DNA from: Dehalococcoidia bacterium
GTDB lineage: Bacteria; Chloroflexota; Dehalococcoidia; Lucifugimonadales; UBA3495
Assembly: GCA_034428455.1 (NCBI GenBank)
Contig: DAOUHZ010000161.1
Location: 3,459-67,458 of the forward strand
Direction of reading: 5' to 3'
Length of the DNA stretch: 64,000 nt
Position numbers and translations under genes: made by a program. The stretch's first letter is position 1, and each line of letters starts with the position of its first letter. The notes beneath the pieces are model-generated. The model saw only the letters and a program-made list of their open reading frames with translations. It made no database searches and was not told where the DNA came from. This document shows, one piece after another, positions 1 to 64,000 of this stretch.

Positions 1-1943
1 AATTTTCCACCGCGGACGAGGAGACGCTGGTGATGTTCGCCTCCCAGGCGGCTCTGGTCATCGCCAACGCCCGCAGATACCGGGAGGAGCAACGCGCGCG
101 GAACGACCTGGAGACGCTGATCAACACCTCGCCGGTGGGAGTCGTCGTCTTTGATGCCGTCACGGGAGCGTTGGTGTCCTTCAATCGGGAGGCGAGACGG
201 ATCGTCGACGCGCTGCGTGACCCGACCCAGTCGGCAGAGGATTTACTCGAGGTCATCACCGTGCGTCGGGCGGACGGTCGTGAGCTGTGGTTGGGAGAGC
301 TTCCGCTGGCGCAGGCGCTTCGCAATGCGGAGACCGTGTGGGCCGAGGAGATCGTGCTGGAGGTTCCCGACGGACGGAGCGTGGCGGCGCTGGTGAACGC
401 CACGCCAATACACGGCGACGATGGAGAGCTGATGTCCTTCGTGGTGACCCTGCAGGACCTGGCGCCCCTGCGGGAGTTGGGTCAGCATCGCGCGGAGTTC
501 CTGGCCATGGTGAGCCGGGAGCTTCTGGGGCCCCTCACGTCCATCAAAGGCTCAATCGACACGCTGCTGAACCTTGAGCCGAACCTGGACCGCACTGAAA
601 CCCGTCAGTTCTTCAATATCATCCGTGACCAGTCGGAGCACATGCGCGATCTGGTCGGCGACCTGCTGGACGTGGCGCGCATCGCCACCGGCGACCTGGC
701 GCTGGCTCCCGAGCCCATCGAATTGCGGGCCCTGGTGGAGGAAACGCGGAGACGATTCGACGCCAGCGGTGTCGTGGACAACGTCATCGTAGAGGTTCCG
801 GCGGAACTCCCACGGATCATGGCGGACCGGCGGCGCATGGTACAGGTGCTGGGGAATCTGCTGGGCGGCGCGGCCCGCTTCTCTCGGGAACCCACCGTCG
901 TCAGGGTTTCCGCCGAGCGCCAGGACCCCCACGTGGCGGTGTCGGTAACGGTGTCGATGTCGGAATCGGGTCGCGGCATGAGTGGTGCCGGGCTGCCGGA
1001 CCTGTTCGGCGTCCTGGCGTCTGCCGACGGTCGGGAGGGCGTATGGCCACCCGGCGGCACGGGTCTGGGCCTCACCGTCTGCCGGGGGATCGTGGAAGCC
1101 CACGGCGGACGTGTCAGGGTGGACGACCACGGCCCAGGCCTCGGCTGGCGCTACGTGTTCACCATCCCCACCGCCGACGCAGCGTCTCCCGCCGCCCCCA
1201 GAGCGGACGCTTCCGGTTGCGGGCGAAGTGCCGATACCGCCGTCCTGGTGGTGGACGAGGATCCCCAGGCACTGCGCTACATCCGGGACACCCTGGCCGG
1301 CGCCGGCTACCGTCCCTTGGCGGCGTCGGATGCGGAACAGGCGCTCCATCTGCTGGCGTCGGATCAGCCCAGCCTGGCGCTGTTGGATCTAGGCCTTTCC
1401 GACGCCAATGCCGTCGAACTCATGGACTCGGTGCAGACCACCGCTGATGTGCCCGTGATGCTGCTGTCGGAGTACGGCCGGGACGGCGACATTGCCCACG
1501 CTTTGGAGATGGGCGCCTCCGACTACTTGGTGAAGCCCTTCTCGCCCACTGAGCTAACGGCACGAGTCGGGGCGGCGCTGCGCCGTGGAGTCGATACCCG
1601 TCGTCCGGACCCCAGCGGCCGGTACGACCTAGGCGACCTGTCCATCGACTACGACCTGCGGGAAGTCCGCCTGGCGGGCAGCCCGGTAGAACTCACCGCC
1701 ATGGAGTTCGACCTGCTGCGAGAACTGGCAGCCCACGAAGGACGGGCAGTGACCTACGACCGGATTCTGCGGCGAGTGTGGCGGCGGGTGAACCCGGAGC
1801 AGCGGTCCCTGGTGCGCAGCATGGTGAAGAATATCCGGCGGAAGCTGCGGGACGACATGGTAAGTCCGTCGTTCATCGTCACCGTCCCACGCGTTGGGTA
1901 CCGCATGGGCGCGCGCGACCCCACCAGCAACGACGGCGAGTAG
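1..1943 (+). CDS. Hybrid two-component protein, 5' end cut by the window edge: GAF (C-terminal part)-PAS-DHp/HATPase_c-like-receiver-OmpR/PhoB winged helix
   Basis: The frame of ORF 30..1943 stays open back to nt 3 (FSTADEETLVMMFASQAALVIANARRY looks like a GAF end). DHp-like EFLAMVSRELLGPLTSIKG. G2 box GGTGLGLTVCRGIVEAHGG. Receiver VLVVDEDP / LALLDLGL / YLVKPF. C-terminal LTAMEFDLLRELA...VTVPRVGYRM. Confidence 0.8.
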   Translation, partial: FSTADEETLVMFASQAALVIANARRYREEQRARNDLETLINTSPVGVVVFDAVTGALVSFNREARRIVDALRDPTQSAEDLLEVITVRRADGRELWLGELPLAQALRNAETVWAEEIVLEVPDGRSVAALVNATPIHGDDGELMSFVVTLQDLAPLRELGQHRAEFLAMVSRELLGPLTSIKGSIDTLLNLEPNLDRTETRQFFNIIRDQSEHMRDLVGDLLDVARIATGDLALAPEPIELRALVEETRRRFDASGVVDNVIVEVPAELPRIMADRRRMVQVLGNLLGGAARFSREPTVVRVSAERQDPHVAVSVTVSMSESGRGMSGAGLPDLFGVLASADGREGVWPPGGTGLGLTVCRGIVEAHGGRVRVDDHGPGLGWRYVFTIPTADAASPAAPRADASGCGRSADTAVLVVDEDPQALRYIRDTLAGAGYRPLAASDAEQALHLLASDQPSLALLDLGLSDANAVELMDSVQTTADVPVMLLSEYGRDGDIAHALEMGASDYLVKPFSPTELTARVGAALRRGVDTRRPDPSGRYDLGDLSIDYDLREVRLAGSPVELTAMEFDLLRELAAHEGRAVTYDRILRRVWRRVNPEQRSLVRSMVKNIRRKLRDDMVSPSFIVTVPRVGYRMGARDPTSNDGE

Positions 1944-2361
1944 CGGCCGAACATTCAGGCGTCGCGTCAAATGTCCGTGTCCGAAACGGCCGCCGGCGGC
2001 AATAACGAAACGTGCGAAGGTCAACCCACTGCCCGACTGGGTCCGGGTGAAGCATCGGCGGTCAATTGAGCGCCCGTGACTTGTGTGGTCCGCCGGTGAT
2101 GTGGTTTCCGGCAAGTCCCGTCGCAACGGGAGTGTGAACCAATGTGGCACTGGCCGTCGCAGGCCCCCAAGGTCGACCATTAGCGCGGGGCGCACCAGCC
2201 CGGCAGCGGCCTCGTCCGCAAGCAGCCATGCGAAAATCGCCACCCGAGGAACCGCGGTCTACCTGCGCCCGGGCTGATGCTTGACCTCACGGGTAAACTG
2301 TGGTGATGATGTAATCGCCTGACATGGCCTCGGGAGTCCCCAGTCACTGCGGGGATGACCG

Positions 2362-2396
2362 CAAAAACCCCGCCGATTATTTCGACGGGTTTTTTT
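2362..2396. terminator. Bidirectional intrinsic-terminator-like hairpin
   Basis: AAAAA-CCCGCCG(2369-2375)-ATTATTT-CGACGGG(2383-2389)-TTTTTTT. 7-bp stem with one G-U pair, an A-run upstream and a T-run downstream. Confidence 0.3.
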
Positions 2397-2742
2397 GCTG
2401 CTGGTTCGACTCTAGCCGAACGGCGACATAGCGGCAATCGGTGGCTACGGTCACAATTTCCATGGCTGTCGGCATCAAGACGTCCCGTAGCCGGTACTCC
2501 TGAACCAAGCGAATCTCCGCTGGGCAGCACTTCAATGCAGCTACGACATAACCTAACCTCTCCAAACCAGTGGACGGCCACCCAACCGGCGTCGCCGCCG
2601 GACCACCGCTTTCATCGCAACGGCGCCCTGTGGTGCCGTTTTTGCATCAGCAATTTTCTGCCACAGGGCCACGAAAACGCTCCCGGAGGCCGTTTCCGCC
2701 CGAAACTGGGGCATTCTGGCAGCCTTTGTCAGGACCACGGCA

Positions 2743-3156
2743 TCAACCAACCCGCGAAGGACAACACTGTCCGCAGCGTGCTCCTCGGTTTCTGACCCAC
2801 CGCGACGCCCCTGTGCGAACAGAGCAACCGGAACTGTGGCGGTCAGCTCCGTCGACTTCGTCGATGCCGAACACCAGCAGCTCGGTGGAAGAACCCAGGC
2901 GGCCAACCACCACCGGCAACAGCACCCGGCTCAGTTGCAGCGGCTCCCACCGGGCACGGTTGAGCGCCTGGTGAAAGACGGCGCAGTCTCCGCTCTGCCC
3001 CATCCCCAGGATGCTCAGCGCGGAGGAAACCGTGCGCTTGCCGGGAGCAAGGATCGCTCCCACCACCAGGAGTTGGGCTTTGCGCCAGGTCGTGCGGTCG
3101 AACAGGTGCTCAAAGGGGAACAGCAGGGTTACAATGACGGCGGGCAGGGTAGTCAT
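2743..3156 (-). pseudogene. N-terminal fragment of a DDE transposase (IS701/IS4-superfamily-like), truncated after about 100 aa
   Basis: MTTLPAVIVTLLFPFEHLFDRTTWRKAQLLVVGAILAPGKRTVSSALSILGMGQ...FHQALNRARW...LSRVLLPVVV...LLVFGIDEV matches my recollection of the N-terminus of this transposase class (...GKRTVT.ALRVMGL...YHRVLNRA.WS...LVLGVDET). Similarity stops there and no DDE core follows. Confidence 0.5.
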
Positions 3157-3360
3157 GCTTGACCTCTTGTCGTGATTTGGTCAAGCCTACCCTGTCCTTA
3201 TAACTTTTCTAGTTTTTATACAAAGTCGAGCCGGCAACACCGACATGCAGGAACTCCCCGTCAACCTGTACCACCGACTTGTAGACTCCCTCGCTTACGC
3301 CGCTTGAAATGCGCAAAGCCCAGCTTGAGCAGCGAAGCAGAGTGTTGGCAGTGCAACACA

Positions 3361-3392
3361 GCGCGGCCCCACCCCTCCGGACGGGGCCGCGC
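3361..3392 (-). terminator. Stem-loop downstream of the Hsp100 gene
   Basis: Perfect 10-bp GC stem GCGCGGCCCC(3361-3370)/GGGGCCGCGC(3383-3392) with a 12-nt loop, 25 nt after the stop at 3417. On the minus strand it is followed by TGTGTTG, a weak U-tract. Confidence 0.5.
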
Positions 3393-3416
3393 CCACTAGC
3401 AGGTCAGGGCAGCAGC

Positions 3417-5903
3417 CTACGCCACGCCCGCCAGCTCCCGCTCGCCCTCCTCGTGCGCACCAGAGGCAACCCGCAGCGCCAGCCCGTCGCCAGCCTCGTT
3501 CACGTCGGCGATGATGTGGTCGCCCTCCTTGAACTCGCCGGAGAGGACGCCCCGGGATAGCTGATTTTCGAGGTGCCGCTGGATGGCCCGGCGCAGCGGA
3601 CGCGCCCCGTAGGTCACGTTGAACCCCTCGTTCACCAGCCAGTCGCAGCCGGCCTCGGTCAGTTCGCAGGTGATGTCCCGCTCCGCCAGCCGCTGCTGCA
3701 CCTCGGCCACCATCAGCCCGACGATCTCGCCGATCTGCGCCCGGCTCAGCGGGTGGAACACGATAGTCTCGTCGATGCGGTTCAGCAGCTCCGGCCTGAA
3801 GGCCCGCTGTAGGGCGTCCCGCACCGAGCGCGCCAGCTCCGGCGTCACCTTCCCTGCCTCCTGCTCCCGGTCGGCGGTGGGCCCCAACCCGAAGGGTCGA
3901 TGGGACAGGTCGCCGGTGCCCAGGTTGCTGGTCATGATGATCACCGTGTTGCGGAAGTCCACCGTGCGACCCTGCCCGTCAGTTAGCCGCCCGTCCTCCA
4001 GGATCTGCAGCAGCAGGTTGAACACGTCCGGATGCGCCTTCTCGATCTCGTCGAACAGAATGACCCGGTGGGGCCGCCGCCGCACTGATTCCGTAAGCTG
4101 CCCGGCGTCGTCATAGCCCACGTAGCCGGGAGGCGCGCCGATCAGCCGCGACACGGTGTGCCGCTCGCCGTACTCCGACATGTCCAGCCGGACCATGCTG
4201 TCCTCGTCATTGAACAGGAACTCCGCCAGCGCCCGGCTCAGCTCCGTCTTGCCCACCCCCGTGGGCCCCAGGAAGATGAAGCTGCCGAAGGGCCGCTTGG
4301 GGTCGTTGAGACCCGAGCGCGCCCGGCGGATGGTGTCCGCCACCGCTCTGATGGCCTCGTCCTGCCCGATCACCCGCTGGTGCAGGTGTTCCTCCATGTG
4401 CAGCAGACGCTCGGCCTCGCCTTCCATCAGTTGGCCCACGGGGATGCCCGTCCAGTTGGACACTAGCTCGGCGATGTCCTTTTCGTTGACCACCAGGTCG
4501 GGCCCCGTGGTGTGCTCGATTGCCTCATGCTCGGCGCTCAGCTCGCTCTCCAGGCGCAGCCGCTCGGTGCGGTGCTGGGCCGCCCGCTCGTAGTCGGACA
4601 TCTGGTTGGCCCGCTCCTCGAGATCGATCAGCTCCCGCCGCCGGTTCTCAATCTCCTGCAATTTGGGCGGCAGCATGCCCGCGTCGATGCGCACCTTGCT
4701 GCCCGCCTCGTCGATGAAGTCGATGGCCTTGTCCGGCAGATTGCGGTCGGTGATGTACCGGTCGCTCAGGCGGACCGCCGCCTCGATGGCCCCGTCGGTT
4801 AGCGTCACCTTGTGGTGGGCCTCGTAACGGGGCTTCAGCGCGTGCAGGATCTCCAGCGCCTGCTCCGACGTCGGCTCCTCCACGTACACTGGCTGGAACC
4901 GCCGCGCCAGTGCCGGGTCACGCTCGATGTGCTTGCGGTACTCGTCCAGTGTCGTCGATCCGATGGCCTGCAGCTCGCCCCGGGCCAGCGCCGGTTTGAG
5001 CATGTTGCTCGCGTCCAGGCCTCCCTCGCCGGCTCCGGCGCCCACCAGCGTGTGCATCTCGTCCAGGAAGACGATCACCTCGCCGTTGGACGACGTCACC
5101 TCGTCGATGACCGACTTCAGCCGTTCCTCGAACTCGCCCCGGAACTTGGCTCCCGCCACCAGCCGGCCCATGTCCAGCGCCATCACCCGCTTGTCGTGCA
5201 GCGAGTCGGGCACGTCGTCGCAGATGATCTTGCTGGCCAGCCCCTCTGCGATGGCGGTCTTGCCCACGCCGGCCTCACCGATGAGCACCGGGTTGTTCTT
5301 GGTGCGCCGGGTCAGCGTCTGCATGACCTGCCGGATCTCCTGGTCGCGGCCCACCACCGGGTCCAGCTTGCCGATGCGCGCCAACTCGGTCAGGTCCACG
5401 CTGTACTTCTCCAGCGAGCGGTACTTCTGCTCCGCGTCCTGGTCCTCCACCCGGTGCGAGCCGCGCAGCTTCTGCATGGCCTGGTACACCATCTCCTGGT
5501 TGACGCCCAGCTCCCGCAACAGCCGCGCCGAATCGCCGGCGTCCTCCCGGGCGGCGGCCACCAGCAGGTGCTCCACGCTTATGAACTGGTCCTTCAGCCG
5601 CTGCGCCTCGTCGTCGGCCGCCTGCAGCATCCGCTGCAACCGGGGCGTGATGAAGATCTGCTGCGCGCCGGACACCACCTTGGGAGCCGAGTCCAGCGCC
5701 TGGTGCAGCCGGCTCTTGACCACCTCGGCATCAATGCCCAGCTCCCCGAAAATCCGCTCGGGCAGCCCGTCCTCCAGCGCCACCAGGGCGAGCAGCACGT
5801 GCTCCACGTCCCACTGGCTGTGCTGGTAGTTGCGCACCAGCTCCTGGGAGCGTTGCAACGCCTCCTGCGCCTGTCTCGTGAATTTATCCGCGGTCATCAC
5901 CAT
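3417..5903 (-). CDS. AAA+ Clp/Hsp100 unfoldase (ClpB/ClpC family; ClpC-sized middle domain)
   Basis: Two AAA+ modules: Walker [14 protein letters not shown] and [13 protein letters not shown]; Walker B IVFLDEMH and [11 protein letters not shown]. Two Clp_N repeats. 80-aa middle region with a UVR-like [14 protein letters not shown]. Lies 6 nt downstream of hspR. Confidence 0.9.
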
Positions 5904-5909
5904 ATCCGG

Positions 5910-6293
5910 TTACCTCCTGGTTGCGTTATTCCTGCGGGTTGGATTATTGCGGGGACTGCCGCCGCCAGACGCATTGTGTGCGGCGCGCAGTCGTTCCACC
6001 TCGTTGGTCAGGGCTTCCACCTGACCTTCCAGCTCGGTTATCCGGTCGATTAGTTTCAGCGCCACCTCGGCCCCGGCCAGGTTCACGCCCATCTCGTCGA
6101 CGAAGGTCTTGATCCGGCGCAGCCGCTCCACGTCGGCCATGGAGTACAGCCGCTGGCGCCCTCCCGAGCGGGACGGCATCACCAGCCCCACCCGCTCGTA
6201 GTAGCGCAGGGTCTGCGCGTGCAGGCCCACCATGCGCGCGGCCACGCTGATGACGAAGCAGGGTTCGGTCGTGAAGTTCTGGTCCGGCGTCAT
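5910..6293 (-). CDS. hspR: MerR-family heat-shock repressor HspR
   Basis: ISVAARMVGLHAQTLRYYERVGLVMPSRSGGRQRLYSMADVERLRRIKTFVDEMGVNLAGAE is the HspR-type HTH plus GVNLAG motif. I prefer the ATG at 6293 (MTPDQ), preceded by GGAGG, 16 nt after the J-protein stop. Confidence 0.8.
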   Translation of the reverse strand: MTPDQNFTTEPCFVISVAARMVGLHAQTLRYYERVGLVMPSRSGGRQRLYSMADVERLRRIKTFVDEMGVNLAGAEVALKLIDRITELEGQVEALTNEVERLRAAHNASGGGSPRNNPTRRNNATRR

Positions 6294-6309
6294 CGTGCTT
6301 CCTCCTGCG

Positions 6310-7215
6310 TTATTCCGCGTCGCGCAGCTGTTCAAAGAGTTGGCGCTGCTCGTCCGTCAGGTTTGTTGGCAACGACACTCTGATCTCGGCGTACAGGTTG
6401 CCCCGGCTCTCCGGATCGCTCAGCTTCGCCATGCCCTGGCCGGCCAGCCGGAACCGCCGGCCGTTCTGCGTCTCCGGCGGCAGCGTCAGCTCGATCTGAC
6501 CCCGCAGCGTCCTCACCGTAGCTATCCCGCCAAGCACGGCATCCAGCAGCGGCACGTCCACCGTAGTGTGCAGGTCATCGCCCTGCCGTTCGAACTGTCC
6601 GTGGGGCAGCACCGTGACCAGCAGGTTGAACTCGCCGCCGGCGCTGTTGCCCGCCGCGATATGCACCCGGCCCCCGTCGGCGATGCCGGCGGGAATCTTC
6701 ACCTCCAGCCGGCGCCCGTCGGGCAGGTTCACCAGCCGCGTGGTTCCGTGGTCGGCCTCCTCCAACGTGATCTCCACCGGCACGTCGGCCGGCCGCGACC
6801 GGACCCGCTCGCCCCGGAACTGCTCTCCTATGTTGCCGCCCATCTCGGAGGCGAAACCGCCCAGTCCGCCAAGCAGGTCCGATAGCGTCGCCCCGCCGGT
6901 GGAAAAGCTGAACCCGCCCGGTACGCCTCCGCCGAAATTGCCGCCCCGGAAGAACTGGGAGAAGTCGGCGCCGCCCTGCTGCTCAAAGTGCTCCGCCTGC
7001 TCCCAGCGGTCGCCGTAGCGGTCGTACTTGCCGCGCTTGTCCGCGTCCGACAGCACCTCGTAGGCGGCGTTGATGGTCTTGAACCGCTCCGCTGCAGCCT
7101 CGTCGCCCGGGTTTACGTCCGGGTGATGCTGTCGCGCCAGCCGGCGATACGCCTGCCGGATCTCCTTTTCGTCCGCGCTTCGGGACACGCCCAGTATGTC
7201 GTAGTAGTCAGCCAT
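6310..7215 (-). CDS. J-domain co-chaperone, class II (CbpA-like DnaJ without zinc-finger domain)
   Basis: MADYYDILGVSRSADEKEIRQAYRRLARQHHPDVNPGD contains the HPD motif. A G/F-rich region and a C-terminal substrate-binding domain follow. There are no CxxCxGxG repeats. Start taken at ATG 7215. Confidence 0.85.
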   Translation of the reverse strand: MADYYDILGVSRSADEKEIRQAYRRLARQHHPDVNPGDEAAAERFKTINAAYEVLSDADKRGKYDRYGDRWEQAEHFEQQGGADFSQFFRGGNFGGGVPGGFSFSTGGATLSDLLGGLGGFASEMGGNIGEQFRGERVRSRPADVPVEITLEEADHGTTRLVNLPDGRRLEVKIPAGIADGGRVHIAAGNSAGGEFNLLVTVLPHGQFERQGDDLHTTVDVPLLDAVLGGIATVRTLRGQIELTLPPETQNGRRFRLAGQGMAKLSDPESRGNLYAEIRVSLPTNLTDEQRQLFEQLRDAE

Positions 7216-7250
7216 TGCGGTGCCTGCCTGCACTGAATTGTTCGTATGCC

Positions 7251-7267
7251 CATCATATCAAATGATG
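7251..7267. promoter_or_regulatory. Inverted repeat CATCAT-N5-ATGATG overlapping the -10 of the operon promoter (candidate operator)
   Basis: Perfect 6+6 palindrome read directly: catcat atcaa atgatg. Confidence 0.4.
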
Positions 7268-7280
7268 TCGTCCCCTTCAA
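7252..7280 (-). promoter_or_regulatory. Sigma-70-like promoter of the J-protein-hspR-Hsp100 operon
   Basis: Minus strand reads TTGAAG (7280-7275), a 17-nt spacer, then TATGAT (7257-7252). This lies about 35 nt upstream of ATG 7215. Confidence 0.5.
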
Positions 7281-7286
7281 TAATCT

Positions 7287-7303
7287 GATGCACTTATTGC
7301 ATC
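7287..7303. promoter_or_regulatory. Inverted repeat GATGCA-N5-TGCATC just upstream of the hsp20 -35 (candidate operator)
   Basis: Perfect 6+6 palindrome: gatgca cttat tgcatc. It ends 5 nt before TTGACA. Confidence 0.35.
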
Positions 7304-7308
7304 TTTAC

Positions 7309-7337
7309 TTGACAATAACCTATCAACTTTGTATAGT
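7309..7337 (+). promoter_or_regulatory. Sigma-70 consensus-like promoter of hsp20
   Basis: TTGACA (7309-7314), a 17-nt spacer, then TATAGT (7332-7337). About 70 nt upstream of ATG 7408. Confidence 0.6.
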
Positions 7338-7407
7338 GGCATCACCGGCCGAAACAGCGGCCAACAAGATCCTCGGCCACCGCGCCGATGACCCTGGAGG
7401 AAAGAAT

Positions 7408-7887
7408 ATGACGACCGTACAGCGATTTGACCCCTTCCGCGAGATGCGCCACTTCAACCGTCTGTTTGCCAACCCGCTGTGGGCTGCCCACCGCTGGGCC
7501 GATCCCCGAGACGGCCGTGTGGAACACGCCGGCGAAGCCTGGTCCATCCCCATGGACGTATCCCGCAACGGCCAGCACCTTACCGTGACCGCGTCTCTCC
7601 CCGGATTTGCGGCCGGCGACGTGGACGTGTCCATCAGCCCTGACCGCGTGCTATCCGTCAAGGCCGCGCCCCAGTCGGAGGCGAGCCACGAGGGCGAGGA
7701 GTACCTGATGCGTGAGCGCCGCTTCGGCAGCTTCTCCCGCGCCATTCGTCTCCCCAGCGACCTCAGCCTGGACGACGCCTCCGTCGCCCTGGAGCACGGC
7801 GTGCTCACCGTGACGGTCCCCGTCGCCGAGGCCGCCCAGACCCGGCGCCTGGATATCTCCGGCCCGTCCGGCGCCGACGCCTGCTAA
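7408..7887 (+). CDS. Small heat-shock protein, Hsp20/alpha-crystallin family
   Basis: Alpha-crystallin domain: IPMDVSRNGQHLTVTASLPGFAAGDVDVSI...FGSFSRAIRLPSDLSLDDASVALEHGVLTVTVP. ATG 7408 is preceded by GGAGGA. The long upstream extension in the ORF track covers the promoter. Confidence 0.85.
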   Translation: MTTVQRFDPFREMRHFNRLFANPLWAAHRWADPRDGRVEHAGEAWSIPMDVSRNGQHLTVTASLPGFAAGDVDVSISPDRVLSVKAAPQSEASHEGEEYLMRERRFGSFSRAIRLPSDLSLDDASVALEHGVLTVTVPVAEAAQTRRLDISGPSGADAC

Positions 7888-8023
7888 ACGCGGGCAACAC
7901 GCCTAGCGCGACAGATTGGAGGCGGGGTAATTCCCGCCTCCAATGTTGCGCCGTCTACCGCCCTGCGTCATAATTCGTCGCACTTGTCGCGCAACGTACG
8001 CCGACGAGGAGGAGGGGATTCTT

Positions 8024-8977
8024 ATGCCGCAAGCCGGTATTCCATCGGAGCAGGAAGTGCTCGGATGGTTCGACAGCCTGTCCAACTGGGGTCGATGGGG
8101 CGATGACGACGAGCTGGGCACGCCTAACCTGATAACTCCCGACAAGACCCGTCAGGCCCTGGCTACCGTTGAGGAGGGCCTTTGCGTCTCACTGTCGCGT
8201 GACGTTACCTGGGACCCGGCGCCGGATGTGCCGGCCCCGCCGGTGCACTACATGGTCGAGAGCGGAGAGGGCTGGAGCTCCGGCGAAAAGGTTTCCAACC
8301 GCCCTTCCGCCGTCGCCATGGACTACATCGGCATGATCTTCCACGGCGTGTCCGTGACCCACGTCGACAGCCTGGCTCACTTCTTCTGGAACGGCAAGAC
8401 CTACAACGGCAAGCCGGCCCACATGGTGTCCACCAGCCTCGGCGCCACCGTTTGCTCAGTGGAACAGGCCAGGAATGGCTTCATCACCCGCGGCGTGCTC
8501 GTGGACGTGCCGCTGGTGCGTGGCATCGACTGGGTGGAGCGCGGCGAGGGCGTGATGCCGGACGACATCTTGGCTGCCGAGGAGCGCTGCGGCTTCCGCA
8601 TCGAACCCGGCGACGTGCTTCTGGTGCGCACCGGCCAGCTCAGGCGCCGCACGGTCGAGGGCCCCGTGCCCCGCGAAGCCGGCTCCACCGCGTGCCAAGC
8701 CGCCTGCCTGCCCCTGTTCAAGGAACGGGACATCGCCGTCCTCGGCTCCGATACCGGAAACGACGTCAGCCCGCCCCAGTATCCGGGACAGCTCACCAAC
8801 CCGGTGCATCAGGTGTCCATCACCGCCATGGGCCTGTGGATTCTGGACAACGCCAACCTGGAGGAGGTGGCCGAAGCCTGCCGGGAGCGCAACCGCTGGA
8901 CCTTCATGGTCAGCATCAACCCCCTGCGCCTCCAGAACACCACCGGCTCTCCCGTCAACCCCATTGCGGTGTTCTAG
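8024..8977 (+). CDS. Putative cyclase family protein (kynurenine-formamidase-like fold)
   Basis: Metal motif FHGVSVTHVDSLAHFF (HxxxxxHxDxxxH). ATG 8024 is preceded by GAGGAGGAGG. Confidence 0.65.
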   Translation: MPQAGIPSEQEVLGWFDSLSNWGRWGDDDELGTPNLITPDKTRQALATVEEGLCVSLSRDVTWDPAPDVPAPPVHYMVESGEGWSSGEKVSNRPSAVAMDYIGMIFHGVSVTHVDSLAHFFWNGKTYNGKPAHMVSTSLGATVCSVEQARNGFITRGVLVDVPLVRGIDWVERGEGVMPDDILAAEERCGFRIEPGDVLLVRTGQLRRRTVEGPVPREAGSTACQAACLPLFKERDIAVLGSDTGNDVSPPQYPGQLTNPVHQVSITAMGLWILDNANLEEVAEACRERNRWTFMVSINPLRLQNTTGSPVNPIAVF

Positions 8978-9109
8978 TCCCCGCCGCGAGCCGTCCGCGA
9001 AAACGACGTAACCGACTTGACGGGATTATCGACACCGTGCGAGCCGGTAAAGTATCACAAGGAAACGTCTGAGAGGGCAACTATCAGCACTCAGGAGGGA
9101 TATCAGACG

Positions 9110-9265
9110 ATGACCACGCAAATCCAGATCTACTGCGTCAAGTGCAAGGCAAAGACCGACTCCAAGGACGTGCAGGGCGTCACCATGAAAAACGGCAGGC
9201 CGGCGACCCAGGCGATTTGCCTGATCTGTGGCACCAAGAAGTTCCGCATCGGAGCCACGCCATAG
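9110..9265 (+). CDS. Small zinc-ribbon protein (CxxC...CxxC), DUF5679-like
   Basis: 51 aa: MTTQIQIYCVKCKAKTDSKDVQGVTMKNGRPATQAICLICGTKKFRIGATP. AGGAGG lies 8 nt upstream of the ATG. The family name is from recollection. Confidence 0.6.
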   Translation: MTTQIQIYCVKCKAKTDSKDVQGVTMKNGRPATQAICLICGTKKFRIGATP

Positions 9266-9556
9266 TGTGCGGCAGCGCGACACCCGCCGGCGTCTTGAGG
9301 CGCTCCCTCGTTGGGCGCTCTTTCCCATCGGACGGCGTAGATCCTGTAAATCACAAAATCTTGATCGTGACGTTCCTGCAACGCAAAGTGGGTACGCGTG
9401 AGCGCATTCACGTATTGACGAACCAGTAAAGATTAGCGTAAAACAATCAACTGCTCCCGGGCAAATTGCCTCCGGCGGCGAAGCAGACCGCGAGGCCGTT
9501 GAGGAAGTCCTTGCTCCGGCTGGCGGGATACCAAACTCACTAAAGGAACGATAATT

Positions 9557-9757
9557 ATGGAATGGCCCCTGCAAGCCTACTCAGTCAAGCTCAAGCGGAA
9601 GGTCGACATCGCCGAGGACTCCATGGAGTTGGTCACGATGAAGAACGGCCGCCACGCCCTCAAGGGCGTAGCCGTTGAAGACCGGAGCATCAATGTGTTC
9701 CGCATCCTCGGAAACGCCGAAGTTGACGAAGTGCGGGCGAAATTGGCTGGGAAGTAA
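9557..9757 (+). CDS. Cysteine-less paralog of the adjacent zinc-ribbon protein
   Basis: AYSVKLKRKVDIAEDSMELVTMKNGRHALKGVAVEDRSINVFRI aligns with IYCVKCKAKTDSKDVQGVTMKNGRPATQAICLICGTKKFRI. All four Cys positions are replaced. Confidence 0.5.
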   Translation: MEWPLQAYSVKLKRKVDIAEDSMELVTMKNGRHALKGVAVEDRSINVFRILGNAEVDEVRAKLAGK

Positions 9758-9795
9758 GGCTCCACTCTGCCGACATACCCCAACCTTCGCGACGT

Positions 9796-11208
9796 TTAAC
9801 GAGCCAGCCAACGCAAGACGCGGCCGGTGACCCCGCCGGTTAACCCATCAAGGTAGGCATCCCAAGCCACCTGCTGGTTGCCGGTCGCCTGCGACGGATA
9901 CGCCTGCATCGTTCTGGCGACGTCCACCATCTTTAGCCTGTTGTCGCTGGCCAGTGTCCACGCCTGCAGCGTTTCGGCCGCCCGTTGGCCGACCGCAGTG
10001 GCGCCCAACGGCTTGCCGTTGCCCCGGTGAACCACCTTGAGGAACCCCTCGGTGGCGTCCTCGGTCACCGCCCGGTCAACGCACGCCATCGGCAGCATCG
10101 ACACCCGCACCTTGTCGCCAAACCGCTGCCGGGCCTGTTCCTCCGTGTAGCCGGTGTGCGCCACTTCCGGGTCGGTGAAGGTCGCCCATGGCGGATGCTG
10201 CGGACGTGCCCGTGAGCGTCCGGGCAACAGCATGTTCCGCACGGCCATCGCTCCCTGGAACCCGGCGTAGTGCGTAAACTGGTACCCGCCCGCGCAGTCG
10301 CCGGCCGCGTAGATGTGCTTCACGCGGGTCCGCAGGTAGTCGTCGATGGTTATCCCCCGCGGGCTATGCTCGACGCCGGCCCGCTCCAACCCCAGGCCGC
10401 CCACCCTCGCCTGTCGCCCCACCGCCACCAACAGCGCATCGCCTTTGATCGTTCCCCCGCCGGCGTTGACCAGGACGCGATTCCCGTCGTCCATGCGTCT
10501 CACCGATTCCACCGGCGACGACAGCCATAAGTCGACCCCGTCCCGCCGCAACGCCTGGGCTATGGCCTGACTCGCCTCCGGTTCGTCGTTGGGCAGCACT
10601 CGGTCTATTGCCTCCACCAGGGTCACGCGAGAGCCCAGCCGCTGGCACGCCTGAGCCAATTCGCACCCAATGGGGCCGCCCCCGATCACGACCAGGCGGT
10701 CCGGCAGGGTTCGCAAGTCCCAGAACGTCTCGTAGGTCAGGTACGGCGTGTCTCCCAGCCCGGGGATCGGGGGTACGAATGGCGCCGCTCCCGTGCAGAT
10801 CAGAAAGCGCCGCGCCGATACTTCCTGCTGGCCGACGGTCAACGTGCGGGTGTCCTGGAACTCAGCCCGCCCCTCCAGCACGTCAATCCCCTCCGCCCGC
10901 AGCGTCTCCGGCGACTCCTGGGCGTAGACATCCTTCACCGCGCTCTTCACCCGAAACATCACGGCGCCGAAATCCACCTGCTGATCCCTGGCGCTGATCC
11001 CATACCGGTTCGCGTTCCGGACAGTGTGGGCAACTTTCGCTGCATGCAGCAACGCCTTGCTGGGAACGCATCCCGTCCAGGTGCAGTCGCCGCCCACCCG
11101 ATTGGCCTCGATGAGCGCCACGCGCTTGCCCAGCCGCGAGGCGAACCGCGCCGCCGTCAGCCCGGCAGAGCCGGCTCCGATAACAACGATGTCATATTGG
11201 GCGGGCAT
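9796..11208 (-). CDS. Class I pyridine nucleotide-disulfide oxidoreductase (dihydrolipoamide dehydrogenase / mercuric reductase-like)
   Basis: FAD fold DIVVIGAGSAGLTAA. Redox-active disulfide GGDCTWTGCVPSK. NAD fold LVVIGGGPIGCE. Dimerisation-domain His-Pro region. No C-terminal Cys pair. Confidence 0.8.
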   Translation of the reverse strand: MPAQYDIVVIGAGSAGLTAARFASRLGKRVALIEANRVGGDCTWTGCVPSKALLHAAKVAHTVRNANRYGISARDQQVDFGAVMFRVKSAVKDVYAQESPETLRAEGIDVLEGRAEFQDTRTLTVGQQEVSARRFLICTGAAPFVPPIPGLGDTPYLTYETFWDLRTLPDRLVVIGGGPIGCELAQACQRLGSRVTLVEAIDRVLPNDEPEASQAIAQALRRDGVDLWLSSPVESVRRMDDGNRVLVNAGGGTIKGDALLVAVGRQARVGGLGLERAGVEHSPRGITIDDYLRTRVKHIYAAGDCAGGYQFTHYAGFQGAMAVRNMLLPGRSRARPQHPPWATFTDPEVAHTGYTEEQARQRFGDKVRVSMLPMACVDRAVTEDATEGFLKVVHRGNGKPLGATAVGQRAAETLQAWTLASDNRLKMVDVARTMQAYPSQATGNQQVAWDAYLDGLTGGVTGRVLRWLAR

Positions 11209-11262
11209 CTCGACGCGAACCTCCGGGGATTGCTTAACTATACGTCCCCGGATGGGGTCAGA

Positions 11263-12765
11263 TCAGCGCGGCCCCTTGATCTGGTCCGGCAGCCACAGCG
11301 CAAGGTCCGGGAACGCGATGATCAGCCCGATGACCACCGCCATGCAGGCCATGAACGGCAGCACCCCGATGTACACGTCGTTGATGGTGCCCGTTTGGGC
11401 CGGACGGCCCGTTCCTTCCACTTCCTGTTGGGCCACGTCGTGCCGCGCTCCTTGCAGCACGTACAGGCTCAGTCCCTGCGGCGGGCTGATCTGCGCGGCC
11501 TCCAGCAGGATGATCATGATGATCCCGAACCACAGCAGATCCACCTCGGCGGCCCGCAGCACCGGGGAGATGATCGGCAGCGTCGTGAGCATCATGGAAT
11601 ACGCTTCCATGAACGTGCCCAGCAGCAGGTAGAACACCACCAGGAACAGCACCAGCTGCACCGTGGTCAGGTTGAAGCTGGCCACCCACTCCGCCATGGT
11701 GATGGATATCCGCAGGTAGGCGAAGGCGAACTGGAGCGTGAACGCCGCCATCAGGATGAACAGGATCATTGCCGAGGAGCGCGCCGCCGACGCGCACGCC
11801 TCCAGTGTCATCGTGCCCATGAACCGGCAGTAGTTGCGCAGGCTTTCGCCGTCAAACCGGTACTGTTCGCGCCAGCCCTCCAGTGTTCCCCGCACCTCCG
11901 GCGACAGGCGGCCGGCGATGCCGCTCCGCAGCAGCAAAGCAGCGATGTCTCCGGCGAACAGCCGCACGAAGTTGTAGATGATCGCCAGGGCCAGCGCGCC
12001 GGCCACGCCGAAACCAGCCGCTTCCGAGGGCGTTGCCCACCCCAGGTAGATGCTGCCCAGCACGATGAAGATCAGCGCCATCACCGGAACCATCAGCACC
12101 GTGAACAACAGGCGTTCCGTCCAGCCCTCCCAGGTCCAGAACCGTCCCTGCTGCTGCCGGGGCGCGATGGCCGGCCAGATCACCGACGCCACGCCGATCA
12201 TCAGCATGAACACCAGCGCCAGCAGTATCCCCGGGATGAAACCCGCCAGGAACAGCCGCCCGATGGACTCGCCCACGGTGAGCCCGTAGAGCACCAGCAG
12301 GATGCTCGGCGGAATCAGTATTCCCAGCGTTCCGCCGGCGGCCAGCGAGCCGACCACCAGCCGCTCCTGGTAGCCCTGCGCTCGGAAGGACGGCAGCGCC
12401 ACCCGGCTCACCGTGGCGGCGGTGGCGATGCTGGAGCCGGCGCACGCGGCGAACACCGCGCAGGAGGCGATGTTGGTATGCATCAGCCCACCCGGAATGA
12501 AGTCCACCCAGCGGGACAGGGCTCGGTACATCAGGTCGGCGAACCCGCCCCGCAGCACGATCTCCCCCATCAGGATGAACAGCGGGATCGCCACCAGGTT
12601 GACGTTGGTGTTGGTCTCCCACGCCCGGTTGCCCATGATGTTCCAGACCGGGTTGTCCGAGAACAGGTTGAGCAGGATCAGCGCCAACGACCCCAGCGCC
12701 CCGGCCACATACATGCCGGCCAAGAACATGACCCCCATCAGGACAAATGCGACGGCGATGAGCAT
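11263..12765 (-). CDS. dctM: TRAP transporter large permease subunit (DctM family)
   Basis: Polytopic 500-aa protein with typical DctM blocks: VAIPLFILMGEIV, ASCAVFAACAGSSIATAATV, GGTLGILIPPS. 55 nt upstream of the oxidoreductase gene. Confidence 0.8.
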   Translation of the reverse strand: MLIAVAFVLMGVMFLAGMYVAGALGSLALILLNLFSDNPVWNIMGNRAWETNTNVNLVAIPLFILMGEIVLRGGFADLMYRALSRWVDFIPGGLMHTNIASCAVFAACAGSSIATAATVSRVALPSFRAQGYQERLVVGSLAAGGTLGILIPPSILLVLYGLTVGESIGRLFLAGFIPGILLALVFMLMIGVASVIWPAIAPRQQQGRFWTWEGWTERLLFTVLMVPVMALIFIVLGSIYLGWATPSEAAGFGVAGALALAIIYNFVRLFAGDIAALLLRSGIAGRLSPEVRGTLEGWREQYRFDGESLRNYCRFMGTMTLEACASAARSSAMILFILMAAFTLQFAFAYLRISITMAEWVASFNLTTVQLVLFLVVFYLLLGTFMEAYSMMLTTLPIISPVLRAAEVDLLWFGIIMIILLEAAQISPPQGLSLYVLQGARHDVAQQEVEGTGRPAQTGTINDVYIGVLPFMACMAVVIGLIIAFPDLALWLPDQIKGPR

Positions 12766-12998
12766 GGGTCGGTCCGATATGTCTCAGATCAGGGTCTCAC
12801 GCGCACAAAAAACCCCGTCGTGCGACCTGTTTACCGACCTGGCACGGAGCCGCCGGTAATGGCGCCGCGGCGACGAGGTGAAAGAACCCGCGCCATCTTA
12901 TCCGACGCTATGGGCACTGTCTACTGAGGCGACCCGCTCACGCGTACCCACTTGGCCCAATCTGTCATACGACTTACGCGGTTGGATCCTTTTACATC

Positions 12999-13101
12999 CG
13001 TCATTCCCGCGAAAGCGGGAATCCAGTGACCGAAATCGTTAACATTGTTCCGGGTTCGTTCATCCTGAAGCGTCTGGATTCCTGCTTGCGCAGGAATGAC
13101 G
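12999..13101. repeat. Family-A hairpin repeat, two inverted 28-nt units (MITE/REP-like)
   Basis: CGTCATTCCCGCGAAAGCGGGAATCCAG (12999-13026) and its inverted partner CTGGATTCCTGCTTGCGCAGGAATGACG (13074-13101). Each unit is itself a hairpin. Confidence 0.8.
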
Positions 13102-13131
13102 AGTTTATAATTTCAACTGCGTAACTCCTAT

Positions 13132-13222
13132 GTCATTGCGAGCGTAGCGTGGCAATCTCGTTGGGGCAACGCTCGTCGCTACGGCAACGAGATCGTCACG
13201 TCGCCGCGCTCCTCACGATGAC
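13132..13222. repeat. Family-B palindromic repeat (about 91 bp), copy 1
   Basis: GTCATTGCGAGCGTAGCGTGGCAATCTCGTT...AACGAGATCGTCACGTCGCCGCGCTCCTCACGATGAC. The arms are imperfect inverted repeats. Near-identical to the copy at 14163-14253. Confidence 0.8.
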
Positions 13223-13293
13223 AAACTGGCTTCGTGTGACAAACCCTGCGTCGTTCCGAGCGAAAGGACGAGCCCTCACCCAGGGATCTGTAG

Positions 13294-14016
13294 CTACGCT
13301 GGGCAGCAGACGGCCCTGCACCTGGACAGGCCATACCAGCATCTCAGGCAGAAGCAGACCAGCGCCGATCGGCGTTCGCGCCCATGCTCGTGCTCGTGCT
13401 CGTCCTCTTCGTGGTCGTGGTGCCCCGAGAGGTTCTCCATGCCTTCCTTGATAAAGAAGGGAATTAGCAGCAGCGCCCCGACCGGGTCGGCCCACCACCA
13501 GGAGAACAATACGTTGAGTCCCAGACCAACCAGTATCGCCAGGTCCTGGAGGTCGCAGAACAGGCTCTCCACCGCTTCGGCGCGCAGAGCGCGGGACTGC
13601 ATGCGCGCGGCGATGCGCATCTTGGCCACGTAGAGAATACTCATCACCAAGGCGCTTGCCACCGCGATTCCGATGCCCGCTAGGCTCGGCTGAGGCTCCG
13701 GCAACAATCCCGCCAGGCTGACCACCGAATGCAGCCCGACGTACCCCGCCAGGACAAGGAAGGTGATCCCGACCAACCGTTGCGCCCGACCTTCGGCCGC
13801 CTCGTTTTCGTGCTCTTCGCCCTCCTGCTTCAGTCGCCAAACCAGGACCGCGCCAGCGAAAAGCTCGATGATACTGTCCAGGCCGAAAGCGATCAGGGCC
13901 ACGCTGCCCACCCGAGCGCCGGCCCAGAACGCAATTACAACCTCAACCAGGTTCCACGCCAGTCCTATCGTTACCAGGACGAGGGCAGTTCGGCGGAGGT
14001 GACCGGTTTCAAACAT
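13294..14016 (-). CDS. Cation-efflux (CDF-like) membrane protein with a His-rich then Cys-rich tail
   Basis: GSVALIAFGLDSIIELFAG and FCDLQDLAILVGL motifs in about 6 TM segments. Tail is GHHDHEEDEHEHEHG followed by ALVCFCLRCWYGLSRCRAVCCPA. Confidence 0.6.
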   Translation of the reverse strand: MFETGHLRRTALVLVTIGLAWNLVEVVIAFWAGARVGSVALIAFGLDSIIELFAGAVLVWRLKQEGEEHENEAAEGRAQRLVGITFLVLAGYVGLHSVVSLAGLLPEPQPSLAGIGIAVASALVMSILYVAKMRIAARMQSRALRAEAVESLFCDLQDLAILVGLGLNVLFSWWWADPVGALLLIPFFIKEGMENLSGHHDHEEDEHEHEHGRERRSALVCFCLRCWYGLSRCRAVCCPA

Positions 14017-14162
14017 GTGGAGCGTTTTACCTCTTGATCAATTCGACCGGCCGGATCGCTAACTGCGTTTATTGACACCGCCGGTCTGGGTCCAGTGTAA
14101 CAGGGAACAGGTAATTTGGCCCCACCTGCCACTCCGCGCGCGTACCCAGTTTCGCCAGACCC

Positions 14163-14253
14163 GTCATTGCGAGCGAAGCGTGGCAATCTCGCTGCTGGAG
14201 GGGGCATTCTTCGGGTAACGAGATCGCCACGTCGCTACGCTCCCCCCGATGAC
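14163..14253. repeat. Family-B palindromic repeat, copy 2 (same orientation as copy 1)
   Basis: GTCATTGCGAGCGAAGCGTGGCAATCTCGCT...AACGAGATCGCCACGTCGCTACGCTCCCCCCGATGAC. Confidence 0.8.
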
Positions 14254-14850
14254 TAACTGGATATGCCTGAGTGACACCATCCTCTTGCATAATTCAGAAC
14301 GTATGCTCTATCATCAACTTGCAGGCGATCTATCCGTTTCCATTCGACCAGGTTCCCCGCATTCACGGCCACCCCTATCAGCATCCAAGTCGCTAACGGC
14401 CTGTGTGGCGGACTGTCTTCGGTCATATTAACCGGGGCAGTCTGCTCGGCCACCGCGCCCGCCACAGCGCGCCATGCCCGAGCCCCGGCCCGGTGTCCAT
14501 GGACAATGAGAGCAAAAACCCAAAGCGCAAATCCTCCGGCCGTAGGGCTGATAACCGCTGGGAACCTGGTCGCCACCCTCCAAATCGCCTGCACACCCTC
14601 AAATCTTCGGAGGCTGCCCATAGCAACACGAACCTGAACCATCCTCGGCGGCAGCGGTCCATCGCCTGTGCCCTGCCGCCGTCACATCTGCAACTCAAGC
14701 GACGCCCTTGCTCCCAACTCCGTAACCCCTGCCACAAACTGGGTGCGCGTCAGATGCCACGCCAAACGGAACCGAAACGGTTCCGCCGCTGACCACCCCC
14801 GGCCGGTCGAACCCCCGGGCCTGAACGCAGCGACGGAGGGGTGATGACGG

Positions 14851-15660
14851 CTAGATTCCGTAACCTCGAAACAGATCCCGGGCCGCCAGCTTGTCGTCCA
14901 GCGATCCGAAGGCCATGGTGTAGTACCCGCGGTAGCCGGCGTCCTCCAGGCGGCGAAACGTGGCCGGAAAGTCGATGTTGCCCTGGCCGGGAAGGAGGTG
15001 CACCTCCACCTCGCCGGTGTTGTCGGCCAGCCGCACCTCTCCGATCCGCCCCACGTCGAGGGAGTCGATAAACCCATTGATGCCCTCGGGTACCAGGTTG
15101 GCGTGGTTCACCGTGAACGCCCACCCGAACCGGTCTGACGGAATGGCGTCGAAGAAGTACTGGCACTCCTCCACCGTGTGGCCCAGGTAATGGACCTCGG
15201 CGTTGTCCGGTTCCCAGTTCAAGTTTTCGAAGAACAGTGACACGCCGCTGCTTTCCGCATAATCCACTGCTCGCAGCAGCCGGTCCCGTGCGGCCTCCAT
15301 GCGCGCGTCGATGGCCGAGCTGAAGTGCATCCCACCGTGCACCACCACGCCGTGCGCGGTGATGCGCCGGGCCAGGTCGATATTGCCGCGCAGATACGCG
15401 TCCACCGCCTCCCCAACGTACGGCGCGAACTCCGCCACGTTCACGGAAGACGCCGTGTGCACCGTCACCGCTATCTCGTTCTGATCCATCACCGTGCGGA
15501 CGGCCCGCAGGCGGTCGTCCGGCCAGTTGTCCACACGTTTGGCGCCCGTTTCGGCCGAGAAGTCGACGTAGTGAATGCCATGCTGGGCGGCGAAAGCCAG
15601 CGTGTCTTCCAGCGGCGTTGCCCCGCCGTCGTAGCCAATGCGATCAATGAAGTCCATCAT
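14851..15660 (-). CDS. Sugar phosphate isomerase/epimerase (xylose-isomerase-like TIM barrel)
   Basis: MMDFIDRIGYDGG...HGIHYVDFS...VHTASSVN...VVHGGMHF...LFFENLNWEP...HANL pattern. ATG 15660 is preceded by GGAGGG. Confidence 0.65.
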   Translation of the reverse strand: MMDFIDRIGYDGGATPLEDTLAFAAQHGIHYVDFSAETGAKRVDNWPDDRLRAVRTVMDQNEIAVTVHTASSVNVAEFAPYVGEAVDAYLRGNIDLARRITAHGVVVHGGMHFSSAIDARMEAARDRLLRAVDYAESSGVSLFFENLNWEPDNAEVHYLGHTVEECQYFFDAIPSDRFGWAFTVNHANLVPEGINGFIDSLDVGRIGEVRLADNTGEVEVHLLPGQGNIDFPATFRRLEDAGYRGYYTMAFGSLDDKLAARDLFRGYGI

Positions 15661-15747
15661 GCCGTCCCTCCGGTCCGATGCAACAGACCCGGTCATGCGG
15701 GACGGGCGCGACGCCAATCCCGTTTGGAGCCCTGTCCTCGTGGTCTA

Positions 15748-16458
15748 CTATTCAGCTGGTTCGACCTCCGGCAGATGCTCCGGTATCCAGGTGCGCAGCA
15801 GGTCGCCCAACTCTTCCCTGCACTCGTCCAGGCGATGCTCCGCGCCCTCATACAGCACCAGTTCCTTGGGCTCCTTGGCCCAGTCGTGGATGGCCACCGC
15901 GCACGAGAAAGGCAGGCGCGTATCCGCCTTGCCGTGCACCACCAGCAGCGGTTTGGGCGCGATCATGCCCGCTCCCTGCGCCCCGTACGTCTGCGGCGAC
16001 AGCGACACCACGCCGGCGATGTTGTCGCTCACCGCCCCGGCCGCGATCACCACCGCGCCCCCGAAAGAGTGTCCCACCACGATGGGCGGTCCATGCCCGG
16101 TGGCACGCAGGAAGTTGCAGCCGGCCACCAGGTCCAGGGCGCACTCCTGGATGTGGTTTGGATGCCGGTAGTCCATCCGCAAGGAGGTGATACCTTGCCC
16201 CGTCATCTCTTCCGCTAGCTCGGCGTACAGCCCGCTGCCTGGGCCGCCGAAACCGCCCCGGGCTCCGCAGACCCAGACCACGGCCCGGGTGGTTTCCTCA
16301 GCGGCGTGCAGGATGGCCGGTATGTCGCCCCGGTTGGTGCAGATCATCAAACCCTGGCCAGCTTCGCCCTCGTGGGGCGGCCCGACCATCACCTTTTCGA
16401 TCATCATTCCGATGCGGTTTTCCGTCGGTTGCTGGCCGGAGCCGGGTTGCGTGGACAT
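15748..16458 (-). CDS. Alpha/beta hydrolase (dienelactone-hydrolase-like)
   Basis: Nucleophile elbow VVGHSFGGAVV. LLVVHGKADTRLP and a late EHRLDE His region. Start taken at ATG 16458 (MSTQPG). Confidence 0.65.
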   Translation of the reverse strand: MSTQPGSGQQPTENRIGMMIEKVMVGPPHEGEAGQGLMICTNRGDIPAILHAAEETTRAVVWVCGARGGFGGPGSGLYAELAEEMTGQGITSLRMDYRHPNHIQECALDLVAGCNFLRATGHGPPIVVGHSFGGAVVIAAGAVSDNIAGVVSLSPQTYGAQGAGMIAPKPLLVVHGKADTRLPFSCAVAIHDWAKEPKELVLYEGAEHRLDECREELGDLLRTWIPEHLPEVEPAE

Positions 16459-16552
16459 GGCGTCTCTCCCGTGGGTCGATTGACCCGGCCAATATAACAC
16501 CGCTGTCCATGTCGGTATCGGAAGTCTCATTTCCGGGCCGCAAGATCGCCCG

Positions 16553-16561
16553 TGCTATACT
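16553..16561 (+). promoter_or_regulatory. Extended -10 element TGCTATACT upstream of the FAD/Fe-S oxidase gene
   Basis: GCCCGTGCTATACTGCG lies 49 nt upstream of ATG 16610. The same 17-mer recurs at 58341-58357. Confidence 0.45.
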
Positions 16562-16609
16562 GCGCCGCACTCAGGATCGGCACGCTTCGGAGCAACGGAG
16601 GAACGATAG

Positions 16610-19540
16610 ATGGCGACGGTAATGGAACGCAGGATTCGCGGCCGCGAACGCCAGGATATCGCCGACGAACTGAGCCGGCGCGTTGACGGCGAGGTCCGTT
16701 TCGATCCGCACTCCCGCCTGCTCTACAGCACCGACGCCAGCATCTACCAGATGGAGCCCGTGGGCGTCGTCATTCCGCGCTCCTCCGCCGACGTGCAGGC
16801 CGTGGTCGAGTTCGCCGCCCGCGAGGGCATCCCCGTGCTGCCCCGATCCGGCGGCACGAGCCTCGCCGGCCAGACCGTCAACCACGCCATCGTCATGGAC
16901 TTCAGCAAGTACCTGAACAACGTCCTGGAGGTGAACGCCGAGGAGCAATGGGCCCGCGTCCAGCCCGGCATCATCCTTGACCAACTCACCCGCCAGATGG
17001 GTCCCCACGGGTTGCAGTACGCTCCCGACCCCACCACCGCCAACCGCGCCTGCGTCGGTGGCGGCATCGGCAACAACACCTGTGGCGCGCACTCCGTCAT
17101 CTATGGCAAGACCCTGGACCACATCCAGGAACTGGATGTCGTCCTGTCGGATGGGTCCACTGCGCACTTCGGCGAGCTCTCCCCCGCCGAGCTGGAATCC
17201 CGGCTCAGCGCCTCCGGGCTGGAAGGAGACATCTACCGCGGCGTCCTGCGCATCGCCCGTGAGCAGAAGGAAGAGATCGACCGCACCTACGCCAAGATCC
17301 AGCGCCGGGTCAGCGGCTACAACCTGGACGAGTTCATCCTGGACGACGCCCGTCACGGCGGTCCGGTAAACCTGGCCCGCATGGTCGTCGGATCCGAGGG
17401 CACCCTGTGCGTGGTCACCGAGGCCAAGGTCAACCTGGTTTCCCGGCCCACCATGACGTCCCTGTCCGTGCTGCACTTCCGCACCATCTACGACGCCAGC
17501 GAGGCCACCACCCGCGTGCTGCGCCACGAGCCGTCCTCCATCGAACTCATCGACAAGATGGTCCTCGACCGCTCCCGTGAGGCCATGGGAACGGCGCGGC
17601 TTCCCGATTTCGTCGACGGCGATCCCGGGGCCATGCTGGTGGTCGAGTTCTACGGCGAGTCAGAGCGCGAACTTACGGCCAAAATGGACGGTCTCAAGGC
17701 CGACATCGGTCTCGCCTACGCCTGCGTCAACATCCTTGACCGGGCCGGCCAGGCCGCCGTCTGGAACCTGCGCAAGGGCGGACTCGGTCTGCTCATGAGC
17801 ACCCGCGGCGACGCCAAGCCGATTCCCTTCGTGGAGGACCCCGCAGTCGACCCGTCGGTCATGGGCGAGTTCGTCCGCCGCTTCGACGAGACCGTCACCG
17901 AGCACGGCACCACCGCCGGCTACTACGGCCACGCCTCCGTGGGTTGCCTCCACATCCGGCCCCTGGTCAGCCTGAAGAACCAGGACGGCATCGACAAGAT
18001 GGTGTCCATCGGCGAGGCGGTCTCCGACCTCATCAAGGAGTTCGGAGGTTCCATGAGCGGCGAGCACGGCGACGGCATCGTGCGCGGCGTCTGGACCCGC
18101 AAGATGTTCGGCGACCAGATCTACAATGCCTTCCGCGAGCTCAAGCAGACCTGGGACCCCCAGGGCATCATGAACCCGGGCAAGATCATAGACACGCCAC
18201 CCATGACCGAGAATCTGCGCTACGGCGTCGCGTACCAGCCGCAGGCGCTGGACACCACGCTGGACTTTTCCGCTGACTTCGGCTACGCCGGCGCGGTGGA
18301 GATGTGCAACGGCATGGGAGCCTGCCGCAAGCTGGACGGCACCATGTGTCCGTCCTTCATGGCAACCCGCGACGAGGAGCATTCCACCCGAGGACGCGCC
18401 AACCTGCTCCGCGCCGCCCTGTCCGGCCGCATGCCCGATGGAGCCGAGAGCTCCATCACCGACCAGCGCCTCCACCAGGCTCTGGATCTGTGCCTGGAGT
18501 GCAAAGCCTGCAAGGCGGAGTGCGAGTCGGGCGTGGACATGGCCAAGCTCAAGTACGAGTTCCTGGACCACTACCACAAGGAGCATGGCGTTCCGCTGCG
18601 TTCCCGCTTCTTTGCCAACATCAACGGGCTGAACCGGCTGGGCAGCCGGTACGCGCCCATCACCAACTGGCTGGCCGGGTCCGCGCTGGGCCGCTCGCTG
18701 ACGTCGAAGTTCCTGGGCATCGCGCCGCAGCGCCAGCAGCCCGCTTTCGCGTCGCTGTCGTTGCCCGACTGGTTCGCCCGGCGAGACCGAAACGGCCACG
18801 CCGAGGCCAGGTACGGCACGGTGGCCCTCTACAACGACACCTTCATGAACTACAACTACCCCGAGATCGGCATCGCCGCCGTAGAGGTGATGGAGGCGGC
18901 GGGCTACCGGGTGGAGTTGGTCAACGGCGGCTGCTGCGGCCGCCCCATGATCTCCAAGGGACTTCTGGATCAGGCCCGCGAGCAGGCCCATTCCAACATC
19001 GACTCCCTCTACGCCTACGCCAGCCAGGGCATTCCCATCGTCGGCTGCGAGCCCAGCTGCCTGCTCACCCTGCGAGACGAGTACCCCGAGTTCGTGTCCG
19101 ACGACCGCGCCCGAACCGTCGCCGAAAATGCGTTCCTCATCGACGAGTTCCTCGCCAACGCAAAATCCGCCGGCCGTTTGGACCTGCAATTCTCCGACCT
19201 GGAGAAGCAGGTGCTCTTCCACGGCCACTGCCACCAGAAGGCTATGGTGGGCACCGCCAGTTCGCTGGCCGTGCTCAACCTGCCGTCAGGCTACAACGCC
19301 GAGCTGATCAACGCCGGCTGCTGCGGCATGGCCGGCTCCTTCGGCTTCGAGAAGGAGCACTACGACATCTCGATGCAGATCGGCGGCCTGTCCCTGTTCC
19401 CGGCCATCGCCGCCAAGCCTGACGCCGAGGTCGCGGTCATGGGCGTGTCCTGCCGCCAGCAGGTGGAGCACGGCGCCGGCCGCCGCGCCCGCCACCTGGT
19501 CGAGGTGCTGCGGGAAGCGGTGGTAACGCCGTCGAGCTAG
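16610..19540 (+). CDS. FAD-linked oxidase fused to a 4Fe-4S / CCG-domain module (GlcD-GlcF-like, D-2-hydroxyacid dehydrogenase type)
   Basis: N-terminal FAD_binding_4 (PRSGGTSLAGQ). Central oxidase C-domain (GSMSGEHGDGI). CLECKACKAEC ferredoxin-type motif. Two Cys-rich CCG-like repeats (CCGRP, GCCGMAGSFG). Confidence 0.8.
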   Translation: MATVMERRIRGRERQDIADELSRRVDGEVRFDPHSRLLYSTDASIYQMEPVGVVIPRSSADVQAVVEFAAREGIPVLPRSGGTSLAGQTVNHAIVMDFSKYLNNVLEVNAEEQWARVQPGIILDQLTRQMGPHGLQYAPDPTTANRACVGGGIGNNTCGAHSVIYGKTLDHIQELDVVLSDGSTAHFGELSPAELESRLSASGLEGDIYRGVLRIAREQKEEIDRTYAKIQRRVSGYNLDEFILDDARHGGPVNLARMVVGSEGTLCVVTEAKVNLVSRPTMTSLSVLHFRTIYDASEATTRVLRHEPSSIELIDKMVLDRSREAMGTARLPDFVDGDPGAMLVVEFYGESERELTAKMDGLKADIGLAYACVNILDRAGQAAVWNLRKGGLGLLMSTRGDAKPIPFVEDPAVDPSVMGEFVRRFDETVTEHGTTAGYYGHASVGCLHIRPLVSLKNQDGIDKMVSIGEAVSDLIKEFGGSMSGEHGDGIVRGVWTRKMFGDQIYNAFRELKQTWDPQGIMNPGKIIDTPPMTENLRYGVAYQPQALDTTLDFSADFGYAGAVEMCNGMGACRKLDGTMCPSFMATRDEEHSTRGRANLLRAALSGRMPDGAESSITDQRLHQALDLCLECKACKAECESGVDMAKLKYEFLDHYHKEHGVPLRSRFFANINGLNRLGSRYAPITNWLAGSALGRSLTSKFLGIAPQRQQPAFASLSLPDWFARRDRNGHAEARYGTVALYNDTFMNYNYPEIGIAAVEVMEAAGYRVELVNGGCCGRPMISKGLLDQAREQAHSNIDSLYAYASQGIPIVGCEPSCLLTLRDEYPEFVSDDRARTVAENAFLIDEFLANAKSAGRLDLQFSDLEKQVLFHGHCHQKAMVGTASSLAVLNLPSGYNAELINAGCCGMAGSFGFEKEHYDISMQIGGLSLFPAIAAKPDAEVAVMGVSCRQQVEHGAGRRARHLVEVLREAVVTPSS

Positions 19541-19618
19541 TGTCATGTAACTGAAGTAAGTAGTAAAAGGGTGAGTGTTGGTTATTCTCCGGGTGAGCAG
19601 CCCAGATGGAGGATGACC

Positions 19619-20482
19619 ATGGCCATAGGACGACCGATGCCACCGCTGATTTTGTCCGACGAGGAACGGGAAACCCTGGAGCGGTGGGTGCGGCGGCCCA
19701 AGACGGCGCAAGCCCTGGGGTTGCGCCAGGATGATTTTGGCGTGCGCCCAGGGCCGTAGCAACACCGCAGTGGGCGCCGATCTGGGGGTGTCGGACGAAA
19801 CGGCGGGCAAATGGCGGTCGCGGTTTGTGGAACGGAGACTGGACGGGCTTTCGGACGAGCCCCGCAGCGGCCGGCCCCGATCGGTTACCGATGACGACGT
19901 GGAGCGGGTGATCACGTTGACGCTGGAGACCACGTCCAAAGATGCCACCCACTGGAGCACCCGGTCCATGGCCCAACGCAGTGGTCTGAGCCACAATACG
20001 GTGAGCCGTATCTGGCGGGCCTTCGGGTTGCAGCTCCACCGCACCGAAGCCTTCAAGCTGTCGTCGGATCCCTTCTTCGTCGAGAAGGCGCGAGACATCG
20101 CGGTGAGAAGGCCAGGGTCTGTACTTGGACCCGCCGGACCGGGCGCTGGTGCCGTGCATGGACGAGAGGTCCCAGATCCAGGCGTTGGACCGCACCCGCC
20201 CGCTACTGCCCATGCGTCCCGGACAGGCGGAGCGGCGCACCCATGATTATTTGCGCACGGTACGGTTTCCCTCTTTGCCGCGCTGGACGCCCAAATTTGC
20301 GCTGCTGACCGAGAAACAACTGCGTCGTGGGGTGCATCAGAGCAGCGGAGAACTGGAGGCCGCCATTCTATCACTACCTGGACGTGACCAACGAAGAACC
20401 CAAGCCCTTTGTGTGGACGAAAACTGCTGACCAAATACTAGACAACGTGGTTCGCTTTTGCCAGCAAACTTTGGATACATGA
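19619..20482 (+). pseudogene. IS630-family transposase remnant (several frameshifts plus an internal deletion removing the DDE core)
   Basis: Pieces sit in three frames. (a) LSDEERETLERWVRRPKTAQAL. (b) ILACAQGRSNTAVGADLGVSDETAGKWRSRF...SGRPRSVTDDD...ATHWSTRSMA...FKLSSDPFFVEKARDI. (c) [42 protein letters not shown]. Then ...[12 protein letters not shown] joins directly to [14 protein letters not shown]...[17 protein letters not shown]. Confidence 0.8.
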
Positions 20483-20726
20483 CAGTAGGTCGATGTTGAA
20501 GCCAGCAACGGTGACTCCTTCGAGGATCTGCACCACCTTGACGCTGCTGCCCACCGCGGCCATCAACACGTCGGCGATGGATGCCAACACCAGGTTGCAA
20601 GCCAACAAGTCGTAATGGGTAGGGGCACGGTTCAAGCGTCAGCATTCCTGACGCGGTGCCAATCGGAGGGTCTGTGCGCCTCCTTTGCTTGGCAACTCTT
20701 TCCCGTCTGCCAGGCCACGGTTCGGC

Positions 20727-21563
20727 TTAATTGAGGTACACGCCTGCGGCCTGCTGGGACGCGGCTGCGTAGATTTTCTCCAGGGTAGCCGTCAGGTCTT
20801 GTTCTCCCTGCCAAAAGGGGAACCGGCCCAACTGCCGGGGCAGAGCGGCGTGCATTTCCGGAACCGTCGCAGTGCCAAGGTCCGAGCCGGCCAACGCCGG
20901 TAACGGGTTGCCCCAGAATGTCTCCGGGTCTTCCGGCAGTGGCTCGGGCGCCAACGGTGGTCCTTCGATGGTCTGGGCGGACTGGCGGAACTCCTCGCCC
21001 AACAGGTCCTCCCGGTCCATGCCCCGCATACGGAAGATGAGGAATGGGTCGCGGTCGAACTCCTCGCCCAGGAGCAGGTAGACGGCGGCAATGTGCTTGC
21101 AGGGGTTTGACCAGTCGGGACAGGAACAGTCGGTTTCCAGGTCATCGCTCCTTCTGGGAAACATCGAAAGTCCGACGGTTTCGAACGTGTCCTCGATGTT
21201 TTCCGGCATCCGGCCGGAGAGCAGGCTGGCGGCGATGACCGGCTGTTCGGCCAACGCCTGGCGCAGCCGTTCCCAGTCATCCGGGCCGATGGTCCTCACG
21301 CTGATCGCCACGTCGTAGGGCCGCTTGCGGCTGCCCTGCACCTGCGCTTCCACGACGCCGTTTTGGATGTCAATCGAGAGGACCTGTCCCCGACGGGCGT
21401 AGGAACGGCCCCGGCTGAGCCGGGCGCCGATGCGGAATTGCTCGAGGGTCTGCATCCACCGTTTGGCCCACCAGTTGGAGCCGAACTCGCCCCGGCGGGA
21501 CGCGGCCCTGATGCCACCCCTTGCTTCGATGGGGCGAGTGTACTCGTAGTCGTAGTAGTTCAT
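20727..21563 (-). CDS. SWIM zinc-finger protein
   Basis: CSCPDWSNPCKHIAAVYLLLGEEF is a CxCxnCxH SWIM motif. 44 nt downstream of the SNF2 gene, same strand. Confidence 0.8.
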   Translation of the reverse strand: MNYYDYEYTRPIEARGGIRAASRRGEFGSNWWAKRWMQTLEQFRIGARLSRGRSYARRGQVLSIDIQNGVVEAQVQGSRKRPYDVAISVRTIGPDDWERLRQALAEQPVIAASLLSGRMPENIEDTFETVGLSMFPRRSDDLETDCSCPDWSNPCKHIAAVYLLLGEEFDRDPFLIFRMRGMDREDLLGEEFRQSAQTIEGPPLAPEPLPEDPETFWGNPLPALAGSDLGTATVPEMHAALPRQLGRFPFWQGEQDLTATLEKIYAAASQQAAGVYLN

Positions 21564-21607
21564 CGAGGAACCTTTTCCTGGCTCAGTGGGTTGAGCGGGC
21601 GGCGTCT

Positions 21608-24600
21608 TCAGCCCTCCGGCGTCGCGCTGAGGGCCAGCACCTCCCGCAGCTCGGTGTTCGAGAGTTCGGTGAGCCAGCGCTCAGAGGTTGCGCCCACCAC
21701 CTGGTCGGCGGTCTGCTGCTTGGTCTCGATCATAAGGTCGATGCGGTCTTCGAGGGTGCCGGCGCAGATCATTTTGTGTACGTGGACGTCCTTCGTTTGA
21801 CCGATGCGGAAGGCTCGGTCGGTGGCCTGATTTTCCACGGCGGGATTCCACCAGCGGTCGTAGTGGATGACGTGGTTGGCCCGAGGCAGGTTCAGGCCGG
21901 AGCCGCCCGCCTTCAGGGACAGGACGAACACCTGCGGGCCGTGGGGGTCGTTCTGGAACCGATCCACCATGATGTCGCGATTCTTGCGTGACACCCCGCC
22001 GTGGAGCATGGGCGTTTCGATGCCATAGGTTTCCTGGACGTGCTGCTGCAGAATGGCTCCCATCTCGGCGAACTGGCTGAAAATCAGGACGCGGTCGCCG
22101 GCGGGAATGATCTCGTCCAGCAACTCGTCGAGACGGGCCAGCTTCCCGGAGCGGCCGGCGATGGTCGAGTTGTCGCCCAGCAGTTGGCGAGGATGGTTGC
22201 AGACCTGCTTGAGCCTGACCAGCGTGTCGAGGATGGAGCCGCGGCGCTCCATGCCTTCGGCGTCGTCCAGTCGTGTCTCGACGTCGCGCAGCACGGCCTC
22301 GTAGAGGGTGACCTGCTCACGGGTGAGGTTGCAGTACTGCTTCGTCTCGTGCTTGTCAGGCAGGTCGTCGATGATTGTCGGGTCGGTCTTCAATCGGCGC
22401 AGGATGAACGGGCCGGTGGCTTTCTGCAGCCGTGCTGTCGCTTCGTCGTCCCGGTTGGCCTGGATGGGATTGAAATACCGGCGTTTGAACTCCGCCTGGG
22501 AGCCCAGCAGGCCGGGATTCAGGAACTGCATGATGGACCACAGGTCGCCCACGTGGTTTTCGACTGGCGTGCCCGTGAGGGCCATGCGGTAATCGGCGGG
22601 CAGAGAGCGGGCGGCTTGCGCCTGGCGCGTGGCGGTGTTCTTGATATTTTGAGCTTCGTCGACGGTGACAGAGCGCCAATCGACGGAAGCCAGCAACTCC
22701 CGATCCCGCGTCATGGTGCCGTAGCTGGTGATTACGATCTGATGCCTGGCGGCCTGTTGGGCGAACTGTTCGCCGCGCTCGCGGCCCGGTCCGTGGTGCA
22801 GCATCACCGCCAGGCTGGGCGTGAACTTCTGCGCTTCGCGCTGCCAATTGTTGATCACCGAGGTGGGGCAGACCAGCAGGTTGGGCTTCTCGTTGCCCTC
22901 CTGGTGGTCCCGCAGGATGGCGGCCAGGGTCTGGACGGTTTTGCCGAGACCCATGTCGTCGGCCAGGCAGGCGCCCAGTCCCCACCAGCGGAGGAAATCG
23001 AGCCACGAGTAGCCCAGTTGCTGGTAGGGGCGCAATTCGCCGCTGAATTCGGCGGGCAGGTCCAGCAGGCGTATCCGGCTCTTCTGCTGGAGGGAATCCA
23101 GCAACTCGCTGAGCCAGCCCGTGGTCGCCAGGGAGACGCGGTCGGCTTCCGCTTGCTGATCGGCGCCCAGGCCGATGCGGACCGCTTCCCGCAGGGTGAG
23201 CTGGTCACGGTTGCGCCAGAAGTCGGCGGCGGCTCGAATTTCGTCGGCGTCGATTTCGACCCACTGGCCGCGGAAGCGGACCAGCGGCACCTTCAGGTCG
23301 GCCAGTTCGAACAGTTCCTCAGCTTCGATCACCTCGTCGCCCATGGCGACTTGAACATCCAGGTCGATGAGCGACGCCATGGTCATGTTGACGCCGCCCT
23401 GCATCGGCGGCGTGCGTAGTTCGGCCCGGATGGTGGGGCGGTTCTTCGTACCCCGGCGTGTCCACCAGGCGGGCAGCATTACGCCGAAGCCCGCCTGCTG
23501 CAGCGCAGCCGCCTGCTGGGTGAGGAATTGGTGAGCCTGTTCAGCGTCGAGGGGCGCGCCGGCCGGCCTTCGCTGGTTCAGGCTGTCGGAGACGGGCGGA
23601 CATACGGAGCCGGCTTGGGCCAGGGAGGCGATCAGGAACTCGGCCGGATTGAAGTCGGGCGATTGTCGCTCCGAGGCGGTGTCAACGGGCAGCAACAGGC
23701 TGTGGTCGTCGTGGGGCTGGAGCAGGTAACGGAGGTACCAGTCCCGTTCACGCAGAGCGGCTGGTAGGTCGTCCTCGTCAGGTTCTGGCGGTTCTTCAAG
23801 ACGCAGGCACAGGCGGTAGGGGGAGTTGGCCGCCACCGCGATGGGCCGGTGCCATTCCGCCACCTGCCGGCGCAGCTGTTGCATCTGGGCGCCGTCGGCG
23901 TGTATTGCGCCGTCTGCCGTCGTCAGAGCGTGGAGCCAGGCGTCATGGGCCGAGTCGAACTCCGGAGCGCCTCCCTTGGCGTCCTGACGAACCATGTGGT
24001 TCACGATGCTGGAGATGAACTCCTTGAGAACGGCCTGCGGCGGGGTCGTTGGCGGCCGGTCCATTGAAGTGGTGGTCATGGATCGGGCAGAGGCCGGCAT
24101 CGCGCTGGCCAGTTCAGCTAATCGGTAGGCGTCGTCGCCGATGTAGAGCGGCGTCCACACGGCCTTGGTACCGTCCCCATGCCGCAAGACGTTGGGCAGG
24201 AATTGCTGTCGAACGGTGAGCCCGGCGGCGAAGAGCATGACGTGTCGCCAGTAGGCCACGTCGGGGCCCAGCAACGTGCCGGGCGTCAGCACGCGCCCAT
24301 TCTGGCAACCTTGCAGCAGTGCGATGGCCTGGGCGCTGGAAAGCCTGAGCGCCGGCACGCGCCAGGGCTTGATGCGGGGTTTGGCCCTCGATCTGGGCGC
24401 GGGACCCGCCAACGCTTCAGACGGTATCGGGTTGTTGCCGCGGCTGGGCAGCCAGATGGTGGCTTCCATCCCGGCGCCGGCGGGCTCATCTAGCGTATTG
24501 CCGACGGCTTCCGTCAAACGCGTGGCGTCCACGCAACGGGGATGGCGTCCGTCGAGCGCTTGGTCGGTATGCGGGTGTTGGTCGGAGGCCTCTGCCCAGA

Positions 24601-24643
24601 GGGTCAGTTGTCCGGCCAGTTGGGCGGCGTGGATGATGATCAT
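21608..24643 (-). CDS. SNF2-family DNA-dependent ATPase/helicase with a long N-terminal SNF2-associated region (HelZ/RapA-like)
   Basis: Motif I LADDMGLGKT. Motif II VTVDEAQNIKN. Helicase C block FVLSLKAGGSGLNL...HYDRWWNPAVENQATDRAFRIGQ. Start preferred at ATG 24643 (MIIIHAAQLAGQLTLWAE). The upstream part of the ORF track is Arg/Cys-rich and unlikely to be coding. Confidence 0.85.
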   Translation of the reverse strand: MIIIHAAQLAGQLTLWAEASDQHPHTDQALDGRHPRCVDATRLTEAVGNTLDEPAGAGMEATIWLPSRGNNPIPSEALAGPAPRSRAKPRIKPWRVPALRLSSAQAIALLQGCQNGRVLTPGTLLGPDVAYWRHVMLFAAGLTVRQQFLPNVLRHGDGTKAVWTPLYIGDDAYRLAELASAMPASARSMTTTSMDRPPTTPPQAVLKEFISSIVNHMVRQDAKGGAPEFDSAHDAWLHALTTADGAIHADGAQMQQLRRQVAEWHRPIAVAANSPYRLCLRLEEPPEPDEDDLPAALRERDWYLRYLLQPHDDHSLLLPVDTASERQSPDFNPAEFLIASLAQAGSVCPPVSDSLNQRRPAGAPLDAEQAHQFLTQQAAALQQAGFGVMLPAWWTRRGTKNRPTIRAELRTPPMQGGVNMTMASLIDLDVQVAMGDEVIEAEELFELADLKVPLVRFRGQWVEIDADEIRAAADFWRNRDQLTLREAVRIGLGADQQAEADRVSLATTGWLSELLDSLQQKSRIRLLDLPAEFSGELRPYQQLGYSWLDFLRWWGLGACLADDMGLGKTVQTLAAILRDHQEGNEKPNLLVCPTSVINNWQREAQKFTPSLAVMLHHGPGRERGEQFAQQAARHQIVITSYGTMTRDRELLASVDWRSVTVDEAQNIKNTATRQAQAARSLPADYRMALTGTPVENHVGDLWSIMQFLNPGLLGSQAEFKRRYFNPIQANRDDEATARLQKATGPFILRRLKTDPTIIDDLPDKHETKQYCNLTREQVTLYEAVLRDVETRLDDAEGMERRGSILDTLVRLKQVCNHPRQLLGDNSTIAGRSGKLARLDELLDEIIPAGDRVLIFSQFAEMGAILQQHVQETYGIETPMLHGGVSRKNRDIMVDRFQNDPHGPQVFVLSLKAGGSGLNLPRANHVIHYDRWWNPAVENQATDRAFRIGQTKDVHVHKMICAGTLEDRIDLMIETKQQTADQVVGATSERWLTELSNTELREVLALSATPEG

Positions 24644-25015
24644 GGCGGTTTTCTCTACGTCGGTTTTACTACGGGGGACATACCGTTGGAAAGAGCACGG
24701 GCAGTGGCCGGCGTCGCGGCACCAGTCCCCGCTCCGCTGGGAACAGCGCCTGCCCTTTCGCTGGCCTCTGAGGCGGAAACCCTGTGTGCTGGTCCGTTGC
24801 CCCCGCATCGCGGAAGAACCTTGCGCTTGCGGAAGTTCGTAGGCGCCATCCCCTGGGCGCCCTCCCTGGATTCGCGTCGACTTACGCTGCCGTTGAACAA
24901 GGGAATACTTTCGTCAAACGGGACGAGTGCTTGGCGGATCAACACGTTGCTGGGTTTACCCAGTGGGCGAGCCAGCTGGTCACTACTATTACAACGACGG
25001 GTTTAGGGCGTGTCG

Positions 25016-25444
25016 TCAAATTATTTTATTCCGGAGTGCGATGGCGCGGATTTGACAGTGAGCCAGGAAAGAAGCGGCCTTCTTGGCATATCGGTTCGCT
25101 ACCCCGCGCCATTGTTTGAAGTTGCAAAATCCATTCTCCACCAAGTGCCGTGCCTGGTATAAATCCCGGTCATATTCCCGCTGCTCCTGACGGTTGCTCG
25201 GAGGCGTTATCACCACGTTCATGCCACAATCCGATGCCGGGGCCACGATCCCATTGGTGTCGCACCCTTTGTCCGCCAGCAGATGCTCCGCCACAATACC
25301 TTCAATCAACGGCAATGCCTGGGTACAATCCGCCACCCTCCCTGCGGGAAGAACACCCAATCGTGAAAGTCCTTCAATCCCGTGAATCCCGATTCTGACG
25401 ACTGCCCGCCGCAAACCGGGTACGCATGAGATCGTTGCATTCAT
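25016..25444 (-). pseudogene. IS5-family transposase C-terminal fragment (N-terminal HTH and first catalytic region missing)
   Basis: LLADKGCDTNGIV...VITPPSNRQEQREYDRDLYQARHLVENGFCNFKQWRGVANRYAKKAASFLAHCQIRAI matches the IS5/IS427-type C-terminus (LLADKGYD...YK.R..VEN.F..LK..R.IATRYDK.A..FLA). Confidence 0.7.
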
Positions 25445-25485
25445 AACTGCGATGCAAACGCAACGGTACTATGCGCGAATCGTAA

Positions 25486-25514
25486 TTGACCCAAAATGGG
25501 CAGATTGCTACAAT
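25486..25514 (+). promoter_or_regulatory. Sigma-70-like promoter of P450-1
   Basis: TTGACC (25486-25491), a 17-nt spacer, then TACAAT (25509-25514) with TGC immediately upstream. RBS AGGGAGGG precedes ATG 25598. Confidence 0.55.
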
Positions 25515-25597
25515 TGGCCAAACGCGGCGACGATAGCCGCTGGTCATCGTATGTCCGGCGGTGAGTTTGACCATGAAAAGTCAACGGGAGGGACTTT

Positions 25598-26884
25598 ATG
25601 GTTACCACCTTTAACGAAAACCTGTTTTCCCCTGAAGTCATCCAGGATCCGTATACGTACTTCGGCCGGATGCGCGAGGAGGACCCGGTTCACTGGAATG
25701 ACCCCTACAAGCTGTGGGTCATCACCAAGTACAAGGACTTGGTCTGGGTAACCCGACGTCCTGAAGCATTCTCGTCCGAGGTCTTCCACCGGGACCCGCT
25801 GCCTCCATATCCTTCGATTGACGAATCCGACATGGGCCTCTACGAGGACGTGCGGAACTTCTTCAGCCAGTGGTTCATCCAGACCGACCGGCGCGCGGTG
25901 AGCACCCACGAGCACATTCGCGAGCACGGCGGCCCGGACCACACCGACATGCGGAAGGTCATCCACGGCTACTTCACGCCGAAGGCCATGGAACTCTGGC
26001 GCCCGCTGGTGCAGTCCGCCATCAATCAGTTGCTGGACGAAGCGGAAGAGCGCGGCAGCATGGACGTGATGCGAGACTATGCCACGCCGCTGCCCCTGCT
26101 GGTCATCGCCGCCATGATGGGCATCGAGACCTACGACCGGCAGTTCATCCGCTCGCTGGCGGAGAAGCTGCTGTTCATCGGTCGCGGCAACGCCGACCGC
26201 ATGCAGCCCCTGTCCGAAGGCATCACCGAGCTTCAGGACTACCTGCGGCCCATGGTCAAGGCCCGCCTGGACAACCCCAACGGCGACCTGCTGGACAAGA
26301 TGACCGACGCCGCCCGCACCACCAACGCGGCCGGACAGCGGATCATGGACGAGGAGCAGGTGGTGGCCAACGCCATCCTGCTGCTCCTGGCCGGTCATGA
26401 GACCACCATTAACCTGATCTGCAACGGCACCCGGGCGTTCATGGAGCACCCGGAGCAGTGGGAACTGTTCAAGAGCGACCCCGCCGGCAGGATGATCCGC
26501 GCCACCGAGGAGTGCCTGCGGTACGACCCGCCGGTCAAGTCCATCACCCGCATCGCCGGTGAGGACGTCGAACTGGGCGGCAAGCTCATCCAGAAGGACG
26601 AGCGGATGCGCTGGTTCGTCACCTCCGCCAACCGTGATCCCGAAGTGTTCGACCGCCCCGACGACTTCGACGTCGAGCGGTACCCGAACCCGCACGTGGC
26701 CTTTGGCAGCGGCATCCACCACTGCCTCGGCGCCACCCTGGCGCGGCTGGAAGGGCAGGAAGCGTTCAAGGCCCTGGCCGAGCGGTTCCCGAACCTCAAC
26801 ATGAGCTGCAACTCTGAGGACCTCACCTACACCTCCAGCATCACGTTCCGGACGCTGGAGACCCTGCCGGTGGCCCTGTCGTAA
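25598..26884 (+). CDS. Cytochrome P450 (paralog 1)
   Basis: I-helix LLLLAGHETTINLI. EECLRYDPP (ExxR). Heme loop HVAFGSGIHHCLGATLARLEGQE. Confidence 0.9.
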   Translation: MVTTFNENLFSPEVIQDPYTYFGRMREEDPVHWNDPYKLWVITKYKDLVWVTRRPEAFSSEVFHRDPLPPYPSIDESDMGLYEDVRNFFSQWFIQTDRRAVSTHEHIREHGGPDHTDMRKVIHGYFTPKAMELWRPLVQSAINQLLDEAEERGSMDVMRDYATPLPLLVIAAMMGIETYDRQFIRSLAEKLLFIGRGNADRMQPLSEGITELQDYLRPMVKARLDNPNGDLLDKMTDAARTTNAAGQRIMDEEQVVANAILLLLAGHETTINLICNGTRAFMEHPEQWELFKSDPAGRMIRATEECLRYDPPVKSITRIAGEDVELGGKLIQKDERMRWFVTSANRDPEVFDRPDDFDVERYPNPHVAFGSGIHHCLGATLARLEGQEAFKALAERFPNLNMSCNSEDLTYTSSITFRTLETLPVALS

Positions 26885-26913
26885 TCGGTTCGCAAATCCC
26901 CGCAGGATTACGA

Positions 26914-26947
26914 GGCCCGGCGAACATTCGCCGGGCCTTGGCTTTTG
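26914..26947 (+). terminator. Intrinsic terminator after P450-1
   Basis: GGCCCGGCG (26914-26922), loop AACATT, CGCCGGGCC (26929-26937), then TTGGCTTTTG. Confidence 0.6.
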
Positions 26948-26951
26948 TCGC

Positions 26952-26980
26952 TTGCGCGCACGGCGTACGGAGCCTATAAT
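26952..26980 (+). promoter_or_regulatory. Candidate promoter of P450-2
   Basis: TTGCGC (26952-26957), a 17-nt spacer, then TATAAT (26975-26980) followed by CGG. Confidence 0.45.
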
Positions 26981-27052
26981 CGGCGCATCACAGCAGTTTT
27001 ATCTGCGTAATTCGTCGGCAAATCGCGTGTCGCACACCGGAGGTCGCAGGAA

Positions 27053-28312
27053 ATGGTTAGCACAATCAACGACAATCCGTTCTCCCTGGAAGCGATGTAC
27101 CAGCCCTACGAATTCTTCGCGCGTCTGCGCGATTGGGAGCCGGTGCACTACAACGAGGAGTATGAAGTCTGGATGGTCACGGACTGGGAGCACCTGGTAT
27201 GGGTGACCCGGCACCCGGAGGTCTTCTCGTCCAGCGTGTTCGCCCGGGACCCCCGGCCGCCGAACCCGCCCATCGACGAAGACGACATGGAGATCTACAA
27301 CTACATCAAGAAGTGGCAGGTTTCCCGGTTCATCCAGCACGACCAGAAGCGGTACAACCCCGGGGTCAGCGGTCCCGACCACGTGGACATGCGCCGGGTG
27401 ATGCATGGCTACTTCACCCCCAAGTCCATGGAGATGTGGCGGCCGCTAGTACAGTCCGCCATCGATGAATTGCTTGACGTAGTGCAGGAAAAAGGCCGCA
27501 TGGACGTGATGGCCGACCTGGCCACGCCGCTGCCCCTGCTGGTCATCGCCCGGATGCTGGGCATCCCGGACAGCGACCGCCCCATCATGCGCCGGCTGGC
27601 CAAGGATCTGCGTCACCTGAACCGGACGGGCCCGAACCGCATGGGTCCCTTGTCCGAATCGGTGCAAAATTTGCAGGACTACCTGGGTCCGTTGTGCGAC
27701 GAGCGCATCGCCAACCCCAAGGACGACCTGATCTCGGTGGTTGCCGAGGGGGCGCGTCGGGGCATTTTCGACCGCGACATGGTCGTGAACAACGTGATGC
27801 TGCTGCTGTCCGCAGGCCACGAGACCACCATCAACCTGATCTGCAACGGCACGCTGGCCTTCACCCAGCACCCGGACCAGTGGGAGATCCTGAAGTCGGA
27901 TCCCGAAGGCAAGACCGTGCGCGCCACCGAAGAATGCCTGCGGTACGACTCGCCGGTGAAGTCCATCCAGCGCATCGCCATGGAGGACATGGAGCTCAAC
28001 GGCCAGCAGATAAAGGAGAATGACCGGGTGCGGTGGTTCATCTCCGGGGCCAACCGCGACCCCAAGGTGTTCGACCGGGCGGACGACTTTGACGTCGAAC
28101 GCTACCCCAACATGCACGTGGCCTTCGGCAGCGGCATCCACCACTGCCTCGGCGCAACCCTGGCCCGCCTGGAAGGTCAGGAGATCTTCCGCAACCTGGC
28201 CAACCGCTTCGAGAGCCTGGAACTGGAAGTGCCGGCCGAGACGCTGGAATACGACCAGCTGATCGGCCTGCGGGCGCTGGAATCGCTGCCAGTGACGGTG
28301 ACCAACGCGTAA
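27053..28312 (+). CDS. Cytochrome P450 (paralog 2)
   Basis: LLLSAGHETTINLI, EECLRYDSP, HVAFGSGIHHCLGATLARLEGQE. Roughly four-fifths identical to paralog 3 by eye. Confidence 0.9.
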   Translation: MVSTINDNPFSLEAMYQPYEFFARLRDWEPVHYNEEYEVWMVTDWEHLVWVTRHPEVFSSSVFARDPRPPNPPIDEDDMEIYNYIKKWQVSRFIQHDQKRYNPGVSGPDHVDMRRVMHGYFTPKSMEMWRPLVQSAIDELLDVVQEKGRMDVMADLATPLPLLVIARMLGIPDSDRPIMRRLAKDLRHLNRTGPNRMGPLSESVQNLQDYLGPLCDERIANPKDDLISVVAEGARRGIFDRDMVVNNVMLLLSAGHETTINLICNGTLAFTQHPDQWEILKSDPEGKTVRATEECLRYDSPVKSIQRIAMEDMELNGQQIKENDRVRWFISGANRDPKVFDRADDFDVERYPNMHVAFGSGIHHCLGATLARLEGQEIFRNLANRFESLELEVPAETLEYDQLIGLRALESLPVTVTNA

Positions 28313-28340
28313 CCGCGCAACGTCGACATCAGGCGCTGCG

Positions 28341-28376
28341 GTGCGCCGGGGAAGTGGATAACCCTCCCCGGCGCAC
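28341..28376 (+). terminator. Stem-loop after P450-2
   Basis: 12-bp stem GTGCGCCGGGGA (28341-28352) / TCCCCGGCGCAC (28365-28376), then TCATTTAT. Confidence 0.5.
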
Positions 28377-28526
28377 TCATTTATGTTGCAGTCTGGGCGG
28401 CCGACGGACTGTTTGGTGCGCGAACGACTGCACTCCGCGCGAATATCGGTTATAATCGGCCAATCTGGAGGCGCTGCGGGCTGTTGGGCCGGCAGCGGTG
28501 TCAACGTACCACCGGAGGTACAACCA

Positions 28527-29798
28527 ATGGTAACCACCTTCAACGACAATCCGTTTTCACCGGAAGCGATCTATAAGCCGTATGATTTTTACAACCGGCT
28601 GCGAGAACACCAGCCGGTGTACTACAACGAGCAGCTCGAGGTGTGGATGATCACCTCGTGGGAGCATCTGGTGTGGGTCACCAGGCATCCGGAGGCGTTC
28701 TCGTCCAGCGTGTACGCCCGGGACACGCGCGCCCCGAACCCACCGATCGATGAAGACGACATGGAACTCTACAACTTCATCAAGAAGTGGCAGGTTTCCC
28801 GCTTCATCCAGCATGACCAGAAGCGGTACAACCCTGATGTCAGCGGCGCGGACCACATCGACATGCGGCGGGTGATGCACGGCTACTTCACCCCCAAGTC
28901 AATCGAAATGTGGCGGCCCCTGGTGCAATCGGCCATCGACGAGTTGCTGGACGCCGTGGAAGAGAAGGGTCGCATGGACGTGATGGCCGATCTGGCCACG
29001 CCGCTGCCCTTGCTGGTTATCGCCCGGATGCTGGGCATCCCAGACAGCGAGCGGGAGCGCCTGCGGGAACTGGCCAAAGACCTGCGGTTCCTCAACCGTG
29101 AAGGCCCCGACCGGATGAAGCCGCTAACCCAGGCCGTGCAAAACCTTCAGGACTTCATCGCGCCGATGGTGGAGGACCGGATCAGCAATCCCGAGAACTT
29201 TGATGCCACTGACCTGATGTCCGTGGTCTGCGAAGGCGAGCGGCAGGGCGTGTTCAATCGGGACATGACCGTCAACAACATCATGCTGTTGCTGTCCGCC
29301 GGACACGAGACCACCATCAACCTGATCTGCAACGGCACGCTGGCGTTCACCCAGCACCCGGACCAGTGGGGCATCCTGAAGTCCGATCCGGAAGGCAAGA
29401 CCGTCCGCGCCACCGAAGAAGCCCTGCGCTACGACTCGCCGGTGCGGTCAATCCAGCGCATCGCTATGGATGACATCGAGCTGAACGGCCAGTTGATCAA
29501 GAAGGATGACCGGGTCCGCTGGTTCATTCCCGGGGCCAACCGCGACCCCAAGGTTTTTGACCGCGCCGATGACTTTGACATCGAGCGGTACCCGAACCAG
29601 CACGTCGCCTTCGGCAGCGGTGTCCATCACTGCCTGGGCGCCACGCTGGCGCGCCTGGAGGGTCAGGAGATCTTCCGCAACCTGGCCAACCGCTTCGAGA
29701 AAGTCGAGCTGGAGATCCCGGTGGAACAGGTGGAATACGACCACGTGCTCACCTTCCGCGCGGTGGAGAGCCTCCCGGTGAAGGTGACCAGCGCCTAG
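28527..29798 (+). CDS. Cytochrome P450 (paralog 3)
   Basis: Start at ATG 28527 (MVTTFNDNPFSPEAI, same N-terminus as paralogs 1 and 2), preceded by GGAGG. LLLSAGHETTINLI. HVAFGSGVHHCLGATLARLEGQE. Confidence 0.9.
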   Translation: MVTTFNDNPFSPEAIYKPYDFYNRLREHQPVYYNEQLEVWMITSWEHLVWVTRHPEAFSSSVYARDTRAPNPPIDEDDMELYNFIKKWQVSRFIQHDQKRYNPDVSGADHIDMRRVMHGYFTPKSIEMWRPLVQSAIDELLDAVEEKGRMDVMADLATPLPLLVIARMLGIPDSERERLRELAKDLRFLNREGPDRMKPLTQAVQNLQDFIAPMVEDRISNPENFDATDLMSVVCEGERQGVFNRDMTVNNIMLLLSAGHETTINLICNGTLAFTQHPDQWGILKSDPEGKTVRATEEALRYDSPVRSIQRIAMDDIELNGQLIKKDDRVRWFIPGANRDPKVFDRADDFDIERYPNQHVAFGSGVHHCLGATLARLEGQEIFRNLANRFEKVELEIPVEQVEYDHVLTFRAVESLPVKVTSA

Positions 29799-29825
29799 CC
29801 TTCATCATCCGCGTCGCACGTAAAG

Positions 29826-29856
29826 AGCCGGTGGCCCCTTTCAATGGCCACCGGCT
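29826..29856. terminator. Convergent (bidirectional) terminator hairpin between P450-3 and the minus-strand cassette
   Basis: 11-bp stem AGCCGGTGGCC (29826-29836) / GGCCACCGGCT (29846-29856). Followed by TGTCTTGTC on the plus strand and CTCTTTAC on the minus strand. Confidence 0.5.
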
Positions 29857-29881
29857 TGTCTTGTCGGCTCGGACTAAACGG

Positions 29882-30130
29882 TTAGTGATCAGTGTAGAGA
29901 GATTCCAAGGCAGCCTCGATTTCAACGCGGCTGATGCCGATTTTTGACAAGTTGAATGCCAGGTCGTCAAACGGCACGTCCCAGCCATCAACAACCACGG
30001 TGATGACATCGTCACCTGTTGCGCTGATATAGACTGCATACCCTCCGAAGCGTTCTATTTCCTCTATGCCGAGCCGGGCGAGTATCCCGCTCACTTCAAG
30101 CCAGTTCAGGTTAGCGCCATCAGGTGGCAA
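29882..30130 (-). CDS. Hypothetical 82-aa protein, partner of the HicB-like gene (weak HicA/YcfA-like resemblance only)
   Basis: Overlaps the upstream gene by 11 nt. Visibly lower G+C than the flanking P450 genes. GILARLGIEEIERFGGYAVY...VITVVVDGWDVPFDDLAFNLSKIGISRVEIEAAL has a HicA-like layout but no GSH-type His. Confidence 0.4.
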   Translation of the reverse strand: MPPDGANLNWLEVSGILARLGIEEIERFGGYAVYISATGDDVITVVVDGWDVPFDDLAFNLSKIGISRVEIEAALESLYTDH

Positions 30131-30479
30131 TCAGCACCTCTTCAAGGCTCACTTCGGCTGCTAGGCCTTCACGATAAGCGGCGATGTCCTCCTGGAGAGG
30201 TAATGTAGCGAACCCCGTTTGACAGGTCGTATTCTGGCCGTCCCCCTGGTTGCTGTAATAGCGTACCTGGCGTTTTTCTAGAAAACGACCGATGGCTTCC
30301 ATGTTGCCATGAAAGCTGCCCAGCAACGCGGTCAATGCCTTGTTCACTTCCAACCGGGCAGCTTGGCGTGTTTCACCGTAAACTGTGAACCCGAACTGAG
30401 GGGAGCGGCAGGCCCAGCGGTCCGATCTTTTCTCGGTCTCTACCGTAATGTGCATTGAGATTTTAGCCATCGCCTTCAT
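30120..30479 (-). CDS. HicB-like / DUF1902-like (UPF0150 fold) protein
   Basis: ISMHITVETEKRSDRWACRSPQFGFTVYGETRQAARLEVNKALTALL fits the HicB N-domain pattern (..W.A.SP...G....GET.eEA......A...ll). Lower G+C. TGTTACAAT extended -10 and a GGGAG RBS lie upstream. Confidence 0.45.
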   Translation of the reverse strand: MKAMAKISMHITVETEKRSDRWACRSPQFGFTVYGETRQAARLEVNKALTALLGSFHGNMEAIGRFLEKRQVRYYSNQGDGQNTTCQTGFATLPLQEDIAAYREGLAAEVSLEEVLIAT

Positions 30480-30570
30480 CTCCCAATTTCCATATCATTT
30501 GCAGTTTGAATTGTAACATCGCTTGTGATAATTTTGACCTCAGCCCGGCCCGCAGTATGAGGGATTGACC

Positions 30571-31800
30571 ATGCCCCCCAGCATCCACGACGACCTGTTC
30601 GCCGCCGAGGCGATCCGCGATCCGTACGGCTATTTTGGAGCCCTGCGGGCCGAAGCGCCGGTTCACTGGAACGAGCAGTACCAGATGTGGGTGGTAACCA
30701 GCTACGAGCGGTTGGTGTGGACGGCCCGGCATCCGGAATACTTCTCCTCCGAAGTGGCGCTGCGGGACAACGCCCCGCCTTCTCCGTCTATTCCGGAAGA
30801 GGACATGGAACTGTTCGCCGCAGTGCGTCAGTGGCGGGCCGCCCAGTTCACCCAGAATGATGGCGCCAAGCACAAGGAAAAGCGCAAGATTGTTCATGGG
30901 TACTTCACTCCGAAAGCCATGGAGACCTGGCGTCCGCTGGTCCGCCAGACCGTGAACGACCTGTTGGACGATCTTCAGGGCGCGGGCCGCATGGACGTAA
31001 TGCACGATTTCGCCACGCCGCTGACGTACAGCATCATCGCCAGCCTGATGGACATACCGCCCAGCGACCGGAATTTCGTCAAGGAATTGTGCGGCCGGAT
31101 GTGCGGGTTCGACGGCAACCAACCGGACCGGATCCGCATGTACGCGGAGGGAGTGCAAGCCGTTACCGATTACCTCGCCCCCATCGTGGCCGAGCGCGTC
31201 CGGGAGCCTGGCGACGACCTGCTGTCGGTGATCTGCAAAGGCGAGATCATGGGCGCCTACACCCGGGACGAGGTGTTAGCGAACGCGCTGCTGCTGCTGG
31301 TCGCCGGACACGAAACCACCAACGACCTGATTTCCAACGGAGTGCTGGCCTTCGCCCAACACTCCGACCAGTTTGACCTGCTGAGAACCGACCCTGACGC
31401 CCACATCGTAAACGCCGTGGAAGAAGTACTGCGGTACGATTCGCCCCTGAAATCCATCCAGCGAGTCGCGACGCGGGATGTGGATATGGGCGACGGCCAG
31501 CGCGTGGGCAAGGACGACCGCGTTCGGTGGGTGATTTCGTCGGCCAACCGGGATCCCGAGGTTTTCGAAGAGCCGGACGGCCTGGATATCACGCGAAACC
31601 CGAACCCCCACGTGGCCTTCGGCAGCGGCGTTCACCACTGCCTGGGGGCGACCCTGGCGCGGTTGGAGGGACAGGAAGCCTTCGCCGAATTGGCCCGCCG
31701 CTTCGAGGGATTCGAGCTGGAAACCGATCCCAACGAGTTGGAATACCTGCCCAGCGTGGGGCAGCGCACCCTGCTGAACCTGCCGGTTGCGACACGCTAG
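30571..31800 (+). CDS. Cytochrome P450 (paralog 4)
   Basis: LLLVAGHETTNDLI, EEVLRYDSP, HVAFGSGVHHCLGATLARLEGQE. I prefer ATG 30571 over the TTG at 30565. Confidence 0.9.
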   Translation: MPPSIHDDLFAAEAIRDPYGYFGALRAEAPVHWNEQYQMWVVTSYERLVWTARHPEYFSSEVALRDNAPPSPSIPEEDMELFAAVRQWRAAQFTQNDGAKHKEKRKIVHGYFTPKAMETWRPLVRQTVNDLLDDLQGAGRMDVMHDFATPLTYSIIASLMDIPPSDRNFVKELCGRMCGFDGNQPDRIRMYAEGVQAVTDYLAPIVAERVREPGDDLLSVICKGEIMGAYTRDEVLANALLLLVAGHETTNDLISNGVLAFAQHSDQFDLLRTDPDAHIVNAVEEVLRYDSPLKSIQRVATRDVDMGDGQRVGKDDRVRWVISSANRDPEVFEEPDGLDITRNPNPHVAFGSGVHHCLGATLARLEGQEAFAELARRFEGFELETDPNELEYLPSVGQRTLLNLPVATR

Positions 31801-31869
31801 CAGCCGGCCGCCGCAATCGATATAGCGAACACTCTCGGTTCGCCTGACCATCACGAGGAGGTTACCCCG

Positions 31870-32094
31870 ATGGCCCGACAGTTGAAAATCACCGTGGACT
31901 ACAACGTGTGCGTGGGCAACGCCATGTGCGAGACCTTCGCGGAAAACACCTTTGGCCTGAACGATGACCGTCAGTCTTACGTCAAGGACCCGGCCGGCGA
32001 CCCCGAGGACACCATCATCGAAGCAGCTGAGAACTGCCCGGTTACGGCCATCACCGTGGAAGACGCGGAGACCGGGGAGATTTTGTTCCCGTAG
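31870..32094 (+). CDS. Small single-cluster ferredoxin (P450 redox-partner type)
   Basis: 74 aa. VDYNVCVGNAMCETFAENTF...AAENCPVTAITVED (CxxxxC...CP cluster ligands). GAGGAGG RBS. 69 nt after P450-4. Confidence 0.75.
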   Translation: MARQLKITVDYNVCVGNAMCETFAENTFGLNDDRQSYVKDPAGDPEDTIIEAAENCPVTAITVEDAETGEILFP

Positions 32095-32121
32095 AAAGTC
32101 CGCATCCAACCGGATACCGTG

Positions 32122-32152
32122 GGGGCGAATGATTATTCGCCCCTACATTTTT
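32122..32152 (+). terminator. Intrinsic terminator after the ferredoxin gene
   Basis: GGGGCGAAT (32122-32130), loop GATT, ATTCGCCCC (32135-32143), then TACATTTTTG. Overlaps the last codons of the convergent LLM gene. Confidence 0.6.
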
Positions 32153-33144
32153 GCGACCACTTCCTCGCCGAACCTGCGAATAATATCCGCCGGATCATGG
32201 CTGATGGCGGTGATCTGCAAAACGTCGGCGCCGGACGCGCCGATCTGGACAACCTTGGCGCGGCATTCCTCGGGAGTGCCAACCACGGCGAACCGGTCGG
32301 CCAGATAGTCGGTCACGCCGAGCTCATCCGATAACGCGGCGTTGCGCGTCTCGCCAACCTGCTCGTGTTCCGCCGGAACGTACTCCCCCTGGATGATCTG
32401 CATCGCCTCGTGAAGCTCGGGCGGGACGTGCTTGCCTTCCAAAGTGAAGCGGAAGGCGTGATGCGCGCTGGCGGCGAGGGCCATGCGGATCTCGTCGATT
32501 GCGGCGGCATGGTCATCTGCAATGTTGCACTTGGCGAAGGCCCAGACCTCCGTGGACCCCGCCGGCTTGCCCGCGTCGGCCTCGCCTTCTCGGATGCGCG
32601 ACACAGTGTCATCCAATATCTCCCGCGTCAGACCGGTGTGGATCATCACCCGGTCGGCGATTTCGCCGGCCATGCGCAAAGTCTGCGGGCCTTCCGCCGA
32701 CATCATGATGGGCACCGAGTTATTGCTCCAGCGCACGTGGCCCTCGCGACCCAGGTACTCCGCAGTTTCCCCGGCCAGGAAGGCGCGGACGGCAGCCACG
32801 TAGTTACCCAACGCCCGCATACGCGCTGGCCGGAGCCCCAAGTTCAGGATCGCGCTGTCGCCGGTGCCAATGCCAAGAAACGCCCGTCCCTCCGACAGCT
32901 CCTGTAGCGACGCGATTGCTGAAGCGGTCACCGCCGGATGTCGGGTCAGCGGATTGGTAACCGACGGCCCAAGGTGGACTCGCGAGGTGTCGGTGGCGGC
33001 CACGGCCAGGGAGACGAAAAGCTCGCGGAAGAGCGATTGCGAGTCCGCGACGCCGATGTAGTCGAATCCGACATCCTCGGCCAGGCGAACGTGCCGACGA
33101 AAGGACTCGTAGGAACTGGGCAGGAGGGTTACGCCGTATTTCAT
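32143..33144 (-). CDS. Luciferase-like monooxygenase / F420-dependent oxidoreductase (LLM class)
   Basis: MKYGVTLLPS...VGFDYIGVADSQS...LGPSVTNPLTRHPAVTASAIASLQELSEGRAFLGIGTGDS. Start is uncertain: ATG 33144 (4 nt after the rmuC stop), or 33171 / 33180. Confidence 0.8.
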   Translation of the reverse strand: MKYGVTLLPSSYESFRRHVRLAEDVGFDYIGVADSQSLFRELFVSLAVAATDTSRVHLGPSVTNPLTRHPAVTASAIASLQELSEGRAFLGIGTGDSAILNLGLRPARMRALGNYVAAVRAFLAGETAEYLGREGHVRWSNNSVPIMMSAEGPQTLRMAGEIADRVMIHTGLTREILDDTVSRIREGEADAGKPAGSTEVWAFAKCNIADDHAAAIDEIRMALAASAHHAFRFTLEGKHVPPELHEAMQIIQGEYVPAEHEQVGETRNAALSDELGVTDYLADRFAVVGTPEECRAKVVQIGASGADVLQITAISHDPADIIRRFGEEVVAKM

Positions 33145-33148
33145 TGCT

Positions 33149-34402
33149 TTAAGCCGCTCTTGAGTGGTCATCCGGGGCAAACGTCAGCCGCCGCACGTTG
33201 TCCGATATAATTTCGGGAGGATGGAGATTTCCGGGATCCCCCACGCCTAACTCGGCCATTCGGCGCGCCGAGACCATTACGCTGCTTTCCAAAGTTCCCA
33301 CGGTAGTATTGAAGGCAGTGACCGTTTGATTTATGCGCTGCCGCAAAGTCGAGTAATTATCGACGAAGCGTAGTAGCCGTTGGTGCATTTCGGCGCCAAT
33401 GACGCGGATTTGTTCCGCGTTTTGAGCCAGTTCCTGTTGCTGCCAACCATTGTTCACAGCCCAGAGCATAGCGATCAGCGATGCCGGCGTGGCAATTGCC
33501 ACCCGACGACTCATCGCATACTCAACCAGATCAGGACTGGATTTCAGTGCCGCTGCCAGGAACTGGTCCCCTGGCACGAACATCACTACGAAGTCCAGAG
33601 CTCCGTCAACCTTGTCGCCGTACCGCTTGCTGCTCAAGCCGTTAACTTGATTCCGCAGCGCGCCGGCGTGCCGCTGCCAGGCTGCATCAGCAACTGCTTC
33701 ATCACCTGCCTGACTGGCTTCCATGTAGGCGGCCGTGGATGCTTTGGCATCTACCACTATGGCTCGGCGCTCGGGCAAGTTAATTACCATGTCAGGACGG
33801 TCCTGAGAGTTCCCGGTGGTTTCCTGTTCCGAGAAATCGCAGTATGAGGTCATGCCGGCCAAATCAACAACCCGCCGCAATTGAATCTCTCCCCAATTCC
33901 CCACCGCACGATTGTCACCGCGCAGAGCGCCGGACAAATTTGCCGTTTCGGCAGTTATTGAATGCAACTGCTCCCCCAGCTGCTCAATTTTGGGGTTGAG
34001 GTTGCCATAGTTTTCCACTAGAGGTTGGACCAGTGTCTGAAACTGCTGGTGCCGTTGGTCGAACTCATTGCGGGCGCGTTCCAGATTCTGGCCCATGCTT
34101 TCGTTGGCCAATTGCAGGAATTGGTTGTTGCTGTTTTGCAGAACCTTGCTCGCCGTCGCCTCAAATTCTATTCCCAGCTGCTCTTTGGCATTGTCAACAA
34201 TCTCCTGCGCAGTCGTCATCTGTTCCAGACGGCCATTCAACTCGGCAACTCTTTCTCGATGCGTGTTTTCCTGGTCTCGATGGGCGGTTTCCAGGCTTGC
34301 TATCTTGCGATGGTCAAGTATGCTGACTACAACGTAGCCGATGATAAGGCCAATCACCAAGCCAATGCCGACGCCAGCGATAAGTTCAATAGATATTTCC
34401 AT
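33149..34402 (-). CDS. rmuC: DNA recombination protein RmuC
   Basis: N-terminal TM helix, long coiled coil, and the C-terminal RmuC nuclease-like block RPDMVINLPERRAIVVDAKAS...FVVMFVPGDQFL. Confidence 0.8.
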   Translation of the reverse strand: MEISIELIAGVGIGLVIGLIIGYVVVSILDHRKIASLETAHRDQENTHRERVAELNGRLEQMTTAQEIVDNAKEQLGIEFEATASKVLQNSNNQFLQLANESMGQNLERARNEFDQRHQQFQTLVQPLVENYGNLNPKIEQLGEQLHSITAETANLSGALRGDNRAVGNWGEIQLRRVVDLAGMTSYCDFSEQETTGNSQDRPDMVINLPERRAIVVDAKASTAAYMEASQAGDEAVADAAWQRHAGALRNQVNGLSSKRYGDKVDGALDFVVMFVPGDQFLAAALKSSPDLVEYAMSRRVAIATPASLIAMLWAVNNGWQQQELAQNAEQIRVIGAEMHQRLLRFVDNYSTLRQRINQTVTAFNTTVGTLESSVMVSARRMAELGVGDPGNLHPPEIISDNVRRLTFAPDDHSRAA

Positions 34403-34564
34403 TGGTGAACCTCCGATTTGGCATTCTCCAACTCTCTCCGGATTTTATCAAACTGACGCGCCGCCGCCCAATCTGTGGCCGCAGTCTGGCAACAACGAGG
34501 TTCTGGGCTGGACGCTATACTATACACGTCTCACGCTTTCTGACGGCGCGATGGAGGCCAGGCC

Positions 34565-35125
34565 ATGACTACCGCACGGAAACTGCTCACCGCCGACGAC
34601 CTGCTGGCAATGCCCGACGACGGGAACCGCTACGAGTTGGCTCGGGGGGAACTGATAACAATGCCGCCGCCCGGCTTCATGCACACGATAGTCACCGACA
34701 ACTTCGGCTTTTACACAAGAAGCTTTGTGCGGCAAATCGGCTTGCCCTACATAGGCGGACCGGAAGCTGCCGCCTACATCGAGCAGAACCCCGACACGGT
34801 GCGCGCCGCCGATTACGCCATTTACTCCCTACAGGATCTGGCCGATCCCCCGCCGGATCGCGGCTATATCCCCGGTCTCGTTCCCGTTCTGGTGGTGGAA
34901 GTGATTTCTCCGGGCTACCGTTCGGCTGCCGGCATCGCCGACCGAGTGCGGATGTGGCTGGAGGCCGGCGTACAGCTGGTTGTGATCGCCCATATCACCA
35001 CCCGCGAAATCGTCACCTATGGCAGCGACGGCGCGGAGCACACCTTCAACGCTGGAGACACCCTCACTCTGGAACCGATACTCACCGGTTTCGCCTGCCC
35101 AGTGGACGATATTTTCGCCGTCTAA
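34565..35125 (+). CDS. Uma2-family (DUF820) putative endonuclease
   Basis: LTADDLLAMPDDGNRYELARGELITMPPPGFMH...PDTVRAADYAIY...PGLVPVLVVEVISPG are typical Uma2 motifs. Confidence 0.75.
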   Translation: MTTARKLLTADDLLAMPDDGNRYELARGELITMPPPGFMHTIVTDNFGFYTRSFVRQIGLPYIGGPEAAAYIEQNPDTVRAADYAIYSLQDLADPPPDRGYIPGLVPVLVVEVISPGYRSAAGIADRVRMWLEAGVQLVVIAHITTREIVTYGSDGAEHTFNAGDTLTLEPILTGFACPVDDIFAV

Positions 35126-35141
35126 CCTCCTCCCATCCAAC

Positions 35142-35170
35142 CCGGATTCCGGCTTTCGCTGGAATGATGG
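35142..35170. repeat. Family-A hairpin repeat, single degenerate unit
   Basis: CCGGATTCCGGCTTTCGCTGGAATGATGG, between the convergent Uma2 and aroC genes. Confidence 0.6.
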
Positions 35171-35190
35171 AAGACTGGAGACGGAGATCC

Positions 35191-36378
35191 TCAGCTGTAG
35201 CGCATGCGCGGGCCCACGGTGGCCTGGTAGCCCACAAAGTTGCGGCGGGTTTCGGAGATACTGTCGCCGCCGAACTTTTCCATGAAGGCGTCGGCCAGCA
35301 CCAGGGCTACCATCGCCTCCCCGATGACGCCGGCTGGCGGCGCCTGGCAGACGTCGCTGCGTTCGAAATGGGCCTGAACGGGCTCGCCGGTATCCAGGTC
35401 AACCGACGGCAGCGGGTTGTGCAGGGTTGCAATCGGCTTGATCACGAAGCGTGCCACCAGTGGAGGGCCGCTGGTCATGCCCCCTTCGGTGCCGCCCGCG
35501 CGGTTGGTCTTGCGCTGCCACGGGTTGTCCGGATCTGTGACAGGCTCGATCACGTCCTGGAACTCCGAACCCCAGGCGTCCATCAGCTCCCAACCCGGTC
35601 CGATGCTGACGGCCTTGACGGCGTTGATGCTCATCAACGCCTGGGCGATCTTGGCGTCGATCTTGCGGTCCCAGTGGACATGTGAACCGAGGCCGATGGG
35701 CACGTTTTCCGCGATCACTTCCACCGTGCCGCCTACGGTGTCGCCGGCATCGCGGGCTGCGTCCACCTCGGCCATCATATTTTCCGCGGCAGCGTTGTCG
35801 GCGCAATGCACGGGCGACTCTTCCACGGCCTCCCAGTCGATGGCGTCGTGTTCGGGAGGGTCGGCGTGGATGCGGCCGATGGAGATAACATGGCTGTGCA
35901 GCTTGATGCCGAACTCCTCCAACAGGCGCATGGCCACCGCTCCCGCAGCCACCCGCCCGGCAGTCTCGCGAGCGGAGGCGCGCTCCAGCGAGTTGCGCAC
36001 GTCGTGGAAACCGTATTTCATGGCTCCGGGGAGATCGGCATGGCCGGGGCGTATGCGAGTGACGCGACGGTTGCGGCCTTCCTGGGAGGGGTTTTCGACG
36101 TACTCGACGGCCATGGCGTCCTGCCAGTTGACCCAGTCCCGGTTCTCCAGCAGCATCCCGATGGGACTGCCCAAGGTGTAGCCGTGGCGCACGCCGGTCT
36201 GGATGTGGGCATGGTCGCGCTCAATCTGCTGACGCCCACCGCGTCCGTAACCACGCTGGCGGCGGGCCAGGTGGTGCGCGATGTACTCCTCATCCAGGGG
36301 CAGGTAGGCGGGCACGCCTTCCACGATGATCATCAGGCCCTGACCGTGAGATTCGCCTGCCGTAAACCAACGTATCAT
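35191..36378 (-). CDS. aroC: Chorismate synthase
   Basis: MIRWFTAGESHGQGLMIIVEGVP...RRQRGYGRGGRQ...RPGHAD...SARETA motifs. Confidence 0.92.
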   Translation of the reverse strand: MIRWFTAGESHGQGLMIIVEGVPAYLPLDEEYIAHHLARRQRGYGRGGRQQIERDHAHIQTGVRHGYTLGSPIGMLLENRDWVNWQDAMAVEYVENPSQEGRNRRVTRIRPGHADLPGAMKYGFHDVRNSLERASARETAGRVAAGAVAMRLLEEFGIKLHSHVISIGRIHADPPEHDAIDWEAVEESPVHCADNAAAENMMAEVDAARDAGDTVGGTVEVIAENVPIGLGSHVHWDRKIDAKIAQALMSINAVKAVSIGPGWELMDAWGSEFQDVIEPVTDPDNPWQRKTNRAGGTEGGMTSGPPLVARFVIKPIATLHNPLPSVDLDTGEPVQAHFERSDVCQAPPAGVIGEAMVALVLADAFMEKFGGDSISETRRNFVGYQATVGPRMRYS

Positions 36379-36403
36379 CGAGTTTGGGCCTCCTGGAATG
36401 GGG

Positions 36404-37276
36404 TCATCGTGCTTCGGCTTCGCGCTCGCGCATGGCGGACATGGCGGCGTCCATCATCACGGAAACGGGCGCGGGTCTTTCCAGCCACAATTCAAAGGAT
36501 GCGGCGCCCTGGTACACCAGCATGGAAATGCCGCCCAGGGTCGGGGCTCCAACTGAGTGCGCCTCACTGAGCAGCGGGGTCAGCATGGGATTATACACGA
36601 GGTCGTAAACCAGGGCAGACGGAGGTATCTGCGACGCGGTCAGGAGTGAAGCATCCTCGTCGGGCCCGTGGCGCATACCCAGCGAAGTGCAGTTGACGAT
36701 CAGATCGATTCCCTCGGGCACGTTGCCAGTTTGCAGGGCGTCCAGTCGAATCGGCCACGCGGGCACACCGCGATTGGCGGACAGTTCGGCCAACGCTTCG
36801 GCCCGCTCCAGGGTCCGGTTCGCGATGAAAAGTTCGGCGACGCCGGCCCGGAGCAAGGCTTGCACCACCCCGCGCGCGGACCCGCCGGCGCCCAGGATCA
36901 AGGCGCGCTTGCCGCCAGGATCCAGTCCGCCCGACTCGCGGAGCGCGCGGAGGAACCCGTAGCCGTCGGTGTTGTAGCCGACAAGTCGCCCGGCGCGATT
37001 GACTATCGTGTTCACGGCGCCCGCTTCCGCCGCCCACTCGTCAATCTCGTCCAGGTAGGGAATGACCGCTTCTTTATGAGGCACGGTGACGTTGATGCCC
37101 AGCGCGCCATCGGAACGCAGAGACGCCACGAAATCCGCGACCAGATCGGGAGGCACGTCGTAAGGCAAGTAACGGTGGTCGACGACGAGATGATCCAGCC
37201 CGGCCTGCTGGAACCGGGGAGATATCGAGTGGCCGATGGGGTGGCCGATGATGCCGAGGGCCGAATTTATCTTCAT
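36404..37276 (-). CDS. aroE: Shikimate dehydrogenase
   Basis: GIIGHPIGHSISPRFQQAG...GINVTVPHKEAV...NTIVN...GYNTDGYGF...ILGAGGSARG. Start taken at ATG 37276 (MKINSALG). Confidence 0.88.
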   Translation of the reverse strand: MKINSALGIIGHPIGHSISPRFQQAGLDHLVVDHRYLPYDVPPDLVADFVASLRSDGALGINVTVPHKEAVIPYLDEIDEWAAEAGAVNTIVNRAGRLVGYNTDGYGFLRALRESGGLDPGGKRALILGAGGSARGVVQALLRAGVAELFIANRTLERAEALAELSANRGVPAWPIRLDALQTGNVPEGIDLIVNCTSLGMRHGPDEDASLLTASQIPPSALVYDLVYNPMLTPLLSEAHSVGAPTLGGISMLVYQGAASFELWLERPAPVSVMMDAAMSAMREREAEAR

Positions 37277-37390
37277 GCGAAACCACGGAAATCGCATAAT
37301 GCCAGGCGGGGTGCGCCCACGACATTCTATCAGAGAGCAGAAAGCCCCGAAGGCTATGCGCCTTCGGGGCCAATTCGGCACGCTTGCGCG

Positions 37391-38050
37391 CTAGTTGACT
37401 CTCAAGTCGCGGATTTCGCGACAGCCGATGGATGTCCTCGGAGTATCAAATCCGGTGTCGCTACCGGCGACGAAAATGTCAAAGAACTGATCGAACTCGG
37501 TGATCGAAAGCTGGTACCTGCCATCCTCGTCGGTCCTGTCATCCGCTGCGATGCGGCCGGAGCCATCTTTTCTGACGGCCGCAACCAGAGTGTTGCTGAC
37601 TGGCCCTCCACTGTCCCTGACCACGCCAACGACGATGCACGGTATCTGGCTGGCGGGGTTGCTTACGGGTGTGGCAGTAGGAATCGGTGTGGGCACTGGC
37701 GTGCTGGTCGGCTCCGGTGTGTTGGTGGGCGCCGGGGTTGGCATCGGCGTCGGCGTCGGTACCGGAGTGGCCGTCGGCATGGCGGCGCGGGTCGCTGCGA
37801 TGCTGGCGTCGATGGTAGCCTGGATATCGGGTGTCGGTTCGGGAGTGGGGGGCTCCGGCGTGTCGGTCGGAGGTATGGGCGTTTCAGTGGGTACCGCGAG
37901 CGAGACCGCAGCTGCGATGGTGGCCGCAAGGTCCGGAGTGGCCGTAGGCTCCGGTTCTTCCCCGCCGCCAAAGAAGCAGCCGGTGGTGGCGGCGAGCACA
38001 AGTATGGCGATTACACCTAAAATCAAAAATCGGGCGACGTTGCGCGACAT
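37391..38050 (-). CDS. Lipoprotein with a Pro/Thr-rich linker and a C-terminal carboxypeptidase-regulatory-like beta domain
   Basis: Signal peptide plus lipobox LAATTGC. Long TPEPTP/TPVPTP low-complexity tract. C-terminal IVVGVVRDSGGPVSNTLVAAV...TDEDGRYQLSI. Confidence 0.6.
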   Translation of the reverse strand: MSRNVARFLILGVIAILVLAATTGCFFGGGEEPEPTATPDLAATIAAAVSLAVPTETPIPPTDTPEPPTPEPTPDIQATIDASIAATRAAMPTATPVPTPTPMPTPAPTNTPEPTSTPVPTPIPTATPVSNPASQIPCIVVGVVRDSGGPVSNTLVAAVRKDGSGRIAADDRTDEDGRYQLSITEFDQFFDIFVAGSDTGFDTPRTSIGCREIRDLRVN

Positions 38051-38154
38051 CTAGAGACTCCTGCTCCGGGGCGATAAGGGTCGACAGGACATATTCTGAC
38101 AGCTTGGGGCTCCCGGCGCTCCAAGCGTTGCGTGCAGATTATGGCAATCTTGGG

Positions 38155-40872
38155 TCAGACCCCCAGTTGCGCGATTATGTCCTCGATGCGCTGGCGTTCC
38201 TCAGTGAGCGAACGCAAGCGTTGGCGTTCATTCTCAACAACCTCAGCGCGGGCCTTGGAAACGAAGTTGGGATTTGCCAGCAGCTGTTCCTTGCGTGTTT
38301 CGTCCTGGCGCTTGGACTCCAGTTCCCGGTGCAAACGGTCGTATTCGGCCTTCAGGTCCACCCCTTCCAGGGGCAAACGGACCACCAGCGGATTGACCAC
38401 CAGGCTGACGCCCGTGGTCGTGTCCGCATCGCCTGCGTCCAACAACCGCAACGGTTCCACTCGAGCCAGAGCGCAGATCACCTCCTGCTCTTCCTCTACG
38501 ACGGCCCGCATCCCGTTGGTTTCAATCGCGGCCTCCAATTTTTGTCCCGCCGGGATGCGCAACTGGGCTCGCATGTTGCGCACCGCCCGCACGGTCTGCA
38601 TTACGATGTCCACGTCCGCCTCCGCGTCCGGCGCCGAGCGCGGCGTGTCAACCTGGGGATACGGACACACCATGATGGACGCGGGGAGGCCGGCCTCCGG
38701 CGCGGGAACACGCCCCGTGAGGTTCTGCCAGATCTCCTCGGTGACGAAGGGCATGAACGGGTGCAAGAGGCGGAGCAGGCGCTCCAGGACGTGAACCAGG
38801 GTTGTCGCCGCCGCCGTCGCGTCAACCGAATCGGCAACCCGGAGCCGGACCTTGGCCATCTCGATATACCAGTCGCAGAAATCGTTCCATGCGAAGTCGT
38901 AGATCTTCTGCTGGGCTTCTCCCAGTTCGAACGCGGTCAGGGCCTGGTTCACGGTGGTGGTGAGATCATCCAGGCGGCTGACTATCCAACGATCCTCGCG
39001 GTGAGCCGGCGCGGCAATCTGATGCCAATCGCCTAATTCGCCTTGTCCGGCAGCTGCCCTGGCTTCGACGACGCTGATCACGTAACGTGCAGCGTTCCAG
39101 ATCTTGTTGGCAAAATTGCGAGCCGATTCCAGTTTCTCGTCGCTGAGGCGGAGGTTGTTGCCGGGCGCGGTTCCGGTGGTCAACGCGAACCGCAGGGCGT
39201 CGGTGCCGTATTGCTCCAGCAGGTCCAGCGGGTCCAGGGTGTTGCCCCGGGTCTTGCTCATCTTCTGGCCCTCGGCGTCAAGAACCATGCCGTGCAGGTA
39301 TACCGACCGGAACGGGACGTCACCCGTGTTTTCGATGCCCAACATGATCATGCGGGCAACCCAGAAAAACAGGATGTCGTAGCCCGTTTCCAGCACGGAG
39401 TTGGGGTAAAAGTAGTCGAGATCATCCGAGTCAACATTCGGCCATCCCAGGGTCGAGTGGGGCCAGAGACCGCTGCTGAACCAGGTATCGAGCACATCGC
39501 TTTCCTGCTCGATATCCGCGATGCCGCATTGAGGACACGTCGCTGGATCATCGACGTGAGCAGAGTGATCACCGCAAGCGCCGCAGTACCACACTGGAAT
39601 GCGGTGTCCCCACCACAATTGCCGACTTATGCACCAATCCCGGATGTTCTCCAACCAGTTCAAATAAACGCGGGAGAACCGGTCAGGCACGATTTCAATA
39701 TCCCGATTGACCACCGCGGCGTAGGCATTGCCGGCGATGGTGCCCGGTTGGTCATGCTTGCCCACGTTCAGGAACCATTGCAGGCTGATGAGCGGTTCCA
39801 CCACTTCGGTACAGCGTTGGCAATGGCCCACCGAGTGATGGTAGTCCTCCACGCCTTCCAGCGCCCCGATGGCCTCAAGCTCGGCGACAACGGCCGCGCG
39901 GGCGGCGAAGCGCTCCATGCCGGCGTACCTGACTCCGGCCTCGTCGGTCATGCAGCCATCGAAACCGATGACCGTGATTATGGGAAGGTTATGTCGTTCT
40001 CCGATTTCGAAGTCGATGATGTCGTGGCCGGGGGTAACCTTCAGCGCGCCGGTTCCGAACTCCATCTCAATGGCCGTGTCGCCGACCACCGGTATCTGGC
40101 GGCCCACGATGGGCAGCGTGACCATGCCGCCGATCCTGTCGGTGTAACGCTGGTCGTCGGGGTGAACCGCGACACCGGTGTCGCCCAGCATTGACTCGGG
40201 CCGGGTGGTAGCCACCGTCACGCCGTCAGCGGGATTGTCTGCCGAGGGATAGCGGATGTGGTAAAGCTTGCCGTCCTGCTCCTCGTGATCGACTTCGAGA
40301 TCGGACAGGGCGGTAGCGCAGCGGGGACACCAGTTGATGATGCGCTCGTGGCGGTAGATCAGTCCCTTGTTGAACAGGTTCACAAAGGTAGTGCGCACGG
40401 CGTGGACCGGGCCCGGATCCAGCGTGAACCGCAGGCGGGACCAGTCGCAGGATGCGCCCAGGCGACGGTGCTGCTCGTCAATGGTGTTCCCGTAGAGCCG
40501 CACCCATTCCCAGACGCGCTCCTCGAACTTCTCGCGGCCCAGATCGTGCCGGCTGGTTCCTTCGGCGGCCAGGGCGCGTTCCACCACCCATTGAGTGGCA
40601 ATCCCGGCATGATCCTTGCCGGGCAGCCAGAGAGTGGGATCGCCGCACATCCGGTGCCACCGGGCCAGGGAATCCTGGAGGCTGGCGGTCAGGGCGTGAC
40701 CCAGGTGCAACTCCCCCGTGACGTTGGGCGGGGGCATTACCACGCAGAAAGGTTGGCGGTCGGGATCGATGCGCGGTACGAAGTATCCGGCGTCCCACCA
40801 GTTCTGATAGATGCGCTGTTCGACCGAGGTGGCATCATAGGCGCGGGGCATGGCGGAAGCAGAGGCAGTCAT
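38155..40872 (-). CDS. valS: Valine--tRNA ligase
   Basis: PPPNVTGELHLGHAL (HIGH), KMSKTRGN (KMSKS), and a C-terminal coiled coil. Start at ATG 40872 (or 40851). Confidence 0.93.
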   Translation of the reverse strand: MTASASAMPRAYDATSVEQRIYQNWWDAGYFVPRIDPDRQPFCVVMPPPNVTGELHLGHALTASLQDSLARWHRMCGDPTLWLPGKDHAGIATQWVVERALAAEGTSRHDLGREKFEERVWEWVRLYGNTIDEQHRRLGASCDWSRLRFTLDPGPVHAVRTTFVNLFNKGLIYRHERIINWCPRCATALSDLEVDHEEQDGKLYHIRYPSADNPADGVTVATTRPESMLGDTGVAVHPDDQRYTDRIGGMVTLPIVGRQIPVVGDTAIEMEFGTGALKVTPGHDIIDFEIGERHNLPIITVIGFDGCMTDEAGVRYAGMERFAARAAVVAELEAIGALEGVEDYHHSVGHCQRCTEVVEPLISLQWFLNVGKHDQPGTIAGNAYAAVVNRDIEIVPDRFSRVYLNWLENIRDWCISRQLWWGHRIPVWYCGACGDHSAHVDDPATCPQCGIADIEQESDVLDTWFSSGLWPHSTLGWPNVDSDDLDYFYPNSVLETGYDILFFWVARMIMLGIENTGDVPFRSVYLHGMVLDAEGQKMSKTRGNTLDPLDLLEQYGTDALRFALTTGTAPGNNLRLSDEKLESARNFANKIWNAARYVISVVEARAAAGQGELGDWHQIAAPAHREDRWIVSRLDDLTTTVNQALTAFELGEAQQKIYDFAWNDFCDWYIEMAKVRLRVADSVDATAAATTLVHVLERLLRLLHPFMPFVTEEIWQNLTGRVPAPEAGLPASIMVCPYPQVDTPRSAPDAEADVDIVMQTVRAVRNMRAQLRIPAGQKLEAAIETNGMRAVVEEEQEVICALARVEPLRLLDAGDADTTTGVSLVVNPLVVRLPLEGVDLKAEYDRLHRELESKRQDETRKEQLLANPNFVSKARAEVVENERQRLRSLTEERQRIEDIIAQLGV

Positions 40873-41129
40873 TCGTACCGTCCCATCAATCAGCGCCAGG
40901 GGCCGCTGGTCCGGCCATATCCGGCGACACGTCGAGCATTGAAAAACTTTTGAAAAATGGTAGCACCGGCTTATCGGGATTGTCCACACGAAGACCCGCT
41001 TGAGACGATTCCTGAACCCTGACGACCTGATCCGAAAAACCGTGAACAGAGAGCGGTTGCTGTGCTCAACTCGTCCGTTGGCTGCACTTTGCTATACTGA
41101 TTGAGCAGCCGTCGGGCAGGAGGTGAGCC

Positions 41130-41642
41130 GTGGCGACGATGACAACGCAAACTCGTAACGCCGTCTGGGGAACGCTTTGCGACTTGGAGTGGAACAAACG
41201 GTACTACGCGGCCATGGCGGACAAATACAAGCGCACTCATTTGTCGGTCCGATTCGCGATCTTATCCGGGATCGTCGCTGAAGGCTTCATCCTGTACTTC
41301 GTGCGTGAGTACGAGTGGCTCTTTCTAGCCGGTCTGGCTTTAGGACTGCTTTTAGCGTTGGGCACCATTTGGGACGCGCTGTCTGACTATGCGCAAAATG
41401 CGGCCAATTTGCAGAACGCTGAGTTCACGTGCGATTCATTGCTTCAGGAAGTCGAAGAGTTGTGGCGGGCGATAGAAACGGGGCGAATGGAATTAGATGA
41501 AGCTGAGTCCGCTTTGCAATCAATCAAACGGAGATGGGCCGCATCAACCGAGCGCGCCAGGGTGAGGACAGACCAGCGGATTAACAACAAGGCGTATGAT
41601 GACGCCAACGAGGATATACGAAATCGGTATGCGGTTCAGTGA
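41130..41642 (+). CDS. 2-TM protein with DUF4231/SLATT-like architecture
   Basis: LEWNKRYYAAMADKYKRTHLSVRF is followed by two TM helices (AILSGIVAEGFILYFV, WLFLAGLALGLLLALGTIW) and a helical tail. GTG 41130 has AGGAGG 6 nt upstream. Lower G+C than valS. Confidence 0.5.
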   Translation: MATMTTQTRNAVWGTLCDLEWNKRYYAAMADKYKRTHLSVRFAILSGIVAEGFILYFVREYEWLFLAGLALGLLLALGTIWDALSDYAQNAANLQNAEFTCDSLLQEVEELWRAIETGRMELDEAESALQSIKRRWAASTERARVRTDQRINNKAYDDANEDIRNRYAVQ

Positions 41643-41877
41643 TTCAAGCCCGAGGCAGGTGCCAGGGCCTGAACGACCACCGAGGCCGCAACCGCCTCCA
41701 CCTCAACCAGCGCCCCCACCGCGAGAGAGCGAACCGGATCGGCATCCAACGAACCCGCCCAGACCTGCCCGACAGTAGCTCCAGTGGCCAATTTCTACTG
41801 AACCGCGGTCTTAACGAGAGAGTCGCTATAGTGGACAGGCACGGCGGATTTCCGCCGTCCGTCCACGGGTAAAGCGT

Positions 41878-42762
41878 TTAGCCGGCCCGACGCAGCCTGG
41901 GGTCGAGGTAGTCCCGAAGCCAGTCGCCGAAGAAGTTGAACGCCATCACGACCACCGTGATCACCAGCCCGGGGAACAGCGCGATCCACCACGCCTGGGT
42001 CAAAAATTCGCGTCCTTCCGCAACCAGGATGCCCCACGCCGGATCGCCGGGGGCGAGGCCCAGTCCCAGGAAGCTGAGCGAGGCTTCCAGCAGGATGACC
42101 TGGCCGACGCTGACGCTGGTCAGCACCATCAGGGTGTTGATGACGTTAGGGAACAAGTGACGCCAGACGATCATGCCGGGCGATACCCCGTAGATCTGGG
42201 CCAGGACCACGAAGTCACGGTCGCGTATGGCGAGAACTTCACCACGAATCATGCGCGCGAACCGCGCCCATTGGGTGGCCGCGATGGCGATCATCACGTT
42301 CCAAACCCCGGTCCCCAAATAGGTGACGATCAACAGCGCCACCAGGATTGACGGGAAGCCCAATACCGCGTCGGTTATTCGCATCAGCACCGAATCTGCC
42401 CACCGGCCGGAGTACCCGGACACCAGCCCTACTATCGTGCCGGCGAGAATGGCGACAACCATCGACGGCGCGGTCACTTGGAGCATGGTCCGGGCGCCGT
42501 AGATCAGGCGGCTGAGCATGTCCTTGCCCAGGCGGTCGGTGCCCAGGATGTGCTCGCTGCTGGCGAAGGGGGGCTGCAGCTTGTTGCGCACGTCGTTGGC
42601 GCGCGGGTCGTGAGGAGCAACCAGGTTGGCGAACGCCGCGCAGAATACGATGACGAGCAGGATTGCGATGGGAACCCAGGGCAAGCGCGCGTCCTTGATG
42701 CGCTGCGCCACGGACACGGGAGCGCGTTCGTCAAGAACCAGCGTCGGATTTTCAGAAGCCAA
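41878..42762 (-). CDS. ABC transporter permease (peptide/nickel DppC/OppC type)
   Basis: N-terminal LPWVPIAILLVIVFCAAFANLVAPHDP and the EAA-loop region FVVLAQIYGVSPGMIVWRHLFPN. Confidence 0.85.
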   Translation of the reverse strand: MASENPTLVLDERAPVSVAQRIKDARLPWVPIAILLVIVFCAAFANLVAPHDPRANDVRNKLQPPFASSEHILGTDRLGKDMLSRLIYGARTMLQVTAPSMVVAILAGTIVGLVSGYSGRWADSVLMRITDAVLGFPSILVALLIVTYLGTGVWNVMIAIAATQWARFARMIRGEVLAIRDRDFVVLAQIYGVSPGMIVWRHLFPNVINTLMVLTSVSVGQVILLEASLSFLGLGLAPGDPAWGILVAEGREFLTQAWWIALFPGLVITVVVMAFNFFGDWLRDYLDPRLRRAG

Positions 42763-42784
42763 TCTTGCCCTCCAGATTGCTTTA

Positions 42785-42891
42785 CGTCATTCCGGCATTG
42801 CTTTGCGTCATTCCGGCGAAAGCCGGAATCCACATGCCCTGCGTGATAGCCATGCCTCTTCTTTTGGATTCCCGCTTTCGCGGGAACGACG
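42785..42891. repeat. Family-A hairpin repeat pair (plus a partial extra left end) between two permease cistrons
   Basis: CGTCATTCCGGC (partial, 42785-42796). CGTCATTCCGGCGAAAGCCGGAATCCAC (42806-42833). Inverted TGGATTCCCGCTTTCGCGGGAACGACG (42865-42891). Confidence 0.8.
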
Positions 42892-42909
42892 AATTGAAGT
42901 CCTCGGCAG

Positions 42910-43875
42910 TTAGTTCATCCGAACCCGAGGGTCGGCGTAACCGTACAGGATGTCAACGACCAGCGCGGTCAGGATGTAGGCCGCGCCGGAGACCATGATG
43001 GCTCCCTCAACCTGCGGGAAGTTGTTGGAGAGCACCCCCTCCAGCAGCATCAGACCGACGCCGGGCCACGCAAAAACGACCTCGACAACCACCGAGCCGT
43101 TGAGCAGGCCGGCCAGGCTGATCCCGCCGAAGGTGATAACCGGGATCAGCGCGTTGCGGGCCGCATGTTTCCAGATGACCACCCGGTCGCTCATTCCCTT
43201 GACCTGGGCGAATTTCACGTAGTCGCTGTCCAGCACCTCCAGCATCGCGGATCGGGCGAGCCGCATGATGGCGGCGATGATCGCCAGAGCCAGGACGAAA
43301 GCCGGCAGGATGAGGTGGAGCAGCATATTCGGTATCTGCGACCAGGTGGGGAACCACCCGGTCACGTCTCCTCTGCCGAATGCCGGCAATAACCCCCAAT
43401 ACCCGGCAAACACGATGATCAGCATGATCGCCACCCAGAACTGCGGCGCGGCCATGCCGAAGATGGCAAAAGCCTTGCAGACGCGGTCCAGGAAAGTGTC
43501 CCGCTTTACCGCCGAGATGATGCCTAAAGGCACGCCGATCCCGATGGCCAATATGGTCCCGGCGATTGCCAGGTGCACCGTCGCCGGAATGCGCTCCAAC
43601 AGGATTTCCTGCACGGGCCGGCGGGCCGTGAAAGAGTCGCCGAAGTCCAGCCGGACCGCCTTAATCAGGAAGTTCCAGTACTGGACGATGAACGGCTTGT
43701 CCAGGCCGTAGGCGGCCTTCTGGGCTTCGTACACCGACTCGTCGTGCTCAGCGGATATGGGCAACAGGAACCGGGCGGGATCGCCGGTCAGATGCACGCT
43801 GCCGAATACGACAAAGCTCAGGGCGATCAGCGTGACCAACCCCTCGCCGATGCGCCGCACGATGTATGTGGTCAT
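42910..43875 (-). CDS. ABC transporter permease (DppB/OppB type)
   Basis: MTTYIVRRIGEGLVTLIALSFVVFGSVHLTGDP and YVKFAQVKGMSDRVVIWKHAARNALIP. Confidence 0.85.
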   Translation of the reverse strand: MTTYIVRRIGEGLVTLIALSFVVFGSVHLTGDPARFLLPISAEHDESVYEAQKAAYGLDKPFIVQYWNFLIKAVRLDFGDSFTARRPVQEILLERIPATVHLAIAGTILAIGIGVPLGIISAVKRDTFLDRVCKAFAIFGMAAPQFWVAIMLIIVFAGYWGLLPAFGRGDVTGWFPTWSQIPNMLLHLILPAFVLALAIIAAIMRLARSAMLEVLDSDYVKFAQVKGMSDRVVIWKHAARNALIPVITFGGISLAGLLNGSVVVEVVFAWPGVGLMLLEGVLSNNFPQVEGAIMVSGAAYILTALVVDILYGYADPRVRMN

Positions 43876-43969
43876 ATTATTAGCCTAAAAACGATGCTCT
43901 AAGTTTTCAGCGGCCGGCGCCCGTCGGTATTTTGGACGACGCCGGCCGCTGGTGTCCACTAAATGGCGC

Positions 43970-45778
43970 TTACTTCAGTTTCAGCGTCCAGATGGCGGTG
44001 ACGTAAGGCACGAGGCTCCAGGGCTCGTAGGAGGCCACGTCGGCGCCCAAACCCCACGGAACGTTGGTGTTGAACCCATCGCCCCAGTAGGTCTGGTCCT
44101 GCAGGTAATCGTACATCGCGTTGTAGGATGCCGCACGGGTCGACGCGTTCAGGTCTGACAGGCCCTTCTGCACGACCGGCGTGGTGGTGCTGGCCCAGGG
44201 CTCGTTCTCCCAGTTGCCCACCGCCCGCCAGGCGATCTGCTCGTTGAGGAAGCCGCCCTGGGTGATGGACGTGCCATCGTAACGGCCCTCGTTGGTCCGC
44301 ACCAGCACGTCGCCGGGGTATTCACGGTTGTTCCACTTCTGGCGTGTGGCGGCCGCGTCGCCGACCGTCACCTCAACATCCCAGCCCAGTTCGGTCCAGA
44401 AGTCCTTGTACAACTGGGCCAGGTCGGGCAGCAGTGGCAGGTCACCGGCTTCCCAGGTGTAAAGGGTGAAGGCAATCTGCTCGCCGTTGGCGTCGGTGCC
44501 GTCACCGCCGTCCGCGCCGCCGTAGCCGATGGACTTGAGCAGCTCTTTGGACTTTTCAAGGTCGAACGCCCGCGGGCGCAGGTTCTCGCCCCAGCCCAGG
44601 GAGTTGGGAGTCACGTGGGCCCAGCTGTCGGCGTTCACCGATTCGGGCGAGTACAGCCCGTTGACGATGGCATCCTTGTCGATGGCGTGCTCGGCGGCCT
44701 GCCGGGCCTCCACCGGGAAGCACCACAGGGATTCCTCCCAGCAGTCCACGTACACCACCCAGTTGTAGGAAGATTCTTTCTGCCAGGCGATGGATGCGCC
44801 GTCGACACTGTTGATGTCGCCGATCATGTTGATGTTGGCTTCAATCAACTGGGCATCGCCGCTGCGCAGCGCGGCCAGGCGGCCCGCGGGTTCAGGAACG
44901 ACCTCAATGGTCAGGGTGTCAAAAGTGACGCTGCGGTCTTCGGAGAATCCGTTCTCGGTGGTCCAGAAGAAATTGTCAAACTTCTCGAACGAATACTTCT
45001 GTTCCAGAACGAAATCGGTCACGCTCATGGAGCCGATCCCGATGGGGTCGGTCTCGTAGCCTTCGAACCCGGTCGCTCCGGCGCGTTCACGCATGGCAGC
45101 CTCCGGAACGATCATGGGGCTGGCGCCCTGGGCGTTCTCCGACCAGTTGAAGGAGAAGTCCAGACGGACGGTGTTGAAGGTGACCTGCACCTGGTCGTCC
45201 GCCGGGCCCTTGGACACGCCGTCGATCAGCTTGGTGAGCGCCACGTCGCGAGGCTCGTAGTAACCCGATTCCAGCAACGTTTGCGCTTCGGCTCCCAACC
45301 GCGAATCGAGGTTGAAGAATACGTCGTCACGGGTGATGGTGTTCCCGTCGTGGGCCTCGATGAAGCCATCGTTGACCGTGAAAGTCCAGACCTTGCCGTC
45401 CTCGCTGACCGACCAATCCTTGGCAACCGCCGGCACCAGTTCGCTGCCGCCGGCTCCGCCGACCAGGGCGACCCCGAAGATCCGCTGGAACTTCAGGTCT
45501 TCGCCTTCCGTCAGCAACGGGTCGAACTTGCCGTTGCCAATGTTGGTGACCAGCAGATTGACGTGGCCGCCGGTCTCCTCCGCCATGGCGGCGGGTTGGG
45601 CGGATTCCGGCATCGCGGTCGGGGCCGCCGACGCGGCGCTGGCCGGTGCGGCCGTGGGCGCTGCCGCTGGCGCGGCGGGCGCTTCGGACGCGCCGCCACA
45701 GGCCACCGCGGCAATCAAGCCCGCTCCCAGGCCCAATGCGGCCAACAGCCGCAGGTTAATATACCGTTTCAATCCCAT
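43970..45778 (-). CDS. ABC transporter substrate-binding lipoprotein (family 5, peptide/nickel type)
   Basis: Signal plus lipobox LIAAVACGG, Ala/Pro-rich linker, then a family-5 SBP body. First gene of the SBP-permease-permease operon. Confidence 0.8.
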   Translation of the reverse strand: MGLKRYINLRLLAALGLGAGLIAAVACGGASEAPAAPAAAPTAAPASAASAAPTAMPESAQPAAMAEETGGHVNLLVTNIGNGKFDPLLTEGEDLKFQRIFGVALVGGAGGSELVPAVAKDWSVSEDGKVWTFTVNDGFIEAHDGNTITRDDVFFNLDSRLGAEAQTLLESGYYEPRDVALTKLIDGVSKGPADDQVQVTFNTVRLDFSFNWSENAQGASPMIVPEAAMRERAGATGFEGYETDPIGIGSMSVTDFVLEQKYSFEKFDNFFWTTENGFSEDRSVTFDTLTIEVVPEPAGRLAALRSGDAQLIEANINMIGDINSVDGASIAWQKESSYNWVVYVDCWEESLWCFPVEARQAAEHAIDKDAIVNGLYSPESVNADSWAHVTPNSLGWGENLRPRAFDLEKSKELLKSIGYGGADGGDGTDANGEQIAFTLYTWEAGDLPLLPDLAQLYKDFWTELGWDVEVTVGDAAATRQKWNNREYPGDVLVRTNEGRYDGTSITQGGFLNEQIAWRAVGNWENEPWASTTTPVVQKGLSDLNASTRAASYNAMYDYLQDQTYWGDGFNTNVPWGLGADVASYEPWSLVPYVTAIWTLKLK

Positions 45779-45857
45779 CGTTTTATCTTACCTCCTCCTT
45801 TCGAAAGGGCGGGCAGCGTATGTCGCTGCCACGCCGCTGCGTTACGGATGCCGAACG

Positions 45858-45886
45858 ATTAAACGGGGATATCGCCTTGCTGTCAA
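45858..45886 (-). promoter_or_regulatory. Candidate promoter of the ABC importer operon
   Basis: Minus strand reads TTGACA (45886-45881), a 17-nt spacer, then TTTAAT (45863-45858). AGGAGGAGG RBS precedes ATG 45778. Confidence 0.5.
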
Positions 45887-45939
45887 GGATGGGTTACGAA
45901 TCCATGCCAATCGCGTGGCGTATTCCATATACCAATTGT

Positions 45940-45954
45940 GCTAGCATTGCTAGC
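45940..45954. promoter_or_regulatory. Perfect 15-bp palindrome GCTAGCATTGCTAGC (candidate operator) in a divergent intergenic region
   Basis: Read directly. A third GCTAGC lies at 45965-45970. Confidence 0.35.
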
Positions 45955-46003
45955 GTAGATTTCGGCTAGCCAATCAATCTTCAGGGTGTTCGGGAAAGCA
46001 ATC

Positions 46004-46336
46004 ATGTTCACTCCCACCAAGCTGTTTTACATCATCAGCGCAGCCATCGTCGGCAGCGCGGCCGGCGGCTACGTCGCCTGGGCCATCGCCTCGCGATTCG
46101 CCCGGATCGCCGAGCTGAACGACCGGGCCATCGTCGAACCCCATGTGCTGGTCGTGCTGTGCGTGACCGGGGGCCTGCTGGCCTTTCCTCTGGGCGCTGC
46201 CGCCGGTCTTCTTGGGGCGGTGTTGGTCAACCGGGTAGTGGAACACCTGCGCCGTTCCCAGGGCGGCGGAGGCGAAGCCGACAACGTCTCTTGGGTAACC
46301 CAGAGGCCGACTACGGATGACAGGCCCGGCGAGTAG
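46004..46336 (+). CDS. Hypothetical small membrane protein (2 TM)
   Basis: LFYIISAAIVGSAAGGYVAWAI and VLVVLCVTGGLLAFPLGAAAGLLGAVLV are hydrophobic helices. GGGAAAG lies before ATG 46004. Confidence 0.4.
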   Translation: MFTPTKLFYIISAAIVGSAAGGYVAWAIASRFARIAELNDRAIVEPHVLVVLCVTGGLLAFPLGAAAGLLGAVLVNRVVEHLRRSQGGGGEADNVSWVTQRPTTDDRPGE

Positions 46337-46367
46337 GCCGGTATAATCGGTTACACCGGAAATCAGC

Positions 46368-46421
46368 CTGGATTCCGGCCCCGTATCAAGTACGGGGTGA
46401 CGTTCTTTCACCGGAATGACG
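46368..46421. repeat. Family-A hairpin unit carrying a nested second hairpin in its loop
   Basis: CTGGATTCCGG-[CCCCGTA TCAAG TACGGGG TGACGTTCTTTCA]-CCGGAATGACGG. Confidence 0.65.
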
Positions 46422-46444
46422 GTTACAGTTGTAGGAGTTTTCTC

Positions 46445-46813
46445 ATGCCCCAGTTCGTGCGCGTTTTCACCGGCTCAGACGGCCAGTCCCAACTCGAGCA
46501 TTATGAGCCACCCTTCGAGGACTTCCTGGACACCGAGGGAGCCTACGGTCGCGGCACCCCCATGCAGGCAACCAGCGGCATGACGATCCGCATCTCACCG
46601 CCCGACTACTTCCTCGACTTCCACTGCGCCCCCCGGCGACAGTACACCGTGACCCTGGCCGGGCAGGCCGAGATCGGGCTGAGCGACGGCACCACGCACC
46701 GCGTTGGGCCCGGTGACGTTCTGCTGGCCGAAGATTTGACGGGTGAGGGCCACACGACCCGCGTGGTTGGCGGCGAAGAAAGGGTGTACCTGGTTATTCC
46801 CCTGGCGGACTAG
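46445..46813 (+). CDS. Cupin-domain protein
   Basis: 122 aa. FHCAPRRQYTVTLAGQAEIGLSDGTTHRVGPGDVLLAEDLTGEGHTT has a cupin beta-barrel layout. GGAG lies before ATG 46445. Confidence 0.55.
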   Translation: MPQFVRVFTGSDGQSQLEHYEPPFEDFLDTEGAYGRGTPMQATSGMTIRISPPDYFLDFHCAPRRQYTVTLAGQAEIGLSDGTTHRVGPGDVLLAEDLTGEGHTTRVVGGEERVYLVIPLAD

Positions 46814-46895
46814 GGGGCCGATTCGACCCCATCCGCGTAGCCGAGCCCAAGATGCACTGCGCTTGGCGTGGCCGTCCTGACATTGGAATAACGCC

Positions 46896-48203
46896 GTGCG
46901 CGGTCTTTCGTACCGCCTGAACTCCGCCCGGGAACCAGACGACCCGGGCGGTGTCTTCTACGGATGGTGGGTGCTCTCTGCTGCGGTTGTCCTGGGATTC
47001 GTCGCTTTTGGTGTGGTGATCCCCGGATACCTGGCGTTTTCGGTTCTCGTCCGCAGTGAACTCGGTCTGACTTCTGGTCAGTCTGCCTTCGTGGTGGGAG
47101 CCGCGTGGGGCGTGGGCGACGTAACGTCGCTGGCAGCCGGGTGGCTGGCCGACCGTTACGGCGCGCGCCGCTTGATCCTGGCCGGGGGCCTGCTCTCCGG
47201 ACTGGGCTTCGCCGCGCTGGGTTTCGCTGACTCCTTCTGGGCCATCGTGGCAGCCTATTCCGTAGTAGCTTCAGTGGGCCGCGGTCTCGGCATCTTCCCG
47301 ACCCTGATGACTGTGGTCAACCAGTGGTTCGAACAGCGCAAGGCCTTCGCCCTGGCGGTGATCAATACTGCGGTCATGGGCGGAGCGGCGGCCATCCTCC
47401 CGGCGCTCAGCGCCTCCGCAGACCATTTCGGTTGGCGGGCCACTGCAATGGTCGCCGGCATCCTGGTGTGCATCCTGACCATCCCGGCCGCTGCGATCAT
47501 CCGCAGTCGACCCGAGGATCTGGGCCTGCAACCCTACGGCGCCGGCGCGACCGATTCAACACCGTCCCGGCGAGGCTCCAGGCTGGCCGGCGGCGCCGGC
47601 TCTCCGCGGCTGGACTACTCTGCATCCCAAGCGCTGGTGACGCTGTCCTTCTGGGCGCTGACGGTGGGCGCGGCCCTGCGCACGGTTCCGTCGGACGTGC
47701 TGGTTATCAACCAGATTCCCATCCTGATCTGGAAAGGCGTGGCCGAAGAACGCACCTCCACCTATCTTTCAGTCACCTACTTCGCCACCATCCCGGCCCG
47801 GTTCGGCATGGGACTCGCCGCCGCCTGGGCGTCGCCCCGCCTGTTGCTGAGCGGAGCCATGGCCCTGGTCGCCCTTTGCTCCGTCGCCGCCCTGCTGCTG
47901 GACGGGGACACGGTGGCCTGGTTCCTGATCGTTTCCTCGGCCACCGGACAAGGCGTAAGTTCCCTGGCCTGGATCACCGTGGGCGAATACTTCGGCCGGC
48001 GCAGCTTCGGGACGCTGGTGGGAGTGATGACCCTGTTTTACGGCGTCAGCGGTCCCATCGTCCCGGCAGCGGCGGGATGGGTCTTTGACCGCACGGGCAG
48101 CTTCGTACCCGTCCTGATGGCCGTCGGAGCGCTGCAGGTGATATCGGCCGGCGCGTTCCTGCTGGCCAAACGGCCCGGCAACCCCGCGCCAATAGAAGGA
48201 TAG
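46896..48203 (+). CDS. MFS transporter (oxalate/formate-antiporter-like)
   Basis: 12 predicted TM segments. Motif A-like GWLADRYGARRLILAG. Confidence 0.75.
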   Translation: MRGLSYRLNSAREPDDPGGVFYGWWVLSAAVVLGFVAFGVVIPGYLAFSVLVRSELGLTSGQSAFVVGAAWGVGDVTSLAAGWLADRYGARRLILAGGLLSGLGFAALGFADSFWAIVAAYSVVASVGRGLGIFPTLMTVVNQWFEQRKAFALAVINTAVMGGAAAILPALSASADHFGWRATAMVAGILVCILTIPAAAIIRSRPEDLGLQPYGAGATDSTPSRRGSRLAGGAGSPRLDYSASQALVTLSFWALTVGAALRTVPSDVLVINQIPILIWKGVAEERTSTYLSVTYFATIPARFGMGLAAAWASPRLLLSGAMALVALCSVAALLLDGDTVAWFLIVSSATGQGVSSLAWITVGEYFGRRSFGTLVGVMTLFYGVSGPIVPAAAGWVFDRTGSFVPVLMAVGALQVISAGAFLLAKRPGNPAPIEG

Positions 48204-48431
48204 CGACACTGAGCCGGACATCATCGCGGAGCGCACGCCGGGTCGGGATCGAGGCTGGCGTCATCCATTACGGACTGTCAGTATTGCTCATCACCGGCGG
48301 CATCGAGGTCAGGTGCGGCGCGCAATCTATGGCCCCCGCAGCATTTAGGGTTGTGCAATCTTTCGTGGTATATTTTGGTTGTTCCGCAGCATTGTGATGT
48401 TTCCAGTGGGCATTGCCCGGGGGAGAAGATT

Positions 48432-48767
48432 ATGCCTGACTTCCTGCATGGCTTGGGCCTACCAAACGAGTTGGTTGTAGATTTCATGGTTGCCGCGGAA
48501 GAACGAGGACTGTCTCCTGACGAGTACGCAGCAGATCTGTTGGTGCGGGCTTTTCGGCTTGGGGTTGGCCGGCCGGGACGAACGTTTACCGTGCCGGCGA
48601 CTTCCGAGGGACTTTTCCGGCAAGATGGCTTTCGCGTGGTAGGGCGCTGAAACGGTGAAGTGGAGTTTGCTTCTTCATCCGGGCTGTCGTTCGAGCAGGC
48701 TTCCGACGCCTTGCTGGACGCTATTCTTGCCGATAACGAGTCGCGTGAGATGTACTTGACGAAGTAG
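48432..48767 (+). pseudogene. Antitoxin-like small gene interrupted by an in-frame TGA (48648-48650)
   Basis: MPDFLHGLGLPNELVVDFMVAAEERGLSPDEYAADLLVRAF...VVGR-TGA-NGEVEFASSSGLSFEQASDALLDAILADNESREMYLTK, all in one frame. The stop TAG 48765-48767 lies 5 nt before the PIN gene start. Confidence 0.4.
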
Positions 48768-48772
48768 CTGTC

Positions 48773-49191
48773 GTGCGGGTAGTGGCGGATACCAGCGCGT
48801 TGCTAACGCAGGCACGAAGCGGCTTGCGCGATAGCCCGTTATGGCGCGGTTTTGCCTCAGGCACACTGGTGCCATTGGTTTGCGAAGACACCTACCGGGA
48901 GTTTCGTCGGAAACTGGCCGAATGTCGGTTAGGATTGTCCGTGGGCGTACAGACCGAGATATTGGCTGAGTATTTGTCGTACGCTGAGTACGTGGAAAAG
49001 GTGCCTCAAGGGTATGATTACGGTCTGAGTGGGTAGACCGGGTGATGCTGGACTTGGCGTTATGGCGTGAAGCCGATGTTCTCATTACGCTGGATGACGC
49101 TTTGCTCAACCTGGACGGTAAGGGTCACTTTGACCTGAGGATAATGCGGGTGGGGGAATTCATGTCGAAATTCGGCTCGGGAAAGCAGTGA
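48773..49191 (+). pseudogene. PIN-domain toxin gene (PIN_3/TIGR00305-like) split by a frameshift near 49033
   Basis: Frame a: VRVVADTSALLTQA...LVPLVCEDTYREFRRKL..., stopping at 49034-49036. The next frame from 49033 continues VDRVMLDLALWREADVLITLDDALLNLDG...LRIMRVGEFM, the expected PIN C-terminus. Confidence 0.6.
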
Positions 49192-49367
49192 AAAAGAGGC
49201 CCGCTTCCGGTAACGACCGTCCTCCCTGACCAACAACCTGGCACATGAGAACAAGCGGCCAAGTGCTTTTGGCCCGTTACCGGTTGGTCATATTGTTTTA
49301 GGCTGGACAATGGACCAGGGGCGACCAATCGGCCGCCCCTGGAGTTCTGAGCACAGGGCTACGAGCG

Positions 49368-51002
49368 TCAGTCCAGCGTGAACCCTTCGTAGCCGTTGGC
49401 TGCCACCTCGGCGCGCTTGGCCCGCATGACCGGCGCGGTGTCCGGCGCGGTCAACAGCACCCGGGCCTTGCCGGGGATATTGGCGCCGACGAACCAGGAA
49501 TCGGCCTGGGTGCGCAGGATGTTCTCGCTGTCCTCCCTCATGTGCCGCACCCACGCTACCTCAGCTTCGGAAGTAGCCATGATCCGGTTATGGCCGCTGT
49601 CGCGCACGTGGGCGATGGCGTCGGTGACCCACTCGACCAGCGGCTCGGCAGAACGTGGGAAATTGCCCACGGAGGCGGCGTTGATGGTGAAAAGGTTGGG
49701 GAAGCCGTAACTGGACATGCCCATGTAGGTTTGGGGGCCGTTGGCGAACTTTTCCTTGAGGACCTCGCCGCCGATACCCTGGATGTGGATCAGGTTGAGC
49801 GGGCCGGTAACGGCGTCGTAGCCGGTGGCGAAGATGATGACGTCTAGCTCGTGCTCGCTGCCGCTCTCCAGCTGGATCCCGCGGGGGGTCAGGCGGGCGA
49901 TGGGGTCTTCACGGACATCGACCAGCAGGACGTTGTCGCGGTTGTAGACCTCGTAGTAGCCGCTCTCGCAGGGCAGGCGCTTGGAGCCAAACATGTGGTT
50001 CTTCGGCACCAGCTTCTCAGCAACCTCCGGGTCGTGCACGCGCTCGCGGATCTTGTTGCGAACGAACTCGGCGTAATCCTCGTTGGCCTCGCCGGGCATC
50101 ATGATGTCGTAGAAATTGGACAGCCACTTCTTGAAGCCCGGCTCGGCCCAGAGGCGTTCGTACTGCTCCAGTTTCTCTTCTTCCGAAACCGCCAGCGCGG
50201 AGCGGGTGTCGAACTCGTGCATGAAAGAACCGGGGGTGGCCAGGCACTGCTCGAAAATCTCGGGGTAGTGACTCTTGATGTAGTCCTGGGTCTCCCGGTC
50301 GATGACGGCGTTGCGCAGCGGGACGCAGTAGTTGGCGGTGCGCTGGAAGACCGTCAGGTGGGCGACTTCGCCCACGATCTCCGGGATCAACTGGACGGCG
50401 GTCGCGCCGGTGCCAATGACGCCCACGCGCTTGCCGGCCAGGTCCATGCCTTCCTTGGGCCAGCGGTTCGTGTGACACCAGGCTCCTTCGTAGCTGTCCA
50501 GGCCCTCGAACTCAGGCACGTAGCGCGCCGAAAGGATGCCGATGGCGGTGATGACGAATTGAGCGCGGGCCTGGTACCCGTCATCCGTCGTGATCTGCCA
50601 GCGGTTGCTCGTCTCGTCATAGACCAGGGACGCCACCCGGGAGTTGAAGCGGATATCTTGGCGCAGGTCGAACTTGTCAGCCACGTAATTGAGGTAGCGC
50701 TCGTTCTCTGGTTGAGCGGAGTAATGCTCCTTCCACTCCCACTCCTGCAGCAGCTCCTCGGAGAATGAGTACCCGTAGGTGTAGCTCTCGGAGTCGAAGC
50801 GGGCCCCGGGGTACCGGTTCCAGTACCAGGTGCCGCCCACGCCGTCACCCTCCTCCAGGGATCTAACCGAGAACCCCAGCCGGCGCAACCGGTACAGAGA
50901 ATACAACCCGGTGACCCCGGCGCCGATGACGATAACGTCAAATTCCTCCACGCCTCCGGCGGAATGTCCGTTGGAAGACGTCTGCTGCAACGACGTAGTC
51001 AT
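49368..51002 (-). CDS. Type I Baeyer-Villiger monooxygenase (flavin/NADPH dependent)
   Basis: FDVIVIGAGVTGL. GGTWYWNRYPGARFD. Fingerprint YEGAWCHTNRWP (F/YxGxxxHxxxWP). Second Rossmann VGVIGTGATAVQ. ATG 51002 is preceded by AGGAGGG. Confidence 0.85.
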   Translation of the reverse strand: MTTSLQQTSSNGHSAGGVEEFDVIVIGAGVTGLYSLYRLRRLGFSVRSLEEGDGVGGTWYWNRYPGARFDSESYTYGYSFSEELLQEWEWKEHYSAQPENERYLNYVADKFDLRQDIRFNSRVASLVYDETSNRWQITTDDGYQARAQFVITAIGILSARYVPEFEGLDSYEGAWCHTNRWPKEGMDLAGKRVGVIGTGATAVQLIPEIVGEVAHLTVFQRTANYCVPLRNAVIDRETQDYIKSHYPEIFEQCLATPGSFMHEFDTRSALAVSEEEKLEQYERLWAEPGFKKWLSNFYDIMMPGEANEDYAEFVRNKIRERVHDPEVAEKLVPKNHMFGSKRLPCESGYYEVYNRDNVLLVDVREDPIARLTPRGIQLESGSEHELDVIIFATGYDAVTGPLNLIHIQGIGGEVLKEKFANGPQTYMGMSSYGFPNLFTINAASVGNFPRSAEPLVEWVTDAIAHVRDSGHNRIMATSEAEVAWVRHMREDSENILRTQADSWFVGANIPGKARVLLTAPDTAPVMRAKRAEVAANGYEGFTLD

Positions 51003-51209
51003 AAAAACCCTCCTGTTGACTGGTGACACGCGTCGGCCAAAAAGTTAGTACGGTGGGCCGATTATACACCCCTGACGAGCGTACCGCGCTCGGTTTGTCC
51101 AACTGCCCACCTCCGTCGTGCCAACCCTACCGAGGCAGGCCGTCTCCGAACCCGGTGCTATACTGCCGCCAAGCTGACAGCATGATGCCGCCACTCGGCG
51201 GACACAGAA

Positions 51210-51896
51210 ATGGAGCAGAACATGGCGACGAAACGTAAAGGCGACGGCCTGCTTCTGGTGTACAGCGACGTGGCGCCGGAGCACGACGAGGAGTACAACC
51301 GCTGGTACAACGAGGAACACATTCCCGAGCGTCTGTCGATACCGGGCGTACTCGATGCGGCACGCTACCAGGCGGTCCAGGGCGGCCCTAAGTACCTGGC
51401 GGTCTACGAGCTGGACAGCCACGAAGCCTGGTACTCGGACGAGTGGCAGAAGTGGCTCAAGGAGCCAACCGAGTGGTCCCGACGCATGTCCCCCAGCGTC
51501 ATCGGCACCGAGTACATTCGCAACCTGTACAAGCGGGTGCATCCCGACGAATTATCGGAGGAGACGGCCGAAGCCGGCATGTCTCCGCTGCTCCTGGTGG
51601 GCCGTATGGGAATCCCGGAACATCTCGAAGAGGCGTGGAACGACGCCTACAACAACGAGCGGCTGCCTATGGCGCTGGACATCCCCGGATATATCCGTGC
51701 CCGACGGTTCCAGGCGGTGATGGGCGAGCCCAAATACGCGACGGTCCACGAGATGGAGTCGCTGGAAATTGCGGAAAGCGACGCCTGGCGGAACTGGAGC
51801 CAGATCGTCACACCGGTCTGGACCCACGAGGTGCGCCCGCACATGATCCACGGCGAAGGGTCGCCCGGGGTTTACCAGCGCATCTTCCCGGAGTAG
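51210..51896 (+). CDS. Protein made of two tandem dimeric alpha+beta-barrel (EthD/DUF4286-like) repeats
   Basis: Repeat 1: LLLVYSDVAPEHDEEYNRWYNEEHIPERLSIPGVLDAARYQAVQGGPKYLAVYELDS. Repeat 2: LLLVGRMGIPEHLEEAWNDAYNNERLPMALDIPGYIRARRFQAVMGEPKYATVHEMES. The start may be ATG 51222. Confidence 0.5.
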   Translation: MEQNMATKRKGDGLLLVYSDVAPEHDEEYNRWYNEEHIPERLSIPGVLDAARYQAVQGGPKYLAVYELDSHEAWYSDEWQKWLKEPTEWSRRMSPSVIGTEYIRNLYKRVHPDELSEETAEAGMSPLLLVGRMGIPEHLEEAWNDAYNNERLPMALDIPGYIRARRFQAVMGEPKYATVHEMESLEIAESDAWRNWSQIVTPVWTHEVRPHMIHGEGSPGVYQRIFPE

Positions 51897-51951
51897 CCTT
51901 TTGTCAATCCGCCCCGCAGGCTGTAACATTAAGTTATCGGGGAGGTGGGTC

Positions 51952-52344
51952 ATGACAACGCCCAACGTGCGAAGCGGGGGCGCGGAAGCAGAACCCGTGC
52001 CGGCTCAAGTCAACGATGCGAGTCGCCAGACTGACCAGCCCAGTGGCGCTGGCAATTCGGAGAGCCGGCTGGACAAGTCTTCCTGGCTCAATTACATACT
52101 AATCGGAGCAGGCGTCACAACCACATTGGGGGTGATTACGCTGCTCTGGGGCAGTGCGCAGAATGGCCCCATCATTATGTTGCTAGGAGCGTGCCTGCTT
52201 TCAGCCGGCACTTTGGGCTGGCTAGGGGCGTTCATCTTTTTGACCTGGTTGCTGATACGGGAGATCGGGCCGCTAGTTTGGCGCGGACTGAAAAGCGTCC
52301 GTCAATTCTTTCCAAAATTCAATTCCAAAGGCAAGGAGCAATAG
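51952..52344 (+). CDS. Hypothetical membrane protein
   Basis: GGGGAGG RBS before ATG 51952. Polar N-terminus, then TM helices WLNYILIGAGVTTTLGVITLLWG, IIMLLGACLLSAGTLGWLGAFIFLTWLLI. Confidence 0.45.
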   Translation: MTTPNVRSGGAEAEPVPAQVNDASRQTDQPSGAGNSESRLDKSSWLNYILIGAGVTTTLGVITLLWGSAQNGPIIMLLGACLLSAGTLGWLGAFIFLTWLLIREIGPLVWRGLKSVRQFFPKFNSKGKEQ

Positions 52345-52554
52345 CAGGGCCAGTATAATGGGTCGCAGACACGCCAACCAAAGCATTACCGAGCGGAGTA
52401 CACCTGAACTGGCTCCCAGAGGCAGCTGCTGGTTGCGAGCCGAATGCAAGGTGGCATAAACGGTTAGCGCCAACGATTCCGTTACGACCGCTACGATAAC
52501 AATCGTCTGGTAATCGAGCGGCAGTTGCGAGATTATTTCCGCCAGCTGTTTCAT
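52273..52554 (-). CDS. Hypothetical small membrane protein
   Basis: ATG 52554 lies just after the stop of the upstream ACAD-like gene (52557). TM-like TIVIVAVVTESLALTVYA and RPIILALLLLLAFGI. The 3' end overlaps the convergent ORF by 72 nt. Confidence 0.3.
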   Translation of the reverse strand: MKQLAEIISQLPLDYQTIVIVAVVTESLALTVYATLHSARNQQLPLGASSGVLRSVMLWLACLRPIILALLLLLAFGIEFWKELTDAFQSAPN

Positions 52555-52556
52555 AT

Positions 52557-53723
52557 TCAGGTATACAGCGAGGCAGTCGTCTCCGCGCCCATCAAGACCT
52601 GGCCACCGTATTCAAAGTTGTTGGGCAGACCCGATATGTGCTGGCCGCTCACGTGCAGGTCGCGGAAGAACCGCTCCAAACCCACCGAGCGGTGGATGGC
52701 GTTGGTGCCGGCAACGCTGAACAGCCGGTCCACAACTTCCACGGAGCGGCGGATGGCATGGGTTATGGCCAGCCGCGCCCGAACGGCCCGCTCCATAAGA
52801 TCGGGCATTTGGCGCACCTGGGCATCCCACATGCTGCCCACAGCATCCAGCACGTAGGTGCGCGCCCCGTCCAGAATGGCCTCGCATTCCCCGTAGGCGA
52901 TCTGCACGTAGGCACGATCCCGCAGCAGCGTTGGCGAGTTGGTGGTTCCGGCTCCCGTGGCCAGCTCGTGAAATGCGTTCATCGCGCCGCGAGCCATGCC
53001 CAGCGCGTTGGCGGCGGCCAGCGTCCAGCTGATGAGGATCGCAGTTTGGGCCGGGTTGTACAGCGGCCCGGGATGATACGACGGGTCGCCTCGCCGGTAG
53101 GAATGGTGCGCCGGCACGAACACGTCGGAATACTCGCAGTCGTTGCTGGCGGTGCCGCGCATCCCCAGGGTGGTCCAGTTGTCGATCACCTTGCCCGCGT
53201 CGACCGGCGCCACCACCACGCGCATGGCCGGACTGCCGTCGTCGTTCCGCGCCGGAGATCCGTCCTGCTTCAGGAGACGGCAGTTCAGGAACAGGGCGGT
53301 GGAATGGTCGATACCGCTGAGGTAATTCCAGCGACCATTGATGATGTACCCACCCTCCGTGATGGTCGCGGTCCCCTCGGGCCGAGCCGAGCCGGAGCCC
53401 AGCATGGCCGGCGGGTCACCGAAAATCTCTTTGACCGCATCCACGGTGAGACGAGCCAGGGCCGCGGTGATCGCGCTGCCGTTGAACACGCACCAGCCTG
53501 CGGATCCGTCGGCTTGGGAAATGATTTCCACCACCCGGAACGCCGTGAGCGGGTCAAGTTCCGGGCCGCCCAGAGCCTGCGGCGCGTAAAGGCAGAACAG
53601 GTTGTGCGCCGCCATCCGTTCAGCCAAGTCGGGAGGCAGCTGACACTCGGCGTCGATTCGATCAAGGTTCGCCAGGATTTCCGGCGCCAAACTTTCGGCT
53701 ATACGGACCAAATCTTGGGGCAT
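52557..53723 (-). CDS. Acyl-CoA-dehydrogenase-fold flavoprotein (type 2 / group D flavin monooxygenase-like)
   Basis: ACAD N, middle and C domain layout: LFCLYAPQALGGPEL...ISQADGSAGWCVFNG...INGRWNYLSGIDHS... Confidence 0.7.
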   Translation of the reverse strand: MPQDLVRIAESLAPEILANLDRIDAECQLPPDLAERMAAHNLFCLYAPQALGGPELDPLTAFRVVEIISQADGSAGWCVFNGSAITAALARLTVDAVKEIFGDPPAMLGSGSARPEGTATITEGGYIINGRWNYLSGIDHSTALFLNCRLLKQDGSPARNDDGSPAMRVVVAPVDAGKVIDNWTTLGMRGTASNDCEYSDVFVPAHHSYRRGDPSYHPGPLYNPAQTAILISWTLAAANALGMARGAMNAFHELATGAGTTNSPTLLRDRAYVQIAYGECEAILDGARTYVLDAVGSMWDAQVRQMPDLMERAVRARLAITHAIRRSVEVVDRLFSVAGTNAIHRSVGLERFFRDLHVSGQHISGLPNNFEYGGQVLMGAETTASLYT

Positions 53724-53844
53724 TGAGCGGCTCCATCGGTAATGAGGTGCCGGACATTATAGCCGTGGGCCGTCAACGTCCCATCGGCGGATGACCCCGG
53801 CAACGATGGATGCCCGCTCACGTCCACCCGGTCTGGCCCGAACT

Positions 53845-53906
53845 GGCATTGCGAGCGAAGCGCGGCGCTCTCGTCCGGGTAACAGACATCGCTCCGACAA
53901 GCAATC
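53845..53906. repeat. Family-B repeat, shortened degenerate copy
   Basis: GGCATTGCGAGCGAAGCGCGGCGCTCTCGTC...AACAGACATCGCTCCGACAAGCAATC. Confidence 0.55.
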
Positions 53907-53912
53907 AAATCC

Positions 53913-53939
53913 CGTTCATCCTGTTTATCCTGTTCATCC
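53913..53939. repeat. Short 9-bp direct repeats
   Basis: GTTCATCCT GTTTATCCT GTTCATCC. Confidence 0.5.
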
Positions 53940-54370
53940 ATGCAAAGCCAAACCGGCTCCACTTGCGGACCGACCTTCTTGACAATGCCGAACATGCGTT
54001 CCTATACTGTATCCATCACGTGAAATATCAGCCATCGCCAGAGGTCCCACGGGTCGTTCGCGGCCACCCCGTCAGCATCAAAATCGCAAATCCCTGTCCC
54101 GAGCGACCATCGTCCGCCCGTTTCTCAGCGGCGTGGTCATCCCGGTGACACAGCGACAGTCCACTCGCTGCGTTCTGCACGACCCCCGGGTTGTCAACGG
54201 TTCCAGTGGGCAAAAATACCTTGCGTAACCCCGGCCGTGGGGCTGACACCGACCTGCAAACCCTCTGGCAGCGCTGTACCAACCAACAACCGGACCCAGC
54301 AGAAAGCGAGAAAGCCATCAAGCAGCCAATGAACCAACAACCCTCACGGATGCCCTATTCCCATCAAACA

Positions 54371-54466
54371 GTCATTGCAACCCCGCACGCGATACGGGAG
54401 TGGCAGTCTCGTCGCTTGCTGTGCGCTCTCCAGGCAACGAAATCGCCCCACCGGTGCGCTCTTTGA
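54371..54466. repeat. Family-B repeat, degenerate copy with an insertion
   Basis: GTCATTGC-[AACCCCGCACGCGATACGGGAG]-TGGCAGTCTCGTC...GGCAACGAAATCGCCCCACCGGTGCGCTC. Confidence 0.5.
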
Positions 54467-54527
54467 GATACCAAAATGGGTACGCGTCAGCGGATGCCCG
54501 GTCTGTACGCCTACAGGCCGGCGGCCT

Positions 54528-54533
54528 TACAAT
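54528..54533 (+). promoter_or_regulatory. Candidate -10 (TACAAT) for tRNA-Ser
   Basis: TACAAT ends 16 nt before the mature tRNA 5' end. No convincing -35. Confidence 0.3.
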
Positions 54534-54549
54534 GTATACCCGGCGCTGG

Positions 54550-54637
54550 GGAGGGATGGCAGAGTGGACGATTGCGACGGTCTTGAAAACCGTTAACCCT
54601 CACGGGTTCGTGGGTTCGAATCCCACTCCCTCCGCCA
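54550..54637 (+). tRNA. tRNA-Ser (anticodon UGA), class II with long variable arm, CCA encoded
   Basis: Acceptor GGAGGGA/TCCCTCC. Anticodon stem CGGT/ACCG with loop CTTGAAA. Variable arm TTAACCCTCACGGGTTC. T-arm GTGGG-TTCGAAT-CCCAC. Discriminator G plus CCA. Confidence 0.9.
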
Positions 54638-54654
54638 ATCGGGCGACAGCCCGA

Positions 54655-55128
54655 TCACCACTGCAAGCCGGGCTCCCGTTCCTGCAACAGTTCTCCAAAC
54701 AGCGTCAGGACCTGATCGATGCGCAGCACGACGATGGCGCCGACGCTGCCCTCCAGGTAGCGTTCGTTCACCAACCCCGATGCCAGCAGCCGCTCAGTCA
54801 TGTCCTCTAAGACCTGCCCGTCGCGATGCACGCTGGCGGTGCAGCGGAACTTCCAGCCGGCGTCCTTATCGGTGTTGCGAAACAGGACGATGACCTTCGG
54901 GTTCGCCTCGATATGCTCCAGCGGGTTCCGTCCGGTGCGGTCTCGGTAAATCAGCGTATCGTCGCCCACGGTGAGCACCGTGCCGATGTAGCCGCAATTG
55001 GGCGTGCCGTCATCGGAAGCGGTTCCCACAATGCACGGGTAGCCGTCGTCCCGCGCCCGGTTAATCAGGCTCGACATTTCCTCGGTCAGCTGAATCATCT
55101 CAAACCCCTCAGGCAGCCGGGCAATCAT
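54655..55128 (-). CDS. Pyridoxamine 5'-phosphate oxidase-like (FMN/F420-binding split-barrel) protein
   Basis: PCIVGTASDDGTPNCGYIGTVLTVGDDTLIYRDRTGRNPLEHIEANPKVIVLF. Its ATG overlaps the upstream stop (ATGA at 55125-55128). Confidence 0.6.
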   Translation of the reverse strand: MIARLPEGFEMIQLTEEMSSLINRARDDGYPCIVGTASDDGTPNCGYIGTVLTVGDDTLIYRDRTGRNPLEHIEANPKVIVLFRNTDKDAGWKFRCTASVHRDGQVLEDMTERLLASGLVNERYLEGSVGAIVVLRIDQVLTLFGELLQEREPGLQW

Positions 55129-56180
55129 CCGGCGTTGATGTACTCCACGGCATTACGGTGGCTCTCCAGCAGCCCGGTCACCCGCGCCGGGTCGGTGCGA
55201 CCCCAGCCGCATTCGCTGGCCACACCGAAAGAATCTACGAAATCACGGGCGACGTCGATGCGAGCGCGGTCGCCGGCTGCATCATCGTGGTGGACCAGTC
55301 CCAGGATCAGATCGGTGTCCGCGGACACACTCAGCCCTTCCAGCGGCAGGAAATAAGCCCGGTCCGTCCGGTCCTGGGGCACAGGCATGTGAATGAAGTC
55401 CAGCCGCCGGTACAATTCGCGGGTGATTCCGTTGGCAATCTCCACGAGGATCCCCATGTCCTTCGGCATCACCAGGTGCTCGTCGCGGGGCGACCCGTAG
55501 CACAGGTGGTAGCCGAGGTCCACGGTCTCGGGGATCGCGTCACCCAGCCTTCCCAGCTCCGCAAAGATCTGCTCCTTATAGTCGGCAGGGCGGTGCGGAA
55601 AGTAGTCCTCGAACAGCAGCACCTCCTGGCACACGTCCCACTGGATCGACAGCCGGTCGTGAGGCGTGGACGCTAGAATTGCGTCCACCGCTGACAGCAA
55701 CGACCGTTCGTAGGCGGGAATGTACGCCTCCCGCGCCGCCGGGCTCACGTACATGTACGCCGTGGCCATGGGCGTGGGCAGGGACACCTGGAACCGGGCA
55801 TCGGCCGGGATCACGCCCTCGCGTTGCAGGCGAGTGTACAGGTCAAAGGACTCCAGCGCCGCCTCGGCGTACCCGGTGGGAAAAGTGACGCCGGATGCAT
55901 CAACCCCCGTCTTGAACCGGATGTACGACGTCTCCCGCAACAACTGGCCATCCCATTGGTACAGGGCGTAGGGTGGCTCATCCGGGTCGGGTTCCATGGC
56001 CGGATGCTGCTCCAGCATCTCCCGCTGGAACCAGATCCAGCGACCGCGACGGCCGGTTTCCCCGTCGGAAATCCGGCGCAGGCGATGACCCCAGGCCCCG
56101 CTCACCGTGCGGAACACGGTTTCCGCATCGGATAGCGGGACGCTGCCCACCAGGTGCGCCCAGCTCTTGGCGTCAGCCAT
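55125..56180 (-). CDS. Hypothetical enzyme, possibly MetE/UROD-like TIM-barrel family
   Basis: No firm motif. GYHLCYG and ECGWGR resemble the Zn-ligand regions of cobalamin-independent methionine-synthase-like proteins. The assignment is tentative. Confidence 0.35.
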   Translation of the reverse strand: MADAKSWAHLVGSVPLSDAETVFRTVSGAWGHRLRRISDGETGRRGRWIWFQREMLEQHPAMEPDPDEPPYALYQWDGQLLRETSYIRFKTGVDASGVTFPTGYAEAALESFDLYTRLQREGVIPADARFQVSLPTPMATAYMYVSPAAREAYIPAYERSLLSAVDAILASTPHDRLSIQWDVCQEVLLFEDYFPHRPADYKEQIFAELGRLGDAIPETVDLGYHLCYGSPRDEHLVMPKDMGILVEIANGITRELYRRLDFIHMPVPQDRTDRAYFLPLEGLSVSADTDLILGLVHHDDAAGDRARIDVARDFVDSFGVASECGWGRTDPARVTGLLESHRNAVEYINAG

Positions 56181-56212
56181 ACGACCTCCGGGTGTCCTGT
56201 GTCGGTCAGCGT

Positions 56213-57331
56213 CTAGCCTATCACCCGGCGGAAGTAGTCAAGGGCGTTGCCGCCGACAATCTTGAGCACGTCCTCGTCGGAGTGACCCCGCCGGATCAGG
56301 CCCCGCACGATGTTCTTGCCGTCGGCCGGAGACTCCAAACCGTTGAGATACGGCGCTGGCAGTTGGTCCGGCCCCCGACCAAGCAGCACCCGGTGGAACG
56401 CCACGTGGTCACCCACGGTGGTGTCCGTGCCGATGCCCACATGATCGACGCCAACCAGGTTCACCATGTAGTCGTAGTGGTCCAGGACGCACTCGATGTC
56501 CTGTTCGGGGTCGTCGCTGAGCGAGTTGGGTACCGCGGTTATGCAGACCAGGCCGCCGTTGCGAGCGCACGCCAGCAGCTCCTCGTCCTTGCGAGTGCGA
56601 CCGTTAGGTCGCAACGTGAAGGAGGCGTTGTGGCTGAACACCGTCGGGGCCCGGGAAATCTCGATGGCATCCATGGCCGTGGGCGTCGACGCGTGGGACA
56701 GGTCAACGGCCATGCCCAGGTCGTTCATGCGATGAACCACTGCCACGCCGAAATCGCTGAGCCCGCCCGGGTTGCGCTCCGTCTGGCCGTCGCCGATGAA
56801 GTTCCGCCGGTTGTAGGTGATGCCGGCCAGGCGCACCCCCATGCCGAAAAGCGCGTCCACGCGCTCAATGCGGTTGCCGATGGCCAGGTGCTCCAGGGTG
56901 GGCAGGAATCCGATCTTGCCCTGCTGGCGGGCGGACATGATCTCGTCCGCATTGCCCACGCGCACGATGTTGTCCTGGGTCGCCACGTCGGCCAGCATCC
57001 CGCCGACCTCGGCGGCGATGTCTTCGTATTCCATGAAGGACATGTCGGCGGTGCTCTTGAACCCGCTGAAGGCGCTGGCGGTGGTCACCGCCGACCAACC
57101 CCCGGCCTCCACCGCCTGGTAGCCATACTGGTAGCGGCTGGTGCGGAGGAACTCGATGAACCGGTCCATGTCCTCCGGCAGCAGGAACGGATGCTGGTGA
57201 ACGTCGATCATCACCGCCTGGTCCATGATGCGCTCGAAGCGGGTCTGCTCGGCCGCGTTCAGCGGCACCTCCGACGACGGCACCCGGCCCACTTCGCGCA
57301 CCATTTCGAAAATCTGCGTGACCATAGACAT
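56213..57331 (-). CDS. Membrane (renal-type) dipeptidase family protein, peptidase M19
   Basis: VMIDVHQHP, GITYNRRNFIGDG, AVDLSHAS, VFSHNA, HVGIGTD are the M19 metal-site motifs. Confidence 0.8.
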   Translation of the reverse strand: MSMVTQIFEMVREVGRVPSSEVPLNAAEQTRFERIMDQAVMIDVHQHPFLLPEDMDRFIEFLRTSRYQYGYQAVEAGGWSAVTTASAFSGFKSTADMSFMEYEDIAAEVGGMLADVATQDNIVRVGNADEIMSARQQGKIGFLPTLEHLAIGNRIERVDALFGMGVRLAGITYNRRNFIGDGQTERNPGGLSDFGVAVVHRMNDLGMAVDLSHASTPTAMDAIEISRAPTVFSHNASFTLRPNGRTRKDEELLACARNGGLVCITAVPNSLSDDPEQDIECVLDHYDYMVNLVGVDHVGIGTDTTVGDHVAFHRVLLGRGPDQLPAPYLNGLESPADGKNIVRGLIRRGHSDEDVLKIVGGNALDYFRRVIG

Positions 57332-57404
57332 CCCTCCTTCAAACTACGGTCAATAGCCCGCGCGGGAACCCTGCTGGATACGCGCGGGCGGTATGGCTCG
57401 GCGT

Positions 57405-58235
57405 TCACATCGTGCGCCAGGCCGTTCCTTCAGTCAGGGCCAGGAACTGCTCCACCAGCGCCGGGTTGGACACGATCAGGCCCGGCGAAAAGAGTGTGGC
57501 ATCCTTGAGTGTCGCCCGGTCCAATACCTGGCCTCCCGCTTCACGCGCCAGCAGCACACCGGACGCGATGTCCCACGCCGAAAGGCTGTGGTGGAAGTAC
57601 AGGTCGATGCGACCGCAGGCGGCGTAAGCCAGGCTCAGCGCGCTGGAGCCCATGAGGCGGTATCCCTGGACCTTGGGCCAGACTCCCGCCGCCATTTCCA
57701 GCAACAGCTTGGCCTGGTCGAAGTTGTACCCCAGATCGAACCCCAGCACCGCCTCGTCGATGTCATAGCGATCAGAAATGGTGACGGGCTGTCCGTTCAG
57801 GGAAGCGCCGCGTCCTTTCTGCGCCGAAAACATCTCGTCCCGCACCGGATCGTAGGTTACGCCACAGACCACCTGATCACCGTCGGCGATGGCTACCACC
57901 ACGCAGAAATGGGGTATGCCCTCCGCGAAATTGCGGGTGCCGTCGATGGGGTCCACCACCCAGGTGTACGGCGACGAACCGGAAACGGGGGCAGATTCCT
58001 CGGAGAGGATCCCGAATTCAGGGTATTCCCCGGCGACGTACTCCAGGATCAGCTTTTCGGACGCCAGATCGGCGTCGGTGACCACGTTGGCCCGGCCCTT
58101 CAGGCTGACTTCCACGTCGGTGCGGAAACGCTCCAGCACCAGCTCACCGGCGCGACGGGCAGCGGTTTCGCACACCGCCAACGCGGACCGGCCGGAGCGG
58201 GAGATGGGCAGTTCGTCGACGGTTTCGGCAGGCAT
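57405..58235 (-). CDS. Inositol monophosphatase family protein
   Basis: ILSEES...WVVDPIDGTRNF...VAIA...AWDIASG motifs. Confidence 0.85.
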   Translation of the reverse strand: MPAETVDELPISRSGRSALAVCETAARRAGELVLERFRTDVEVSLKGRANVVTDADLASEKLILEYVAGEYPEFGILSEESAPVSGSSPYTWVVDPIDGTRNFAEGIPHFCVVVAIADGDQVVCGVTYDPVRDEMFSAQKGRGASLNGQPVTISDRYDIDEAVLGFDLGYNFDQAKLLLEMAAGVWPKVQGYRLMGSSALSLAYAACGRIDLYFHHSLSAWDIASGVLLAREAGGQVLDRATLKDATLFSPGLIVSNPALVEQFLALTEGTAWRTM

Positions 58236-58345
58236 CAGCGCATACTCTCAGGAAGGCCAGGATGGGGCAGTCTAGCACTCGCCATTCCCGGCCGACAACC
58301 GAGTTCAACGGCTCACGCCGGTCGATCAGGGCGTGACTGTGCCCG

Positions 58346-58354
58346 TGCTATACT
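58346..58354 (+). promoter_or_regulatory. Extended -10 element TGCTATACT placed 6 nt before the Nudix GTG start (predicts a leaderless mRNA)
   Basis: GCCCGTGCTATACTGCGGCC-GTG. TATACT = 58349-58354, GTG = 58361. Confidence 0.45.
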
Positions 58355-58360
58355 GCGGCC

Positions 58361-58816
58361 GTGAGTACGCAGGCAGACAGGCCGCTGGTAGGTGTGGGGG
58401 TGATATTCGTCAGGGCCGGAAAGGTCTTCCTGGCGCAGCGGCAGGGAGCCCATGGCGAGGCGACATGGGGTTCGGCAGGCGGACACCTGGAGTTCGGCGA
58501 AACCTTGGAGGGCTGTGCCCGCAGGGAAGCCTTGGAAGAACTGGGCGTACAGGTAGGCGAGCTTCGCGTGCTTTGCCTGAGCAACATTGTTGCTTATGAC
58601 CGCCACTATGTTGACGTAGAATTCCTGGGCGACATTGGCGACCAGGAACCGATTCCCGAAGCCAGCGACGGCTCCTTCCGCGAGTACGGTTGGTTCCCCC
58701 TGCGTGACCCGCCCCAGCCGCTGTTCGAACCGATGCGCCTGGCAATCGCCAGCCTCCTCTCCGGTGACTGGTACCACGCGTCCGCCGGAGAGAGCTCGGG
58801 CGCCCGTTCCGACTGA
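58361..58816 (+). CDS. NUDIX hydrolase
   Basis: Nudix box GGHLEFGETLEGCARREALEELGV. No in-frame ATG before the Nudix box, so GTG 58361 or a nearby GTG must be the start. Confidence 0.8.
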   Translation: MSTQADRPLVGVGVIFVRAGKVFLAQRQGAHGEATWGSAGGHLEFGETLEGCARREALEELGVQVGELRVLCLSNIVAYDRHYVDVEFLGDIGDQEPIPEASDGSFREYGWFPLRDPPQPLFEPMRLAIASLLSGDWYHASAGESSGARSD

Positions 58817-58985
58817 CGCGAATGCGGTCCAGACGCACCCCGACAGTATCCGAAATCGCTGGCCGATTTCCTGAAATCTGCGAATTAGTGACATCCGGCG
58901 CATGGCAATCAGGCGGCATATTTGATATAATGCTAATGGTGTCCATACTGGACATTGTTGCACTGCGTTACAGTAATGGCCGTGA

Positions 58986-61022
<2,037 letters not shown>

Positions 61023-61051
61023 TTCACCCTGCGGCTCCGGGGGCCACTGCG

Positions 61052-61585
61052 ATGCGACGTGACGGCCTGGCCGTCCTGATCCCGGAGGACGAGCTGCGGG
61101 CCGGCGTTGCCACGCTGGCCCGCGAAATCGACCGCGACTACGCGACCACCGGCGTGGTGATCGTATGCGTCCTCAAGGGCGCGGCGATCTTTACCGCCGA
61201 TCTGCTGCGGGCATTGAGCGCCGAGGTGCATCGCCTGGAGTTCATCCGGGCCAGCAGCTACGGCGGCGGGACCGAGTCATCAGGCGACGTGCAGGTCACC
61301 GGGACGTTGGAAACCCGACACATAGCCGGCAGCCACGTGCTCCTCGTAGACGACATCGCTGACACCGGCTACACCTGCGTCGCCGTGAAGGACTACATCC
61401 GGAGCCTGGCCCCGGCTTCGTTGCGCTACTGCACCCTGCTGGACAAGCCGGATCGGCGTGAGGTTGAAGTCCAGTACGACTACGTCGGGTTCACCATCCC
61501 CAACCACTTCGTCGTCGGCTACGGTATGGATTTCGACGAACGCTACCGGGGCCTGCCGGCGATTTACTACTTCCCGGAGACCTGA
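61052..61585 (+). CDS. hpt: Hypoxanthine phosphoribosyltransferase
   Basis: VVIVCVLKGAAIFTADLLRAL and the PRPP motif VLLVDDIADTGYT. Confidence 0.85.
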   Translation: MRRDGLAVLIPEDELRAGVATLAREIDRDYATTGVVIVCVLKGAAIFTADLLRALSAEVHRLEFIRASSYGGGTESSGDVQVTGTLETRHIAGSHVLLVDDIADTGYTCVAVKDYIRSLAPASLRYCTLLDKPDRREVEVQYDYVGFTIPNHFVVGYGMDFDERYRGLPAIYYFPET

Positions 61586-61682
61586 ACGGGAGATCGCCAA
61601 CGCCCGACCGAAACCAGTCAGCTGACAGTTGATTGACCTGCTTTGTCTCAAGTCGTTACAATTCTCCCAACGTAGGAGAGAG

Positions 61683-62126
61683 ATGGGTACGGACGTTATC
61701 ACGATCATTGGCGCGCTGGTAAGCATCGCCACCCTCATCGCCTTGGTCGGCGGTGGGTTCTACTGGTGGGGACGCCTGTCCAGTCGGGTCGACGGGTTGG
61801 ACCGGGAAGTGCAATCGTTGCGCGACGATGTGAAGTCCGTGCGTGAAGATGTCCAATCCGTCCGCAATGAACTGAACGGCGAACTGCAATCCGTCCGCGG
61901 CGAACTGCAATCCGTCCGCAATGAACTGCAATCCTTGCGCGTCGAACTGCTAACCGAGATTCGGCTGAGCGAGGAAAGGATAATGACTGCCCTGACGCAT
62001 CACTCCCACGTCTCGCCGGACGCGGGCCCGCCGGTGTTTTGGCAGCCCATTGGCGCGCCCAATCCGCCGTCAACCGAGGCGCCGACGGAAGCCCAAAACG
62101 CGGGCGTTGACGCGCCGGCCGCTTAG
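61683..62126 (+). CDS. Membrane-anchored protein with a heptad-repeat coiled coil
   Basis: AGGAGAG RBS. TM helix VITIIGALVSIATLIALVGGGFYWW, then VQSLRDD VKSVRED VQSVRNE (LNGE) LQSVRGE LQSVRNE LQSLRVE. Confidence 0.55.
   Translation: MGTDVITIIGALVSIATLIALVGGGFYWWGRLSSRVDGLDREVQSLRDDVKSVREDVQSVRNELNGELQSVRGELQSVRNELQSLRVELLTEIRLSEERIMTALTHHSHVSPDAGPPVFWQPIGAPNPPSTEAPTEAQNAGVDAPAA
61809..61946 (+). repeat. Tandem 21-bp coding repeats (6 units plus one 12-bp spacer unit)
   Basis: gtgcaatcgttgcgcgacgat / gtgaagtccgtgcgtgaagat / gtccaatccgtccgcaatgaa / ctgaacggcgaa / ctgcaatccgtccgcggcgaa / ctgcaatccgtccgcaatgaa / ctgcaatccttgcgcgtcgaa. Confidence 0.8.
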
Positions 62127-62185
62127 CGACCGGGGCGAGTTTCTAACCCGCCCCTACGAGGTCATCGTTTACTCTTCCCGACGGT

Positions 62186-63817
62186 TTAGTAGGCCACGGC
62201 CTGCCCATCACCACGGGGATCGGAAGCGCCGGCAAGCACACCGCGGCGCTGATCGCGGACGATCACCTGCACCACGCCGTGGTAGGAGCCCAGTGGGTTC
62301 TGCACCACGTTGTGTCCCATCCTGCCCAGGTCCCGGATCGTGTCGTCGGGCATACCAATTTCCATCCTGAGTTCACCGGCGCGGTTGATGGTCGCCGGGT
62401 CGGTGCCGGGGAAACTGTGCCAGCGCGGCGATTCCACGGCGTCCTGGGGTTGCAGCCCCCCGTCGATCAATTTGGTCAGCATTTGGATGCCAACCTGCGG
62501 CTGGACGTCGCCGCCGGGCGTGCCGCCGACGATGGCAACCTCACCGCCCACGGTTGTAAGGTAGCAGTTCAGCGTATGCATGGTGCGCTTGCCCGGCGCG
62601 ATGACGTTGGGATGGTCAGGTTCGAGGCTGAACCCACGCCCGGCCCGGTTGTTGAACAGCACGCCGGTGCCGGGAGCGACGACGCCGGAACCGAACCCAT
62701 TGGACAGGCTGTGGATCCAACTGACCGCGTTGCCCTCGCCGTCAGCGACGCAGAAGTACGTGGTATCGCCGTGGCCGTTCACCGGAACCAGGGGGCGGAC
62801 TTCATCGCCGGCTTGGAAGGGATGGATCTGCTCGCGGCGCATATCCGCGTACTCGGTTGAGAGCAGGCCATCCAGTGGCCAATCGACGAAATTGGGGTCG
62901 CCGGCGAGGCGGTTCCGGTCGGAGTACGCGATTTTCTTCGCTTCCACCAGCAGGTGGATCGAGTCGGCCGAGTTGGGCGTCATCGACGACAGATCGTGCC
63001 CGCTGACGATGTTCAGCATCTCCAGCAGCATAAATCCCTGGGACGGCGGCCGGGTCTGGTAAACGGTGTGACCGCGGTACGTCGTGCTGATAGCGTCCCC
63101 AACGTCGGCGTAGTGACCGGCGAAGTCGGCCTCGGTGAACAGCGCCCCGGCATTGTTGAGACCCTCGACCATCCTGGTGGCGATTTCGCTGCGGTAAAAG
63201 GTGTCGGCGCCGCCCTCGGCCACCGCGCGCATCGTGTTCGCCAGATCGCCGTTGACTAGGACCTCGCCGACCCGGGGCGGCCGCCCGCCGTTGGTCAGGT
63301 AGATGTCCGCGGTGGCCGCAAAGCGTCCCAGCAACTCGGCGTTTCCGGCGAAAGACCGCGCGATGCGAGGCGACACGGGGAACCCCCGCTCGGCGTACTG
63401 AATGGCCGGCGCCAGCAGATCGGCAAACGGCATGGTGCAAAAATCTCGGTACACGGTCTCCCACGCGGCGGCCTCGCCGGGAACGGATATGGAGTGCGGC
63501 CCCTGTATCGGCATCAACGCCAAGCCTTGGCTTCGGTAGTACTCGGCTTCTGCGCCCGACGCGGCGACCCCGCTGCTGTTGATGTTCGTGACTTGGCCGC
63601 TCCTGGCGTCGTAAGCCAGGATGAACGAATCACCGCCGAGGCCGCAGACGGGCACAAGGGTGACGCATTCCACCGCCGCAACTGCCAGGGCGGCGTCGAA
63701 AGCATTCCCGCCCTCCTGCAAGACACGGAGTCCGGCCGCCGCGGCCAGCGGCGAGTTGGAGCAGACCATGCCGTTCTGGCCGTACACGGCGCTGCGGGTG
63801 AGTTGGGTGATGGACAT
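62186..63817 (-). CDS. ggt: Gamma-glutamyltransferase
   Basis: GGNAFDAALA, catalytic-Thr region HGDTTYFCVADGEGNAVS, GFGSGVVAPGTGVLFNN, TMHTLN. Confidence 0.88.
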   Translation of the reverse strand: MSITQLTRSAVYGQNGMVCSNSPLAAAAGLRVLQEGGNAFDAALAVAAVECVTLVPVCGLGGDSFILAYDARSGQVTNINSSGVAASGAEAEYYRSQGLALMPIQGPHSISVPGEAAAWETVYRDFCTMPFADLLAPAIQYAERGFPVSPRIARSFAGNAELLGRFAATADIYLTNGGRPPRVGEVLVNGDLANTMRAVAEGGADTFYRSEIATRMVEGLNNAGALFTEADFAGHYADVGDAISTTYRGHTVYQTRPPSQGFMLLEMLNIVSGHDLSSMTPNSADSIHLLVEAKKIAYSDRNRLAGDPNFVDWPLDGLLSTEYADMRREQIHPFQAGDEVRPLVPVNGHGDTTYFCVADGEGNAVSWIHSLSNGFGSGVVAPGTGVLFNNRAGRGFSLEPDHPNVIAPGKRTMHTLNCYLTTVGGEVAIVGGTPGGDVQPQVGIQMLTKLIDGGLQPQDAVESPRWHSFPGTDPATINRAGELRMEIGMPDDTIRDLGRMGHNVVQNPLGSYHGVVQVIVRDQRRGVLAGASDPRGDGQAVAY

Positions 63818-64000
63818 GGTGGCTGCCTCCTGGGTAGCGGGTTGATCCCCTGATTATAATGGGCGCCGGACATTTGGGAACCGAAATCTGCGAGGTCGAT
63901 GCATTTGCAATGCGCGGCGTCTTCGGCAACAGCGCTCCCACTCTCCACGGCCTCTGGGATCCCCGCCGCCTCTACCGCACCGACAGGTATCTGATGACGG

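What the first reader, a model, noticed from the sequence alone, without database searches (positions are those of the whole stretch)
25486..32152. Tandem array of four cytochrome P450 paralogs ending in a single ferredoxin, each with its own promoter/terminator signals
Seen: four co-directional P450 genes (25598, 27053, 28527, 30571) followed by one 74-aa ferredoxin. All four share HVAFGSG[IV]HHCLGATLARLEGQE, AGHETT and E[EC/EV/EA]LRYD[SP]P, and paralogs 1-3 share the N-terminus MV[ST]T[FI]N[ED]N. Paralogs 2 and 3 are about four-fifths identical by eye, and they even share a -10/discriminator TATAATCGG and the RBS context CACCGGAGGT. This suggests the duplicated unit included its own expression signals. 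Paralogs 1 and 4 are roughly half identical to them. Hairpin terminators follow paralogs 1, 2 and 3 and the ferredoxin. No ferredoxin reductase is present in the window. A dead IS5 fragment abuts the array and an LLM oxidoreductase converges on it. Established: P450 systems need ferredoxin plus a reductase, and tandem paralog expansion usually reflects substrate diversification. Inference: a recently expanding oxygenase battery for structurally diverse, possibly recalcitrant, substrates, with a shared redox partner.
Basis: partly seen in the sequence, partly recalled or inferred. Interest (0 to 1): 0.7.

Follow-up and report, generated by a model that had tools for sequence, protein, structure and literature searches.

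The report
Conserved P450 gene array, shared ferredoxin
Four related cytochrome P450 oxygenase genes plus one small ferredoxin form an old, well-conserved gene block in an uncultured SAR202-type marine bacterium (probably a sponge symbiont), and each gene appears to have its own on/off signals; it is a solid but fairly ordinary example of enzyme-family expansion, not a recent one.

Summary
Four co-directional P450 genes (25598, 27053, 28527, 30571) and a 74-aa ferredoxin (31870-32094) are there, with the quoted motifs. P2 and P3 are 80% identical, P1 is 58% identical to them, and P4 is 50-51% identical to the rest.

The window is not actinobacterial. It matches Dehalococcoidia/SAR202 metagenome-assembled genomes. 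The same array, ferredoxin and convergent luciferase-like oxidoreductase occur in all 51 related species-level genomes, with 3, 4 or 5 P450 copies.

Each paralog forms its own orthologous clade. P2-P3 dS is 0.71 and orthologs show dN/dS of 0.04-0.15. The expansion is therefore old and under purifying selection, not recent.

Comparison across species supports separate expression signals. Every P450 has a conserved -35/-10 pair, and P1, P2, P3 and the ferredoxin are followed by strong hairpins whose sequences differ between species. P4 and the ferredoxin look co-transcribed. Unrelated genes have inserted between units in many species.

The ferredoxin has the known CxxNxxC...CP motif of P450-partner [3Fe-4S] ferredoxins. 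No ferredoxin reductase is in the window, and the substrate is unknown.

Verdict: a new member of a known kind, of moderate interest.

The parts
25016..25444 (-). Truncated IS5-family transposase remnant abutting the array
   Evidence: Pfam DDE_Tnp_1 partial match. NCBIfam NF033580 matches positions 145-256 of 258 at 77 bits, below the 110-bit cutoff. Shorter remnants lie at the same site in L002, L006 and L010.
25486..25514 (+). P1 promoter-like site TTGACC-17-TGCTACAAT
   Evidence: Found by the consensus scan. TTGACC, a 17-nt spacer (18 nt in one locus) and TA[CAG]AAT are present in 51/51 related loci, 76-86 nt upstream of the ATG.
25598..26884 (+). P450 paralog P1 (428 aa)
   Evidence: PF00067 E=1e-24. 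Orthologs at 83-98% identity in all 51 loci.
26911..26940 (+). Terminator-like hairpin after P1, followed by TTTTG
   Evidence: A strong hairpin lies within 90 nt of the stop codon in 50/51 loci.
26952..26980 (+). P2 promoter-like site TTGCGC-17-TATAAT(CGG)
   Evidence: TATAAT with a 17-nt spacer (18 nt in two loci), 68-72 nt upstream of the ATG, in 43/44 loci.
27053..28312 (+). P450 paralog P2 (419 aa)
   Evidence: PF00067. 80% identical to P3. Orthologs at 88-100% identity in 44 loci.
28341..28376 (+). Terminator-like hairpin after P2
   Evidence: A strong hairpin is present in 46/46 loci, with 42 distinct sequences.
28429..28459 (+). P3 promoter-like site; the conserved core is AAATCGGTTATAATCGG, with the -10 hexamer at 28451-28456
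   Evidence: The block is nearly invariant in the alignment. TATAAT is found in 48 of 51 loci and TTTAAT in one more.
28527..29798 (+). P450 paralog P3 (423 aa)
   Evidence: PF00067. Orthologs at 85-98% identity.
29826..29856 (+). Terminator-like hairpin after P3
   Evidence: A strong hairpin is present in 47/49 loci.
29882..30479 (-). Inserted two-gene cassette (82 aa and 119 aa, overlapping by 11 nt) of unknown function; not part of the P450 system
   Evidence: No hits in Pfam, NCBIfam or PADLOC. Present at the same site in 17/51 loci at 44-95% identity. The 119-aa protein has only 26 homologs in the 5.8-billion-protein database. Fold matches to HicB-like proteins are weak and local.
30506..30532 (+). 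P4 promoter-like site TTGAAT-15-GATAAT with an extended -10 (TGTGATAAT)
   Evidence: The block is conserved in 46/51 loci by pattern, with near-variants in the other five.
30571..31800 (+). P450 paralog P4 (409 aa), probably co-transcribed with the ferredoxin
   Evidence: PF00067. Only 3/51 loci have a strong hairpin downstream. In the P4-ferredoxin spacer only the RBS is conserved.
31870..32094 (+). Ferredoxin, 74 aa, single-cluster type with the motif CVGNAMC...CP
   Evidence: PF13370. The motif is identical in 58/58 orthologs. It aligns to the P. furiosus ferredoxin with Asn in place of Asp/Cys. It belongs to the class described in PMC6237146.
32119..32146 (.). Hairpin between the convergent ferredoxin and LLM genes (likely a bidirectional terminator)
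   Evidence: A strong hairpin follows the ferredoxin in 51/51 loci.
32143..33180 (-). Luciferase-like (LLM) oxidoreductase, syntenic with the array; its functional link to the array is not shown
   Evidence: PF00296. Present in 51/51 loci at 78-96% identity. The closest solved structures are F420-dependent Mer. NCBIfam F420-LLM models match but below their cutoffs.

Best explanation
This is a lineage-conserved battery of three to five paralogous P450 monooxygenases from a single CYP family. It lies in the chromosome of an uncultured Dehalococcoidia/SAR202 bacterium, probably a sponge symbiont.

Each P450 is its own transcription unit: promoter, a 40-85-nt leader, the gene, then a hairpin terminator. 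The exception is the last paralog, P4, which is co-transcribed with a 74-aa CxxNxxC...CP ferredoxin.

The proposed mechanism is a class I P450 system. The ferredoxin, probably a [3Fe-4S] type, passes electrons one at a time to all the paralogs. It receives them from a reductase encoded elsewhere in the genome.

The paralogs most likely hydroxylate a set of related organic substrates in catabolism. They may be regulated separately.

Shown: gene content, conservation, age of the duplications, purifying selection, and conserved promoter and terminator motifs. Inferred: actual transcription pattern, cluster type, electron route, and substrate and physiological role.
For: Identity of the parts:
- PF00067 and PF13370 hits, intact heme-Cys loop, AGHETT and ExxR in 215-216 of 216 copies.
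- The ferredoxin motif CVGNAMC..CP is identical in 58/58 orthologs. This motif class is shown experimentally to be [3Fe-4S] P450 partners in M. marinum (PMC6237146).

Organism: loci at 79-100% identity are all Dehalococcoidia, Chloroflexota or SAR202 MAGs.

Conservation and age:
- The array plus ferredoxin plus LLM is present in 51/51 species-level genomes.
- The paralogs form clean orthogroups.
- P2-P3 dS is 0.71, and ortholog dN/dS is 0.04-0.15.

Separate transcription units:
- Conserved -35/-10 pairs sit at fixed distances from each ATG, in 51/51, 9/9, 43/44, 49/51 and 46/51 loci.
- Strong hairpins follow P1, P1b, P2, P3 and the ferredoxin in 96-100% of loci where the sample is large (P1b 8/9), but follow P4 in only 3/51. 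There are 42-51 different hairpin sequences per site.
- Median hairpin energy is -30.1 kcal/mol against -16.0 for shuffled sequence.
- Opposite-strand genes, an IS element and toxin-antitoxin-like genes have inserted between the hairpin and the next promoter in many species without loss of the P450s.

Catabolic leaning:
- No biosynthetic core genes lie within 10 kb in any locus; the flanks are housekeeping genes.
- Alphaproteobacterial relatives carry one P450-ferredoxin pair next to a TetR regulator, an amidohydrolase_2, an SDR and a Rieske oxygenase.

Functional divergence: there are 15 fixed P2/P3 differences, clustered in the F/G region and at residues 403-406.
Against: - There are no transcript data. 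The promoters and terminators are sequence predictions supported only by conservation.
- P1-P3 need the ferredoxin, which sits behind P4. Expression must therefore be coordinated somehow, and read-through cannot be excluded.
- No reductase and no regulator are in the window or in any of the 51 loci, so the electron source is unknown.
- No substrate evidence exists. The nearest solved structures (BioI, PksS) are only about 36% identical and act in biosynthesis, not catabolism.
- The LLM neighbour may simply be syntenic. In the two-copy variant L061 the nearby LLMs are only 24-25% identical to it.
- The sponge origin rests on one protein label (Geodia barretti) and on my recollection of MAG names.
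Confidence: 0.7

Rival explanations
1. The array is a single read-through operon. The five genes are transcribed mainly from the P1 promoter. The intergenic hairpins act as mRNA stabilisers, processing sites or leaky attenuators, and the internal TATAAT boxes add little.
For: All genes point the same way. Only one ferredoxin gene exists, at the far end, and P1-P3 depend on it. The P1 promoter is the closest to consensus (TTGACC-17-TGnTACAAT). T-runs after several hairpins are short or interrupted.
Against: In 17/51 species a minus-strand two-gene cassette sits between P3 and P4. In others an ISAs1 element, a SocA/Panacea pair or a 389-aa gene sits between other units, always between the hairpin and the next promoter. 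The -35/-10 pairs upstream of P2, P3 and P4 are among the few invariant blocks in otherwise diverged spacers. Spacers of 135-240 nt are conserved, in contrast to the 65-80-nt P4-ferredoxin spacer, which has no hairpin.
Confidence: 0.2
2. The array is a recently expanding oxygenase battery. The duplications are young and ongoing, driven by current substrate diversification.
For: Copy number does vary between species, from 3 to 5. In L039 and L040 the third slot holds a P2-like copy. Short stretches of P2 and P3 are more alike (93%) than their orthologs in other species (88%), which hints at occasional gene conversion.
Against: P1, P2, P3 and P4 each form a clade spanning 44-51 species-level genomes. 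P2-P3 dS is 0.71 and the other pairs are at 0.7-1.1, near saturation. Orthologs are 85-100% identical and show dN/dS of 0.04-0.15. A two-copy version exists in a more distant lineage.
Confidence: 0.05
3. The P450s are tailoring enzymes of a secondary-metabolite pathway, decorating a polyketide, terpenoid or peptide made elsewhere, rather than catabolic enzymes.
For: The nearest solved structures are biosynthetic P450s: BioI, PksS, CxnD, TamI and PikC. CxxNxxC-type ferredoxins are often linked to secondary metabolism (PMC6237146).
Against: No PKS, NRPS, terpene synthase or other core gene lies within 8-10 kb in any of the 51 loci. The flanks are RNase III, DsbA, PdxS/T and Tmk on one side and aroC/aroE on the other. 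Identity to the biosynthetic P450s is only about 36%. The alphaproteobacterial relatives sit in catabolic-looking clusters.
Confidence: 0.15

Closest known systems
CYP genes paired with CXX?XXC(X)nCP [3Fe-4S] ferredoxins in Mycobacterium marinum and M. tuberculosis (Child et al. 2018, PMC6237146), e.g. Fdx4(Asn)/CYP269A1 and CYP138A4
   Same: A small (62-97 aa) acidic single-cluster ferredoxin with Asn at the variable motif position lies next to P450 genes. The reductase is encoded elsewhere. One ferredoxin can lie next to two CYPs.
   Different: Here one ferredoxin follows three to five paralogs of the same CYP family. The host is Chloroflexota, not Actinobacteria. The cluster type and activity are untested. 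Each P450 has its own promoter and terminator.
Paralog expansions of oxidative enzymes in SAR202 (Landry et al. 2017, PMC5395668; Saw et al. 2020, PMC6946804)
   Same: The same bacterial clade, and the same theme of many paralogous oxygenases (FMNO/luciferase-like enzymes, Baeyer-Villiger monooxygenases, P450s) proposed to attack recalcitrant organic matter. The window also holds an LLM and a BVMO-like gene.
   Different: Those papers mention P450 only in general terms (CYP125-like) or, for PMC6946804, apparently not at all (zero occurrences in the search table; the paper itself was not opened). They describe dispersed families in pelagic genomes. This is a fixed tandem array with a dedicated ferredoxin, conserved across a set of MAGs that appear to be sponge-associated.
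BioI (CYP107H1, PDB 3ejb) and PksS (CYP107K1, PDB 4yzr), the closest solved structures
   Same: Full-length alignment with E-values of 1e-65 to 1e-69, and the same heme loop, I-helix and ExxR signatures.
   Different: P4 is only 36% identical to BioI, below the 40% convention for a shared CYP family. Both of these enzymes are biosynthetic.
The P450cam system of the Pseudomonas putida CAM plasmid (camDCAB under CamR); from my own knowledge
   Same: Class I logic: a P450 plus a small ferredoxin plus an FAD reductase, used to start catabolism of an alicyclic compound. Luciferase-like monooxygenases act later in that pathway.
   Different: In CAM, the P450, reductase, ferredoxin and regulator are in one operon and the ferredoxin is a [2Fe-2S] type. 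Here there is no reductase or regulator, there are several P450 paralogs, the units are monocistronic, and the ferredoxin is a 3Fe/4Fe type.
GPP34-P450 fusion proteins specific to sponge symbionts (PMC11706023)
   Same: A P450-family feature enriched in sponge-associated bacteria, including Dehalococcoidia.
   Different: The four proteins here are plain 409-428-aa P450s with no GPP34 domain, and no GPP34 hit was seen in the window.

Membership tests
Cytochrome P450 superfamily (PF00067) | Pfam PF00067 score above the gathering threshold | tested here: met
   82.8-94.2 bits against a cutoff of 22.8, for all four proteins.
Cytochrome P450 superfamily (PF00067) | Heme-thiolate loop FxxGxHxCxG, I-helix acid-alcohol pair (A/G)Gx[ED]T[TS], and K-helix ExxR | tested here: met
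   FGSG[IV]HHCLG, AGHETT and EExLR are present in all four. They are found in 216/216, 215/216 and 216/216 of the copies from related loci.
Cytochrome P450 superfamily (PF00067) | Heme binding and the 450-nm CO-difference spectrum | not testable with these tools
   This needs purified protein.
CYP107 family (nomenclature rule: more than 40% identity to members) | At least 40% amino-acid identity to a named CYP107 member | tested here: not met
   P4 against BioI (CYP107H1) is 36% over 401 columns. Only members with solved structures were compared, and the CYP nomenclature database was not available.
One CYP family, with subfamilies, among the four paralogs | More than 40% identity defines the same family; more than 55% defines the same subfamily | tested here: met
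   All pairs are at 50-80%. P1, P2 and P3 are at 58-80% (one subfamily). P4 is at 50-51.5% (a second subfamily).
Class I (three-component) bacterial P450 system | A ferredoxin gene associated with the P450 | tested here: met
   The ferredoxin starts 69 nt after P4, and is present in 51/51 loci.
Class I (three-component) bacterial P450 system | An NAD(P)H-dependent FAD ferredoxin reductase | tested here: not met
   None is present in the 64-kb window or in the 20-kb loci. It may be encoded elsewhere; a whole-genome search was not possible.
CXX?XXC(X)nCP P450-partner ferredoxins (PMC6237146) | Motif CXXNXXC...CP in a single-cluster ferredoxin of about 60-100 aa, next to a CYP gene | tested here: met
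   CVGNAMC...NCP in a 74-aa protein with PF13370. The motif is identical in 58/58 orthologs.
CXX?XXC(X)nCP P450-partner ferredoxins (PMC6237146) | Contains a [3Fe-4S] cluster and supports CYP turnover | not testable with these tools
   This needs spectroscopy and reconstitution.
Sigma-70-type promoter plus intrinsic terminator for each gene | A -35/-10 pair with a 15-18-nt spacer upstream, and a GC-rich hairpin downstream, conserved in relatives | tested here: met
   This is sequence evidence only.
Sigma-70-type promoter plus intrinsic terminator for each gene | Transcription actually starts and stops at these sites | not testable with these tools
   No transcript data are available.
LLM-class F420-dependent oxidoreductase (the neighbouring gene) | PF00296 domain, plus a score above the cutoff of an F420-specific NCBIfam model | tested here: inconclusive
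   PF00296 scores 168 bits. The best NCBIfam models (Mer, TIGR03842) score 158-169 bits, below cutoffs of 276-349. The closest PDB entries are F420-dependent Mer.
HicB/HicA-like toxin-antitoxin pair (the inserted 119-aa and 82-aa ORFs) | A match to HicB or HicA sequence families, or a clear fold match | tested here: inconclusive
   No hits in Pfam, NCBIfam or PADLOC. The AlphaFold model has pLDDT 75. The best Foldseek hits are HicB-like proteins (3kwr, 3k6q) but cover only 33-47 columns with E-values of 0.25 or worse.

The most novel reading that the evidence does not exclude
The array could be a hallmark, symbiosis-linked trait of a sponge-associated SAR202 lineage. On this reading it is a modular set of separately regulated P450s fed by one Asn-type [3Fe-4S] ferredoxin, and it oxidises host-derived alicyclic or aromatic compounds such as sponge sterols, terpenoids or brominated aromatics. 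Its terminator-promoter gaps would also serve as safe landing sites where toxin-antitoxin, defence and IS elements repeatedly integrate.
Probability: 0.2. Interest if true: 0.55.

Novelty: new member of a known kind. Interest (0 to 1): 0.35.

Why it matters
SAR202 bacteria are abundant in the deep ocean and in sponges. They are thought to oxidise hard-to-degrade organic matter using expanded families of oxygenases. Their P450s have only been mentioned in passing, and I found no paper describing this array.

A block of P450 paralogs with a dedicated ferredoxin, conserved across 51 species-level genomes and under purifying selection, gives a defined and clonable target for testing what these uncultured bacteria actually oxidise.

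The layout of one promoter and one terminator per gene, tolerant of insertions, is also a tidy natural example of modular gene organisation.

It does not change how P450 systems are understood.

Tried and rejected
- **Actinobacterial origin.** I assumed this from the GC content and the P450-ferredoxin style. It was rejected because all close loci are Dehalococcoidia/SAR202 MAGs.
- **Riboswitch or known RNA in the leaders and spacers.** Rfam at E<=1 found nothing in 24800-33300.
- **Conserved secondary structure in the 83-nt P1 leader.** RNAalifold gave only a 4-bp stem at -0.17 kcal/mol, so this is not supported.
- **NCBIfam naming of the P450s.** All matches are far below their cutoffs; the best is Cyp119 at 204 bits against 680.
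- **The LLM as a functionally coupled partner across lineages.** In the two-copy variant L061 the nearby LLMs are only 24-25% identical to the window's LLM, so adjacency may be plain synteny in an LLM-rich genome.
- **The inserted cassette as a known toxin-antitoxin or defence system.** No hits in Pfam, NCBIfam or PADLOC, and the fold search was weak.
- **T-run counts after hairpins.** These were unreliable, because the folding window absorbed the T-run into the stem. I rely on hairpin energy and on the P4 and shuffled controls instead.
- **Ferredoxin reductase in the window.** The only candidate (9796-11208) is of the lipoamide dehydrogenase/MerA class, with a dimerisation domain, not the ferredoxin-reductase type.

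Full report

Yes. ORF listing and translation give four co-directional P450 genes:
- P1, 25598-26884, 428 aa
- P2, 27053-28312, 419 aa
- P3, 28527-29798, 423 aa
- P4, 30571-31800, 409 aa

A 74-aa ferredoxin follows at 31870-32094. All four P450s pass Pfam PF00067 and the ferredoxin passes PF13370. Global alignments give P2-P3 80.0%, P1-P2 58.5%, P1-P3 57.7% and P4 against the others 50-51.5%.

The heme loop, AGHETT and EExLRYD[SP]P motifs are as quoted. TATAATCGG and CACCGGAGGT each occur exactly twice in the region, just upstream of P2 and P3. Hairpins follow P1, P2, P3 and the ferredoxin.

The IS fragment is a C-terminal remnant of an IS5-family transposase. A luciferase-like oxidoreductase converges on the ferredoxin. 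No ferredoxin-reductase-type gene is among the window's large ORFs.

Two overlapping minus-strand ORFs (29882-30130, 82 aa; 30120-30479, 119 aa) sit between P3 and P4, so the array is interrupted.

**2. Whose genome is it?**

It is not an actinobacterium. A scan of one genome per species found 51 loci (L002-L052) encoding a 79-100% identical P2 or P3 relative. All are labelled Dehalococcoidia, Chloroflexota/Chloroflexi or 'SAR202 cluster bacterium' MAGs. An identical copy of the array lies on a JGI metagenome contig.

One cluster representative carries an NCBI label from the sponge Geodia barretti. Several MAG names look like sponge-microbiome bins to me. That is my recollection, not a test.

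**3. How old and how conserved is the array?**

I ran tblastn of the window's proteins against the 51 loci. The P450 array, the ferredoxin and the convergent LLM gene are present in all 51, always tandem and in the same order. Copy number varies:
- Three copies, with no P2, in seven genomes.
- Four copies in most genomes.
- Five copies, with a second P1-like gene, in nine genomes.

A neighbour-joining tree of 216 copies resolves clean orthogroups for P1 (two subtypes), P2, P3 and P4. The duplications therefore predate the split of these species.

Nei-Gojobori estimates agree. P2-P3 has dN 0.128 and dS 0.71. Window-versus-other-species orthologs have dS 0.28-1.23 and dN/dS 0.04-0.15. The copies are old and each is kept by purifying selection. 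'Recently expanding' is not supported.

Some turnover does occur:
- At least L049 looks like a secondary loss of P2.
- L039 and L040 carry a P2-like gene in the P3 slot.
- A stretch around nt 781-900 is 93% identical between P2 and P3 of the window but 88% identical between P2 orthologs. This hints at occasional gene conversion.

More distant relatives show simpler versions. A different Dehalococcoidia-like 3.4-Mb contig has two P450s plus the ferredoxin. Soil Alphaproteobacteria (Stellaceae) have one P450 (57-63% identical) followed about 20 nt later by the ferredoxin (65-74% identical).

**4. Are the expression signals real?**

I aligned every intergenic spacer across the loci. The spacers are largely diverged except for three kinds of block.

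(a) A -35/-10 pair at a fixed distance from each ATG:

| Gene | Motif | Loci |
|---|---|---|
| P1 | TTGACC-17-TA[CAG]AAT, with a TGn extension | 51/51 |
| P1b | TTGACA-17-TA[CG]GAT | 9/9 |
| P2 | TTGCnn-17-TATAAT | 43/44 |
| P3 | AAATCGGTTATAATCG | 49/51 |
| P4 | TTGAAT-15-TGTGATAAT or close variants | 46/51 |

(b) The ribosome-binding sites.

(c) A GC-rich hairpin soon after each stop codon. Its sequence differs between species, but the pairing is kept.

Strong hairpins (dG <= -12 kcal/mol) occur as follows:
- after P1 in 50/51 loci
- after P1b in 8/9
- after P2 in 46/46
- after P3 in 47/49
- after the ferredoxin in 51/51
- after P4 in only 3/51

The median energy is -30.1 kcal/mol, against -16.0 for shuffled sequence. 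The P4-ferredoxin spacer (65-80 nt) conserves only the RBS.

The most economical reading is five transcription units: P1, (P1b), P2, P3 and P4-ferredoxin.

Insertions give independent support. In 17/51 species the minus-strand two-gene cassette lies between the P3 hairpin and the P4 promoter. Elsewhere, several other genes lie between other units, and the flanking hairpin and promoter stay intact:
- an ISAs1 transposase (L017)
- a SocA/Panacea antitoxin pair (L023, L027)
- a 389-aa gene weakly like the PADLOC candidate PDC-S11 (L024, L036)
- a PaREP1-like gene (L043)
- a 229-aa unknown (L008, L013)

All of this is sequence evidence. Transcripts were not available, and some read-through cannot be excluded.

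The shared TATAATCGG, the roughly 70-nt leader and the ACCGGAGGT RBS of P2 and P3 fit duplication of a whole promoter-gene unit.

**5. How does it most likely work?**

The ferredoxin carries CVGNAMC...CP, identical in all 58 orthologs. It aligns to the Pyrococcus furiosus ferredoxin with Asn where that protein has Asp, and where 4Fe ferredoxins have Cys. Child et al. (PMC6237146) showed that such CXX?XXC(X)nCP ferredoxins lie next to CYP genes in many bacteria, contain [3Fe-4S] clusters, and support their CYPs when given a reductase.

By analogy, this ferredoxin would serve all the paralogs, with a reductase encoded elsewhere. None is in the window or in the loci.

The substrate is unknown:
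- The closest solved structures are BioI and PksS (E about 1e-65 to 1e-69), but identity is only 36%. These proteins fall outside CYP107 by the 40% convention.
- Among themselves they form one family with two subfamilies.
- NCBIfam gives no name.

A catabolic role is favoured weakly. No biosynthetic core genes lie within 8-10 kb in any locus, and the flanks are RNase III, DsbA, PdxS/T and Tmk on one side and aroC/aroE on the other. The alphaproteobacterial single-copy relatives sit beside a TetR regulator, an amidohydrolase_2, an SDR and a Rieske oxygenase.

P2 and P3 differ at 15 positions that are each fixed within their orthogroups. These include LIGL to VLTF at 403-406 near the C-terminal hairpin, and several in the F/G region. 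Overall divergence is concentrated at residues 1-40 and 160-240. This pattern fits a shift in substrate recognition, but it does not prove one.

The neighbouring LLM is most like F420-dependent Mer enzymes. Its link to the P450s is not established.

**6. Comparison with what is known**

Landry et al. (PMC5395668) noted 'several versions' of P450 in pelagic SAR202, alongside expanded FMNO families. They proposed oxidation of recalcitrant organic matter. Bayer et al. on sponge SAR202 (PMC6306507) do not mention P450.

A 2025 paper reports GPP34-P450 fusions specific to sponge symbionts (PMC11706023). The proteins here have no such domain.

I found no description of this array. Tandem P450 paralogs with a nearby small ferredoxin are, however, a familiar arrangement in bacteria.

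**7. Verdict**

The finding is a new member of a known kind. It is a conserved, modular P450 paralog array with an Asn-type ferredoxin in a SAR202 lineage. Interest is moderate (0.35). It offers a concrete handle on SAR202 oxidative metabolism, but nothing in it is mechanistically surprising.

Noticed in passing
window 29882-30479 (minus strand): A two-gene cassette (82 aa and 119 aa, overlapping by 11 nt) is inserted between the P3 terminator and the P4 promoter. It is present at the same site in only 17/51 related species, at 44-95% identity, so it has diverged far more than the flanking P450s. The 119-aa protein has only 26 homologs among 5.8 billion proteins, none of them named. Its AlphaFold model (pLDDT 75) gives only weak, local HicB-like fold matches.
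   Followed up: partly
L017:11392-12528; L023:8854-9727; L024:8637-9806; L043:9347-9769; L008:11353-12042: In other species the gaps between P450 units hold different inserted genes: an ISAs1 transposase, a SocA/Panacea antitoxin with a small partner, a 389-aa protein weakly like the PADLOC candidate PDC-S11, a PaREP1-like protein, and a 229-aa unknown. The terminator-promoter gaps seem to act as tolerated insertion sites.
   Followed up: partly
window 20727-25444; L002, L006 and L010 upstream of P1: The SWIM and SNF2-helicase genes upstream of the IS5 remnant are found only in the window and in the identical JGI contig. Most related species have RNase III, DsbA, PdxS/T and thymidylate kinase there instead. 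Remnants of the same IS, 24-32 aa long, survive at the same spot in three related species. This suggests an old IS insertion followed by a rearrangement.
   Followed up: partly
window 27833-27952 versus 29307-29426 (approximately nt 781-900 of P2 and P3); L039 and L040 third P450: The I-helix region of P2 and P3 is 93% identical at the DNA level within the window, more than P2 is to its ortholog in L014 (88%). In L039 and L040 the gene in the P3 slot groups with P2. Both observations hint at occasional gene conversion between the paralogs.
   Followed up: partly
L053-L059 (Alphaproteobacteria/Stellaceae MAGs): The nearest relatives outside Chloroflexota have a single P450 (57-63% identical) followed about 20 nt later by the same CVGNAMC ferredoxin (65-74% identical). 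This pair is flanked by a TetR regulator, an amidohydrolase_2, an SDR and a Rieske ring-hydroxylating oxygenase, which looks like a catabolic cluster.
   Followed up: partly
L061:6577-9486: A two-copy version of the array lies on a 3.4-Mb contig in a different genomic context rich in luciferase-like genes. It has a P1-like P450 (66%), a P2-like P450 (62%) and the ferredoxin (76%), again with a hairpin between the P450s and a TTGACC-type promoter upstream.
   Followed up: partly
window 49368-51029 (minus strand) and 16610-19540 (plus strand): The window also encodes other oxidative enzymes: a Baeyer-Villiger/FMO-like flavin monooxygenase, and a 976-aa FAD-linked oxidase with Fe-S/CCG domains. 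This fits the oxygenase-rich SAR202 gene repertoire.
   Followed up: no
window 25515-25597: The 83-nt leader of P1 is partly conserved across species. It includes a GTTTGACC...GTCAAC stretch just before the RBS. It has no Rfam match, and RNAalifold found no convincing consensus structure.
   Followed up: yes
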